64,000 bases of DNA, taken from the NCBI GenBank assembly GCA_002269645.1, contig NIVC01002957.1, positions 3,258 through 67,257 on the forward strand, written 5' to 3'. The DNA comes from Macrostomum lignano (taxonomy: Eukaryota). The notes under the pieces are model-generated. The model was not told the origin of the DNA and made no database searches. It was given only the letters and a program-made list of their open reading frames with translations. A program made the position numbers and the translations under genes. Shown one piece after another: positions 1 to 64,000 of the stretch (positions are counted from its first letter, which is position 1; every line of letters begins with the position of its first letter).

Positions 1-211
1 TTTTTAATTTGTTTTTTAATCCATGTTTAAGAAATTCATAATATTTTATTCTAGGTTTATTAGTATAAATTATTAAATTATTATAGTCTAACATTCCATC
101 TGTTGTTAATAAATCGTAAACAAAGTGTGTTTTTCCTTTACCTGATCCTCCGATTACTAAACAAAGAAAAGGATCATTTGGAAATATTTTATTGTGTTTT
201 GCCTTTACCAT
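1..211 (-). CDS. Polinton DNA-packaging ATPase (A32/FtsK-like), N-terminal part, runs off window edge
   Basis: Not in the ORF track. Manual translation from ATG at 211: MVKAKHNKIFPNDPFLCLVIGGSGKGKTHFVYDLLTTDGMLDYNNLIIYTNKP..., with Walker A GGSGKGKT at 151-128 and an LDYNNL motif typical of Polinton ATPases. Confidence 0.88.
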   Translation of the reverse strand, partial: MVKAKHNKIFPNDPFLCLVIGGSGKGKTHFVYDLLTTDGMLDYNNLIIYTNKPRIKYYEFLKHGLKNKLK

Positions 212-295
212 TTTTAAAGAAATAATTTAAATAGGCGCGACGGTCGGAGACCTGCACTCATTTTACAATGGCGCGACGTGCTTTGCACTGCGACA

Positions 296-1768
296 CTAAA
301 GTGGCGCGTCCCGAACAATCGTGCCATCAGCTTTAGCAATTGACATATATTCCTCTAGAAACAATACGTGGGCGTCAAGTGCCTGATTACCGGTTTTATT
401 AATCTCTAACATATAATTAAGTCCAATATTGGCTACGTTTTCTTTCTGTGCCGTTAGATCATAAACAACCACTGGATGAATGTTTAGAAACTCTGTGGGT
501 GTGTACTGAGGGACGGCATACGCTTCATTTTTGGCATAATCTTGATAATATTTTATAAAATCATTAACATTATTATTTGCTATATTTAAATTTAGGGGGT
601 CTTTAACCGGATAATATTGATCATCAACCTGCAGGCGGATATTCTGAACATTAAACTCGTTAATTGCAGCAACTGCGTTGTCTGTTGCGGTAGCTGCTTG
701 TGCTGCTATGTCACCCGATTGAAGCCAATATAAATCCCCATTTGCTCTTTTACTCCTTCTGTTTGTTATTTTAAACCAAACAAAAATATATCTCACCCGA
801 CGTTTTGATGTCAGTATTTGCCACTGGAATGAATCCTGATTGTTATTAATGGTTCGCATAAAGTGTCTACGATTCAAATAAAATATTTCCTGATCATGCG
901 TTAACTGATTATCGATGTGTTTTAAAAGTGGGGCTGTTACCTCAATAGTTGGTACGACTAATTGAATTGAATCTATACGAACTGCTATATCGGTTGAAAT
1001 TGAGGTTCCATAAAGTATCCTAGGCTGATATCCACCAGATATTTGCAACTGTATCCCAAATTTTAATCCTTTCCATACCCGATTTGGTGAGAAGAACCCA
1101 AATAGCGGGAAGATTGAAAAGTCCTGCTCATATGCGGTTGCTGTGGTTAAAACCGCTACTGGGAATTTAGTCTGTCTATCTATAAAACCAGTATTAATAT
1201 CTTTTGTATTAGTCATAGTGGTTACAACTGGAACTATGTTTGTATTAAGGTAAACAATTAGCGCTGCAGTATCTGCACCGGCTGCGTTTTGTACATTAGG
1301 GAAAACTACTGCTTGACCGTTACCTTTATCCGGCATCCACCCAACATTATCACCAACTTGTTTTGATAAATAAGTATAATTTAAATGTTTCAAAACTCCA
1401 TTAATCTCTGCGGGGTTTGATGATGTCTCAACCTCAGCACCATTAACAGTTAGTTGAGCTTGGGAAAAACATTTATAAAACCAATCATTTTCTATTATTA
1501 TTCCGGATCGATCTGCGATATCTCCGGCTGCAAGAGCAGTTCCATCATTTCTAGTATACAACCATCTAACACGGAAAAATGCATTTTTCATATCCAATAT
1601 AGTGTTGGTTGCGCCGATGTCAAAAGTTACCGTTCCAGTAGTAAAGTTATTTGAATTATCACTTGTTGGTAGGGTATAATTTAAATCTCTTGCTCTGACC
1701 TCATTAATATACTGTCGGTGCTTTTTGAAATGAAATTTATCACTCCACATAGTTTTTGTTTCAGCCAT
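296..1768 (-). CDS. Polinton major capsid protein (double jelly-roll), 490 aa
   Basis: Intact ORF of typical MCP size with beta-rich pattern (TFDI...LDMKNAFFRV...FSQAQLTVNGAEVE...NVGWMPD), adjacent to the packaging ATPase. Assignment is by remembered motif similarity. Confidence 0.8.
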   Translation of the reverse strand: MAETKTMWSDKFHFKKHRQYINEVRARDLNYTLPTSDNSNNFTTGTVTFDIGATNTILDMKNAFFRVRWLYTRNDGTALAAGDIADRSGIIIENDWFYKCFSQAQLTVNGAEVETSSNPAEINGVLKHLNYTYLSKQVGDNVGWMPDKGNGQAVVFPNVQNAAGADTAALIVYLNTNIVPVVTTMTNTKDINTGFIDRQTKFPVAVLTTATAYEQDFSIFPLFGFFSPNRVWKGLKFGIQLQISGGYQPRILYGTSISTDIAVRIDSIQLVVPTIEVTAPLLKHIDNQLTHDQEIFYLNRRHFMRTINNNQDSFQWQILTSKRRVRYIFVWFKITNRRSKRANGDLYWLQSGDIAAQAATATDNAVAAINEFNVQNIRLQVDDQYYPVKDPLNLNIANNNVNDFIKYYQDYAKNEAYAVPQYTPTEFLNIHPVVVYDLTAQKENVANIGLNYMLEINKTGNQALDAHVLFLEEYMSIAKADGTIVRDAPL

Positions 1769-1802
1769 TTTTTTAAGTTAAAAAAGTTTTTTATGTTAAA
1801 AA

Positions 1803-2474
1803 ATGAGTCAATTTATGGACGTTGATGGAGAGTTAGCGATTTATAAAGAGAAGCAAAGATATTCTGATTTTGTTAGAAATTTACAAAAAAGAAAGTTAGG
1901 AATACAATTAGCTGGCGAAAGATTTGCTGCTCCTTTTGTTAATCCTATTACTGGGAAAATTAGTGAACTAGAAAAAACAGATAAAGATCTTCTGGAAAAA
2001 ATTGCTAAAAATACTGAGCCAAAAGAGGATGAAATTTTGGATGAGCCGCCTGCTTATGATGTTGATCAAGCTCAATTGAGAATTGCAGAGATTAGACGTG
2101 CAGAGCGGGGCGATCGGGAACAATATCCAAGAGTACCAGCTAGTATTGCTGCGACAGATTTAGGTAATAATAATTATCGAATTGGTGGAGTTGATAAAAA
2201 TCGAAATGAACTATATAGAGAATTGGGTGGAGCATATAATATTGTTATGAACCCTAGGGTAAAGTTTAACCCTGATTTATATACTAGGGATGAATTAATA
2301 AGTGCTAGAATTTTTTATGATGAGTTAGGAGGAGCTGTTAAAAATACCAGCTTGTATAAAAGGATTGTTAATTCTATAAATAACAAACCGCCTGTTGGTG
2401 ATGGATTTAAAACACCACGAAAACTTGTTTTAGCTGCTGCGAAAGCTGCTGGACATACAGGAATCGCCCCGTAG
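1803..2474 (+). CDS. Polinton hypothetical protein, 223 aa (possible virion core protein)
   Basis: Intact ORF divergent from MCP. C-terminal GDG...RKLVLAAAKAAGHTG resembles the RLxLLxA...AG(N/H) motif of conserved Polinton proteins (weak, from memory). Confidence 0.6.
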   Translation: MSQFMDVDGELAIYKEKQRYSDFVRNLQKRKLGIQLAGERFAAPFVNPITGKISELEKTDKDLLEKIAKNTEPKEDEILDEPPAYDVDQAQLRIAEIRRAERGDREQYPRVPASIAATDLGNNNYRIGGVDKNRNELYRELGGAYNIVMNPRVKFNPDLYTRDELISARIFYDELGGAVKNTSLYKRIVNSINNKPPVGDGFKTPRKLVLAAAKAAGHTGIAP

Positions 2475-2526
2475 GGTCGCGAACCAAAGGTTCGATTAAT
2501 TAATTGTTAAATTTATTTTTTATAAA

Positions 2527-3096
2527 ATGGATGAAACAAAAATTTGTACTACGTGTAAAATTGAGAAACCGATGACTAAAGAATTTTTTTGTTGGAGAAA
2601 TGACACAAAAAAATTTAAAAATCTTTGTCGATCTTGTGAGAAAGTTAAATGTACTATGTGGAGAATAAACAATAAAGATAAATGTAATAAATATGCAAAA
2701 AATAAATATCGCACTGATGAAAATTTCAAAAATATTAGTCTAATTAGAGCTAAAATAACTTGGGCATTGAGAACTTTTCATGACAAACATTATATCTCCT
2801 ATCTTGGTTGCACAAAAGAATTCTTTTTTGATTGGTTAAATTTCACAAGAAATTATTATGTTCCAAAAAAATATACTGGAAAGTTAGATATTGATCATTT
2901 CATTCCCGCTTCTTCATTTAATTACAAAGACGATGATCAGATTAAAAAGTCTGAAAATTGGAGAAATAAAAGATACTTAACTAGCGTAGATAATAACTAT
3001 AAAAAAGTTAAACAACCAACAATTGAAGAATTTGCGAAACAATTGGTGCTATCATGTATTTTTAAGGCTATTAAAAATGAACCAAATAGTGTTTGA
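2527..3096 (+). CDS. Free-standing HNH endonuclease with N-terminal CxxC...CxxC zinc module, 189 aa
   Basis: CTTC...CRSC N-terminus, then YLGCTKEFFFDWL...IDHFIPASSF...NWRN...DNNYKK, the DH-N-N pattern of giant-virus/phage-type HNH endonucleases. The stop overlaps the first 20 nt of the next gene. Confidence 0.8.
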   Translation: MDETKICTTCKIEKPMTKEFFCWRNDTKKFKNLCRSCEKVKCTMWRINNKDKCNKYAKNKYRTDENFKNISLIRAKITWALRTFHDKHYISYLGCTKEFFFDWLNFTRNYYVPKKYTGKLDIDHFIPASSFNYKDDDQIKKSENWRNKRYLTSVDNNYKKVKQPTIEEFAKQLVLSCIFKAIKNEPNSV

Positions 3097-4654
3097 AGGA
3101 GGATTTTTAGACTTACAAAAAGGATTAACGAGCTTACCACCAATCTTTACTACTGGTAAATATACAGGGGAACTACACCTACCATCAATGAACTTCACAG
3201 GTTAACCCGTGGCCTGAGTGAGGAAGGCAATGTCCTTGCTAGTCACTATTTGTGGCGACATCTCCAAATTGCGTGAAACCCGTCATACAGCTTCAAGTAC
3301 CACTTCAAGTGAGAAATCTTTTGAAGGAACAGAGGTAACTCCTCTTCCCAAAGGTAAAAAGCTTGAAGACACGGTGGCAATGCGCAGCCAAGCTCCTAAG
3401 TATTTTAAATATAAGGAGAAGGTTCAGAGAGCAGACGGAGATGGGCGGTAATTATCGCCGCTTAAGGTGTGCTCCAGCCTCATTCGAAAGATTGAGGGTA
3501 AACAGCCGGGGACTAGACTGGATTTAAGATTAAATCCTGACAATACTCCAAAATCTGATTCAATTCCAATAAATGGGATTGATTGGTTAGCATACTATCA
3601 CGACTTAGCATATAGAGATGCTGACAAGAACCCGCCCGAGGAAGCATTAAGATTAAAACATGAAGCCGATCAAAAAATGATTCAAGGATTAGATAACTTG
3701 CAGGGATTATCGGTAGGTCAAAAATTAACTAGGTGGATGGTTAAAAAGATCTTGCAGTCTAAAGTTAAATTTGGTTTGGGAATTAATTATAATCAACATG
3801 GAAATAATTGTGTTGAGTGTTTACTATTAAGTGGCAGTGGGTTAAGTTCTGATGAGGCAAAGATTCTTCATAAAGAATATCGAAAACCTAAATTTTATAG
3901 AAAAATCATGAACTTCAAAAAGAATGAAATTTGGTATTCTGATTTAATGTCGATGCCGAAAGATCTGGGATATAAATATATCTTAACCATATTAGATGGT
4001 TTTACTCGATACGCGTGGGCTGTTCCTTTAAAATCCAAAAAGGGAGAGGAGGTTGCTGCTGCTTTTAGAAGTCTTGGAGAAAAAAGCGAAAGATTGTGTG
4101 TTGATGAAGGAAAAGAATTTTACAATCCTCATATGTATAAATTGTATCATTTTGAAAAAGGAAAAGAAAGGAAAAAAGACGCGAATGGGGAGTATATTAA
4201 TAAAATTTATTCTATTTATGGAGAGAGTAAAAACGCATTAATAGAAAGATTTAATCGAACTTTAGGTAAGAAATTATGGTTTCAGTTTAGTCTTAATGGA
4301 AACCAAAAGTGGGTAAAAATATTACCAGACGTTGTAAAAGATTATAACAATTCATATCATTCGGCGATAAAGATGACTCCTCAACAAGCTTATAACAATC
4401 CTGAAAAAGTTAAAGTTACTTTTGGAAAATTTGAAAAAAATAAAAAGAAATCTTTTAAGGTTGGTGATTCTGTTTATATCTATAAATGGAAAGATAAGTT
4501 TGAAAAAGGAAGAAAAGGATATTGGAAGATAAGTGAGAAATTTACTATCAGTAAAGTTTTAAATACCAATCCTACAACCTATATAATTGCTGATAAGGAC
4601 GGTGAAGAAATATTGGGTTCTTTTTATGAGAACCAGATAATGTCTGCGAACTAA
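3077..4654 (+). CDS. PLA2 (parvovirus VP1u-like)-retroviral integrase fusion, 424 aa after removal of group I intron; exons 3077-3202 and 3506-4654
   Basis: Joined exons read ...ELHLPSMNFTG|PGTRLDLRLNPD...PINGIDWLAYYHDLAY...EADQKM (PLA2 Ca-loop GPG, catalytic HD and D). Then come integrase D-D-E motifs WYSDLM, CVDEGKEF and ALIERFNRTL. No C-terminal chromodomain. Confidence 0.88.
3203..3505 (+). ncRNA. Group I self-splicing intron (IC1-like), 303 nt, no internal endonuclease
   Basis: The 5' exon ends in U3202 and the intron ends in G3505. P1: CAGGU(3198-3202)/IGS GCCUG(3212-3216) with U.G wobble. P3: CAUCUCC(3259-65)/GGAGAUG(3437-43). P4: UGCGU(3270-74)/GCGCA(3382-86). P5a: CUUCAAG(3291-97)/CUUGAAG(3362-68) with A-rich bulge. 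P6a: CUCCU/AGGAG. P7: G-[A]-GAGCA(3427-33)/UGCUCC(3470-75). P8: GGCGGU/AUCGCC. P9 has a GAAA loop (3478-97). Removal restores the frame at a codon boundary. Confidence 0.93.
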
Positions 4655-4664
4655 GTTCAAACAG

Positions 4665-4889
4665 TTACTTAAGACAACATGGTAGTAAATTTTTTATTAC
4701 AAACAAAAACAATATTATTACTATAATTGTTACTAATATTATTATTGACATTTGTTCAACTGTTATCAAACTTAAATTTTCATTAAGTTCATTAATTGGA
4801 ACATTTCCGATGTAGGAATAGTTTACCTTCATTTTTTTATATATATTTTTCACAATAAATGTCGTTTCTGTTATAGAATAATAGTTCAT
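4665..4889 (-). CDS. Small Polinton ORF with single transmembrane helix, 74 aa
   Basis: Hydrophobic stretch MSIIILVTIIVIILFLFVI. Tightly packed between integrase and the next ORF. Confidence 0.5.
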   Translation of the reverse strand: MNYYSITETTFIVKNIYKKMKVNYSYIGNVPINELNENLSLITVEQMSIIILVTIIVIILFLFVIKNLLPCCLK

Positions 4890-4904
4890 TTTTTAAATAT
4901 TTTT

Positions 4905-5219
4905 TCACATAAAAATTTCACTTTCATTCTCTGAATCACTGGTTTCATATGAACTATTTGTTGATTCGGAATCTGTTGATCTAACCTCCCAATCATCCGA
5001 ATTTAAATAATCTCCAAGTTGAAATATTAACTCACCCTCTTGTTCTAAATCATACATCTCATCTAGCTCTAATGGATAAAGTTTTAGGTCGTGCTTGTCG
5101 TCATATTTTAAATAAACTTCATCAATTATTCCATTCAAAATATGTTGTTTTATTATCTCTGCATTTTTAGCAACAGTCTCAAAAGTATCACTAACAGAAA
5201 AGGTGTAAACTCGGTTCAT
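4905..5219 (-). CDS. Small Polinton hypothetical protein with acidic C-terminus, 104 aa
   Basis: Intact ORF in tandem with the 74-aa ORF, with an A-rich initiation context like the other element genes. Confidence 0.5.
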   Translation of the reverse strand: MNRVYTFSVSDTFETVAKNAEIIKQHILNGIIDEVYLKYDDKHDLKLYPLELDEMYDLEQEGELIFQLGDYLNSDDWEVRSTDSESTNSSYETSDSENESEIFM

Positions 5220-5309
5220 TTTTTATAACAGAAAAAGACCCTTCGCGCCTGCGGCGCGTGCGACGGGTTCTAGAAAGTTTGTGTGTGTTGGAGAGAGTTG
5301 GAAGCGTTG

Positions 5310-5554
5310 ACGATACAAAATACCCAGCAAACCAAAGCGAACGACGAGAGCGTGTTCTCACCATTCAAAAAGAATTAATCGTTGTAAGTGTGAAATGGCC
5401 TGTTTGACCGAAATGAAGCGAGGATGAGCGAAGCGAGTTGAGCGAAGTGAAGACGAGCGAAAATGAAGGGAAACAGGCCATTTCACACTGATAAAGGGTT
5501 AAATTGTTTGCAATGGTGAGAATGGTTTGCTGGGTATTTTGTATCGTATATACT
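5310..5554. repeat. Polinton terminal imperfect palindrome / TIR region
   Basis: Perfect inverted arms: 5310-5334/5523-5547 (25 bp), 5355-5365/5512-5522 (11 bp), 5387-5405/5471-5489 (19 bp). Confidence 0.85.
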
Positions 5555-5557
5555 GAA

Positions 5558-6485
5558 ATCTCTGAGGCAGCTCACTTTTAGGGATCTCTGAGGCAGCTCA
5601 CTTTTAGGGATCTCTGGGGCAGCTCACCTTTAGGGATCTCTGGGGCAGCTCACCTTTAGGGATCTCTGAGGCAGCTTACTTTTAGGGATCTCTCGGGCAG
5701 CTCACCTTTAGGGATCTCTGAGGCAGCTTACTTTTAGGGATCTCTGGAGGCAGCTTACTTTTAGGGATCTCTGGGGCAGCTTACTTTTAGGGATCTCTGA
5801 GGCAGCTTACTTTTAGGGATCTCTGGGGCAGCTCACCTTTAGGGATCTCTGGGGCAGCTCACCTTTAGGGATCTCTGGGGCAGCTCATTTTTAGAGATCT
5901 CTGGGCAGCTCACTTTTAGGGATCTCTGAGGCAGCTCACTTTTAGGGATCTCTGGGGCAGCTCACTTTTAGGGATCTCTGGGGCAGCTCACTTTTAGGGA
6001 TCTCTGGGGCAGCTCACTTTTAGGGATCTCTGGGGCAGCTCACCTTTAGGGATCTCTGGGGCAGCTCACCTTTAGGGATCTCTGGGGCAGCTCACTTTTA
6101 GGGATCTCTGGGGCAGCTCACCTTTAGGGATCTCTGGGGCAGCTCACCTTTAGGGATCTCTGAGGCAGCTTACTTTTAGGGATCTCTCGGGCAGCTCACC
6201 TTTAGGGATCTCTGAGGCAGCTTACTTTTAGGGATCTCTGGAGGCAGCTTACTTTTAGGGATCTCTGGGGCAGCTTACTTTTAGGGATCTCTGAGGCAGC
6301 TTACTTTTAGGGATCTCTGAGGCAGCTTACTTTTAGGGATCTCTCGGGCAGCTCACCTTTAGGGATCTCTGAGGCAGCTTACTTTTAGGGATCTCTGGAG
6401 GCAGCTTACTTTTAGGGATCTCTGGGGCAGCTCACCTTTAGGGATCGCTGAGGCAGCTCACTTTTAGGGATCTCTGGAGGCAGCG
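5558..6485. repeat. 26-bp minisatellite (GGGATCTCTGAGGCAGCTCACTTTTA)n
   Basis: Tandem copies visible directly. Inverted counterpart at about 42999-43327. Confidence 0.95.
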
Positions 6486-7030
6486 CGTTTTTTGGGAGTT
6501 CTGAGGCGAGTCCATGGATGGAGCAGAGCTCATTTAAGGAATCTCTGAACTCAGAGGAAGTCAATTTTGCATCTCTAAATGAAATTTGAAACCATGTTGA
6601 GAACGAGGTGCGACTCAAGTTTTAAATCCTCAGTTGAACTTAGCAGACTTAAGACCATGTTTAGACACGAGACGTATAAAAAAAGGCTGGACCAAAGCCA
6701 ATAAATAATTAATATTACGAAGCTTATTAACAGGATGTTAATGCAAGCCTGAGTGCTGTATTAATGGAGCAATATTAATAGAGTTTATTACGAAAATGCA
6801 TCTTTAGGTTAAATGAATAATTTAGCTTTGATCTAAATTTAGACCAAAGACCAACTGGGGTTTTCCAGTTCGAGTGAAATTCATTTGACGCCTAATTAAG
6901 GCTGGGGAGCGAACTTGTGCAGGTTAAGCCGTTCGGGAAGTTATGGGCTTGACGAACCATCGGCAGGAATTCTCTAAAAGAGCTGCTGATTTTGGCGTCC
7001 TTTACGCGCTCCTGCCGTCCCGACTACTTG

Positions 7031-7735
7031 CTTTTGGCGCCTGATGCTTATTTTTGGCGCCTGATGCTTATTTTTTGCGCCTGATGCTTATCTTTGGCAC
7101 CTGATGCTTATTTTTGGCACCTGATGCTTATTTTTGGCGCCTGATTCTTATTTTTGGCGCCTGATGCTTATTTTTGGCGCATGATGCTTATTTTTGGCGC
7201 TTGATGCTTATTTTTGGCGCCTGATGCTTATTTTGGCGGTTGATGCTTATTTTGGGCGCCTGATGCATATTTTGGGCGCCTAATGCTTATTTTTGGCGCT
7301 TGATGCTTTTTTGGCGCCTGATGCTTATTTTTGGCACCTGATGCTTATTTTTGGCGCCTGATTCTTATTTTTGGCGCCTGATGCTTATTTTTGGCGCATG
7401 ATGCTTATTTTTGGCGCTTGATGCTTATTTTTGGCGCCTGATGCTTATTTTGGCGGTTGATGCTTATTTTGGGCGCCTGATGCATATTTTGGGCGCCTAA
7501 TGCTTATTTTTGGCGCTTGATGCTTTTTTTGGCGTTTGATGCTTATTCTTGGCGCCTGATGCTTATTTTTGGCGCCTGATGCTTATTTTTGGCGCCTGAC
7601 GCTTATGTTTGGCACCTGATGCTTATTTTTGGCGGTTGATGCTTATTTTTGGCACCTGATGCTTATTTTTGGCGGTTGATGCTTATTTTTGGCACCTGAT
7701 GCTTATTTTGGCCCCTGATGCTCATTTAGCGAGCC
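7031..7735. repeat. 20-bp minisatellite (TTTTTGGCGCCTGATGCTTA)n
   Basis: Tandem copies. Inverted counterpart at about 41697-42453. Confidence 0.95.
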
Positions 7736-8635
7736 CAAGGAGACCTTTGTTTGGCATATTTTTGTATATATTTTATACTTTAGCCTTCATAATCACAGCA
7801 TTTTATCATTGATCCTGTTTATCAACATTTCTTTCCCATAGCATCTGCCGAGTGCATGAGGAAGCACACAAACAGTTATCAGAGTGACAATTAAGCTGAC
7901 TGAGACAATCAAAAGAGAACCAGCTAACATAGTAGACTATTAACAAATTGCTTTCATTAACAAATTGCTATTCTTTAATCAAAAAGAGCCGCAACAACAT
8001 GAAGAATTACGGTTTGTTGTCAGCCATTCTCAAGCGCCTCCGCAGACAAAGACAGACTGCACTGGTTTATTCACTAGATATTATTAAACGTGTCTGCATC
8101 AACATTAATTGATTGAATTGAGTAATATAATCAGCTAAAAATACACAAAATGCACAGCTATACAGAACTACATAATTTACTGACGCGAAAGCCAAGCAAA
8201 CCGGAAGCTGGTGACTAAGAACAACTTCCGGCAAAGTTTATATTGAAAATTAAAAGCGCAGTTACAGATTGCTCACTAGGCTAGCAAAAGTACATTCAAT
8301 TTATCCGGCTAGTTTTAAAGTGCGCACAAAATAATATCGAATTATTGAAAATAAAACAAATAAAACGATTTAATTCAAGCATTGCATTGTTAGGTATTGA
8401 TAAATAAAACAGGAGTGCAGGTAAACAACGACTGTCAATTTCTCTGTAATTGCATTGCCCCTGTCTACTGAACTGCTGACTAACAAGTACTTTAGCTTTA
8501 TTTAACAAAGAAACGGCATAGCAACTGGATAGCAACCATAAAGCCAGAGCCAATTAGACAAAAGTTAAAACTAAGAACATGTTTTCACTTTAAACAGGAA
8601 AAATAGCTAAAATAAGCACTCAGAGTTGCTAAGGT

Positions 8636-10858
8636 CTAAAGCGAATCATCATCAAACTCGTCGCCCTCGCCGCCGTCCAGCAGGTGCACCCAGCGATAGT
8701 GAGCAACCAAAGCCACCCGGTTCGGACAGAAGGTGCGGCACACCTGGCAGCCGAACGTGGTGGGCTCGCTGTGCGCCGCCGCCTCGTGCTCAGCCATGGC
8801 CGCGTCGCCGATAAGCCAGAGCCGGCACTCCGGACAGCGCCTGCCCAGCAAGGACCGGTCGGCCGGGTTCAGGTGCACCAACACCTGCGATGTAAATGGA
8901 ATTGCGTTTTTTTGCAAGGCCTTTGGTGCTTAAAGACTCAAGCTACTTACTAAGTAGTAAAATGATAGAATTTTGTGCAACGACAAGCGAACAGACCTGG
9001 TGGTTCTGCAGCAGCTCCGAGCCTGGGAAAGCTTCGTAGCAGGCGCCACACATCAACACCTGCGGCCGGCTGTGCAGTCGACTGCCAGCTCCAGCGACAG
9101 CGCCGGAGGCCTCGGCGGCCGCGGCATCGCGAACATGCCGCTGCAGTCGGGCGGGCGACACCTCGGCAAAGCAGAACGGGCACCGGGTGCTCTGCGGCCC
9201 GGCCGCTGCCGCCTCAGTCGCCGCGGTTGCATCGGCCAGCGACCAGGCCGACAGCACGCGGACTTCCTCAAGCCTGAAGGAGTCGCAAAGGCGGCGATGG
9301 TTGGCTAGAAACTCGGCCGAGACAAACGACAGCTGGCAAAGGTCGCACTGGTGCCGCTCCGACATCAGCGCGTCCTCCTCGCTGACTGTGGAGGCGTCGA
9401 GGTCGCAGGACACGGCAGCTGATGGATGCTGCTGCTGCTGCAGTCGCATTGTGGTTGGCGGAGGTGGTGGTGGCGGCGGCGGCGGCATGGACTTGTCGGG
9501 CAGCTGGCCTGGCCGCAGGCAGTGCGCTGCCGCTTCTGCTACGGATTCGTCAGTGTCCAGCAATGCCACTGGGCTGGCCGGAGGCGACACGGAGAAAGTG
9601 GCATCGGAGGCGGCGGCGGGCTCTGACGACTGTCTGGCCAGGCGGCAGTTGGCGTAGCGGAGCAGAGACTCAATTTCAGACCGGGACAGCAGCCGGTGCA
9701 CCTTGGTGATGTGCGAGTAAGCGTGCTGCCTGCGGTTGAAGCCTCGCCGACAGCGCATGCAGATGTAATTGGCGCGGTGCATGCTGCGGATGTGCCGGAG
9801 CAGGGTGGTGCGGCAGGACAGCACCTTGCCGCAGTGGCCGCACTTGCAGTTGGCTGCACTCGCGGGCTTGGAGGCTGGCTGCTTCTGTTGCTGGGCAGAC
9901 TGCAGCACCTGCGGCAGCGACTGCAGGCGGGTTATTTTCACCAGCAGCTTGCTCTTCTCGCCCGGCTGCTTTGCGGCCAAGTCAGGCGGCTCCTTCTTGA
10001 CGTCAGCAGCCGCAGCCGCCTCCGATTTCTTAAGCCGCGGCCGTCCGCCCATGGTTAACCAGGCCTCTCTGTGGTAGCGGCGCATGTGCCGGGAATAGTT
10101 AGTGAAGCCAACCAGCTTATGGCAGATCGGGCACAATTTACCCGGCCGCTTGTTGTTCGGCGTTGCCGTTGCGGCCGAACCCGCCGACGCTTTGGTTGAA
10201 TTCGTGGCCGAGCTGGAGTTCAGCGAGATCCGATCGGCGTCACTGTCGGCTCCGTCGGCTTCATCCGACTGCTCAGCTTCCTCGTGCTCCTGCTGAGCCG
10301 GCTTGTTTTTTGCTTTCCCGCCAGCTGTCAGGCGCCGATTCCCGAATTGGCGCCAGCGGTTTCGGGCTAAGCGGCGCATTTTGGCCCACTTGACCGGGTG
10401 GACGCGGCACATGTGGCTGCGGAACCCGCTGCCCGAGTGCAGCTGCCGGCCGCACTCCCGGCACTGCAGGTCCAGCGGCACCGGCACCGCGCGAGGCCCG
10501 ACCGACTTGGCCGGGCCGGCAGCCGCGCCAGGGGACAAGCGATTGCCGACGCTGCCTTCGCCGCCGCTGCCCCATCGTCTTTGCCGCCGCCACCGACGCC
10601 GGTTTCTTCAGTCCCTTCTTCAGTCGCTTCGGCCGCGTCGGCGGCGCCGGCCTCGATGCCGTGGGCCAGCAGCTCGTGGCGTTGTCGGCGGCCCCGCTGA
10701 GAGAACCGCTCGCCGCACCGGCGGCAGGCGAATTTCCAGGGCCGGTGCCGGTGCACCAGGTGGCGGCCCAGGCCCTGCGATGAGTTGGTGATGAACGGGC
10801 AGTGCGGGCACTTGTAGATGCCACCGCCGCTGCTGCCGGTGCTGCCGCGGGAGGCCAT
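8636..10858 (-). pseudogene. C2H2 zinc-finger gene, duplicate copy with 1-nt frameshift (exons 10858-8997, 8884-8636)
   Basis: Near-identical to 38347-40568, but has GATGGGGC (G4) instead of GATGGGGGC (G5) at about 10570-10573, splitting the ORF into 10367-10858 and 8943-10538. This may be a sequencing indel. Confidence 0.75.
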
Positions 10859-10974
10859 GCTTTAGCCGCTAATTAATGCAGCATTGAGCCAGATGATTCT
10901 AAGAAAATGCCGAGACGGAGCTGCTGCGGGATATTCGTGAGCTGGCATGCAGTGCCTGACATCTGGGGTTGAGG

Positions 10975-12488
10975 GTTGCTCAGGTGATAATCAGGGGGTC
11001 AAATGGGATTGACTGCTCAGGTGATAATCTGGGGATCAACTGGGATTATTGACTGCTCAGATGATAATCAGGGGATCAAATGGGATTATTGACTGCTCAG
11101 GTGATAATCAGGGGATCAAATGGAATTATTGACTGCTCAGGTGATAATCAGGGGATCAAATGGGATTATTGACTGCTCAGGTGATAATCAGGGGATCAAC
11201 TGGGATTATTGACTGCTCAGGTGATAATCAGGGGATCAAATGGAATTGTTGACTGCTCAGGTGATAATCTGGGGATCAAATGGGATTATTGACTGCTCAG
11301 ATGATATTCAGGGGATCAAATGGAATTATTGACTGCTCAGGTGATAATCTGGGGATCAAATGGGATTATTGACTGCTCAGGTGATAATCAGGGGATCAAC
11401 TGGGATTATTGACTGCTCAGGTGTTAATCAGGGGATCAAATGGGATTATTGACAGCTCAGGTGATAATCAGGGGATCAAATGGGATTATTGACTGCTCAG
11501 GTGATAATCAGGGGATCAACTGGGATTATTGACAGCTCGGGTGATAATTAGGGGATCAAATGGGATTATTGACTGCTCAGGTGATAATTAGGGGAACAAC
11601 TGGGATTATTGACTGCTCAGGTGATAATCAGGGGATCAAATGGGATTATTGACTGCTCAGGTGATAATCAGGGGATCAAATGGGATTATTGACTGCTCAG
11701 GTGATAATCTGGGGATCAAATGGGATTATTGACTGCTCAGATGATAATCAGGGGATCAAATGGGATTATTGACTGCTCAGGTGATAATCAGGGGATCAAA
11801 TGGGATTATTGACTTCTCAGGTGATAATTAGGGGATCAAATGGGATTATTGACTGCTCAGGTGATAATCAGGGGATCAAATGGGATTATTGACTGCTCAG
11901 GTGATAATCAGGGGATCAAATGGGATTATTGACTGCTCAGGTGATAATCAGGGGATCAAATGGAATTATTGACTGCTCAGGTGATAATCAGGGGATCAAA
12001 TGGGATTATTGACTGCTCAGGTGATAATCAGGGGATCAACTGGGATTATTGACTGCTCAGGTGATAATCAGGGGATCAAATGGAATTGTTGACTGCTCAG
12101 GTGATAATCTGGGGATCAAATGGGATTATTGACTGCTCAGATGATAATCAGGGGATCAAATGGAATTATTGACTGCTCAGGTGATAATCTGGGGATCAAA
12201 TGGGATTATTGACTGCTCAGGTGATAATCAGGGGATCAACTGGGATTATTGACTGCTCAGGTGTTAATCAGGGGATCAAATGGGATTATTGACAGCTCAG
12301 GTGATAATCAGGGGATCAAATGGGATTATTGACTGCTCAGGTGATAATCAGGGGATCAACTGGGATTATTGACAGCTCGGGTGATAATTAGGGGATCAAC
12401 TGGGATTATTGACTGCTCAGGTGATAATTAGGGGAACAACTGGGATTATTGACTGCTCAGGTGATAATCTGGGGATCAACTGGGATTA
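10975..12488. repeat. 40-bp minisatellite (GTGATAATCAGGGGATCAAATGGGATTATTGACTGCTCAG)n
   Basis: Strict 40-nt periodicity. Inverted counterpart at 36541-38228. Confidence 0.95.
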
Positions 12489-13381
12489 TAACAGAGCAAA
12501 AATCTCTCTAGTGCATAAAAAATTCCACAAAGCAGACACCTGCAATAAAGAAGGCGGAACACAATAAACAAGATCTGAATAGAACGCAGTAACAATTCAA
12601 ATATTTATTCAATATTTGACATCTGAATAAAGCTTGAAACTAACTAATCGAAGTAAGAACCGATCAGGAAATTTCATCGCGATAGGGTGAGGGTCGCCTT
12701 GGCACTGCAGCGCTTACAGAGCACAGTTTATAGATAGAAACGAATATCCAAGTAGCAAAAATAGAAAAATTAAACAAAACTTTTTTATCAATAGACTTCA
12801 AGATAAGGCTTACACAGATTCTATTTATTGCTATAAGTTACCGGTTTAATAAAATCTGCAATAGGATTAAGAATGTGCATTGCGAATAAAAAAGGATGAG
12901 TTCTTGGAAAAATTAAAATCATTAAACGCCAATTAAAAAAGCCTTTAAAATTGTATTGAAAACATACTATACACACTACTGATCGATCGATCCAAGTAAG
13001 TAGTTGAGATGCTGAGAAATAGGAAAACAAAATCGCGCAAGATTCATGGCAATCTGATTACCGCACAGAGTTCCCTTATATTATGTTTCTAGTTTTTATT
13101 TGATTTTGAATGTCTACAACTACTTAAAGTAGTAGCTGGATTTACCAAGAAATGGCACCCGGCGGCAATGCGAACAGCCGATGATGTACAAAAACAAAGA
13201 GGAATTACGGATTAATAAATAATTAAAAAATTGATAAAAATTTTAGTGACACCCGAAGTTATATAAAGATAATTCGTTGCTTTCCACCATAGCTAAACAA
13301 AAAGCCGAACTAACTTACTCGCTACTAACAGTAGTAAATATAAAATTAAGTTTCAATCGGTGTGTAGATGCGGCCTGGCTG

Positions 13382-14787
13382 TTACAGAATGTCGCGCCAG
13401 TTCAACTTCGCGTCGACCTGGTGGTCGCCATCAACCGTCAGGTCGTCCAGATGGTCGGCCAAATCGACCCGGAAGCGGGCCCGGAAGTTGGCCTCCGTAG
13501 GCATGTAGGGATACCAGAATACGAAGTTCACATCCCAGACATTGTTAAGCATGTTGAATGAGATGCCGGCAACCTTGGAATCGGGCACGGGGCTCATGGG
13601 CACCGGCCACACGGTCGGCCCGTAGGAGGCCGTGCGCGGACAGGCCAGGCTGGAGTCCAGCGACTGAACTCGCAGCTCCGCTTTGCCCTGCGACAAAAAT
13701 AGTAGCGATGCTCTACTGTCAGTAGGTTGGATAGGAAGCTGCGGCACTTATTAAATTAGGAGTGTGCACAAATCTATGTTGGCAATATTCAGGAAAGAGG
13801 TTTTAAAGGTGATTTTAATCTTATTACAGCACTTATTGGAAATCGATTCTTTATACTCGTAGTAATTAGAAGACCGTTTCTTTCATAGCGCTTGGGAGGC
13901 AGCTTTTGACGTAGGATTAGAGGGAGGTTTTGATAAGGGATTAGAGAGAGATTTGACATGCTTATAGAGAGATTTTAATAAGGGATTAGAGAGAGATTTG
14001 ACATGCTTTTAGAGAGATTTTAATAAGGGATTAGAGGGAGATTTGACATGCTTTTAGAGAGATTTTAATAAGGGATTAGAGGGAGATTTGACATGCTTTT
14101 AGAGAGATTTTAATAAGGGATTAGAGGGAGATTTCACATGCTTTTAGAGAGATTTTAATAAGGGATTAGAGAGAGATTTGACATGCTTTTAGAGAGATTT
14201 TGATAAGGGATCAGAGAGAGATTTGACATGCTTTTAGAGAGATTTTGATAATGGATTAGAGAGAGATTTGACAAGCTTTTAGAGAGATTTTAATAAGGGA
14301 TTAGAGGGAGATTTCAACATGGGATTAAAGGAAGATTTTGACATGGGATTCGGGAAAAATTTTGACATGGGATTAGAAGGAGATTTTGACATGGGATTCG
14401 AGAGAGATTTGACATGGGATTCGAGAGAGATTTGACATGGGATTAGAGGGACATTTTGACATGGGATTAGAGGGAGATTTTGACGTGTTTAAGGGAGATT
14501 TTCTTAAAACCGGGAACATACTTTACCTGCTGACGGAAGGCGACGCTGTACGGCGAGTGGCCAACCATGTGCTGCCAGACGCTGCCGTTGGCGGCCACCT
14601 GGCCAACGGCGATATCGTGGCCCAGCTTATTAAGCACGGCCAGGGCGCCAGGCGGCTTTGGGAAGTCAATATAGAAAGCCTCCATCAGGCGGGTGGGAGT
14701 TTTGCTTAGCGACCAGCTGTGCAGAGTGTAGCCGGTGCCAGTGAAGTTGTACATGGCCCACATGCTGGCCGGGGCGCCGTATTTCAC
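13382..14787 (-). pseudogene. Orphan duplicate of last two exons of the GH38-like/DUF5054 gene (14787-14527, 13687-13382)
   Basis: Near-identical to exons 34419-34679 and 35472-35777 with intact splice sites. The upstream exons are absent because the duplication breakpoint lies in intron 4. Confidence 0.85.
13915..14495. repeat. 45-bp (two ~22-bp subunits) minisatellite
   Basis: AGGGATTAGAGAGAGATTTGACATGCTTTTAGAGAGATTTTAATA repeats. Counterpart at 34722-35245. Confidence 0.9.
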
Positions 14788-14917
14788 CTGGGGGGGGGGT
14801 GACAAAGATGTGCCTGCATTGTGCTGTACTTTTATGCCGATTCGGATATTTTACACCAGTCATAAAATTTCACACTAAATTAAATATTTTTCTAAACACG
14901 ATGTAACGCATCATAGA

Positions 14918-15727
14918 AGGTCCCATTTTGGACTCCATAACAGGTCCCGTTTTTGACTCCATAACAGGTCCTAATTTAGACTTCGTAACAGGTCTCATTT
15001 CAGACTCCATAACAGATCCCGTTTTTGACTCCATAACAGGTCCCATTTTGGACTCCATAACAGGTCCCATTTTGGACTCCATAACAGGTCTCATTTCAGA
15101 CTCCATAACAGATCCCGTTTTTGACTCCATAACAGGTCCCGTTTTTGACTCCATAACAGGTCCTAATTTAGACTTCATAACAGGTCTCATTTCAGACTCC
15201 ATAACAGATCCCGTTTTTGACTCCATAACAGGTCCCATTTCGGACTTTATAACAGATCCTAATTCAGACTCCATAACAGGTCCCATTTTAGACTCCATAA
15301 CAGGTCCCGTTTTTGACTCCATAACAGGTCCCAATTAAGACTCCATAACAGGCCCCATTTTGGACTCCATAACAGGTCCCATTTTAGACTCCATAACACG
15401 TCCCGTTTTTGACTCCATAACAGGTCCCATTTTAGACTCCATAACAAGTCCCATTTTGGACTCCATAACAGGTCCCATTTTGGACTCCATAACAGGTCCC
15501 ATTTTAGACTCCATAACACGTCCCGTTTTTGACTCCATAACAGGTCCCAATTAAGACTCCATAACAAGTCCCATTTTGGACTCCATAACAGGTCCCAATT
15601 TAGGCTCCGTAACAGGTCCCATTTTGGACTCCATAACAGGTCCCAATTTAGACTCCGTAACAGGTCCCATTTTGGACTCCATAACAGGTCCCAATTTAGA
15701 CTCCGTAACAGGTCCCAATCATAACAG
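14918..15727. repeat. 24-bp minisatellite (GACTCCATAACAGGTCCCATTTTG)n
   Basis: Tandem copies. Counterpart at 32606-34283. Confidence 0.95.
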
Positions 15728-17724
15728 GTCGATGATTTTACTACTATGAACTACATGTACTAAAGGGCGGGACAAGAGCTAAGTGGGTACAAAAGATTCA
15801 AGGAAAAGGTTACATTTTTTCTGTGAGCCTTTAAAAGGAATAGTAAATAGCCTTAAGTGTCATGTTATCAAAGATTCTGCTACATCGGGTTTTTTTCCAT
15901 TAACGTTAACGCATTTACTACGATGCGGCCTTCTGGCAAAACCTTTGATGAATATCTTGATACTCAGAAGATATAGCGACGTAATAATATCTTATTGAGA
16001 AATAAAATGGGAAACAAGTTGTTGCAGTGAAGTTCGGTAGTAAATTATTTTTAGTAGCTCAATTTCGCATTAGTATTTGGCATTTGCATTTACGTACATT
16101 TAAAGTTATGCAAAATACGCATTTACACTCAAACTTGAAATGATGGATAAAGGGTAATTAATTTTAAGACTAATATCAGCAGAAAGAATATAGACTATCT
16201 AAAATACGAGTAATCATATCTGGTTTATGCTTCCTGAATGTTAAAAGTAGGTAATAGTATGCAATTTAGTTACGGATGTAGACAACATAGGAAATGTATC
16301 AGGGCATTAGTTATTTGAGCATTTTGTGTTGTTTTTTGTTTTTTTTCTCGATTTTTTACTTTGCGAGTTTTTGCAATAGAAAGTTTTAGGGGAGACCCAA
16401 AATTCCCGATTGACATTCAGATTCACATTCAAATTTTAACAAAGCCGCTGTAACTTTTCTTTACTTAAACGAAACGCTTTAAAATTTTACAAAAACTTTG
16501 ACGCAATCAAGAAAAAAAACCACGTAAAATATCTCGGAATTTTAAAATAGACTGTACAAATTATTCACATTTAAAGGGTGCGTTCGAGTGGCTTAAAATA
16601 AGTTAAAATGACTTAAAATGAGTTTAAGCGCCATTTTAACGTCCTCAGTAAAACAAAACAAATGACAAGATTTCATTTTAAAAAACCGGAAAGTATCTGT
16701 ACACAATGTTTTAAGGGTTATAAAAATCTAGTTTAAAATTTTAAATGGGTAGATAGTCAGTCTAAACCTGTTTTTTACATTTTCAGATGGTAATTTATAA
16801 CAAATCGTTAAGTGAGAAATATTTGTCAATGCTGCTTCAGTAAATTGCTTTTTACTAGTGTTGTTCTTTTAGTGTGAATATTCATTTTAACAATAGTAAA
16901 TATCAGTTTAAATTACTCTATCGATAGGTGTGATGAAGTCTAGCTGGCAGTGCATTCTTCGAGCACGCGGTGCCCGAAAGAATAAGTGGTAAAATTATAT
17001 CCGCGCTTTCAATTATAAGTATTCACTGATTGAATAATGTGCATATTGGAAGCAGCTTTACATGTAATTATGTATAGTAGCTGGCATGGTAAAGCTGTCT
17101 TATATCGCTTCTTTTGACTTAATGCCAGAATATGTTTACACATGGCAGCAACTGAATATCTTCAGTAAAAGGAAAAATACGAGTTGCGAGTCTATGTGAT
17201 AAACAAATATACCTGGCTTATGCATCAACTCCTAGTCCCCATGCATGCAATCTACTTTTTTGTTCTGTTGATGGTTCTCTGAATTATTTACTAATGATGA
17301 GAATGTGCCTTATTATTCAATATTCCTTTATTTTTTAAATCAATATTAACCCTCCTCCCAACCAAAACTGTCATTCTCAATTTTTACTGCTTTTAATTTC
17401 TACTTTTACTTATTAACTCGTAAATATAATGTATACTATGTACACACTGCTAAAATTAGTAGTGTAAAAATCCACCAAAAATTAATTTCTAAGTCCATTT
17501 TAAATAAAATTAAATACACATCGTAGAAGATTATTTACATGTCTATTTCTTACTGTGATTGCAAGATGTGCTGAAAGGATGCTTATTATTTTCATTTTTT
17601 CTTATATAATCGCCTGGGCCTTGCTTCCTACAGCTAGAGTTGTAACTTTACTGGGTATGGGGGCACACCAAAGTACTTTTGACATTTGTACTTTATTTTT
17701 CAACTCAATAGCTAAGCAGATGAT

Positions 17725-19203
17725 CCCAAGGATAACGGGAAGGTTCGACTTATTCATGACTGCAGCACGCCTCCGGGCTACTCGGTAAATGACAACTATA
17801 CGAAGAAGCTGAGCCCCAGGTTTGAGTCCGTCAAGAAGGTTGCAGCCTCTATCGGCAAGGGCTGGTTCATGGCAAAGCTTGACTCGTCGCAAGCTTACAG
17901 AAGCGTGGCGATCCATCTGGATGATTACCAGGCGACCGGCATTGGTTGGCGCTTTAAAGGCAACTGTGATCTGACATGGCTTGTCGACACCCGGCTACCC
18001 TTTGGTAGCTGCGCCTCGGTCGAGATTTTCTACCGGCTTACTCAAGCGGTCAAGAGGATGATGGTGCGACGCGGCGTGGCCAATATTTCGGTTTACCTGG
18101 ATGATTTTCTGGTTGCGGCCAAGAGCGAGAAAGAGTGTATGGATGCTCTGAAAGAGCTGATTAAGCTGGTTCGCCAGTTAGGTTTTGGTGTCAATTGGAA
18201 CAAAGTGGTTGAACCTACGCAATGCTTGGTGTATCTCGGTGTGAAGATTGATACTGTCCGTGGAGTTCTTAGTGTGCCGGCGGAAAAGTGTGAGGAAATG
18301 CGCACCACACTGCTTAACTTTTCGCAGCGCAGGCGTCTCTCGAAACGACAGCTTTCGTCGCTTTGTGGCAAGCTCAGCTGGGTCGTCCAGGTGGTGCACG
18401 CTGGGAGTTGCTTCCTAAGACCCCTGTTCGACCTGCTTAATGCCCTGGAAAAGCCACATCACAAAGTGCGTGTGTCCGCTGACACTGTGCGTATTTTACT
18501 CTGGTGGCGAGGTGCCCTTCTGAAGCTGCCTGATTTTCAGCTTTGGAGAAGTTGCACAAACGGCTGGATCATCGAAACCGATGCGAGCAGTGCTGGTGGC
18601 GGAGCCATTTTGCGCAATGGTAGCGGTATGGTGGATTGGCTGTACGTCAATTGGGATCTGGATGCTGGAGGAAAGTTTAAAGACAAGCATATCACGTACA
18701 AAGAAGCTATTGTTCCGCTGCTGGCTATGGTGCGCTGGGGTGCCTTTTTAAATGACAGTTCGGTCGTGGTCTACTCCGACTCTAGTGCGGCTGTTGGCAT
18801 GATTAACAGAGGTTGCTGTCGGCAGCCTGAGTTGCAGCCGCTGTTCCAGACTGCCATGCTCATTGCTGTTAGGCGTGGGGTTGAGGTGCGCGCTTTTCAT
18901 GTGCCTGGCTGGTACCACGTCTTTGCGGACCCGTGCTCTAGGCTGCACGCCGTGGACAAAATGCGCGATTTTTTATTTCGGGTGTATGGCTCTGTTGACT
19001 GCTGTTTTAACGAGATCGCTAGCCATGCTTTCTGCCCTGCTGCCTCCGTTTTTCTCATTTTACAGGCCCTCCGCGCCAGACTCCCGACCGCCTCAGCAAG
19101 CGTTGCGCGTTTATCCTGGGCAATGCCTACGCGCCCCGCACGAAGCGGAGTTACCGGTCGCAGTTCGCGTCTTGGCTGCGATTTTGCAATTCCCGGCACC
19201 TGA
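17725..19203 (+). CDS. Ngaro-type reverse transcriptase/RNase H (N-truncated)
   Basis: The frame opens at PKDNGKVRLIHDCS..SVND (17725), upstream of the ORF-track ATG at 17869. Motifs: RLPFG, YLDDF, YLGV, ETDAS, YKEA, YSDS, HVPG...ADPCSR. Confidence 0.85.
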   Translation, partial: PKDNGKVRLIHDCSTPPGYSVNDNYTKKLSPRFESVKKVAASIGKGWFMAKLDSSQAYRSVAIHLDDYQATGIGWRFKGNCDLTWLVDTRLPFGSCASVEIFYRLTQAVKRMMVRRGVANISVYLDDFLVAAKSEKECMDALKELIKLVRQLGFGVNWNKVVEPTQCLVYLGVKIDTVRGVLSVPAEKCEEMRTTLLNFSQRRRLSKRQLSSLCGKLSWVVQVVHAGSCFLRPLFDLLNALEKPHHKVRVSADTVRILLWWRGALLKLPDFQLWRSCTNGWIIETDASSAGGGAILRNGSGMVDWLYVNWDLDAGGKFKDKHITYKEAIVPLLAMVRWGAFLNDSSVVVYSDSSAAVGMINRGCCRQPELQPLFQTAMLIAVRRGVEVRAFHVPGWYHVFADPCSRLHAVDKMRDFLFRVYGSVDCCFNEIASHAFCPAASVFLILQALRARLPTASASVARLSWAMPTRPARSGVTGRSSRLGCDFAIPGT

Positions 19204-20066
19204 CGCCGCTGCGGGCAGAGCCTGTGCACGTGGCTGAATACCTGGCCGAGCTGTCCACCCGGCTGTCAGCCTTTCGGAGTTGCCAGGCGTATGCTAACGC
19301 GGTCTCGCTGTACTTCAGAGCTCTCGGCCGGCCGGACCCGTGCGAGTCGCCGATGGTTAAGCTGGTGCTTCGTGGTCTTCGCCGGTGTCTCAGTCGGCAG
19401 CAGCGCTCAAGGGAGCCATTCAGAGTCGCGGATCTCCTCAAGCTACACGCCCACCTGGACCAACGTCTGAAGAGTGACATCGCGTTCTGGGCAGCAGTTC
19501 TGGCAGCCTGGTGGGGTATGCTGCGAAAAGCGAATGTGACGACGCAATCGGGGCAGCTCGATCTGTGGTGCGACCTGGCAGCATCGAGCATCGTCTTCTC
19601 AGAGTACGACTGTGAGCTCACTGTGCGGCATTCGAAGACCAACCAGTTTGGCGATCGAGTTCAGCGAGTGTTTCTTCCGAAACTGCCTGATGGAAGCTTG
19701 GGTGTCCTGTGCCCGTTCCGTGCGCTCGAGCGGCAGCTATACGGACAAACCGAATCGGCCAGGCGCCGCGTCCGGTTCACCTGTTCTCCACGTGGTCGTC
19801 CGCGGGATGGTTGCCTCTGACGGCTAGCAGGTTTGATAGCCGGCTTCGTTCGCTCTGCACATCGGCGGGTTTGTCGCCACGCGAGTTCACTGGCCACGGG
19901 CTGCGGCGGGGCGGCGCTACGGCAGCCATGCAGCTCGGTGTTCCACTGTCGATGATCAAGAAGCTGGGCGACTGGAAGGGCAACTCAGTGTTTCGCTATT
20001 TATCTGTTCGGGACTCGGATGCCAGGGCGGCTGTGCATGGCTTGGCTCGTCGGGTTGGCGCGCTCT

Positions 20067-20068
<2 letters not shown>
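19066..20068 (+). pseudogene. Tyrosine recombinase of Ngaro element, frameshifted
   Basis: AYAPRTKRSY...LRFC (about 19123 onward), WWGMLRKAN, HSKTNQFG and CPFRAL in the frame of 19224-19820. HGLRRGGAT and GDWKGNSVFRY are in the frame of 19709-20068. Confidence 0.82.

Positions 20069-20108
<40 letters not shown>
20069..20108. repeat. (CT)n microsatellite directly after the recombinase stop
   Basis: About 20 CT units seen directly. Confidence 0.95.
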
Positions 20109-20110
<2 letters not shown>

Positions 20111-23100
20111 GTCGAACTTTCTGGTTTGGGTTGGGTCAGGCTCGAACCTGCGCCTCTCGTGCCAACTGCCTTGACTTCGTCTCACTGGTTTAATGGTCCG
20201 ACCGGGCGTAGCTTGGTTGGGTGTTAAACCAGTGGGGCGTGGCTCTTGTGCGTTGGTGCGGGGGTGGTGGGCCGGGCCTTGGTCACGTGCCCGCGGCCTG
20301 GGTGGCGTTTATTTAATACGGTGCGGGCTGTCGCTGACCCGCCAAGCGCGTATTGATTTTTTTTCTCGCTTTTAAGTCTCCAAGGTTTTTATTTGGCTTT
20401 TAAGTCCGGTAAATTAAAGTTAATAAATGCGCTCGAATACTCGTACAATAGGGTCAGGCTCGAACCTGCGCCTCTCGTGCCAACTGCCTTGACTTCGTCT
20501 CACTGGTTTAATCCAGGACCAATAGTCGAGTTTCATTTACTTGTACCATATAAGAAAGCATCAATTAGCGAGTAGAGACCCAAACATCTGATCTATACTA
20601 ATATTTGCAATCAATGATCGTGTAAGTTGAGAAAAAAATTAACTGCTGTGTTTTAATGTCCACGTGGACTTCATCACACCTATCGATAAAGTAATTTAAA
20701 CTGATATTTACTATTGTTAAAATGAATATTCACACTAAAAGAACAACACTAGTAAAAAGCAATTTACTGAAGCAGCATTGACAAATATTTCTCACTTAAC
20801 GATTTGTTATAAATTACCGTCTCAAAATGTAGAAAACAGGTTTAGACTGACTATCTACCCATTTAAAATTTTAAACTAGATTTTTATAACCCTTAAAACA
20901 TTGTGTACAGATACTTTCCGGTTTTTTAAAATGAAATCTTGTCATTTGTTTTGTTTTACTGAGGACGTTAAAATGGCGCTTAAACTCATTTTAAGTCATT
21001 TTAACTTATTTTAAGCCACTCGAACGCCCCAAAGTTTGTTCCTATCTCCTTAGTGTATTATTATGCAACTCAACAAAACGGCTGAAAATACATGCAGAGC
21101 TACGAAACTTTATTTTTCTCTTGACGCATGCGAGATGCATTGGCAAGTCAAAAATCAGCACCCTAGTTTAAAGTCTACGATTTATTCACCTGCAAACTGT
21201 TCCTATCTCCATAGTGTATTTTGGGGGTCCAGCTTGAGTCTTGACATTCTTCTTTCTTTCCTTCATGACTGCGTGCACAAACTCACCTAACTTCCATCTT
21301 TGGTGAGGTCTAAAAATTGCCACTAAATATCTTTACGTTATTACTTTAGACGCTTGTAATGTGTGAAGCACACTCATTTTCGTCATTTTATAATATTAAT
21401 AGTTATGTTTGATCCAAAAAACGTATCATGAAACTTACTACGATTTTAAAAACAGGTTCAAGTTAATAAAAAAATTGATGCTTTTGTCGCAGTGACTTTT
21501 TTCTTTGGTTGTTTGTTAGAGGCATACTAAAACTTAAAAGTAGCCTTTTGCTTGTAAATCTGCTGGAATTCTTCATAGCATGCATCTTCATTCTTTTCTC
21601 TGGCCATTGAAGGGGGTGAGTTTGTTATATCATATGATTAGCAATGGCAGCAAATTTATGATGGCAACTGCCACTAAAATTGCCTGTCACTCGGGAATTT
21701 TGAAATTTTTCGGAAAATTGGGTTCAGGTAGGCCTAGCAACTACAGCTAGCCAATATTCTAGAAAATAAAATATTAAAAAATTAATTATGAGCATATTTT
21801 TTCCAATTGAAACCAATTGAAAAGTTTGATACTTAGCAAAGCTGCGAGTTGTGCCACCTAAAGTAGAACACTAAGTACCTTAGGCTACAAATTGTATTTG
21901 TTGACGCTTGAAAAATTACTGCAACAATTAACAGCATCGCGACAACGACAATATTTCTCGGTAAGTGCTGCCGCATAATTTGCCAGCTAAGATAAAAGTT
22001 ATTTCTTTATGTACCCTATTTTGAAAACTAATAATCTATTAAGCACATTGGTATATCTATTTTCCTGCTGAGCCTGCCTGCGCGAAATATTTTGGTCCTT
22101 CTGATCCTACCTTTGCCATAACCATCATAGTCCCTGTGAGAGTACTTTAAATTAGCTACTGGCACGAGGGAGGAGACAGTTATAAAACACTAGCTCTAGG
22201 TGGGTTCCTGGGCCGGTGGGCCCATTCGGTCTGAAGGCCTATTTTGACAGTTCTCTGTTTGGTAAGCAAGTTTGAATGACATAGTGTAGCATTTGCTGGC
22301 GCGCATTCCTGCTCAGCTATATTACCCAATTCAATTCTGCTTACTGTTGCTGGTCACCTGCTATCCCTCCTAGCATTAGGACCTTAGCCACTTGCTACAT
22401 ACTTTGCTAGCCAGGGCTAGCACACATGCAGTATGCTTGTAGAAATAGCTAAGTGGCGGCCTAAATGCTTATATAGATAGAGATCAGTATTTAGAGGATA
22501 TACATGTATATATAGAAGTAGAGCTAGAATAGTAATAAAGGCCAAATTAACTATATGCTAAAAAGTCGGCGCTTATTCTTTGGACCCCCTGTTGAATGTT
22601 TCTGTATCCGCAGTCTGCTGTTCATCCGCTTTTTAACCAGTAAATCCATTCCGAATTGCATCCATTTCTGCCATCCACATTTTTTACCTTCTATTTCCAT
22701 ATTCTATGTTTTATCCACTGCATTTGGTCCGTATCCGTGTCCATTTCTAGATTTTAACTTCTATTTCCATATTCCACGTTTTATCCACTGCATCCGGTCC
22801 GTATCCATGTCTGTTTCCGCGTTTTATTCGGTGTGTGCCTTATTGTACCAAAGCAGCTTGGATTGGCACAAGCATAGCTTCTGAATGTAATAACTGCAAG
22901 AGTGGATATAGTGTCAGTTGCACCCCCTTAGCCTATTGCTTTAATTTCCTATACCAGTCCACTTCATTGTTTGTTTATATAGCCTGACTAAACAGGCTGA
23001 TCTCCTGCACTCCATGCACTTGTTTGGATAGCCACGTTGTGTTGACATACTTAGCCATGTCTAGCAGCAACAGTGAATAAACTAGCAATGACTTGGAAAA

Positions 23101-26100
23101 GTCCATTACTCATATGCTCTGCTGGCAAGTAAGGCAAGGCTATCTATCAGTATCTGAATGAAGTTGCAAGTGCCGGGGTCCACTAGATACCTTTGCTGCA
23201 GGCCTTGCTGCTATACTTGGCAGAAAATAGCTTGAGCATAGTGAAAGAGACCACCTTGGCACCTTGCTAAGTTGCTACCAGGATCATAGTGCATAAAGCC
23301 TGTCAAGCTATGGCCTCAAAGTTCAGGACCATTCCTGAACTCAAAGTTCAAGGCCATTGCTTGCAAGCTCCAGCATTTTAGATTTGTTGATGGCCACTAC
23401 TAATTGGAAGCACTGGCACTTTGCTTCATCCTTGATTTTGACAATGTTTAACAACAAGGTCATTTTGTCAATTGTAAATGCTGCTACCCCTGCCAAATTG
23501 TCACTATCAATCATTTAACAAAATGCCAATTAACAAAGTGACTAGCACCCATCACATATTACCTTCAAAGTCAAGGATTGCCACTTCAGGGTTCAGGCAC
23601 AACATTGCTAAGATATAGATGAAGATGCCTTAGTAGGCCCTATAATGGCATAGCCTTACTAAGATTTTCCTGTGATACAAATATGTGCATTGGCTACATT
23701 GACAATAAGCAGGAAATCTATAATTTTGAATAATAAACTAATAAAATTCAAATTCCAACTTATCTAATATTAGGGCAAATGCTAGAGGTAGGCCTACTTG
23801 CTTAATACAGTCATCTTTTTTGATGTAAAAGTGCAATAAATATTGCTAAGTGAATGTCTCCTTAATAATGATAAACATTTTATCTAAGAACCATATAATG
23901 CATTGTGACTTGTATTAGCAAAGTTATCTAGGCTCTAATTAGGAACAACAAGTGCTGTCATCTGATAAGTTCAATGCAAATGTTTTCAAAAATGAATTTG
24001 TTAGGAATGTGAGCCAAATCTAGCTCAAACTATTAGGTTGCTAAGACAATCTTTTGAGCAACTATAGTTTGAATTTTTTAGCTAGCTATTTGATTAATAG
24101 CTTGTCAAGAACTCTTTGTAAGCCCTCATTAGACATTATATTACACAAATATTTTTTACGGTATTGCTTGAGTAGGTCAAAAGCAATTCCTCTTTGCTTC
24201 AGTTATAACTTCTACTAGTTGCAACTTTTGCTTAGCAGCAATTGCAACATTAGGATTGTAAGTATATAGAGTGCCATTTTGGAATTGACCATTTATTGCT
24301 TGTTTTGCTATTCTTGGACAAATGGTACCCCTTTATATTTTATGCATCTCCTGTATGTCATACCAGCTTGGCTATAATTACAACTTAGCAAATATTTAGC
24401 ATTATATGAATTTGGTGAAAAGCATCTTTCTCTCTTTGACTAACATTATAAAGGACTTTATAACATATTTCTTGCGATTTTTGATAAGAAGAGACTACAT
24501 TAATATTTAAACAAGGGAGTTCTATGCAATTACTAATGGCATTTCAGAGGCTGGACATTAGCATATAGCTTAGGGCCTATCCAACAATGAATAATCATCT
24601 AACTCAGCTATAGTCTACTGAACTAGTGCTGGATTCGCATTGTCAAGTTGAACAATAAGCTAAGTGTTAAGCTACTCAACTATAGCTAGATTTACATTGC
24701 CAAGTTGTGATAAACCAAGCATTTTTATCACAACTACATTATAATTACTTGTAATTTCATGCATTTATACTAATTGCGCAGGACCAATGAAAGTCAGTAT
24801 CCTGGAATCTATAGTATTCATTTAGACTAACTGATTAACACCCTATTCTGTGCTACTAGTATTGACAACTATCACATTGAAAGCCATGTTGCTTTGGTCA
24901 AACTTCTTTATGACAAACAATGCATATTTGTTTTTGTGTTTTATTAGGGCTTTATACATTGGTTTATATTTCATTGACTCTGTAGATTTTCCCCTATTTA
25001 TATAATTAATTAACTATAAAAGTGTTGCAGGAGTACTTAAAATTCAGTGTAAGCTATGTAATATATATATCTTACATTTATACAATATATATGTATATTA
25101 TCTTAAGATCATAGAACTAAATGTACACTGTATATTATATAGGATACACAATGTACACATATGATTGAAAATTTATTCAGTTGCCTTGGCCTAAAAGTTC
25201 ATTAAATTTGATTATAAATCATTTTGTTGGCAAATAAGAATATTGCTACTATGAGCTAAGCTCTGCATAGCCAATGCAACACAATATAACAATTTAGTGA
25301 ATGTAGCATTGTCTAATACCAAGATGATGATAATTTAAATAATTTAGTTCTTTTTCCTATAAGCCACATATGAAAATCTCAAATATGAAAACTTTGGCCA
25401 GAACCATCTTATTAGTGCAAAAAAACAATTTTAATAATATTCAAGTTAGGGCATTTCTAAAAAGTTTTTTCTTGAATATTACCAATTAGATTCCTAAAAA
25501 AGCAAAAAATCTAACAAGTTTTTTAGAAGTTTTTAGATCTATCTCCTTTTTGTCTCAATCTTTAGTGAAATTGTAACTTATAAATTTGTTAATGCAGTTA
25601 TAAACAGTTTTTAAGATAGCCATTAGAGTAGAAAATTATTCGTTTTTTGGTTTCTTTATGAAAATTTTCCCATAAGCTATAGACAATAAAAGTTCTTTGC
25701 AACAAAGATTGGGCAAAGAGCATCGAAAGAAAGGAGGCCAGTGAAAATAGCTAGTTTGAACCTAGCATCCCAAAAATATTTTGTTTTCTTACACATAATT
25801 GTCCTATTATCTTGGTCTACTAGTTAAACATTATTTTTTTCAACTTGGTAGCTTATAGGTTTAAATGTAGAAACTTAATATTTATCTAGCAGTAAGTGCT
25901 ATTATCTCTAGATACTTGTAGTTAGCTTTTTTAGTATATAGTATTAGTATATTTAGATATATCCTATTTTCTACTCTTATCAAATGATCTTATTACCTGG
26001 TCTTCCTAAGGTTCTTCTTTTTCATGTCTGCTATTTTCTTTAATATATTTAAAGAGTTTGCATTTGCACTATTGCTCCTGCATAGCTTTTAAGTGCCTTT

Positions 26101-26505
26101 CTGCATTACAGCTCCTTATCCTTATGACTCTCAAATGTGACTTTAATTTAAGGGATCAAACTCAAGTAGTTGATTAGGCTTTAATATCTTGCTACTTAGG
26201 CTAGTTTTTTCTTTATAGTTATATGATGATATTAGCGATCTACTACTATTAGTAATCTCCAATGGTTACCCATTGTTTACTGCAATGAAAGCAGTCTATA
26301 GGTAATGAATGTGCTATAAGGCAAAGCACAGATTTGACTTAACTGCAATAGATTGAGCAACAACTTGTCTATGGTGTAGCCAGCCAACCAAAAACCTTCC
26401 AATTTTGCAATAAGATTAAATAGCCAGTTAGTGCACTCCACCACAAATGCACAGACCAAGAAGCTGCACAATCGACTGAAACCAAACCATTTATTTCAGC
26501 CAGCA

Positions 26506-29500
26506 ATGTCCCAGTCAGCGCTGCTGTGCTGTCTAGCTGCTGTCCTGGCCGCGACAGCCACTGACGTCAGCGCCATCATTCAGCATCAGGCGCCGAATTA
26601 TTTTAGCCAGAAGGTGTCAACGCCTCATCCAGAGATAACCCGCGTCCACCTGATGTTTATGAATCACCTGGACGTTGGCTTCAGCCTGCCATCGGAAATT
26701 GGCTATTCGGCCAATGTGATCAACACATATTTAAACGTTTATTTTGAACGGGCCGCCAATGTCAGCCGGGATTTGCGCAAATTCGGCTATCTGGAGACTT
26801 TCTCCTACCTGGCGCATCCCTGGATGCTGGAGATGTTCTTTGACTGTCCGCAGAATGTGTCGCTGCAGGGCATCAAAATCCAGTGCCCGTCGCAGGCCAC
26901 TGTTGACTACGTGGCCCAGGCTGTCAAGGAGGGCGCCATCCAGTGGCACGCCGGCTCTATGAATGTTCAATACGAGACCTGCCTGACCCCCAACTTGCTG
27001 CAGGTGAGGGCAGAGTAGCGCTGTTTGAGTGTGCATACTCTGCAGCTGTGGCGTTGGGGGGGGGGGACAGTGTACACACACCCTGGCGCACTTTAAGCAA
27101 GAGGCATTACTGCCCATTTTGCCGAATCCCCTGAGCAGGCACACACTCGCACAGGAGTGTACAGCGGCCCTGACTTTATTTGTTAGGCATGTACACTTCA
27201 CTGCGATTCCAATTTAGCCCCGGATTATTAATGTGACTGCACTTGGAATCGAGCCTGGGCCGCTGGCATATCAGAGCGCCGCGCTGGAACACTTGGCTAC
27301 CACTGGCTAGACCACTGCCCCCCTGTCCCCGGTCCCTCAGATCAGCCTGGACTCCGCCAAGCGGTTGGACGCCAAGTTCGGCATCAAGCGGAAGCTGAGC
27401 GCCGTCTCCCTACGCGACGTGCCCGGCCTGACCCGGGCGGCCATCGACCTGATGGCTAAAAACGGCATAGTGGCGGTGACCAACGGCATCAACTGGGCCT
27501 GCCCGTCCGTTGATCTCGGCAGTCCCGACTTAAAATTCGTTCGCTGGCGTTCGCCTGACACCGGCAACGAGATCTTTTATAACAAAATCCCAGGCGGCTA
27601 TCCCGGCAATCCGGGCCCGGACCCCAACCACCCGGGCGGCCTGGACTTCAGCAACTGCCTGCAGGCGCCCGGCACTACTGAGATTCAGTGCTGGGCCTTC
27701 CGCAGCGACAACAGCGGCCCGCCTGTTGACTATAAAGAGGTAATGCGTTCTTAATCTGATTTTTTAAACTCAAAATAGTAAGCACTAGCGCATCAAGCCC
27801 TCATGGGGGCATTCAAATTGAAAATTCAAATATTGAAAGCATTAAAAACATTGTTTTTCGATATTTGACCCACTTCTAATTGTGGTATAAGTGTTATATT
27901 TGCCACTGAATATAAATCTGAATATGAAGTGCTGGATGATACTGTAGGAAGTGCTGTAGGATGCTGTAGCAAGTGCTGTATGGTACTGTAGCAAGTGCTG
28001 TAGGATACTGTAGCAAGTGCTGTATGGTACTGTAGCAAGTGCTGTAGGATACTGTAGCAAGTGCTGTGGGATACTGTAGCAAGTGCTGTAGGATACTGTA
28101 GCAAGTGCTGTATGGTACTGTAGCAAGTGCTGTAGGATACTGTAGCAAGTGCTGTATGGTACTGTAGCAAGTGCTGTAGGATACTGTAGCAAGTGCTGTA
28201 GGATGCTGTAGCAAGTGCTGTAGGATACTGTAGCAAGTGCTGTGGGATACTGTAGCAAGTGCTGTAGGATACTGTAGCAAGTGCTGTAGGATACTGTAGC
28301 AAGTGCTGTAGGATACTGTAGCAAGTGCTGTAGGATACTGTAGCAAGTGCTGTAGGATGCTGTAGCAAGTGCTGTAGGATACTGTAGCAAGTGCTGTGGG
28401 ATACTGTAGCAAGTGCTGTAGGATACTGTAGCAAGTGCTGTAGGATACTGTAGCAAGTGCTGTAGGATACTGTAGCAAGTGCTGTATGGTACTGTAGCAA
28501 GTGCTGTAGGATACTGTAGCAAGTGCTGTGGGATACTGTAGCAAGTGCTGTAGGATACTGTAGCAAGTGCTGTATGGTACTGTAGGAATTGCTGTAGGAT
28601 ACTGTAGCAAGTGCTGTGGGATACTGTAGCAAGTGCTGTAGGATACTGTAGCAAGTGCTGTATGGTACTGTAGGAATTGCTGTAGGATACTGTAGCAAGT
28701 GCTGTATGGTACTGTAGCAAGTGCTGTATGGTACTGTAGGAATTGCTGTAGGATACTGTAGCAAGTGCTGTATGGTACTGTAGGAATTGCTGTAGGATAC
28801 TGTAGCAAGTGCTGTATGGTACTGTAGCAAGTGCTGTATGGTACTGTAGGAATTGCTGTAGGATGCTGTAGCAAGTGCTGTATGGTACTGTAGCAAGTGC
28901 TGTAGGATACTGTAGCAAGTGCTGTAGGATACTGTAGCAAGTGCTGTATGGTACTGTAGGAATTGCTGTATGGTACTGTAGCAAGTGCTGTAGGATACTG
29001 TAGCAAGTGCTGTAGGATACTGTAGCAAGTGCTGTAGGATACTGTAGGAATTGCTGTAGGATACTTTAGCAGGTGCTGTATGGTACTGTAGCAAGTGCTG
29101 TAGGTTACTGTAGCAAGTGCTGTATGGTACCGTAGGAATTGCTGTAGGATACTGTAGCAAGTGCTGTAGGATACTGTAGCAAGTGCTGTAGGATACTGTA
29201 GCAAGTGCTGTAGGATACTGTAGCAAGTGCTGTAGGATACTGTAGCAAGTGCTGTAGGATACTGTAGCAAGTGCTGTAGGATACTGTAGCAAGTGCTGTA
29301 GGATACTGTAGCAAGTGCTGTAGGATACTGTAGCAAGTGCTGTATGGTACTGTAGCAAGTGCTGTATGGTACTGTAGCAAGTGCTGTAGGATACTGTAGC
29401 AAGTGCTGTATGGTACTGTAGCAAGTGCTGTATGGTACTGTAGCAAGTGCTGTAGGATACTGTAGCAAGTGCTGTATGGTACTGTAGGAATTGCTGTAGG

Positions 29501-32500
29501 ATACTGTAGCAAGTGCTGTATGGTACTGTAGGAATTGCTGTAGGATACTTTAGCAGGTGCTGTATGGTACTGTAGCAAGTGCTGTAGGATACTGTAGCAA
29601 GTGCTGTAGGATACTGTAGCAAGTGCTGTATGGTACTGTAGGAATTGCTGTAGGATACTGTAGCAAGTGCTGTATGGTACTGTAGGAATTGCTGTAGGAT
29701 ACTGTAGCAAGTGCTGTAGGATACTGTAGCAAGTGCTGTAGGATGCTGTAGCAAGTGCTGTATGGTACTGTAGGAAGTGCTGTAGGATACTGTAGCAAGT
29801 GCTGTAGGATACTGTAGCAAGTGCTGTATGGTACTGTAGGAATTGCTGTATGGTACTGTAGCAGGTGCTGTATGGTACTGTATGAATTGCTGTAGGATAC
29901 TGTAGCAAGTGCTGTATGGTACTGTAGGAATTGCTGTAGGATACTGTAGCAAGTGCTGTAGGATACTGTAGCAAGTGCTGTAGGATGCTGTAGCAAGTGC
30001 TGTAGGATACTGTAGCAAGTGCTGTATGGTATTGTAGCAAGTGCTGTGGGATACTGTAGCAAGTGCTGTAGGATACTGTAGCAAGTGCTGTAGGATGCTG
30101 TAGCAAGTGCTGTAGGATACTGTAGCAAGTGCTGTAGGATGCTGTAGCAAGTGCTGTAGGATACTGTAGCAAGTGCTGTAGGATGCTGTAGCAAGTGCTG
30201 TATGGTACTGTAGGAAGTGCTGTAGGATACTGTAGCAAGTGCTGTAGGATACTGTAGCAAGTGCTGTATGGTACTGTAGGAATTGCTGTAGGATACTGTA
30301 GCAAGTGCTGTATGGTACTGTAGGAATTGCTGTAGGATACTGTAGCAAGTGCTGTATGGTACTGTAGGAATTGCTGTAGGATACTGTAGCAAGTGCTGTA
30401 GGATACTGTAGCAAGTGCTGTAGGATGCTGTAGCAAGTGCTGTATGGTACTGTAGGAAGTGCTGTAGGATACTGTAGCAAGTGCTGTAGGATACTGTAGC
30501 AAGTGCTGTATGGTACTGTAGGAATTGCTGTATGGTACTGTAGCAGGTGCTGTATGGTACTGTATGAATTGCTGTAGGATACTGTAGCAAGTGCTGTATG
30601 GTACTGTAGGAATTGCTGTAGGATACTGTAGCAAGTGCTGTAGGATACTGTAGCAAGTGCTGTAGGATGCTGTAGCAAGTGCTGTAGGATACTGTAGCAA
30701 GTGCTGTATGGTATTGTAGCAAGTGCTGTGGGATACTGTAGCAAGTGCTGTAGGATACTGTAGCAAGTGCTGTAGGATGCTGTAGCAAGTGCTGTAGGAT
30801 ACTGTAGCAAGTGCTGTAGGATGCTGTAGCAAGTGCTGTAGGATACTGTAGCAAGTGCTGTATGGTACTGTAGGAGGCTTAGTAGGGTAATCTACATGTA
30901 GGTAGTAGTGTAGGATATTTTAAAATCAATAAACTAATATGTTGATATTTGGAGTAAGTGACCAATGCTAATTAAGAAGCATCTCTATACCTGAACTGGT
31001 TCAACGCCGCAACACGCACAACAGGTGCTGTCCAACTACGAGGTGCTGCGCGGCCAGTACCCCAACGCTGCCATCTCGGCTTCCACTATGGAGAAATTCT
31101 GGTCCCTAGTGCTGGCTAACAGAGACTCGGTGCCCGTGTTCACTAAAGAGAATGGCGACACCTGGCTGCAGGGCGATCAGGCGGATTTCCATCGCATGGC
31201 CAGGTACCGCGCCATCGCCCGCGCCCTGGACACCTGCGTCTCGGCCGGCGCCTGCCAGCTGGAGTCGCCGGACATGATCATGTTCAGCCGCTGGATTGCT
31301 AAAGCTGCCGAGCACACCTACGGCCTTAACGGTGTGTGGGACTATGTGCACTACAGCAATTTGGACTTCTACAGTGTTATGCAGAATGACAATTTCCGAC
31401 ACGGAGTGTCATCTTGGCTTGAGCAGCGGCAGTTCCTGCAGTTGGCTGTGAGTGCTGCTGTCATATCAATACCAGTGACGTATCCTGGATTTTGGAATGG
31501 GAGCTAGGGAGGGTCGCTTTCCCAAGTGCGAAGCTTCACAAGCTCGAAACTTCATGAGCTCGAAACTTCATGAGCTCGGATCTTCACAAGTTCGAAACTT
31601 CATGAGCTCGGATCTTCACAAGTTCGAAACTTCATGAGCTCGAAACTTCACAAGTTCGAAACTTCATGAGCTTGAGAAACTTCATAAGCTCGAAACTTCA
31701 TGAGCTCGGATCTTCACAAGTTCGAAACTTCATGAGCTCGAAACTTTACAAGTTCGAAACTTCATGAGCTCGGATCTTCACAAGTTCGAAACTTCATAAG
31801 CTCGAAACTTCATGAGCTCGAAACTTCATGAGCTCGAATCTTCACAAGTTCGAAACTTCATGAGCTCGAAACTTCACAATTTCGAAGCTTCACAAGCTCG
31901 AGAAAGTTCACAAGCTCAAATCTTCACATGGTCACATGCCATCAAAAGGCGTGAATCACTCAGGCCAAGTTTTTTTTCGCACACCTGCCTCTAATTAGCA
32001 GCTAAAATATACTTTCAATCCCCCTCCCCAACTATATCCGCAGGTGGACGCCGCCCCACCCAAGCTGGCCTCGTACATCGCGGCTGAGCTGGCCCCCCTA
32101 GCCGACGAATTCCCCGGCGTTGGCGCCAATTTCTCCAGGCTGAACGACACCGCCTGGGGCCGGCCGCTGACTGCCGGCGGGCCCTACCGGGTGGTCTTCG
32201 ACCGCCGCGCCGGCCTGGCCCGCTTCTCCATCGACTCCGGCGCCACCTGGCATCAGGGCGGCGGCGCCTTTGTCTACCGGACCTACAATGAGAGCGACAC
32301 GGCTTTTTTCCTGCGCTATTACACCAATCCCAATGGGGATAACACGGGCTTTGGCAAGTACAATAGCACCCAGAATGCTCACCCGGTGTCGCAGTTCTGG
32401 TCAATTAGTGCTGTGGCCATCTACCAGCATAGCAGCCAGTCCACCTTCGCTGTGCAGTTCTTAATGGACGATCCGCAGAGCTCGGTGAGGCATCGTGGTT

Positions 32501-35500
32501 TGAAGGATTGGTTGCTGGGGTGTCGGATTAGTGTTGTATAAACCCAAAATAGACATTTGAGTTGGGTGTCCGAAATACACCTGTTATTGTGGAGTATAAA
32601 ATCATCGACCTGTTATTATTGGGACCTGTTATGGAGTCCAAAATGGGACCTGTTATGGAGTCCAAAATGGGGCCTGTTATGGAGTCCAAAATGGGACCTG
32701 TTATGGGGTCCAAAATGGGACCTGTTATGGAGTCCAAAATGGGACCTGTTATGGGGTCCAAAATGGGGCCTGTTATGGAGTCCAAAATGGGACCTGTTAT
32801 GGGGTCCAAAATGGGGCCTGTTATGGAGTCCAAAATGGGACCTGTTATGGAGTCTAAATTAGGACCTGTTATGGAGTCTAAATTAGGACCTGTTATGGAG
32901 TCAAAAACGGGACCTGTTATGGAGTCAAAAACGGGACCTGTTATGGGGTCCAAAATGGGACCTGTTATGGAGTCCAAAATGGGACCTGTTATGGAGTCCA
33001 AAATGGAACCTGTTATGGAGTCCAAAATGGAACCTGTTATGGAGTCCAAAATGGGACCTGTTATGGAGTCCAAAATGGGACCTGTTATGGAGTCCAAAAT
33101 GGGACCTGTTATGGAGTCCAAAATGGGACCTGTTATGGAGTCCAAAATGGGACCTGTTATGGAGTCTTAATTGGGACCTGTTATGGAGTCCAAACTGGGA
33201 CCTGTTATGGAGTCAAAAACGGGATCTGTTATGGAGTCCGAAATGGGACCTGTTATGGAGTCCAAAATGGGACCTGTTATGGAGTCCAAAATGGGACCTG
33301 TAATGGAGTCTAAATTAGGACCTGTTATGGAGTCAAAAACGGGACCTGTTATGGAGTCCGAAATAGGACCTGTTATGGAGTCCAAAATGGGACCTGTAAT
33401 GGAGTCTAAATTAGGACCTGTTATGGAGTCAAAAACGGGACCTGTTATGGAGTCAAAAACGGGATCTGTTATAAAGTCCGAAATGAGACCTGTTATGGAG
33501 TCTAAATAAGGACCTGTTATGGAGTCCAAAATGAGACCTGTTATGAAGTCTAAATTAGGACCTGTTATGGAGTCTTAATTGGGACCTGTTATGGAGTCCA
33601 AAGTGGAACCTGTTATGGAGTCCAAAGTGGAACCTGTTATGGAGTCCAAAGTGGAACCTGTTATGGAGTCCAAAGTGGGACCTGTTATGGAGTCCAAAGT
33701 GGAACCTGTTATGGAGTCCAAAGTGGGACCTGTTATGGAGTCCAAAGTGGAACCTGTTATGGAGTCCAAAGTGGAACCTGTTATGGAGTCTTAATTGGGA
33801 CCTGTTATGGAGTCAAAAACGGGACCTGTTATGGAGTTCAAAATGGGACCTGTTATGGAGTCCAAAGTGGAACCTGTTATGGAGTCCAAAGTGGGACCTG
33901 TTATGGAGTCCAAAGTGGAACCTGTTATGGAGTCCAAAGTGGAACCTGTTATGGAGTCCAAAGTGGAACCTGTTATGGAGTTCAAAATGGAACCTGTTAT
34001 GGAGTTCAAAATGAGACCTGTTATGGAGTCCAAAGTGGAACCTGTTATGGAGTCCAAAGTGGAACCTGTTATGGAGTCCAAAGTGGAACCTGTTATGGAG
34101 TTCAAAGTGGAACCTGTTATGGAGTTCAAAATGAGACCTGTTATGGAGTCCAAAGTGGAACCTGTTATGGAGTCCAAAGTGGAACCTGTTATGGAGTCCA
34201 AAGTGGAACCTGTTATGGAGTCCAAAGTGGAACCTGTTATGGAGTCCAAAGTGGAACCTGTTATGGAGTTCAAAATGGGACCTTCTATGATGCGTTACAT
34301 CGTGTTTAGAAAAATTCTTAGTTTAGTATGAAATTTTATGACTGGTGTAAAATATCCGAATCGGCATAAAAGTACAGCACAATGCAGGCACATCTTTGTC
34401 AACCCCCCCCCCCCCAAGGTGAAATACGGCGCCCCGGCCAGCATGTGGGCCATGTACAACTTCACTGGCACCGGCTACACTCTGCACAGCTGGTCGCTAA
34501 GCAAAACTCCCACCCGCCTGATGGAGGCTTTCTATATTGACTTCCCAAAGCCGCCTGGCGCCCTGGCCGTGCTTAATAAGCTGGGCCACGATATCGCCGT
34601 TGGCCAGGTGGCCGCCAACGGCAGCGTCTGGCAGCACATGGTTGGCCACTCGCCGTACAGCGTCGCCTTCCGTCAGCAGGTAAAGTATGTTCCCGGTTTT
34701 AAGAAAATCTCCCTTAAACACGTCAAAATCTCCCTCTAATCCATGTCAAAATCTCCCTCTAATCCGTGTCAAAATCTCCCTCTAATCCATGTCAAATCTC
34801 TCTCGAATCCCATGTCAAAATCTCCCTCTAATCCATGTCAAATCTCCCTCTAATCCCATGTCAAAATGTCCCTCTAATCCCATGTCAAATCTCTCTCGAA
34901 TCCCATGTCAAATCTCCCTTTAATCCCATGTTGAAATCTCCCTCTAATCCCTTATTAAAATCTCTCTAAAAGCATGTCAAATGTCTCTCTAATCCCTTAT
35001 TAAAATCTTTCTAAAAGCATGTCAAATGTCTCTCTAATCCCTTATTAAAATCTCTCTAAAAGCATGTCAAATCTCTCTCTAATCCCTTATTAAAATCTCT
35101 CTAAAAGCATGTCAAATCTCCCTCTAATCCCTTATTAAAATCTCTCTAAAAGCATGTCAAATCTCTCTCTAATCCCTTATTAAAATCACTAAAAGCATGT
35201 CAAATCTCTCTCTAATCCCCCCTTATCAAAACCTCCCTCTAATCCTACGTCAAAAGCTGCCTCCCAAGCGCTATGAAAGAAACGGTCTTCTAATTACTAC
35301 GAGTATAAAGAATCGATTTCCAATAAGTGCTGTAATAAGATTAAAATCACCTTTAAAACCTCTTTCCTGAATATTGCCAACATAGATTTGTGCACACTCC
35401 TAATTTAATAAGTGCCGCAGCTTCCTATCCAACCTACTGACAGTAGAGCATCGCTACTATTTTTGTCGCAGGGCAAAGCGGAGCTGCGAGTTCAGTCGCT

Positions 35501-35777
35501 GGACTCCAGCCTGGCCTGTCCGCGCACGGCCTCCTACGGGCCGACCGTGTGGCCGGTGCCCATGAGCCCCGTGCCCGATTCCAAGGTTGCCGGCATCTCA
35601 TTCAACATGCTTAACAATGTCTGGGATGTGAACTTCGTATTCTGGTATCCCTACATGCCTACGGAGGCCAACTTCCGGGCCCGCTTCCGGGTCGATTTGG
35701 CCGACCATCTGGACGACCTGACGGTTGATGGCGAACACCAGGTCGACGCGAAGTTGAACTGGCGCGACATTCTGTAA
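26506..35777 (+). CDS. Secreted GH38-like / DUF5054-family glycoside hydrolase, ~775 aa; exons 26506-27003, 27341-27739, 31025-31447, 32044-32484, 34419-34679, 35472-35777
   Basis: Signal peptide MSQSALLCCLAAVLAATA and N-terminal HLMFMNHLDVGF. Further motifs ENGDTWLQG and EHTYG, and C-terminal FNMLNNVWDVNFVFWYPY typical of DUF5054. All junctions are GT-AG and join in frame. Confidence 0.82.
27925..30875. repeat. 22-bp minisatellite (TGTAGCAAGTGCTGTAGGATAC)n in intron 2
   Basis: About 3 kb tandem array. It explains the long stop-free minus-strand ORFs. Confidence 0.97.
31528..31925. repeat. 16-bp-based minisatellite (TCGAAACTTCATGAGC)n in intron 3
   Basis: Tandem variants seen directly. Confidence 0.9.
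32606..34283. repeat. 24-bp minisatellite (GGGACCTGTTATGGAGTCCAAAAT)n in intron 4
   Basis: Tandem array. Gives spurious MGPVMESK ORFs. Confidence 0.97.
34722..35245. repeat. 45-bp minisatellite in intron 5
   Basis: Inverted counterpart of 13915-14495. Confidence 0.9.
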
Positions 35778-36540
35778 CAGCCAGGCCGCATCTACACACC
35801 GATTGAAACTTAATTTTATATTTACTACTGTTAGTAGCGAGTAAGTTAGTTCGGCTTTTTGTTTAGCTATGGTGGAAAGCAACGAATTATCTTTATATAA
35901 CTTCGGGTGTCACTAAAATTTTTATCAATTTTTTAATTATTTATTAATCCGTAATTCCTCTTTGTTTTTGTACATCATCGGCTGTTCGCATTGCCGCCGG
36001 GTGCCATTTCTTGGTAAATCCAGCTACTACTTTAAGTAGTTGTTGACATTCAAAATCAAATAAAAACTAGAAACATAATATAAGGGAACTCTGTGCGGTA
36101 ATCAGATTGCCATGAATCTTGCGCGATTTTGTTTTCCTATTTCTCAGCATCTCAACTACTTACTTGGATCGATCGATCAGTAGTGTGTATAGTATGTTTT
36201 CAATACAATTTTAAAGGCTTTTTTAATTGGCGTTTAATGATTTTAATTTTTCCAAGAACTCATCCTTTTTTATTCGTAATGCACATTCTTAATCTTATTG
36301 AAAATTTTATTAAACCGGTAACTTATAACAATAAATAGAATCTGTATAAGCCTCATCTTGAAGTCTATTGATAAAAAAGTTTTGTTTAATTTTTTTTCTA
36401 TTTTTGCTACTTGGATATTCGTTTCTATCTATAAATTGTGCTCTGTAAGCGCTGCAGTGCCAAGGCGATCCTCACCCTATCGCGATGAAGTTTCCAAATT
36501 GGTTCTTACTTCGATTAGTTAGTTTCAAGCTTTATTCAGA

Positions 36541-38228
36541 TCACCTGAGCAGTCAATAATCCCATTTGATCCCCTGATTAACACCTGAGCAGTCAATAAT
36601 CCCAGTTGATCCCCCAATTATCACCTGAGCAGTCAATAATCCCAGTTGATCCCCTGATTATCACCTGAGCAGTCAATAATCCCATTTGATCCCCTGATTA
36701 ACACCTGAGCAGTCAATAATCCCAGTTGATCCCCCAATTATCACCTGAGCAGTCAATAATCCCATTTTATCCCCTGATTATCACCTGAGCAGTCAATAAT
36801 CCCATTTGATCCCCTGATTAACACCTGAGCTGTCAATAATCCCATTTGATCCCCTGATTATCACCTGAGCAGTCAATAATCCCATTTGATCCCCTAATTA
36901 TCATCTGAGCAGTCAATAATCCCATTTGATCCCCTGATTATCACCTGAGCAGTCAATAATCCCATTTGATCCCCTGATTGTCACCTGAGCAGTCAATAAT
37001 CCCATTTGATCCCCTGATTATCACCTGAGCAGTCAATAATCCCATTTGATCCCCTGATTATCATCTGAGCAGTCAATAATCTTATTTGATCCCCTGATTA
37101 TCACCTGAGCAGTCAATAATCCCATTTGATCCCCTGATTATCACCTGAGCAGTCAATAATCTTATTTGATCCCCAGATTATCATCTGAGCAGTCAATAAT
37201 CTTATTTGATCCCCTGATTATCATCTGAGCAGTCAATAATCTTATTTGATCCCCTGATTATCACCTGAGCAGTCAATAATCCCATTTGATCCCCTGATTA
37301 TCACCTGAGCAGTCAATAATTCCATTTGATCCCCTGATTATCACCTGAGCAGTCAATAATCCCATTTGATCCCCAGATTATCATCTGAGCAGTCAATAAT
37401 CCCATTTGATCCCCTGATTATCACCTGAGCAGTCAATAATCCCATTTGATCCCCTGATTATCATCTGAGCAGTCAATAATCCCATTTGATCCCCAGATTA
37501 TCACCTGAGCAGTCAATAATCCCATTTGATCCCCTGATTATCACCTGAGCAGTCAATAATCCCATTTGATCCCCTGATTATCACCTGAGCAGTCAATAAT
37601 CCCAGTTGTTCCCCTAATTATCACCTGAGCAGTCAATAATCCCATTTGATCCCCTAATTATCACCCGAGCTGTCAATAATCCCAGTTGATCCCCTGATTA
37701 TCACCTGAGCAGTCAATAATCCCATTTGATCCCCTGATTATCACCTGAGCTGTCAATAATCCCATTTGATCCCCTGATTAACACCTGAGCAGTCAATAAT
37801 CCCAGTTGATCCCCTGATTATCACCTGAGCAGTCAATAATCCCATTTGATCCCCAGATTATCACCTGAGCAGTCAATAATTCCATTTGATCCCCTGAATA
37901 TCATCTGAGCAGTCAATAATCCCATTTGATCCCCAGATTATCACCTGAGCAGTCAACAATTCCATTTGATCCCCTGATTATCACCTGAGCAGTCAATAAT
38001 CCCAGTTGATCCCCTGATTATCACCTGAGCAGTCAATAATCCCATTTGATCCCCTGATTATCACCTGAGCAGTCAATAATTCCATTTGATCCCCTGATTA
38101 TCACCTGAGCAGTCAATAATCCCATTTGATCCCCTGATTATCATCTGAGCAGTCAATAATCCCAGTTGATCCCCAGATTATCACCTGAGCAGTCAATCCC
38201 ATTTGACCCCCTGATTATCACCTGAGCA
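36541..38228. repeat. 40-bp intergenic minisatellite
   Basis: Inverted counterpart of 10975-12488. Confidence 0.95.
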
Positions 38229-38346
38229 ACCCTCAACCCCAGATGTCAGGCACTGCATGCCAGCTCACGAATATCCCGCAGCAGCTCCGTCTCGGCATTT
38301 TCTTAGAATCATCTGGCTCAATGCTGCATTAATTAGCGGCTAAAGC

Positions 38347-40568
38347 ATGGCCTCCCGCGGCAGCACCGGCAGCAGCGGCGGTGGCATCTACAAGTGCCCG
38401 CACTGCCCGTTCATCACCAACTCATCGCAGGGCCTGGGCCGCCACCTGGTGCACCGGCACCGGCCCTGGAAATTCGCCTGCCGCCGGTGCGGCGAGCGGT
38501 TCTCTCAGCGGGGCCGCCGACAACGCCACGAGCTGCTGGCCCACGGCATCGAGGCCGGCGCCGCCGACGCGGCCGAAGCGACTGAAGAAGGGACTGAAGA
38601 AACCGGCGTCGGTGGCGGCGGCAAAGACGATGGGGGCAGCGGCGGCGAAGGCAGCGTCGGCAATCGCTTGTCCCCTGGCGCGGCTGCCGGCCCGGCCAAG
38701 TCGGTCGGGCCTCGCGCGGTGCCGGTGCCGCTGGACCTGCAGTGCCGGGAGTGCGGCCGGCAGCTGCACTCGGGCAGCGGGTTCCGCAGCCACATGTGCC
38801 GCGTCCACCCGGTCAAGTGGGCCAAAATGCGCCGCTTAGCCCGAAACCGCTGGCGCCAATTCGGGAATCGGCGCCTGACAGCTGGCGGGAAAGCAAAAAA
38901 TAAGCCGGCTCAGCAGGAGCACGAGGAAGCTGAGCAGTCGGATGAAGCCGACGGAGCCGACAGTGACGCCGATCGGATCTCGCTGAACTCCAGCTCGGCC
39001 ACGAATTCAACCAAAGCGTCGGCGGGTTCGGCCGCAACGGCAACGCCGAACAACAAGCGGCCGGGTAAATTGTGCCCGATCTGCCATAAGCTGGTTGGCT
39101 TCACTAACTATTCCCGGCACATGCGCCGCTACCACAGAGAGGCCTGGTTAACCATGGGCGGACGGCCGCGGCTTAAGAAATCGGAGGCGGCTGCGGCTGC
39201 TGACGTCAAGAAGGAGCCGCCTGACTTGGCCGCAAAGCAGCCGGGCGAGAAGAGCAAGCTGCTGGTGAAAATAACCCGCCTGCAGTCGCTGCCGCAGGTG
39301 CTGCAGTCTGCCCAGCAACAGAAGCAGCCAGCCTCCAAGCCCGCAAGTGCAGCCAACTGTAAGTGCGGCCACTGCGGCAAGGTGCTGTCCTGCCGCACCA
39401 CCCTGCTCCGGCACATCCGCAGCATGCACCGCGCCAATTACATCTGCATGCGCTGTCGGCGAGGCTTCAACCGCAGGCAGCACGCTTACTCGCACATCAC
39501 CAAGGTGCACCGGCTGCTGTCCCGGTCTGAAATTGAGTCTCTGCTCCGCTACGCCAACTGCCGCCTGGCCAGACAGTCGTCAGAGCCCGCCGCCTCCGAT
39601 GCCACTTTCTCCGTGTCGCCTCCGGCCAGCCCAGTGGCATTGCTGGACACTGACGAATCCGTAGCAGAAGCGGCAGCGCACTGCCTGCGGCCAGGCCAGC
39701 TGCCCGACAAGTCCATGCCGCCGCCGCCGCCACCACCACCTCCGCCAACCACAATGCGACTGCAGCAGCAGCAGCATCCATCAGCTGCCGTGTCCTGCGA
39801 CCTCGACGCCTCCACAGTCAGCGAGGAGGACGCGCTGATGTCGGAGCGGCACCAGTGCGACCTCTGCCAGCTGTCGTTTGTCTCGGCCGAGTTTCTAGCC
39901 AGCCATCGCCGCCTGTGCGACTCCTTCAGGCTTGAGGAGGTCCGCGTGCTGTCAGCCTGGTCGCTGGCCGATGCAACCGCGGCGGCTGAGGCGGCAGCGG
40001 CCGGGCCGCAGAGCACCCGGTGCCCGTTCTGCTTTGCCGAGGTGTCGCCCGCCCGACTGCAGCGGCATGTTCGCGATGCCGCGGCCGCCGAGGCCTCCGG
40101 CGCTGTCGCTGGAGCTGGCAGTCGACTGCACAGCCGGCCGCAGGTGTTGATGTGTGGCGCCTGCTACGAAGCTTTCCCAGGCTCGGAGCTGCTGCAGAAC
40201 CACCAGGTCTGTTCGCTTGTCGTTGCAGAAAATTCTATCATTTTACTACTTTAGTAAGTAGCTTAAGCCTTTAAGCGCCAAAGGCCTTGCAAAAAAACGC
40301 AATTCCATTTACATCGCAGGTGTTGGTGCACCTGAACCCGGCCGACCGGTCCTTGCTGGGCAGGCGCTGTCCGGAGTGCCGGCTCTGGCTTATCGGCGAC
40401 GCGGCCATGGCTGAGCACGAGGCGGCGGCGCACAGCGAACCCACCATGTTCGGCTGCCAGGTGTGCCGTACCTTCTGCCCGAACCGGGTGGCTTTGGTTG
40501 CTCACTATCGCTGGGTGCACCTGCTGGACGGCGGCGAAGGCGACGTGTTTGATGACGATTCGCTTTAG
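38347..40568 (+). CDS. C2H2 zinc-finger protein, ~702 aa; exons 38347-40206 and 40320-40568
   Basis: Multiple CxxC-x12-H-x3/4-H fingers. Removing the GT-AG intron 40207-40319 completes a finger (CGACYEAFPGSELLQNHQ|VLVH) and joins the 40287-40568 ORF. Confidence 0.88.
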
Positions 40569-40663
40569 ACCTTAGCAACTCAGTGCTTATTTTAGCTATT
40601 TTTTCTGTTTAAAGTGAAAACATGTTCTTAGTTTTAACTTTTGTCTAATTGGCTCTGGTTGCT

Positions 40664-40918
40664 ATACAGTTGCTATGGCGTTGCTATGCAGTTGCTATGC
40701 CGTTGCTATGCCGCTGCTGTGCAGTTGCTATGACGTTGCTATGCCGCTGCTGTGCAGTTGCTATGCCGTTGCTATGCAGTTGCTATGCAGTTGCTATACC
40801 GCTGCTGTGCAGTTGCTATGTCGCTGCTTTGCAGTTGCTATGCCGTTTCTATGCAGTTGCTATGCCGCTGCTGTGCAGTTGCTATGTCGCTGCTATGCAG
40901 TTGCTATGCTGTTACTAT
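40664..40918. repeat. 11-bp minisatellite (GTTGCTATGCA)n, expanded only in the right arm
   Basis: About 250 bp here versus only 2-3 units near 8515-8540 in the left arm. Confidence 0.88.
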
Positions 40919-41696
40919 GCTAAAAAAAGCTAAGGAACTTGGTAGCCAGCAGTTCAGTAGACAGGGGCAATGCAATTACAGAGAAATTGACAGTCGTTGT
41001 TTACCTGCACTCCTGTTTTATTTATCAATACCTAACAATGCAATGCTTGAATTAAATCGTTTTATTTGTTTTATTTGCAATAAATCGATATTATTTTGTG
41101 CGCACTTTAAAACTAGCCGGATAAATTGAATGTACTTTTGCTAGCCTAGTGAGCAATCTGTAACTGCGCTTTTAATTTTCAATATAAACTTTGCCGGAAG
41201 TTGTTCTTAGTCACCAGCTTCCGGTTTGCTTGGCTTTCGCGTCAGTAAATTATGTAGTTCTGTATAGCTGTGCATTTTGTGTATTTTTAGCTGATTATAT
41301 TACTCAATTCAATCAATTAATGTTAATGCAGACGCGTTTAATAATATCTAGTGAATAAACCAGTGCAGTCTGTCTTTGTCTGCGGAGGCGCTTGAGAATG
41401 GCTGACAACAAACCGTAATTCTTCATGTTATTGCGGCTCTTTTTGATTAAAGAATAGCAATTTGTTAATGAAAGCAATTTGTTAATAGTCTACTATGTTA
41501 GCTGGTTCTCTTTTGATTGTCTCAGTCAGCTTAATTGTCACCCTGATTACCTGTTTGTGTGCTTCCTCATGCACTCGGCAGATGCTATGGGAAAGAAATG
41601 TTGATAAACAGTGTCAATGATGAAATGCTGTGATTATGAAGGCTAAAGTATAAAATATATACAAAAATATGCCAAACAAAGGTCTCCTCCGGCGCG

Positions 41697-42453
41697 CTAA
41701 ATAAGCATCAGGGGCCAAAACAGCGTCAGGGGCCAAAACAGCGTCAGGGGCCAAAAGCATCAAGCGCCAAGCATAAGCGTCAGGCGCCAAAAATAAGCAT
41801 CAGGTGCTAAAAAAAAGCATAAGGCGCCAAAAATAAGCAGCAGGCGCCAAGAATAAGCATCAAGCGCCAAGCATAAGCGTCAGGCGCCAAAAATAAGCAT
41901 CAGGCGCCAAAAAAAGCATCAAACGTCAAAAATAAGCATCAAACGTCAAAAATAAGCATCAAACGTCAAAAATAAGCATCAAACGTCAAAAATAAGCATC
42001 AGGCGCCAAAAATAAGCATCAAACGCCAAGAATAAGCATTAGGTTCCAAAAATAAGCAATAGGCGCCAAAAATAAGCATCAGGCGCCAAAAATAAGCATC
42101 AGGCGCCAAAAATAAGCATCAGGCGCCAAAAAAAGCATCAAACGTCAAAAATAAGCATCAGGCGCCAAAAATAAGCGTCAGGTGCCAAAAATAAGCGTCA
42201 GGCGCCAAAAATAAGCATCAGGTGCCAAGAATAGGCGCCAAATCAGGTGCCAGAAAAAGCATCAAACGTCAAAAATAAGCATCAGGCGCCAAAAATAAGC
42301 GTCAGGTGCCAAAAATAAGCGTCAGGTGCCAAAAATAAGCATCAGGCGCTAAAAATAAGCGTCAGGTGCCAAAAATAAGCATCAGGCGCCAAAAATAAGC
42401 GTCAGGTGCCAAAAATAAGCATCAGGCGCCAAAAATAAGCATCAGGCGCCAAA
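41697..42453. repeat. 20-bp minisatellite (right arm copy)
   Basis: AAAAATAAGCATCAGGCGCC units. Confidence 0.93.
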
Positions 42454-42998
42454 AGCAAGTAGTCGGGACGGCAGGAGCGCGTAAAGGACGCCAAAATCAG
42501 CAGCACTTTTAGAGAATTCCTGCCGATGGTTCGTCAAGCCCATAACTTCCCGAACGGCATAACCTGCATAAGTTCGCTCCCCAGCCTTAATTAGGCGTCA
42601 AATGAATTTTACTCGAACTGGAAAACCCCAGTTGGTCTTTGGTCTAAATTTAGATCAAAGCTAAATTATTCATTTAACCTAAAGGTGCATTTTCGTAATA
42701 AACTCTATTAATATTGGTCCATTAATACAGTACTCAGGCTTGCATTAACATCCTGTTAATAAGCTTCGTCATATTAATTATTTATTGGCTTTGGTCCAGC
42801 CTTTTTTTATACGTCTCGTGTCTAAACATGGTCTAAAGTCTGCTAAGTTCAACTGAGGATTTAAAACTTGAGTCGCACCTCGTTCTCAACATGGTTTCAA
42901 ATTTCATTTAGAGATGCAAAATTGACTTCCTCTGAGTTCAGAGATTCTTTAAATGAGCTCCATCCATGGACTCGCCTCAGAACTCCCAAAAAAACGCG

Positions 42999-43327
42999 CT
43001 GCCTCAGAGATCCCTAAAAATGAGCTGTCTCAGAGATACCTAAAGGTGAGCTGCCTCAGAGATCCCTAAAAGTCAGCTGTCTCAGAGATACCTAAAGGTG
43101 AGCTGCCTCAGAGATACCTAAAGGTGAGCTGCCTCAGAGATCCCTAAAAGTGAGCTGTCTCAGAGATACCTAAAGGTGAGCTGCCTCAGAGATACCTAAA
43201 GGTGAGCTGCCTCAGAGATCCCTAAAAGTGAGCTGCCTCAGAGATCCCTTAAAGTGAGCTGCCTCAGAGATCTCAAAAAGTGAGCTGCCTCAGAGATCCC
43301 TAAAGGTGAGCTGCCTCAGAGATCCCT
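42999..43327. repeat. 26-bp minisatellite (right arm copy)
   Basis: GAGCTGCCTCAGAGATCCCTAAAAGT units. Confidence 0.93.
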
Positions 43328-44199
43328 AATCAACCCTTGAAAGATCCTGTTGAGGTGCCGGGCGTGTTTTGATGTACTGCACTGCACCTGACTCACCTGA
43401 GTCCAATAATGAGTAACTCCAACTAGCCAGCCAGCCTAACTAACCAAACCGGCCTACTCCGGTGTACGCTGCTCTGCGTACTTTCTCTCTCTCTCCCCCT
43501 TGACATTATACGAGTAATATTCAGTAGTGATCGATTCTGAGTTTTAAGCCCACTTACTTGTTTGTCTTTTAAGCCTATATATTGGTCTCGCCACCTACCA
43601 CCTCGTATCTCACAATCATTGCAATAATTCGCTCGTCTCAAATACACAACTTCGTACTTGACTCAAACCAAGCCTACGGGCGGCCTTGTCATCGTTTACT
43701 GGGCGCGACTCGACACCTGTAATGAACTGAAAGTTGAGCAATGAATCTCCACATTTTAATCCCGAATTTGTGGCACAAAATATTTCTGCACTAAACTCAT
43801 GTCTAGCCAGTGGAAGTTTATTAACTTTTTATCTGCCATGTGGCTAAAATACGAATTTAGCTCAACAAACAATTTGAGCAGTCCCAGTATATTGTAGTTG
43901 GGCGTCCACCTTTAGATGCTCCCCTTTTCCGAGGCGGCACGTGCCAGATAAGATTAGAGATAAGAATAGCGCTCTTCAGCTCCCCCTGTCTCCACGATTA
44001 ATTAGGTGCCACTTGCCCCGTCCGTTCCGCTGTCTCTGGCTGACACCTGCGCCCGCCCGTGTCAGCTTTCAAAATTTAAATCTCAGATTTTGGATTCTAG
44101 TGACGAGGGAATGATGTTTTATGATATAAATGTATGAGCTACTTGGGATATTCTGGGAGTGCACTTTGTCTCGTGCTTTATCTTTCCGTTGCTGAACTG

Positions 44200-44485
44200 T
44201 CAGTCAGTCAGCCATTCGGTTAGACAGTCAGTCAGACAGTCAGTCAATCAATCAGTCAGTCAGTCAGTCAGTCAGTCAGTCAGTCAGTCAGTCAGTCAGT
44301 CAGTCAGTCAGTCAGTCAGTCAATCAATCAATCAGTCAGTCAGTCAGTCAGACAGTCAGTCAGACAGTCAGTCAGACAGTCAGTCAGACAGTCAGTCAGT
44401 CAGTCAGTCAGTCAGCCAATCAGTCAGTAAGTCAGTCAGACAACCAATCAGAAGGTCAATCAGTTAGTCAGTCCGTCAGACAGTC

Positions 44486-44540
<55 letters not shown>

Positions 44541-44677
44541 ACAAACAAACAAGAAGGTCAATCAGTCAGTCAGTCAGTCAGTCAGTCAGTCAGTCAGTCA
44601 GTCAGTCAGTCAGTCAGTCAGTCAGTCAGTCAGTCAGTCAGTCAGTCAGTCAATCAGTCAGTCAGTCAGTCGGTCAG
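44200..44677. repeat. (CAGT)n microsatellite
   Basis: Long interrupted tetranucleotide run. Confidence 0.97.
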
Positions 44678-45666
44678 TTTTATTAACCTCTGCCGCCCAA
44701 GGCTTGAAAGCGAGAGAGAAATTACACTGAAATGCGTTAGGCGGAAGACCCGCAGTCAGTGCCAAAGTGCGGCAACTTTTTCAGGCTTCATCGGGCTCGG
44801 AGAGGAGGCTGCTGCTTGAGTCTCCGAGTATCAAACAGAACTTTTCAGCAGTTCTCTGCTCTTCTTTATCAGAAGAGGGAGAAACGCCGCCTATTTCTGG
44901 CCGAAGCGTGTCGCAGCTGTCACTCTACTATAGTTCCTTGTTAATGATGCTGCAATGATGTCGCATTACCTATGAGCTTCTATAGTGGAATAAATTGTGA
45001 GAAAAGATTCCTTGGATCCGAAGTATTTTAGTGCGTTTTAAGTTGTCTGCGTTATTCTGCAAAGAATACGAAACAAAAAGTTTTAAAAATAAGTGGAGTG
45101 AGTCCTCTGGCCTATTATGGTAAGTACCTGTCTGTGCGGCGCTCAATCGTAAGTCGTAAGAGTTATTATTTCATTTGTGCTCATTTCTTCTTTCGAAGAT
45201 GAGTTCCTTTGTACTAAAGAATCTACTAGTAAGAGTTGATTGATTGTTGAAAGTGCTAGCAAGTGAGCCTGTTTCTCTATAAGAATAGCTGCCATTTGAT
45301 GCGTGCTCAACCGGCCAGTGAGCAGCCAGTCTGAGATCGAATGTTTTTAAAAGCTATTCAAATTTTTTTGAAATGCAATTTGTGTAGGTCACATTTCAGT
45401 AATTAAATCCATGCATTACATTTTAACAGAGCCAATGCAGCCACATGGTGGCCTGCTCCGCAGCCAATCAGACTGGGTCGCTGCCCATAGCTCTTAGACA
45501 AATGCAAGAGCAGCCCCCGCCCACGCACTGCCGCCCCACCCACCAAGCCCAGCTCATAAAAGTCTCCACAGGAGTCGAGCTGCTGTGCCCCGTCCCAAGG
45601 AGGAAATTTCAGAGTCCTAACGAGAACAGTCCAGGTAAATCATTCAAGAACTGCCATTGCTGCGGG

Positions 45667-45978
45667 ATGTCCAACAGAGCCGCCCCTACCGCCGTCTGCG
45701 ACTCGAAGAAGCCGTTGCTGCCGCTGTTGCTGCTGCCGCTGCTGCTGCTGGTGACCGGCGGCGCTAAAGCGGCGCCTCTGCAGTTTTCGGCGCTCTCGGA
45801 GGCGCCAGCCCGTGACGTCACCCATGAAGTCAGCGTCAGAGCTGTCGGCAAGCGCGGCGGCTGGCTGGTGCAGGTGCGAGACAAGGTGCTGCTGTTCAGG
45901 TCGGAGAGGGACGCCAAGGCGTTCCTGAGCAGCCACTATCACCACCTGTGGGCTGTGAACCGGCCCCGGTTCGGCTGA
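45667..45978 (+). CDS. NPF/NPY-family neuropeptide precursor, 103 aa, single coding exon
   Basis: Leu-rich signal peptide, GKR site, then a 39-residue peptide ending ...AFLSSHYHHLWAVNRPRF followed by G-stop (amidation donor). The C-terminus matches the (G)RPRF-amide signature. Confidence 0.75.
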   Translation: MSNRAAPTAVCDSKKPLLPLLLLPLLLLVTGGAKAAPLQFSALSEAPARDVTHEVSVRAVGKRGGWLVQVRDKVLLFRSERDAKAFLSSHYHHLWAVNRPRFG

Positions 45979-46413
45979 CGGCACCGGCCGGCCATTCTTG
46001 GCGCCATTTTTTGTTATCATTTTAAAGTCCTTTTGAGCTTGTAAAAATAATGGACAGACAGCTTGTACCCAGCGATGCGGAGTTGCTCTAATGGCAACAG
46101 CTAATTGTTTAGCTATCTCTACTTATTAATAAATATATGCTACCATTGAAGTCCCACTTGCCGCGGTGCATTGGGGAAAATACATAAATAATCTGTTATC
46201 CTCTGTAGGCTTCCTGAATTATGAACTCGTGTGTTGTGTGTGGCGGTGCACCGTAAATGACATCAATAATTTGGCACGACTTATTAATTCTATAAACAGA
46301 ATGCCGAATGAAAACAGGATGCCCGGATATAGCCGAGATAAATTGGGTCTTGGGGTGGCACTTAGTATAGCCTGGATTGGATCGCTGGGAGTGATTAAGG
46401 GAGTGAAATTCAC

Positions 46414-47420
46414 TCAGGTTGGTGAATATGGAGTGACTCAGGTTGGTGAATATGGAGTGACTCAGGTTGGTGAATATGGAGTGACTCAGGTTGGTGAATA
46501 TGGAGTGACTCAGGTTGGTGAATATGGAGTGACTCAGGTTGGTGAATATGGAGTGACTCAGGTTGGTTAATATGGAGTGACACAGGTTGGTGAATATGGA
46601 GTGACACATTTTGGTGAATGAACTGACACATTTTGGTGAATGAACTAACACAAATCGGTGAATGAATTGACACAGGTTGTTGAATGAATTGACACAGGTT
46701 GGTGAATGAACTTACACAGGTTGGTGAATGAATTGACACACGTTGGTGAATTAACTGACACAGGTTGGTGAATGAACTGACACAGGTTGGTAAATGAACT
46801 TACACAGGTTGGTGAATATTGAGTGACACAGGTTGGTGAATGAATTGATACAGGTTGGTGAATGAATTGACACAGTTTGGTGAATGAACTTACACAGGTT
46901 AATGAATATTGAGTGACATAGGTTGGTGAATGAATTGACACAGGTTGGTGAATGAACTTACACAGATTGGTGAATGAACTGACACAGGTTGGTGAATGAA
47001 CTTACACAGGTTGGTGAATATTGAGTGACACAGGTTGGTGAATGAATTGATACAGGTTGGTGAATATTGAGTGACACAGGTTGGTGAATGAATTGACACA
47101 GGTTGGTGAATGAACTTACACAGGTTGGTGAATATTGAGTGACACAGGTTGGTGAATGAATTGACACAGGTTGGTGAATGAACTTACACAGGTTGGTGAA
47201 TATTGAGTGACACAGGTTGGTGAATGAATTGACACAGGTTGGTGAATGAACTGACACGAATTAGTGAATGAACTGACACAAATCGGTGAATGAACTGACA
47301 CAAATCGGTGAATGAACTGACACAAATCGGTGAATGAACTGACACGAATTGGTGAATGAACTGACACGAATTGGTGAATGAACTGACACAAATCGGTGAA
47401 TGAATTGGCACATATTGGTG
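46414..47420. repeat. Compound 22/24-bp minisatellite (CAGGTTGGTGAAT core)
   Basis: 24-bp CAGGTTGGTGAATATGGAGTGACT units grading into 22-bp CACAGGTTGGTGAATGAATTGA units. Confidence 0.93.
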
Positions 47421-47698
47421 AATATGAATTGAATCCTAATCGAAACTCACTGATCTCCGAATTTACATAGTCGGGTGTATTTTTGAATTTAAGAGGCCAA
47501 CAGATCCTATCAATGTCAGCCGCCAAGAACCCAATTTTCCGAGAATCACTCGCGCAAAAATGACAACCAAATCAGCTCTGTGATGAAGCGAATGAATCGT
47601 CAATCCGGATGCAAAAATGAAACGAAACGATATTCGATACAAGATGTGCGACAAATGAGCAGCCTGTGGAGTGTGCCGAGTGTACAGTACCCGTTGCC

Positions 47699-50600
47699 TC
47701 ACTGGCAGTTGTCCGCCTGGCACCGCGGCTGGCCAACGAGGCTGTCGGAGAGGGCGCAGCTGCACCGCTGGCAGAGCGGCCGCTCCAGTCGGGTCTTCAG
47801 CCATGCGAAAATTCGGCGACTGATTTTCACGCTGTGGGACCGGCTCGCTGCGAATCTGTCAAGGTGCCACACCGTGCCGCTGGCTGCGGGTGGGCAGGTG
47901 CGGGAGGAGCAGCTGCTGTCATTTCCTCTGCGGCTCTGCCGCCCTCTGCCACCCTCTGCCACCCTCTGCCACCTTCTGCCACCCTCTGCCACCCTCTGCC
48001 ACCCTCTGCCACCCTCTGCCACCCTCTGCCACCCTCTGCCACCCTCTGCCACCCTCTACCACCCCTGACCCTCTGCCACCCTCTGCCACCCTCTGCCACC
48101 CTCTGCCACCCTCTGCGACCTTCTGCCACCCTCTGCCACCCTCTGCCACCCTCTGCCACCCTCTGCCACCCTCTGCCACCCTTTGCCACCCTCTGCGACC
48201 TTCTGCCACCCTCTGCCACCCTCTGCCACCCTCTGCGACCCTCTGCCACCCTCTGCCACCCTCTGCCACCCTCTGCCACCCCTGACACTCTGCCACCCCT
48301 GACCCTCTGCCGCCCTCTGCCACCCCTGACCCTCTGCCACCCTCTGCTACCCTGACCCTCTGCCACCTCTGCCACTCTCTGCCACCCTGACCCTCTGCCA
48401 CCTTCTGCCATCCTGACCCTCTGCCATCTCCTGACCCTCTGCCACCCACCATCAATCCTCTATATGACTCTTCATCATCCACTCAATAAAACCTTCCCCA
48501 ATCCCCTGTATGACTCAATCACCTCTCTTTCTCTCCTTTCTCTTCTTGCTTCTCTCCTCCCTCTCGCCATTTCTCAACACAGCTGGCCCAATTCTCCCCT
48601 CTTCCCCTTGCCTTTGTTATGCGAGTCCATCGCCAGTTCGGAGCTGCAGTCGCCGCTGGGGTTCAGCGCCGTCAGGCTTCCGATTGGCTCGGCCCGCCTG
48701 TCCGAGTAGAAAACCTCCCTCCGGTCGTAGCCAATCAGATTTTGCAGCCAATCATTGATGCGAGTCGGCCTTGGGATGCCTCGCTTGGTGAGAACGTGCA
48801 AGAAGATTTCGCTGCTAACTACTTTGAATGCTTTGTCGAATGATCTGGCGTAGTCCCAGGATCGGGCAGTGCACCTGCGAGGTTGGAGAATACGAGTATG
48901 GGGTTCAAATAGGGTGGGGTGAGGGTAGAAATAGGGGTTGCTCTTTATATGGGCAGAAGTTGGGGTGGCTGTCTGTAAGGGTAGGAATTGAAGTTACTGT
49001 CTATGGGGGTAGGAATTGGGGTGGCTGTCTATGGGGGTAGGAATTGGGGTGGCTGTCTATGGGGTAGGCAGGGTGGCTGTCTATGGTGAAGGAATCGGGG
49101 TGGCTGTCTATGGGGGTAGGAATTGGGTGGCTGACTATGGGGGTAGGAATTGGGTGGCTGACTATGGGGGTAGGAATTGGGGTGGCTGTCTATGGGGGTA
49201 GGAATTGGGTGGCTGACTATGGGGGTAGGAATTGGGGTGGCTGTCTATGGGGGTAGGAATTGGGTGGCTGACTATGGGGGTAGGAATTGGGGTGGCTGTC
49301 TATGGGGGTAGGAATTGGGTGGCTGACTATGGGGGTAGGAATTGGGTGGCTCACTATGGGGGTAGGAATTGGGTGGCTGACTATGGGGGTAGGAATTGGG
49401 GTGGCTGTCTATGGGGGTAGGAATTGGGGTGGTTTTTTATGGGAGTTTTAAGTAGGCGACGTGACTCACGTCTGACACGAGAAGAGGAAGATATGCTTCT
49501 GCGCCAGAGGCTCCCATGCGTACTGAGTCTGCAGCGCCGCTAGCGCTTTGAGTACGTCGAACTGGTGCACTGAGGTGCCGTTCAGTCGGACTTTCACTAG
49601 GCCGGCGTTAAGGTTGGCGAGGTTGCCAAACCGACGGCTGGTGTCGTGAATTGGATGCGCCGTCAGCACCGGCTCGCCTTGGCCGCCAAAATGAGCTAGG
49701 CCGAACTCCACGGACTTCAGGTCAGGATAGGACATGTTCAGCCGGTCTGGGAGGTTTAGTAGTTGGGTTCAGTTGAGAGTAGGTGAACAGGTAACAGGTG
49801 AGAGTAGAAAATGAGGTGGGTGGGTAACAGGTGAGAGTTGAAAATGAGGTGGATGGGTAACAGGTGAGAGTAGAAAATGAGGAGGGTGGGTAGGAGCAGG
49901 TGAGAGTAGAAAATGAGGAGGGTGGGTAGGAGCAGGTGAGAGTAGAAAATGAGGTGGGTGGGTAGCAGGTGAGAGTAGAAAATGAGGAGGGTGGGTAGGA
50001 GCAGGTGAGAGTAGAAAATGAGGTGGGTGGGTAACAGGTGAGAGTAGAAAATGAGGAGGGTGGGTAGGAGCAGGTGAGAGTAGAAAATGAGGTGGGTGGA
50101 TAGGATAGCAGGTGAGAGTAGAAAATGAGGTGGGTGGGTAGCAGGTGAGAGTAGAAAATGAGGAGGGTGGGTAGGAGCAGGTGAGAGTAGAAAATGAGGT
50201 GGGTGGGTAACAGGTGAGAGTAGAAAATGAGGTGGGTGGGTAACAGGTGAGAGTAGAAAATGAGGAGGGTGGGTAGGAGCAGGTGAGAGTAGAAAATGAG
50301 GAGGGTGGGTAGCAGGTGAGAGTAGAAACGGAGTTCCAAATTCCAAATTTTTACTCCCTGATGTGTCCAGCAATTTAATTTCTGCTTTTGTCGGATTTCC
50401 ATCCTCCAAATATTTGTACTTTCTATTACCTTGTACTTTTCAGTTAACCGTCTCCCTTTGTCTACCATGCCTTTCCCACAGACTATCGCAACCGTTCATT
50501 TACCACAGACAATTCGGCTGGCCTGTTCATTATTGTTAGTATAAATACAACTTCAACCCGCGGCTTAGGCCCTTCACTTCTTCTTTCCCCTCCTTCCTTT

Positions 50601-53600
50601 CTGCACCACTTATATCTCGTTCTATTAGTTTATTGTCTAATCGACAATTTTGGTAGCAGAGCGTCATGGTCATCACACGATCGACAACTGACCAATCTGG
50701 CGACCATCAGCAGTCCCAGGACGACCACCTCTCAATCTCTACTGAAGCGACCACTGCCGCGGAGCAGCCACCCGTCGAAAGCAGCGACCCGCCGCCAGCC
50801 GCTTCATCCGCCACGACATCCGCTCCTCCCGCTGCTCCGTCCTCAGCTCCGATCCCTGCAACAGCTCCCACTGCCTCCGTCGACGTAAACGCCCTCATCG
50901 CCTCAATGACTGCGATGATGCAGCAGAACCAGCAGCTCATTTAACAGCTCGCCGCCACCGTCCGTCCAGCCTCAACACCAACTGCTTCAACACCCGCACC
51001 AGATGCTCACGATCCGGCCGGGCTCGTCCGCTCCACCATTCACAAGAACGTACATCTCCCGACCTTCGACGGTACGGACCCTGCTGCATTTCCGGGCTTC
51101 TGGGACGCCTTCGTCTACCGCGTTGACCGCTCCAGCCTCAACGACGTCGACAAATTCGAGGCGCTTCGCGGTCTGCTCTCCGGCTCCGCTCTCAAGAAGC
51201 TCGGTGCCCTCAATGCCTACCAACCCAACGCCTACGCCGAGGCCTGCCGTGTCCTCCAGGCCAACTACACCGACACACAGGAGCAAAAGAACGCCTCCTT
51301 CCAGCGTCTCCTCGCCCTTCACTGCAACTCTGCCTCCGACATAGACGAGCTCGAGACCTACACCGACGCCCTTCGACTCGCTACCGGCCAGCTCCTCCGC
51401 CTTGGCGAGCCCGCCAGCACCATCGACGGCTACGTCTACGCCCTGTGGAGCCGCCTCCCGATCGAGTTGCAGAGCGAGATCCGCAACCTTCGTGCTGCCA
51501 ACGGGCAGCCTCTCATGCCAACTATTACACAGCTCCAGTGCCACCTCGATTACAAGCTGAAGACGCTCAGAGTCGCTTCCGCTACCCCTCCGGCTGCGAC
51601 CTTCGCTTCCGCCATCCTTCTGGGCAACGCCAGTTCCCAGCCGCCACAAGTCCGCAGCACCGGCAATCGCTTATCGTCGGACGCCTATCAACCTGACCCC
51701 GCTCCTTGCGCCGACATTAAATCTCGCCCAGCCGCGAAGTTAAGTTCCACTGCCAGCCAAGAGCCCAAGAGTTCTTGTCCCTGCAGCGACGCCAGTCAGC
51801 CTATCAGCCCTAACGTACCCGCCCAAGCGCTTCGACCGACTCTCAAAGCCTGTCCGACACCCTTCGGGGCCATCCTCGACGACTCCCTCGATACCACAGC
51901 CTCTCGTCTCAACGGCTTCCTCGGCTCCTCGCAAGTGGTCATTGCGAACACTTTCCCTAACAACGATGGGCTCCACCTCGACCGACTTCTGGACAGCATG
52001 TCCAACCTCGAAGCTCTCGGCACGGCAAAGGATGCTGAACGGCCCGACGCCAGGAACGACAGACCCCAGGAACGCCTGCCCGACTCAATCATGCGCGATA
52101 CCGACGGTCGAATCTCCGTCGACCTGCCATTCGAACCTGGAGCCGAGCTCCTACCTTCCAACTTTGGCCAGGCCTTCGGTAGTGCTCAAGCCACCCACCG
52201 CCGCCTCAGCCTTCCCGAGCGCGAGGCCTACTACGCCGAGTTCGAGAAGCGCAAGCAAAAAGGTGTCCTGGAACGAGTCAGCCCTGGCCAGCCAGCTGGC
52301 CCAGTCATCCAGACTCTGCCGCACTTCCCAGTCATAAAGGAGAGCTTCAACACGACGAAGATCCGCCCCGTCGTCGACGCTTCTGCCAAGACCTCGCTCG
52401 CTGGCGCTACACTCGACGACCTCCTAGAGCCTGGGCCCAACCTGCTGACCTCAATGCTTCAAGTCTTTCTAGTTCACCGCGCTCACCGGTTCAGCATCTC
52501 ATCTGACCTCAAGGCCGCCTTCTACCAGATAGGTGTTCACGAGCCTCACCGCGACGCCCTCCGCATCATCCTTCCAAAGGATATCAACAAGCCGCTAGTA
52601 CAAGGCAACTTCGAGCTCTGGCGCTTCACTCGCATCGTCATGGGCGCCTCTCCCAGCCCGTGGATTCTCCTGGCGGTCCTCCACAAGATCTGCTTGGACG
52701 CAATTAACTCTGGAGATTCCGACCTCACCCGACCCGAGCTCGAGCGCATCATCGGCGGCCTCTACGTCGACAACCTTGTCATCGGCGCTGACACCAAGGA
52801 AGATGATGCCCGTCCCGTCTGCCGGCTTGGCTTCCGGCCCGGAATTATTGTTGCACCTGACTAAACATTTTACCGTTTCCACGAACTAAAATCAATGCGC
52901 AAATACTCGCTTTTAATCATTCTACTGATTTTACCATTCAAAATCCCCTCTATCTTATCGTTACCTGTTGGCCCCCCGAGCCTGTCGGATTTCCATCCTC
53001 CAAATATTTGTACTTTCTATTACCTTGTACTTTTCAGTTAACCGTCTCCCTTTGTCTACCATGCCTTTCCCACAGACTATCGCAACCGTTCATTTACCAC
53101 AGACAATTCGGCTGGCCTGTTCATTATTGTTAGTATAAATACAACTTCAACCCGCGGCTTAGGCCCTTCACTTCTTCTTTCCCCTCCTTCCTTTCTGCAC
53201 CACTAATCACATATTGTTAGTTGTTAGTTTATTGTCTATTCGACAGCTTTAAAGAAAATCCAGTTACAAAACTCCTATTTAGTAAACTGGTGAAAACACA
53301 ATTGAAGTTCATTTTTTGTTTTTCAAAGCCGTTCTAAATATTTTCTATTTTTACAGTTTCTGCTTTCTGCTGGTCTGTGTTTCTATGCCTATTAGAAAAT
53401 TGGCACTACTAATATTTGGGATTGGAACGACAGCAATATTTCTTAAAGAACAAAAGCCAACCTAACTCGAGTGCCTTTGCACTGACTCTGCAATTATACA
53501 GTCTAATTCAAGTCTAATTTTAGCAATCAGTTTTGCAATTTTAGCAATCGCAATCTTCATGTAGCCAAGGGGTTCCTGAGCACATTTGGCTTTTTTCTTT

Positions 53601-56600
53601 TCATTTTTGCGGCTTTGCAGAAAAATATCTCACTACCGCTCTCCCTCCCCTAGCGATAAGATAGAGAGAGAGTATGAGAGTGGGTGTGAGAGAGGGTATG
53701 AGAAGGAAAATTTAAGAAAAGGCGGTATTGAGAGGGTGGAAGACAATGAGAGAATGCAAGAGAAAGCACGAGAAAGGATGTGTAGAGTGTGTGAAGAGGG
53801 TGTGAGGAGGGTGCGTGAGAGAGTGTGAAAGAGAGGGTGAGAGAGAGTGTGAGAGAGAGTGAGAGAGGGGAGAGAGAGGGTGTGACAGAGGGTGTGAGAG
53901 AGAATGTGTGTGAGGGTATAAGAGAAGGTGTGAGAGAGAGGGTGTGAGAGATATGAGAGTGGTTGTAATAGGGGTGTGAGAGAGGGTGCGTGAGAGGGTA
54001 TGAGTGTTGTATATTAGCAGAGAAGACACAGAGTATGCCCCAGCCCAATGTTTTGTTGTCTAAGGCACAACCTATTATTTTATAATAAAGTAGTTACAAG
54101 ATGAATCCCAAGAGGAGTTTGTATCAACCAGAGCAAAACGATAGCTCGAACCGCTTAAGCGAACCATTGTCTTCTTACTTAAATGTAGCAGCTCCACGTC
54201 GGAGAAGAAGACATAACAATGGCGACGAGGATGGGATTGCCGATTCATCGATAACATAGCCCAAGAATTCAATTCTGTTTAGGCGGAATTCACACTTTTT
54301 CCTATTCAAATGCACACCGTGAGCTAAAAGACGTTCTAATACAGCTTCCAACCTTTTGTCGTGGTCTTCCAAACAACTGCCGGATACAAGAATGTCGTCT
54401 ATATAGACAACCACTTCCAAGCCTTGTAAAATTTTCTCCATCGCTTCTTGAAATTGCGCAGGGGCTGATGCCAGACCCATTGTTAGTCGCTCGTATTGGA
54501 ACAAACCCAGATGTGTGTTAATTGTAGCGAACTTTTTGCACGAATCCTCCAGTTCCAGTTGTAAAAACGCTTGCGAAATATCCAATTTCGAGAAGACTCT
54601 TCCACCATTAAGAGTTGCGAAAATTTCTTCCGGTTTCGGCAGAGCGTACTTGTCAATCTCCAATTGAGGATTAACGGTTCTCTTGAAATCAGCGCAAATC
54701 CTTACGGATTTTCCATCGCGCTTCAAAACTGGGACAATCGGAGATGCAAAGTCTGATGCGCTCACTTTTTTTATTATGCCTTGAGCTTGCAAATTCGCCA
54801 GCTCCTCTTCAATGAGGCTTTTGATCGCAAATGGCACCGGTCGACTCTTGCAAAACTTTGGAATGAAGTTTTCTTTCAACAGTATTCTGGCCTTTAGCCC
54901 TTTGATAGTGCCAAGGCTTTCAGCAAACACTTGATCATACTTCTTCATTAACCGCTCGATAGGTGGAACCAACGTTGTTGTTTTCACATGGGCAAACTTG
55001 CTCCAGTCAATTTTCAACGAAGAGAGCCAGTCCCGACCTAGAAGATTCACTCTGTCTCCCTTCACAACAAGCGCAGTTAGTTGATACTGTCTTTCCTGAT
55101 AGTTAGTTACGATAACAGTAGCTTCGCCCAGAACTGGTATGAGATGATCTGTGTAACTTGACAGTATAACATTAGATTTAGACCACCTTAAGCCAATTTT
55201 CTTGCCAGTATTTTCGTTTATAAGGGTCTTGTCTGCGCCAGTATCCAGTTGGAAATTTACAAAATGCCCATTTATATTTAACTCGCACATATACGGTGCT
55301 GATCCACTAAAGCCAGCCATTCCTGTAGCAAACAGTCCTGATCACGGAATGCTTGTCTCGACCACTGCAGTCCGAACCCTCACTTTCTGACTCACTGTCG
55401 AAATTCCGCGCGTAATGCACCTTACCGGACTTCCCACGTTTTGAAGAGTTGAATCGCTTCGACCTGCCACTTCCAGACTCTTTTGCCTTGTCCTTTGTAC
55501 GGCATGCATCTTTAAGATGTCCTACTCGGCCGCATTTGCTGCACGTTTTATTCCTATTCGGACAGCTCCTTGCCCAATGATCCTTCGCGTTACAGCGGAA
55601 ACATCCATCTTGGGCGCGGCTCCTTTTCCCATGTTGCGCTGCAGTTGATTGCTTGTTAGTTTCCTTCGAGAAATTGACACGATGATCGACTCCTGTGGCG
55701 GACGTGGTAGTCACGACTCCTCGCTCTGCTGCTTCCATCGCAGTCGCTAGCGTTAGTGCACCCGACAGGGTCAGTGTCTCTTCTTATAGCAATCGCTGCT
55801 GGACGAGCCTGTTTCTGAGGCCAACGACGAACCCGTCTCTCAGTGCCTCCTCCAGGAACTTGTCAAAACCACACGTGGCTGCCAAACTCCGCAGACTTGC
55901 AACAAAGTCACTCACTGTTTCTCCTTCGTGTTGGATTCTGCTGTGGAAGTTGTACCGCTCGACGACAATCTTCGGCTTTGGGTTGAAGTGTTCCCTCAGC
56001 GTCTTCACTTGTTAATCGTACGCCACATCCTTTGGCTTCTTAGGCGATAGCAGGTTGCGCAGCAATTGATAACAGTCATTGCCTATCACTGTGATCAGGC
56101 TCGCTCGCTTTTGTGCCTCCTCGGTCACTTTATTCACGACGAGAAATTTTTCTAGCCGCTCTTCGTAGGCTTCCCATTGATCCGGTTTAGCCACGTTAAA
56201 CTCGCCGATTTTTGTACTCGTCGCCATTGTTATGCCTTCTTCTCCAACGTGGAGCTGCTACATTTAAGTAAGAAGACAATGGTTCGCTTAAGCGGTTCGA
56301 GCTATCGTTTTGCTCTGGTTGATACAAACTCCTCTTGGGATTCATCTTGGAACTACTTTATTATAAAATAATAGGTTGTGCCCTAGACAACAAAACATTG
56401 GGCTGGGGCATACTCTGTGTCTTCTCTGCTAATATACAACACTCATACCCTCTCACGCACCCTCCCTCACACCCCTATTACAACCACTCTCATATCTCTC
56501 ACACCCTCTCTCTCACACCTTCTCTTATACCCTCACACACATTCTCTCTCACACCCTCTGTCACACCCTCTCTCTCCCCTCTCTCACTCTCTCTCACACT

Positions 56601-59600
56601 CTCTCTCACCCTCTCTTTCACACTCTCATCACGCACCCTCCTCGCACACACGCACCCATCCCTCGAAAGAGAAAGTTCAGGCAATTCATGAAGCTCCAAC
56701 ACCAACTAACGTGTCAGAGATTCGTTCCTTGATAGGGATGAGCAGCCATTATGGAAAGTTTATTCCAAACCTATCATCAATACTGGTACCTCTCAACAGA
56801 CTGTTGCACAAAGACGCAGAGTTTCATTGGGGTGAGGCGTGTTCGGCAGCATTCGAGAAAGTGAAGGCAACTCTAACTTCTGAGCGTGTTCTGGCTCATT
56901 TTGATCCTAAGAAGCAGCTTGTGTTGCAAACGGACGCCTCCAAATATGGAATCGGGTGTGTCATCTCACATTTGATGCCGAATGGCGAGGAAAGGCCTGT
57001 AGCGTTTGCTTCGAGAACTCTAACAAAACCTGAGATCAACTACTCTCAACTAGAGAAAGAAGCGCTGGCCATCGTCTTCGGAGTTAAAAGATTTCACCAA
57101 TATCTTTTTGGACATCATTTTATACTAGTGACTGACCATAAACCCCTACTGACCATTTTTGGAGATAAGAAGGACATTCCGAGCATAGCAGCAAGCCGAC
57201 TTCAGCGCTGGGCCGTGTTACTTTCTGCCCATCAGTATACCATCAAATTCAGAAGAACAGAGGATCATTCGAATGCTGACGCACTTTCACGTCTCCCAGT
57301 GCCTGGTAATATCAGCAAGGTTGATCGTGTCTTGGAGGTCAGGCTAGAAATGCTACCAGTCAACGCAGAAACAATACGAACCGAGACACAGAAAGATTCA
57401 CAGCTTCAGAGAGTTCTTCGATACTGTCAAAATGATTGGCCAGAAACCTGTGAGCAAGAGCTGGAACAGTTCTTCAGGAAGCGGAACGAGTTGTGCATTG
57501 AGCAAGGTGTGCTGTTTTGGGGAGTAAGAGTCATTATTCCAAGAAGCGTACAACAGGTTGTGTTAGAACTGCTTCATGATGTACATCCAGGAATTGTTGC
57601 AATGAAATCCATAGCTAGACTGCATGTATGGTTCCCAGGAATCGACAAGGCTATAGAAGCCCTAGTCCGTAGTTGTGAAGGCTGTCAGCTGCAAAGGAAT
57701 TTGCCTGCACAAGCACCAGTTAAGCCTCTTGTCTGGCCAGAAAAGCCTTGGACTCGAATTCAACTGGACTACATGGGACCATTCCATGGATACTACTGGC
57801 TTGTCATAGTCGATGCAACTAGTAAATGGGTTGAGATCTTTCCCATGAAGCACGCAACTACCAACAGGACGATAGAATGTCTACGAGAAACGTTCGCACG
57901 ATTTGGCATCCCACAGCAAGTGTTGAGTGACAATGGAAGCCAGTTCTGCTCAGCTGAGTTCCGTACTTTCCTAGAGCGGAATAACATCCGACAGATTTTG
58001 ACAGCTGTTGGACATCCGCGTACCAACGGACTTAGTGAAAGAATGGTGCAAACAGCAAAGTCTGCCATCAAAGCAGGAATTAAGACTCACAGTGATCCAA
58101 TCTTGAGCATGCAGAACTTTCTGTTCCGCTACCGCAGTACACCTCATTCAACAACCGGTAGAACACCAGCAGAGATGATGTTATGCTACAGTCGCAGGAC
58201 ACGGTTGGATTTTCTCAAGCCGGATGCTTACTCAAGAGTGTTGAACAAGCAGACGGATGTCACTGAACGACAAATAGAGAGAGAATCAACTATTCGAGAA
58301 TTTCAAGAAGGAGACTCAGTTCTGACGTTGGACTTCAGAAGGGAGCGAGAAAACAGGTGGATCTCTGCCAAGGTGATCGCCCGCACAGGACCGCTGTCCT
58401 ATAGACTGTTGGTCAACGGACAAGTCTGGAAGCGACACATCGACCAAATTGTCAGTGCAGAATTACCTGGACAGAACAAGCCGGAGGCTCATCACCCACC
58501 GCCTATTCTGAAGGATCCTAGGAGAGTTCAGAGTGACAAAACTACCACCGAGAAAGAGCGGCGAGAGAGTGAATCAACTCAACCGGTCCAAGACGTGCCA
58601 AGCCGAGGAGAATCTCAGACAGCGGACACAGACCAAGATGACGCTGACCCTGGAGCAGAAGGCGTGGGCACAAGGATACTGAGGGATCGAAGCAAATTGA
58701 GAAAAACGGATTGGTTGCAATACAGTGAATAATTCCGGATAACTGACAATGCAACTTTTTATTGACAAAAGGGGGAATGTTGTATATTAGCAGAGAAGAC
58801 ACAGAGTATGCCCCCAGCCCAATGTTTTGTTGTCTAGGGCACAACCTATTATTTTATAATAAAGTAGTTACGAGATGAATCCCAAGAGGAGTTTGTATCA
58901 ACCAGAGCAAAACGATAGCTCGAACCGCTTAAGCGAACCATTGTCTTCTTACTTAAATGTAGCAGCTCCACGTCGGAGAAGAAGACATAACAATGAGAGA
59001 GGGTGTGAAAAAGGGTGTGAGAGAGGGAGTGAAAGAGGATTTGAAAAAAAGTGTGAAACAGGGTATTAGAGAAGATGTGAGAGGGTATGTGAGAGGGTGT
59101 GTGAGAGGGTGTGTGAGAGGTTGTGTGAAAGGTTGTGTGAGAGGGTGTGTGAGAGGGTGTGTGAGAGGGTGTGTGAGAGGTTGTGTGAGAGGTTGTGTGA
59201 GAGGGTGTGTGAGAGGGTGTGTGAGAGGGTGTGTGAGAGGTTGTGTGAGAGGTTGTGTGAGAGGGTGTGTCAGAGGGTGTGTGAGAGGGTGTGTGAGAGG
59301 GTGTGTGAGAGGGTGTGTGAAAGGTTGTGTGAGAGGGTGTGTGAGAGGGTGTGTGAGAGGGTGTGTGAGAGAGTGTGTGAGAGGGTGTGTGAGAGGGTGT
59401 GTGAGAGGGTGTGTGAGAGGGTATGAGAGGTGTGAGAGAGAGTGTCCGGGAGTTCGGAAGCCGCTGGAATCCCCGGCCGCGAACCCCCGGCTCACCGATG
59501 AGCTTGGCCAGGTAGCTGATGTAGGAGCCCCTCAGGCCGATGGCGCTGGCCACGCAGTCCGAGTTCTCCAGCAGGAAGACGGCCTGCAGGCGCTTGCGCA

Positions 59601-61835
59601 GCACCCGCGGCTCGCTGATCAGGTCGTCCTTGACGATGGTCGTCTCCTCGTCGACCCTGCACCGGACGCAGCTGTAGGGCGTGTTGATGTTCACCAGCTC
59701 GTTCCGGCAGCGGTCGGTGTACTGCACGGCCACCTCGCAGATGTCCTTGCCGAGACGGGCGAAGGCGCGGCACAGGTCCAGGTAGGGCCGAGGGTTGACT
59801 GTGCTGAAGCACTTGTCGAACGAGAAGCTGCGCCGAGAGAACCAAAGCTGGCAGTTGGCCTCGGCTTCCGGCGACTCCACCGCCGGCGAGAGGGTGGCGT
59901 CGGGTCCGCCGGTCTCGGTGGCGAGGCACCTGCCGGAGGTCCAGTAGCGGATGTGCGAGTCCGGCTACCGCCTTGAAGGTCGTTGGCCCTGTGGCCGTCG
60001 TTGCTGCCGGCCATGCCGTCGACGCGGGCCTGGTAGAGAGGGTGCACCCGCAGCAAGCAGGAGTCGGTGATGGAGTTGCACCGCAGCAGCAGGGTGTTGC
60101 GCAGCGTCTCGCCGTGGAAGCGGACGAGCAGGCGGCTCTTCTTGCGCTCCGCCTGCACCAGCCGGCCGCCGACGTAGCGACTCATCGGGAGCTTCTCGAT
60201 GCGGCCGTTGACTTTGAGAACGCCGCTGGGGCTGATTGAGTACTGCACGCTGCCGAACCTCACCAGCAGGTCGTGCCGCACCGCCGTCCCGTTCACTTCG
60301 CGGTAGCTCTGGGCCACGGTGAACTCATTCAGCCGGAAGTCGTGCGCCAGGACGTAGCTGCATGGCAACGGGTTCACCAGGCTGATCCCGTCGAAGGTGA
60401 TGAGGCTGCGGCCGCCTGCCAGCACCGCCGTCCGGTGCCGCATCGCCAGCTGGCGCGCCAACGGGTCCCACAGGCCGGCGTCCATCTGGCGCCAGTCGTT
60501 GAACATCGACAGCAGCACGTAGCAGTCGGACGAGGCGGCGAACAGTCTTAGCTGCAGGGTGTTCCGTAGACACAGCGGGGAGGCGAGGGTCGCCCATTCC
60601 GCTTCAGCGAACAGTCGGTCTCGGAATCGACGCGCCGTTGCTCGAATCGATCGAACTCGGGCCAGGCGGCGGCGCCAAACCCGCGGGCTCAGGCTGTCCA
60701 GGTACACCGGCGGGTACACGTCGCCAACCACCGCGGCGAAGGCGGCGTCTCCGCTTTCTCGGCATTTGGCGTCGCAGACAGGCCGCCATACGCGCAGCCC
60801 GTAGGCGTCAGTCATCAGCATGCGGCGGACTGCGGCGGCGAACTCGCCGTTGCTGAGCAGCCGCCAGCTGTCTTCGAGGTTGCGCCAGTAGCCCAGCGAC
60901 CCCGGCCCAGCCAGCTGCCGCGCCAGCCGCAGCGGCCAGCTGAGGAGCCGCTCCTGCCGCTGGGCCGCGCCCGACCCGGCGCCGAAGTCGATCCACAACC
61001 GAAGCTCGTACAGCGCGTCGTCCAGCCACTTCTTCAGGCGGACCAAGTCGCCCAGGTGGCCAATGGCGAATGGCAGCAGGTCATCGGCCAGCAGCCCGAG
61101 TGAGTCGCTGACCGCTGCCTGCAGGGCCAGCTCGATCTGCAGCAGCGCCTTCGCCATCTCCGCATTGACGGAGCCCAACGACAGCAGCTGGCTCGCCCGC
61201 TCGGACAGCAGGCGCAGCACCGAGGCGGTCGCGCCGTCTCGGCCGGACACAGCGGCGCCGGAGCTCAGCATCCGGCGAAGGAAACTGTCCGAGACTTCCA
61301 GGCAGCCGGACAGCCAGTCGCTGACGAGGCCGGCCGCGGATTTGCCGGCGTCCAGGCCGGCACGCCAGGCGGCGAGCAGCGGCAGGCTGTCGACGAACTC
61401 GACCGCGGCGTCGGCGGCTAGCTGGACCCTCTCGGCCAGGCGCAGATCGACGAGGCCGACGCCGCCCTCGGACAGGCGGCTGGCGAGCCAGTCAGACAGC
61501 TCGGCGACTCGCCAGGAGGCGGCGCCGCTGAATCGCTTCAACAATCGGACGATGGCGCCGAGCCTCGGATCGCTGCCGGCCGCCTCGACGACGGCCTCGG
61601 CGTAGAGCTTCAGCGCAGTCAGGTCGGCCAGCAGCGGGTTGGTCGCTTCCTCGGCCAGCCGCTTGGCGTCCACCGACTTCAACAGGCGCTCGCCGGCCGC
61701 CCGCAGCAGGGCGTCGGACGCCGAGCCGAATGCGCGCAGGCTGGACGCCATCCAGGTGTCCAGCAGCGACTCCTTGAGGTGGGCGACGGCCGACTTCTGG
61801 CGGAAGTGCGGATGAGAGGCGCGTGAGTGCGGCAA
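47699..61835 (-). CDS. Apolipophorin/vitellogenin-like large lipid transfer protein, 3' part; exons 61835-59496, 49746-49470, 48874-48612, 47883-47699
   Basis: VWD-like segment (LAGGRSLITFDG...CSYVLAHDF...VNG..LP...CLL) followed by Cys-rich C8-like and VFLLE..C / EFGLAHFGG / CQRCSC segments, as in the apolipophorin C-terminus. Splice phases 1-2-1 are consistent. One frameshift near 59965. The 5' part lies beyond the window. Confidence 0.72.
47935..48450. repeat. 10-bp minisatellite (CTCTGCCACC)n, intronic
   Basis: Tandem copies. Confidence 0.95.
48955..49435. repeat. 27-28-bp G-rich minisatellite (GGGGTAGGAATTGGGGTGGCTGTCTATG)n, intronic
   Basis: Tandem copies. Confidence 0.93.
49790..50330. 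repeat. 33-36-bp purine-rich minisatellite (CAGGTGAGAGTAGAAAATGAGG...GGGTGGGTA)n, intronic
   Basis: Tandem copies. Confidence 0.93.
50389..53245 (+). mobile_element. Internally deleted BEL/Pao LTR retrotransposon
   Basis: LTRs 50389-50646 and 52983-53245 (TGTCG...CGACA), 5-bp TSD GCTTT, PBS TGGTAGCAGAG (initiator-Met type) at 50651-50661. Gag LPTFDG...FWDAF (DUF1759-like) has a premature TAA at 50942. RT motifs KIRPVVDAS, DLKAAFYQI and YVDN. No protease motif, RNase H or integrase seen. Confidence 0.92.
54230..55320 (-). pseudogene. Gypsy protease-RT (5' part), inverted relative to the element
   Basis: LDTGA protease, RICADF, FSKLD, YIDD and FLGYVI, broken at the I-H-P junction. Confidence 0.88.
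55307..56227 (-). pseudogene. Gypsy gag with two CCHC knuckles, premature stops
   Basis: Collinear ORFs 56012-56227, 55784-56008 and 55307-55738. Knuckles CFRCNAKDHWARSC and CSKCGRVGHLKDAC. Confidence 0.88.
56654..58732 (+). CDS. Gypsy RT C-terminus / RNase H / integrase
   Basis: HPSKEKV..., TDAS, YSQLEKEALA, TDHKPL, HHCC zinc domain, LDYMGP / SDNGSQF / NGLSERMV (DDE). Confidence 0.9.
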   Translation, partial: THPSKEKVQAIHEAPTPTNVSEIRSLIGMSSHYGKFIPNLSSILVPLNRLLHKDAEFHWGEACSAAFEKVKATLTSERVLAHFDPKKQLVLQTDASKYGIGCVISHLMPNGEERPVAFASRTLTKPEINYSQLEKEALAIVFGVKRFHQYLFGHHFILVTDHKPLLTIFGDKKDIPSIAASRLQRWAVLLSAHQYTIKFRRTEDHSNADALSRLPVPGNISKVDRVLEVRLEMLPVNAETIRTETQKDSQLQRVLRYCQNDWPETCEQELEQFFRKRNELCIEQGVLFWGVRVIIPRSVQQVVLELLHDVHPGIVAMKSIARLHVWFPGIDKAIEALVRSCEGCQLQRNLPAQAPVKPLVWPEKPWTRIQLDYMGPFHGYYWLVIVDATSKWVEIFPMKHATTNRTIECLRETFARFGIPQQVLSDNGSQFCSAEFRTFLERNNIRQILTAVGHPRTNGLSERMVQTAKSAIKAGIKTHSDPILSMQNFLFRYRSTPHSTTGRTPAEMMLCYSRRTRLDFLKPDAYSRVLNKQTDVTERQIERESTIREFQEGDSVLTLDFRRERENRWISAKVIARTGPLSYRLLVNGQVWKRHIDQIVSAELPGQNKPEAHHPPPILKDPRRVQSDKTTTEKERRESESTQPVQDVPSRGESQTADTDQDDADPGAEGVGTRILRDRSKLRKTDWLQYSE
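58995..59445. repeat. 12-bp (TGTGTGAGAGGG)n minisatellite; continues degenerate left of the Gypsy element (53660-54004)
   Basis: Tandem copies. The Gypsy element inserted into this array. Confidence 0.92.
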
Positions 61836-61899
61836 CTGCAAAAACAGGGACTAACAGGCTTCAAAAACAGGGCCGATGCAGTCTCAAACAGACAAACAG

Positions 61900-63950
61900 A
61901 CTTCCAAATACGGTACAGGTAAAAACAGGCTCATATCAGTCTGTATTCAAATACAGTACAGGTAAAAACAGGCTCATATCAGTCTGTATTCAAATTCAGT
62001 ACAGGTAAACACAGACTCATATCAGTCTGTATTCAAATACAGTACAGGTAAATACAGACTCATATCAGTCTGTATTCAAATACAGTACAGGTAAAAACAG
62101 ACTCATATCAGTCTGTATTCAAATTCAGTACAGGTAAAAACAGACTCATATCAGTCTGTATTCAAATACAGTACAGGTAAACACAGACTCATATCAGTCT
62201 GTATTCAAATACAGTACAGGTAAAAACAGACTCATATCAGTCTGTATTCAAATACAGTACAGGTAAATACAGACTCATATCATTCTGTATTCAAATTCAG
62301 TACAGGTAAAAACAGACTCAGATCAGTCTGTATTCAAATACAGTTCAAGTAAAAACAGACTCAGATCAGTCTGTATTCAAATTCAGTACAGGTAAATACA
62401 GACTCATATCAGTCTGTATTCAAATACAGTACAGGTAAAAACAGACTCATATCAGTCTGTATTCAAATACAGTACAGGTAAAAACAGACTCATATCAGTC
62501 TGTATTCAAATTCAGTACAGGTAAAAACAGACTCATATCAGTATGTATTCAAATACAGTACAGGTAAAAACAGACTCATATCAGTCTGTATTCAAATTCA
62601 GTACAGGTAAAAACAGACTCATATCAGTCTGTATTCAAATACAGTACAGGTAAATACAGACTCATATCATTCTGTATTCAAATACAGTACAGGTAAAAAC
62701 AGACTCATATCAGTCTGTATTCAAATACAGTACAGGTAAAAACAGACTCATATCAGTCTGTATTCAAATACAGTACAGGTAAATACAGACTCAGATCAGT
62801 CTGTATTCAAATACAGTTCAGGTAAAAACAGACTCAGATCAGTCTGTATTCAAATACAGTACAGGTAAATACAGACTCATATCATTCTGTATTCAAATTC
62901 AGTACAGGTAAAAAACAGACTCAGATCAGTCTGTATTCAAATACAGTTCAAGTAAAAACAGACTCAGATCAGTCTGTATTCAAATTCAGTACAGGTAAAT
63001 ACAGACTCATATCAGTCTGTATTCAAATACAGTACAGGTAAAAACAGACTCATATCAGTCTGTATTCAAATACAGTACAGGTAAAAACAGACTCATATCA
63101 GTCTGTATTCAAATTCAGTACAGGTAAAAACAGACTCATATCAGTATGTATTCAAATACAGTACAGGTAAAAACAGACTCATATCAGTCTGTATTCAAAT
63201 TCAGTACAGGTAAAAACAGACTCATATCAGTCTGTATTCAAATACAGTACAGGTAAATACAGACTCATATCATTCTGTATTCAAATACAGTACAGGTAAA
63301 AACAGACTCATATCAGTCTGTATTCAAATACAGTACAGGTAAAAACAGACTCATATCAGTCTGTATTCAAATACAGTACAGGTAAATACAGACTCAGATC
63401 AGTCTGTATTCAAATAGTTCAGGTAAAACAGACTCAGATCAGTCTGTATTCAAATTCAGTACAGGTAAAAACAGACTCATATCAGTCTGTATTCAAATAC
63501 AGTACAGGTAAAAACAGACTCATATCAGTCTGTATTCAAATACAGTACAGGTAAAAACAGACTCATATCAGTCTGTATTCAAATACAGTACAGGTAAATA
63601 CAGACTCATATCATTCTGTATTCAAATGCAGTACAGGTAAATACAGACTCATATCAGCCTGTATTCAAATTCAGTACAGGTAAAAACAGACTCATATCAG
63701 TCTATTCAAATACAGTACAGGTAAAAACAGACTCATATCAGTCTGTATTCAAATACAGTACAGGTAAATACAGACTCATATCATTCTGTATTCAAATGCA
63801 GTACAGGTAAATACAGACTCATATCAGCCTGTATTCAAATATAGTACAGGTAAATACAGACTCATATCAGTCTGTATTCAAATACAGTACAGGTAAATAC
63901 AGACTCATATCAGTCTGTATTCAAATGCAGTACAGGTAAATACAGACTCA
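61900..63950. repeat. 43-bp minisatellite with internal hairpin, intronic
   Basis: CAGTACAGGTAAAAACAGACTCATATCAGTCTGTATTCAAATA units. Confidence 0.97.
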
Positions 63951-64000
63951 TTGTAATTACGAGAAGTTACTTCATTCATTTAAGTTTTCGAACTGCTCTC

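Follow-up and report, generated by a model that had tools for sequence, protein, structure and literature searches.

A nuclease slot beside a group I intron site in Polintons of Macrostomum lignano: a candidate homing locus in an animal genome

Introduction

Phage marker exclusion is exemplified by the nucleases I-HmuI/I-HmuII and SegF. Collaborative homing has been described in cyanophage S-PM2, where the free-standing nuclease F-CphI acts with a psbA intron that has no ORF, as well as in a T3/T7-like phage and at the terminase of ICP1 (PMC6083498, PMC3984707, PMC10448857), and in ICP1-like tail operons an HNH-3 gene is replaced by a PD-(D/E)XK gene (PMC10448857). Among eukaryotic viruses, group I introns occur in the polr2a/b genes of Bodo saltans virus (PMC5871332) and in protist PLVs, with 51 reported from those of Paulinella, Desmodesmus and Rhodomonas (PMC12220804); collaborative homing in giant or PLV-type viruses is a matter of speculation in the accounts we cite (PMC11296320, bioRxiv 10.64898/2026.10.13.758929). 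Nuclear group I introns have been considered confined to the rDNA of microorganisms (PMC3679873), and animal group I introns are described from the mitochondria of sponges, corals and placozoans (PMC11835236, PMC6545197, PMC10964413), with reports of group I introns in some sharks (PMC10964413). Adintoviruses and PLA2X Polintons combine pPolB, an rve integrase, a capsid and a parvovirus-like PLA2 domain in a paper whose text makes no mention of HNH, homing or group I introns (PMC8502044). Our search of mainly non-subscription literature found neither group I introns nor paired homing nucleases described from animal Polintons, and no account of Eco47II-like intron nucleases.

Here, we analyze the window, a 64,000-nt stretch of M. 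lignano contig NIVC01002957.1 (C2957, positions 3258-67257) from a 764-Mb assembly, in which a first-pass annotation had noticed an HNH ORF beside a group I intron and proposed that the two spread together as a homing unit. The observation is confirmed, and the interpretation is partly supported. Like F-CphI/psbA, the locus places a free-standing nuclease gene beside an ORF-less intron, but it lies in a Polinton of an animal genome rather than in a phage, its slot swaps HNH alleles with a PD-(D/E)XK gene, two ribozyme cores occupy one site, intron-less copies retain the nuclease, and one nuclease is both embedded and free-standing in the same genome; its cleavage activity is a prediction. With interchangeable phage nucleases and marker exclusion it shares unrelated classes in the same position, local recent exchange and apparent rivalry among occupied alleles, although the setting here is a family of endogenous viruses in an animal and the link is to a single intron site. 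The introns of eukaryotic viruses are likewise group I, some carrying nuclease ORFs and some not, and they too interrupt protein genes of giant or Polinton-grade viruses. They reside in protist hosts and in other genes, and the passages cited from those reports describe no PLA2 site, paired nuclease slot or animal host (PMC5871332, PMC12220804). Animal mitochondrial introns share group I membership and a precedent for A-ending splicing (PMC6545197); ours differ in lying on nuclear contigs, within a mobile-element protein gene, in more than 150 copies, with A- and G-ending forms segregating in one family.

Results

The window opens within a Polinton whose genes run in the order ATPase-like, capsid, ORF2, HNH ORF, PLA2-integrase and terminal palindrome (Table 1). 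Its right end presumably lies near 5554, judging from the AG...CT terminus of Polintons, and the partial gene at the window's start, for which a Pfam scan gave no family, is one we take from its motif to be packaging ATPase-like. Foldseek matched a low-confidence AlphaFold model of the capsid (pLDDT 51) to the capsids of iridovirus, Sputnik, mavirus and PBCV-1, with a best E of 4e-10. The window's contig starts too late to include pPolB, which lies ~10 kb upstream in near-identical copies (e.g. C2506, C2140, C3109 and C4889) and completes a set of Polinton/adintovirus features with the rve integrase, double-jelly-roll capsid and ATPase motif. Unlike in PLA2X adintoviruses, PLA2 is fused here to the integrase. 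The host is an animal: the assembly yields 86 Wnt matches, some on contigs bearing these cassettes, with Wnt exons ~24 kb from the cassette on C952 and Wnt also on C506, C67 and C393. We rejected protist contamination because of these shared contigs.

Table 1. Features of the Polinton end in the window (positions of the window)
Feature	Position	Strand	Basis or remark
Packaging-ATPase-like gene, 5' end	1..211	-	Walker A-like GGSGKGKT read from sequence; ORF runs on in L234
Major capsid protein, double jelly roll, 490 aa	296..1768	-	AlphaFold model and Foldseek
ORF2, 223 aa, function unassigned	1803..2474	+	ORF list; middle part very variable between copies
Double-hairpin mini-insertion, ~30 nt	2462..2497		ORF2 end; present in some copies only
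Free-standing HNH nuclease (predicted), allele class H3 (P0001), 189 aa, no internal stop	2527..3096	+	ORF, homologues, structure model
Exon 1, PLA2-integrase, 42 codons	3077..3202	+	Last codon is the first Gly of the calcium-loop motif; intron-less alleles
ORF-less group I intron A, 303 nt	3203..3505	+	P1-P9 and P5abc domain; window copy ends in G
Exon 2, remainder of PLA2 domain and rve integrase	3506..4654	+	First 8 codons synonymously recoded between copies
Long imperfect palindrome, element right end	5310..5554		Arms 5310-5334/5523-5547 100%; 5382-5405/5471-5494 92%

The HNH ORF is intact amid these Polinton genes, overlaps the start of the PLA2-integrase ORF and has its stop 106 nt from the last base of exon 1, all as the first-pass annotation had it; the overlap, with the integrase ATG at 3077, is 20 nt. 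Its predicted product consists of a zinc ribbon (residues 1-40), a helical linker and a beta-beta-alpha-Me core with D123-H124, N147 and N156. A word-indexed sequence search with this protein alone found no homologue, and a profile search found 16,498 relatives; Pfam HNH was called in 5 of 98 relatives, ours not among them. Searched by sequence against the PDB, the protein matched Hpy99I (E 0.009) and, besides it, only a designed repeat. The nearest ESM Atlas clusters are unnamed viral proteins (0.95), and the nearest named one, an HNH at 0.89, serves as a lead only. A viral contig collection yielded no relatives; metagenome contigs gave no match to the HNH relative P0004 (see below), and contain one free-standing HNH (L235) on a 1.2-kb contig without an intron.

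The fold check that the first-pass annotation had suggested gave a match for the N-terminal zinc ribbon and weaker ones for the core. A model built from 98 sequences reached pLDDT 93.6, and its residues 1-43 align with Hpy99I (VIA-align Z 5.8, rmsd 1.4, 41 aligned). Foldseek placed Cas9 HNH domains in its top rows at E 0.07, with none below 0.001, and structural alignments of the core to Cap5, IscB, BrxU and Cas9 HNH were weak but recurrent (Z 3.9-4.7).

We counted motif conservation over all 109 HNH loci, since a set filtered as intact would be circular, the filter having demanded the motif. D123 is kept in 107, H124 in 103, N147 in 107 and N156 in 107, and H124 is invariant across 98 relatives; 68 of the 109 loci carry the full ORF with the motif. 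The NKRYL segment, which the first-pass annotation had read as divergence and possible decay, proved to be the norm of the local family (N147 107, K148 107, R149 108, Y150 106 and L151 106 of 109). Frameshifts run at 1.3/kb in the HNH gene versus 1.5/kb in the integrase, a rough comparison as the references differ, and dN/dS between HNH classes is 0.34-0.59 in the core and up to 1.05 in the N-terminal part. Decay of the HNH was rejected on the catalytic motif, the frameshift rate, dN/dS and the NKRYL norm. Within the PD-(D/E)XK gene that replaces it in other copies dN/dS is 0.24, and the ratios indicate that purifying selection acts on both slot genes.

Intron A of the window matches RF00028 at 65.7 bits (gathering score 50; E 7e-16), and natural intron-less copies (L101, L149 and L156), together with helix P1, set its boundaries; intron-less alleles exceed the Pfam PLA2 cut-off (L149). 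The 3' end that Rfam places at 3496 was rejected, as it adds three residues relative to the natural intron-less alleles and breaks P9. Rfam also missed introns in three loci (L070, L080 and L150) when six were scanned jointly. A group I core test found P3, P4, P6 and P7 with the G-C guanosine-site pair, and P1 carries a U.G pair at the 5' splice site in 91/91 haplotypes read. Helices P1-P9 persist over 94 haplotypes: 8306 cells are unchanged, 206 have changed but still pair (111 of them double-sided) and 270 are unpaired, the last partly reflecting alignment shifts in P6b, P8 and P9.0 and U.U pairs. P2 shows four adjacent double-sided swaps in 20 haplotypes and P3 pair-keeping changes, and P3, P4 and P7 differ in sequence yet pair fully among intron A, the family-2 intron and intron B (both below). 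Folding energy alone is modest (z -2.3). By score and pairing the window's intron is a genuine group I intron, and its P5abc domain presumably places it in subgroup IC. It contains no nuclease motif, and its longest stop-free frame wholly within is 77 residues, in line with the earlier description of a neighboring intron without a nuclease.

We infer that the intron is spliced out of PLA2-integrase transcripts, because exon 1 retains PLA2-compatible codons in intron-plus copies. Contig sets covering L102:2250-3750, from 4 of 23 runs (three guessed to be RNA and one unlabelled), showed no joint across the intron; such contigs can show presence only. The 3' terminal base is A rather than G in 80 of 107 intron-A ends read, and G in the window copy and in L230-L232 of family 2. 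The hexacoral mitochondrial ND5-717 intron likewise ends in A and is spliced in vivo (PMC6545197), and it is the sole A-ending precedent in the literature cited here.

We next considered the copies of this cassette across the assembly. Our family-1 sample of 139 loci comprises all 109 merged HNH matches and 108 scored integrase matches of 1808 candidates, so that all counts are lower bounds. The slot holds an HNH gene in 109 loci (classes ~51-100% identical) and an Eco47II-like PD-(D/E)XK gene, encoding an unrelated protein of 167 aa, in 27; it is unreadable in three truncated loci, and is therefore occupied in 136/139 and was never seen empty. The PLA2 site carries intron A in 109 loci (4 partial), intron B in 22 and no intron in 3, with 5 unreadable. 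An intron is thus present in 131 of 134 readable copies, as two different ribozyme cores at one site. Intron B matches RF00028 weakly (30.7 bits, E 5e-6).

The three intron-less copies, which were again the only uninterrupted family-1 loci among 150 scored when an intron-less query was used, all bear an HNH gene, two with a full ORF. The first-pass annotation had envisaged a gene drive that spreads both elements; 0/134 readable family-1 copies lack both, which runs against a drive out of doubly equipped copies into empty ones and left its proposed check of co-occurrence unpassable as framed. Introns and nucleases also reassort: intron B accompanies five nuclease classes, and near-identical introns adjoin four HNH classes and the PD-(D/E)XK gene. 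Introns within 1% of each other share a nuclease class in 39% of 421 pairs, versus 23% of other pairs.

Synonymous diversity along the PLA2-integrase gene (117 haplotypes from 130 loci, 43 ten-codon blocks) peaks at the insertion site, with codons 41-50 highest of all 43 blocks at 0.32 and codons 31-40 next at 0.23. Among the 90 complete haplotypes of the 117, mean distance is greatest in the slot (0.24), and near-identical pairs nonetheless make up 5-7% there versus 2-3% in ORF2 and exon 2 (mean 0.06-0.08). In class H5, 9 of 10 haplotypes agree within 1% over the slot, exon 1 and the exon-2 head, intron B hardly varies (mean 0.001) and ORF2 differs by 6-12%, indicating that H5 moved as a block with exon 1, intron B and the exon-2 head. 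H5 is the only nuclease class with a private exon haplotype. H3, the window's class, is near-identical over ORF2 backgrounds 9-11% apart, and the window's exon-2 head is enriched with it (7/15 vs 3/70); H3 nonetheless pairs with other heads in 8/15 haplotypes and also with other exon-1 and intron types, and when H1 and H4 alleles moved, exon 1 and the intron stayed behind. Movement of nuclease and intron as one block is seen for H5 with intron B, and not for H3, H1 or H4. Nuclease class and intron type are associated (chi2 59.9, permutation p 0.0002, an optimistic value given that the haplotypes are related). Compared with background, near-identical slots share the ORF2 3' end at 0.23 vs 0.04, exon 1 at 0.42 vs 0.06 and the intron at 0.51 vs 0.10. 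In the class-by-class comparison above, H4 and pooled rows for capsid and ORF2, inflated by truncated loci, were left out. Once scaled, linkage is approximately equal on the two sides of the slot, mosaicism extends through the region as a whole, and the scan does not locate a target position. Ordinary recombination could yield many of these patterns. The middle of ORF2 is itself hypervariable (pi 0.21 at 2066-2164), on a par with exon 1.

Across the genome RF00028 gave 28 scored matches, every one of them in a second Polinton family (PLA2 ~60% identical) and adjoining an Eco47II-like ORF (28/28; Pfam RE_Eco47II 30.1 vs a cut-off of 25.9); family-2 copies score 83-89 bits. In the three loci whose DNA we read (L230-L232; the remainder were assessed by coordinates), the intron sits at the same PLA2 position as in family 1 and the ORF lies inside the P2.1 loop. 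In L230 the ORF (1542-2228) lies within an intron at 1464-2343, where a 12-bp stem closes the P2.1 loop, and reads into the core. Family 2 is polymorphic, with the nuclease on the contig in 25/25 split loci versus 0/20 uninterrupted ones; neither nuclease was found on the contigs of those 20 intron-less loci. The family-2 ORF is of the intron-encoded type in occupying a peripheral loop and being present only with the intron.

Public homologues of the Eco47II-like nuclease end in translated intron core in 9 of 21 cases. HNH relatives that run on into intron core number 2 among the best 150 of 16,498, namely P0004 (third best), whose residues 3-183 match the slot HNH and residues 177-234 the intron, and P0071, the DNA context of both being deduced from their protein tails. 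By these homologies, both slot occupants belong to intron-resident nuclease clades. No HNH inside an intron was found in the M. lignano assembly. The proposed pairing of HNH and intron as a homing unit thereby gains from finding the same nuclease clade inside the intron family, but the pair is not a fixed unit, as introns swap classes; the tie of the HNH to the intron site gains from a slot shared with a nuclease that is intron-encoded at that site in family 2, and from the synonymous peak.

Discussion

We consider it slightly favored, at a probability of roughly 0.55, that the slot is the homing-nuclease locus of a group I intron family at the PLA2 site, with nucleases aimed at exon sequence around the site and now competing among intron-plus copies. 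The HNH protein would be a site-directed nuclease whose zinc ribbon and helices bind DNA and whose HNH core nicks or cuts it, with a target most likely in the exon sequence of PLA2 on either side of the intron. If two Polinton genomes came to share a nucleus, an unprotected allele would be cut; repair from the cutter would copy the nuclease gene and, if the tract is long enough, also exon 1, the intron and the first exon-2 codons. The intron would thereby have been driven near fixation in family 1, leaving the nucleases to persist mainly by mutual displacement among intron-plus copies, with recoded exon codons or a different intron providing protection. By analogy, such a system would resemble phage collaborative homing combined with marker exclusion. 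We do not assign it to the F-CphI type, because the nuclease is present in 3/3 copies without the intron and recipients lacking both number 0/134; cleavage is a candidate activity.

Strict collaboration, in which the HNH would restrict its cutting to PLA2 alleles without an intron, protection would come from the intron alone and the two would spread as a unit, appears quite unlikely. Its geometry would be that of F-CphI/psbA (PMC6083498), it would account for an intron in 131/134 readable copies and for the H5 block with intron B, and intron-less targets may exist outside the assembly or in family 2 (20 loci). The HNH genes of all three intron-less family-1 copies, two with full ORFs, speak against it, as do the five nuclease classes found with intron B and the 39% of near-identical intron pairs that share a class. 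The spread of H5 with intron B would not be possible by this route because almost no intron-less targets are available. A nuclease that homes independently of the intron, with its target in ORF2 or elsewhere and the intron nearby by accident or history, would fit the hypervariable ORF2 middle, the near-symmetric linkage and the movement of H1 and H4 without exon 1 and intron. We regard it as highly unlikely, given that the intron-embedded homologues point to the intron site and that the sole clean block extends rightward to the exon-2 head and excludes ORF2.

It is unlikely, too, that the slot encodes a domesticated viral nuclease, supplying a function needed by or useful to the Polinton (genome processing, host DNA breakdown or attack on unrelated viruses) for which either fold suffices; the intron could then owe its spread to a nuclease that it once encoded itself or to that of family 2 acting in trans, and the mosaics would be ordinary recombination. 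Such a role agrees with the constant occupation of the slot, with the purifying selection seen on the two genes and with the general mosaicism, and HNH genes near packaging genes in PLVs have been proposed to act in packaging (PMC12220804). Yet intron-less family-2 copies carry neither nuclease on the contig (0/20), both nuclease families are intron-resident elsewhere, the recoding peak falls at the intron site, and the allele classes are deep and recently spread. Some observations sit uneasily with a homing-nuclease locus: the never-empty slot also fits a needed viral function, the middle of ORF2 is as variable as exon 1, the linkage scan is roughly symmetric in a mosaic region, H3 occurs with several exon-2 heads and only H5 has an exon haplotype of its own, and no HNH was found inside an intron in this genome.

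That an active homing ecology operates in an endogenous animal virus, with spliced introns (among them the majority A-ending form and a second, chimeric core) and HNH and Eco47II-like nucleases converting rival Polintons, has in our judgment somewhat less than an even chance. If true, it would be without precedent as a nuclear group I intron system outside rDNA and as a natural contest of homing endonucleases in an animal, and the Eco47II-like proteins would constitute an intron homing-nuclease family. At least 131 family-1 and 28 family-2 intron copies lie in Polintons of this animal assembly, whereas according to reviews and a 2025 database group I introns of animals occur in non-bilaterian mitochondria and nuclear ones in microbial rDNA. 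Homing would require two element genomes per nucleus and so is relevant to the question of whether Polintons in animals behave as viruses in replication and recombination.

In this genome a free-standing and an intron-embedded nuclease occur at a single site, represented by over 100 natural alleles, and the transition between these states is debated in phages; its direction, allele-specific immunity and A-ending splicing become testable in one system. The HNH tree does not resolve direction. In the Eco47II-like tree, which has a midpoint root only, the free-standing genes form the sister group of the intronic ones of family 2 with 85/87 support, among relatives that read through into introns. 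This offers a weak hint that the nuclease left the intron for the slot, a direction that would run opposite to the route described in PMC3984707 and come close to the turnover alternative in PMC10448857.

Intron B, a group I intron with a different core

Beside the ORF-less group I intron of the window (intron A), members of this Polinton family carry a different one, intron B (see table). Introns A and B have P2, P2.1 and a P5abc-like periphery in common, and P3, P4, P7 and P9 of intron B are all paired. Because its periphery matches that of intron A but its catalytic core differs, intron B appears, on sequence comparison, to be a chimeric ribozyme; the motifs of its core resemble those of subgroup IE/ID. 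By analogy with P9.0 and P10, its likeliest 3' splice site would leave exon 2 out of frame, and splicing at one of the alternative Gs would keep the reading frame but change the calcium loop of the product.

Features within and around the Polinton
Feature	Coordinates	Strand	Remarks
Double-hairpin mini-insertion	window 2462-2497		30-33 nt, in frame, optional; in 90 of 139 loci
Intron B	L070/L071 (fetched loci), oriented 2967-3290		20 more loci; same insertion site as intron A
Two tandem arrays	window 5560-6480 and 7030-7730		directly outside Polinton right end
Host C2H2 zinc-finger gene	window 8943-10858	-	nearest Atlas clusters animal

Variation in introns and junctions

Among 107 3' ends of intron A, 80 end in A, with P9.0 intact and a standard guanosine-site pair. 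The other 27 end in G (position 3505 in the window); 11 of these have a P9.0 mismatch, the type to which the window copy belongs. Where intron-plus copies supply the U of the U.G pair, the intron-less junction types L101 and L233 have C for T, a substitution that would prevent P1 of intron A from forming; T is retained in intron-less L149 and L156.

In read contigs, extra insertions start at the P2.1 loop (loose ends at L102:3004-3082), and intron variants are therefore more numerous than the assembly sample shows. Family-2-like PLA2 matches (family 2 being the sister family) begin only at residue 73-74 in contigs C3326, C184, C1098, C4052, C3344, C2459, C3452 and C4616 of assembly G000, a possible sign that the gene is interrupted a second time or that these matches belong to a different family.

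Mini-insertions, rearranged copies and surroundings

Mini-insertions lie at the end of ORF2, just 3' of the PLA2 start codon, in the P5 region of the intron and downstream; they resemble the double-hairpin elements known from mitochondria of fungi and sponges. Rearranged copies occur among loci L130, L153, L156, L192, L189 and L190: in this set, most of the HNH ORF is replaced by an ORF2-like duplication, intron B has a foreign insertion inside it, or HNH copies have no PLA2 gene behind them.

The repeat units of the two tandem arrays measure ~29 nt and ~19 nt. Window 17869-20068 contains what is presumably an element with reverse-transcriptase and tyrosine-recombinase-like parts.

Follow-up and report, generated by a model that had tools for sequence, protein, structure and literature searches.

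The window, by which we mean the whole stretch of 64,000 nucleotides analyzed here (contig C2957 of a 764-Mb, animal-type genome assembly), begins within a Polinton-type element, in which a gene for a PLA2-like domain fused to an integrase is divided into two exons by a group I intron (Table 1). In Pfam, exon 2 matched rve with an E of 1e-6 and Phospholip_A2_4 with an E of 0.016, neither match reaching the curated cut-off; homologues of the integrase carry PF00665, and the acidic motifs are present in exon 2. Of 36 copies, 27 have an open exon 2 and 9 a broken one.

Table 1. Features of the element, the PLA2-integrase gene and its intron (positions of the window)
Feature	Positions	Strand	Remarks
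A32-like packaging ATPase, gene start	1..226	-	Continues upstream on the contig (L029)
Putative major capsid protein	296..1768	-	Size and position beside the packaging ATPase
ORF of the element, no family match	1803..2474	+	
Free-standing HNH endonuclease, candidate homing nuclease	2527..3096	+	Relatives and viral fold library
Exon 1, PLA2-integrase gene	3077..3202	+	42 codons, the last being that for Gly in the calcium-loop motif
P1	3198..3216	+	C3198-G3216, A3199-U3215, G3200-C3214, G3201-C3213, U3202.G3212
ORF-less group I intron, IC-like	3203..3505	+	303 nt; Rfam score, intron-less alleles, covariation
P2	3217..3240	+	Swapped with four compensated pairs in some copies
P2.1	3242..3256	+	Loop is the seat of the nuclease ORF in family-2 introns
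P3, P4, P5, P5abc, P6/P6a/P6b	3259..3443	+	A-rich bulge and GAAA loop in the P5abc region
P7, P8 and J8/7	3427..3475	+	Guanosine-binding helix, G3429-C3474, bulged A3428
P9.0, P9 (GAAA loop), terminal base	3476..3505	+	G3505 in the window copy
Exon 2: remaining PLA2-like domain and rve integrase	3506..4654	+	His-Asp dyad intact; first in-frame Met at 3677
Right-hand terminal region, window copy	5275..5554	.	Two sister copies match up to 5554, then diverge into other flanks

The element and its host

The packaging ATPase of a sister copy matched Pox_A32 (E = 3.3e-7; 30.5 bits, over the cut-off of 22.8). The copy on contig C110 adds penton-, protease-, fibre- and polymerase-like ORFs, in which motifs A, B and C of a B-family polymerase were read and protease-like motifs were seen. 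No profile matched the polymerase, the protease or the capsid protein, the polymerase also had no PDB match, and the single-sequence fold of the capsid ORF reached a pLDDT of 29; these three calls rest on motifs and position and are putative. In C110 (L024, L025), the block of virion genes is apparently duplicated in tandem within the one copy, and the polymerase is split over two ORFs, one of them with an endonuclease VII domain.

An AGTAGT hairpin terminus is common to three copies lying in three different flanks, one of them within a LINE ORF, and a terminus starting with AG was found at one end in three family-1 and three family-2 copies (for the families, see below). The ends of the element form palindromic hairpins (AGTAGT...ACTACT), which measure about 270 nt in family 1 (L021:7887-8160, L023:7905-8180 and L026:7893-8170) and about 100 nt in family 2 (L078:723-830), and the window's subfamily has a third type of terminus. 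The first-pass annotation of the window had placed the host gene in a Polinton, and the integration, the multiple copies, the integrase, the packaging ATPase and the differing flanks support an integrated, multi-copy Polinton in what appears to be animal-type DNA.

Directly beyond the end of the element lie tandem arrays with 26-nt and 20-nt units (5555-6480 and 7030-7720). They are followed by a duplicated host block (8943-15750 and 26380-40254) comprising a C2H2 zinc-finger gene and a DUF5054 gene with introns rich in repeats, by a DIRS-type retrotransposon with reverse transcriptase and tyrosine recombinase (17716-20068), and by VWD-C8 protein fragments (58849-61850) that adjoin BEL/Pao (50945-52864) and Gypsy (54175-58732) sequences. 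The presence of DUF1759 (BEL/Pao-type), Gypsy and VWD-C8 sequences in the rest of the window is what we take, from general knowledge, to be animal content.

The contigs carrying the element could alternatively derive from a protist that was sequenced together with the animal as its food, symbiont or contaminant, which would reduce the locus to an ordinary case of the published introns in protist Polinton-like viruses. The host was indeed assigned by domain content and not by marker phylogeny, and the accessible part of PMC12220804 provides the protist precedent. Nevertheless, copies occur on contigs reaching about 1 Mb and have clean ends in flanks that differ, the window continues into the BEL/Pao-type DUF1759, Gypsy and VWD-C8 sequences, and the 20 sequencing runs of six studies that contain the stretch bear a single organism label. 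We thus regard a protist source as highly improbable and are confident that the intron is located in animal nuclear DNA.

A group I intron in the codons of the PLA2 calcium loop

The insert separates the Gly codon from the Pro codon of the PLA2 calcium-loop motif. Both boundaries are set by natural intron-less alleles (L076, L063, L065 and L066), in which the exons are contiguous exactly there, confirming the earlier proposal that the motif is split at a codon boundary. If exon 1 is read on into the intron, an in-frame stop is met at 3203-3205. The covariance-model search recommended with the first-pass annotation was run and aligned RF00028 of Rfam over its whole length to 3193-3496 with 65.7 bits (E = 3.7e-16; gathering score, 50). 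Together with the covariation described below, this leaves hardly any doubt that 3203-3505 is a real group I intron. The fast filters of Rfam gave no match in the whole 64-kb window, so that routine annotation misses the intron.

The helices P2, P2.1, P3, P4, P5abc with its A-rich bulge, P6, P8 and P9 with its GAAA loop are all present as first proposed, and so are P1 with the U.G wobble and a P7 that reads GAGCA/UGCUC and contains the G3429-C3474 pair and the bulged A3428. The 5' splice site is 3202|3203, where the U.G pair is formed by U3202 and G3212. The internal guide in the P1 region also forms P10 with exon 2; the use of 3212 for that pairing, as first proposed, was off by one base, as G3212 pairs with U3202. 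P10 starts at 3211 or lower, and the duplex with 3206-3209 amounts to -7.5 kcal/mol. A U.G replaces one G-C pair in P4, G3469 in J8/7 matches the G3431-C3472 swap in P7, and the window copy has an A.A mismatch in P9.0. In what is presumably the GAAA-tetraloop receptor of P6 (3395-3416), position 3414 is A and most relatives have U, a possible sign of a weakened or retuned tertiary contact.

The hallmarks of subgroup IC1 are P2.1, P5abc, long P9 extensions and a best score to the IC1 model. The window's intron possesses P2.1 and P5abc together with a short 3' end that has no room for P9.1/P9.2, and we call it IC-like. Plain folding was modestly better than that of shuffled sequences (z = -1.86, with 4 of 100 shuffles as good); the case for the structure rests on covariation, and free energy is not the evidence.

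Covariation and the viral relatives of the core

The alignment comprised the window's core and 42 of the 54 related cores found by a script, 12 being dropped as near-duplicates or for long insertions. The resulting 43 rows were 6 from this genome, 35 viral and 2 from prokaryote assemblies. With the structure of the window's intron imposed, 89.9% of the cells pair and 41 of the 61 pairs change on both sides among the 43 introns, none of 500 shuffles equalled this and slid controls pair at 37-48%; these figures are not probabilities, since the fetch motif fixes parts of P4, P6 and P7, the structure is that of the window copy and the rows are related to each other. The guanosine-binding G-C pair in P7 was invariant (43/43).

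GAGCA/UGCUC is a known state of P7 in this core family in viral contigs, two of the cases being giant-virus-type RNA polymerase genes. Among the outside cores (69 parsable of 98 distinct ones), all 22 that have G at P7 position 266 also have G at J8/7 position 306, as against 0 of the other 47. This covariation fits what we take to be a base triple of the Tetrahymena structure, whose numbering is likewise assumed. It is thus supported that the intron belongs to a core family common in viral contigs, giant viruses included. The core tree was poorly resolved, with the two intron families of the host grouping only at 88/61, and it names no donor of the intron.

Rfam missed three viral introns with long insertions or partial cores (L085-L087). 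Two introns of the viral family lie 1.4 kb apart on JAQTUL010000001.1 (L296, L297), a contig labelled Candidatus Colwellbacteria that is perhaps a mis-binned viral contig.

Three intron types and empty alleles at one site

A search of other copies for alleles with and without the intron, which the first-pass annotation had suggested, detected 84 copies of the window's intron, 20 empty alleles and two further intron types at the site. All copy counts in the genome are lower bounds. The first reading had missed the majority ending in A, the adjoining nuclease and the other introns. Regarding the window's intron (hereafter family 1), 40 of 212 candidates were scored, all of them 96-100% identical. 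By a 3'-end pattern that admitted only A or G, the last base is A in 65 of the 84 copies and G in the other 19, so that the terminal G noted earlier is true of the window copy and is a minority state in the family. The 3' end of the A-ending introns is fixed by the reading frame and P9.0, and their P10 is weaker (-3.3 against -7.5 kcal/mol). Among 30 rows of 303 nt, of which one is a duplicate place, six have another P2 with four compensated pairs. This alternative P2 is identical to that of the third intron described below, indicating recombination between introns.

The family-2 intron has a canonical P7 and gave 28 scored matches of 72-91 bits; in the ten copies that were fetched, exon 2 follows at the same site. 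In three 5' ends of this family, an ORF begins 78 nt into the intron, within the loop of P2.1. The third intron, for which we assume the label IE-like, was found in 24 copies at 42-43 bits. It shares P2, P2.1 and P5abc with the window's intron and differs in its core (L060-L062; contigs C1307, C103 and C87), and, judging from the pairing at its 3' end, it may be spliced six bases further downstream, at the cost of two codons of the PLA2 loop. An extra hairpin of 30 nt between P5c and P5a occurs in L030, L032, L058 and L077 and also in some family-2 introns, apparently through more shuffling of modules between the intron families.

Only one of the 20 empty alleles belongs to family 1, the other 19 being of family 2. 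The last base of exon 1 is C in all 20 and U in every intron-bearing copy read, as the U.G splice site requires. The intron-less joint of the window's own allele type was sought in DNA and gave no match.

Nucleases beside and inside the introns

The ORF upstream of exon 1 has 1,185 relatives with invariant His and Asn, and its model (pLDDT 94) found its best fold matches in mimivirus L246 and an intron-encoded endonuclease of Bodo saltans virus (E < 1e-8); it had no match in Pfam, in a word-indexed search or in PDB at E < 0.001. This HNH gene was upstream of the ORF-less intron in 37 of 37 loci typed. In some family-1 copies (L080, L081), an Eco47II-like nuclease stands free upstream of exon 1 in place of HNH. 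The ORF inside the family-2 intron is also Eco47II-like (E of about 1e-5, just under the Pfam cut-off; atlas, 0.93), with an open frame of 237 codons in 11 copies, and in L078, L079 and L084 it reads on into the ribozyme core. It is possible that this restriction-enzyme-like fold serves as a homing nuclease.

Among 150 relatives of HNH, four read through into a group I core (the pattern matched five, one by chance). One relative, P0157, reads into an intron that matches the window's with an E of 2e-15, whereas the best E among 50 shuffles was 1e-3. Within the genome, the identity of HNH alleles varies between about 56 and 100%, and that of the exon-2 protein lies mostly near 88-100%. No nuclease was seen with the family-2 empty alleles L063/L083 and L066. 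Upstream of the sole empty allele of family 1, the HNH gene is still open, which is not predicted by simple collaborative homing.

Is the intron still spliced?

A joint that skips the intron was found in the contigs of none of four runs (X3, X1, X10 and X16), three of these runs being RNA by guess and contigs being prone to drop rare forms; among the runs that contain the stretch, none is registered as RNA. The intron itself is covered in all four, and the A-ending type dominates there. On the other side stands the pattern of substitution. The divergence of the intron core (1.3-1.4%) compares with 7.6-8.5% at four-fold sites and 0.9-1.0% at the second codon positions of exon 2 (samples of 22 copies, and of 18 picked by exon 2). 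In exon 1, there were 15 variants at 28 synonymous sites and 11 at 98 nonsynonymous ones (37 copies), and in the 57 codons of exon 2 before the first Met, the corresponding counts were 19 at 35 sites and 17 at 136 (34 copies, misaligned codons being scored against the test); the nonsynonymous/synonymous ratios are near 0.2 in both. The constraint on the 57 codons bears on splicing, because they can be translated with exon 1 only after the intron is removed. A recent homing sweep fits the low divergence of the core as well, polymorphism of the exons may predate the intron, and either could imitate both signals. Altogether, these comparisons suggest that the intron is still under selection, and we consider it probable that splicing continues in vivo.

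The first-pass annotation had also claimed that the intron must self-splice for the integrase to be expressed, and this goes too far. The Met at 3677 is upstream of the integrase core and ten in-frame GT..AG cuts would keep the integrase and lose the PLA2 loop, so that the integrase alone could arise without self-splicing. Spliceosomal removal was also considered as a route to an intact PLA2 and rejected, no GT/GC..AG cut restoring both halves of the loop in frame. The group I splice sites would thus be needed only for the intact PLA2 domain.

Alternatively, most copies may have ceased to splice, their conservation being left from recent homing or amplification of the element, with the integrase expressed by bypass and PLA2 left to the empty alleles. 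The excess of A-ending copies (65 of 84), the weakness of their P10, the lack of a spliced joint in the run contigs and the bypass by the downstream Met or spliceosomal cuts are all compatible with such decay. However, nearly all family-1 copies bear the intron (the empty one being single) and yet the PLA2 codons are constrained on both sides of it, and the swap of P2 is compensated. Furthermore, a coral intron without a terminal G gives ligated exons in vivo, according to the accessible part of PMC6545197. We therefore view a largely dead intron as unlikely. Even less likely, in our judgment, is a condition-dependent switch between the integrase alone and PLA2-integrase that works only in a rare active phase, such as episomal replication, the germ line, stress or co-infection with a giant virus, the chromosomal copies being normally silent or unspliced. 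The giant-virus relatives of the intron and HNH, the constraint without a visible spliced product and the alternative Met agree with a switch.

Directly observed are the intron, its exact site, the empty alleles, integration at many sites, the further introns at the site, and the nuclease genes beside and inside introns. The explanation that we prefer, with a probability of roughly two in three as a whole, is a mobile intron of a giant-virus family that resides in the PLA2-integrase gene of the Polinton, is spliced and has spread by homing. A mobile group I ribozyme, from a family that is widespread among giant viruses, would have entered the calcium-loop codons of the PLA2-integrase gene in an animal Polinton and, as part of the latter, would be borne in nuclear chromosomes. 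Its removal from the RNA polymerase II transcript would take two steps and be initiated by guanosine, proceeding in the A-ending majority probably inefficiently or with the help of protein, and splicing would restore the PLA2 domain on the integrase protein. Homing driven by endonucleases, together with recombination, would carry the introns from one copy of the element to another; ORF-less introns would rely on the free-standing HNH or Eco47II-like nuclease, and family 2 on the intron-borne one. The absence of a skipping joint in the contigs of the four runs, the A-ending majority, the mismatch in P9.0, the broken exon 2 and HNH beside an empty allele count against this explanation.

The same site in other lineages

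In a lineage with 58% identity, the predicted proteins P0003, P0045 and P0124 start like a translated intron core placed directly before the same Pro-Gly, and so do P0130, P0007 and P0143 in a lineage with 47% identity, the latter being a cluster of 34 members on contigs of up to 180 kb. Both lineages have intact sister proteins. In tblastn, the starts of the 58% and 47% lineages gave E of 5e-4 and 9e-6, respectively, against shuffle minima of 8e-3 and 3e-3. These starts suggest introns at the PLA2 site in the two lineages. No DNA with an intron at the PLA2 site was found in other hosts, and none of 87 related loci (80 kept of 479 metagenome relatives, plus 7 viral) had a group I core at the site; the loop is intact in 27 of the 87 by pattern and in about 7 more by eye, and many are without the PLA2 part.

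The clusters of P0157 and of P0130/P0143 list members on contigs of identical size (42,304 and 9,015), hinting that the cluster with HNH in an intron and those with an intron-split integrase represent one composite intron. On the viral contig L168 (position 2501), a PLA2-integrase match begins at the same motif with neither exon 1 upstream nor a group I motif, which may reflect a frameshift or another insert.

More tentatively, and with odds that we put somewhat below even, the locus could be a working system of self-splicing and homing in an animal nucleus. Its ribozymes, many without a terminal G, would splice polymerase II mRNA, several introns and two nuclease families would compete for one PLA2 site, free and embedded states of the nucleases would coexist in one genome, and the same site would have been invaded in the Polintons of other hosts.

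Comparison with known systems

According to the available portions of the literature, group I introns of nuclei are confined to microbial rRNA genes (PMC3679873) and, in a survey of the whole NT database, those of animals were found only in placozoans, corals and sponges, mostly in mitochondria (PMC11835236). The first-pass annotation had likewise taken nuclear group I introns to be essentially confined to rDNA. This overlooked a precedent, as endogenous Polinton-like viruses of the protists Rhodomonas, Paulinella and Desmodesmus carry group I introns (PMC12220804, in the part accessible). Our literature search, mainly of open-access papers and made without the host name, found no report of a group I intron in an animal Polinton or an animal nuclear protein gene, and an earlier mention is possible; the parts compared also included PMC11296320, PMC12768974, PMC6431247 and 10.1101/2023.08.22.554363. 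What appears to be new is a group I intron in an animal-type Polinton, such introns being already known in integrated protist relatives.

With more than a hundred copies, this animal-type nuclear genome departs from the restriction to microbial rRNA genes, and it becomes testable whether a group I ribozyme can survive and splice in polymerase II transcripts of an animal, where the spliceosome is also at work. One genome exhibits empty alleles, introns that lack an ORF but have a nuclease next to them, and introns that contain the nuclease, which together make up a proposed route to mobile introns. The site also offers a natural comparison of G-ending with A-ending ribozymes, and gene flow between giant viruses and Polintons is indicated.

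The following comparisons draw on the accessible parts of the papers cited. Like the present intron, those of protist Polinton-like viruses belong to group I, measure about 300 nt and interrupt a protein gene of a Polinton-type element that is integrated into a nuclear genome. They differ in being reported from protists only (13 of the 51 intron rows in Table S11 were compared, all protist), and that of Rhodomonas occupies a short gene lying upstream of the one for the capsid (PMC12220804). Here, in contrast, the host is of animal type, it is PLA2-integrase that is interrupted, and one site unites three types of intron with empty alleles and nucleases. Bodo saltans virus and other giant viruses share the core family, the GAGCA/UGCUC P7, ORF-less as well as nuclease-bearing forms, and a similar HNH fold (PMC5871332). 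Their introns lie in RNA polymerase genes of large protist viruses with splicing confirmed by RT-PCR (PMC5871332), whereas ours is in a small integrated element and its splicing is predicted from sequence.

The rDNA introns of fungi, algae and protists are also nuclear and have an IC-like core with P5abc, but interrupt microbial rRNA genes, in contrast to the protein-coding gene of an animal-type genome (PMC3679873). The hexacoral ND5-717 intron is similar in its animal host, its protein-coding gene and the loss of the terminal G, and differs in being mitochondrial, obligatory and spliced in vivo (PMC6545197). Adintoviruses and Polintons with PLA2 share the integrase, the B-family polymerase motifs, the packaging ATPase and a PLA2-like domain; there, PLA2X is a separate gene and the accessible text mentions no group I intron, whereas PLA2 is fused to the integrase here (PMC8502044). 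Finally, collaborative homing in phages presents the same arrangement of an ORF-less intron beside a free-standing nuclease, with members of the same nuclease family also moved into an intron (PMC3984707). The system described here departs from it in that one empty allele keeps the HNH gene, and the candidate nuclease is known from its sequence and model.
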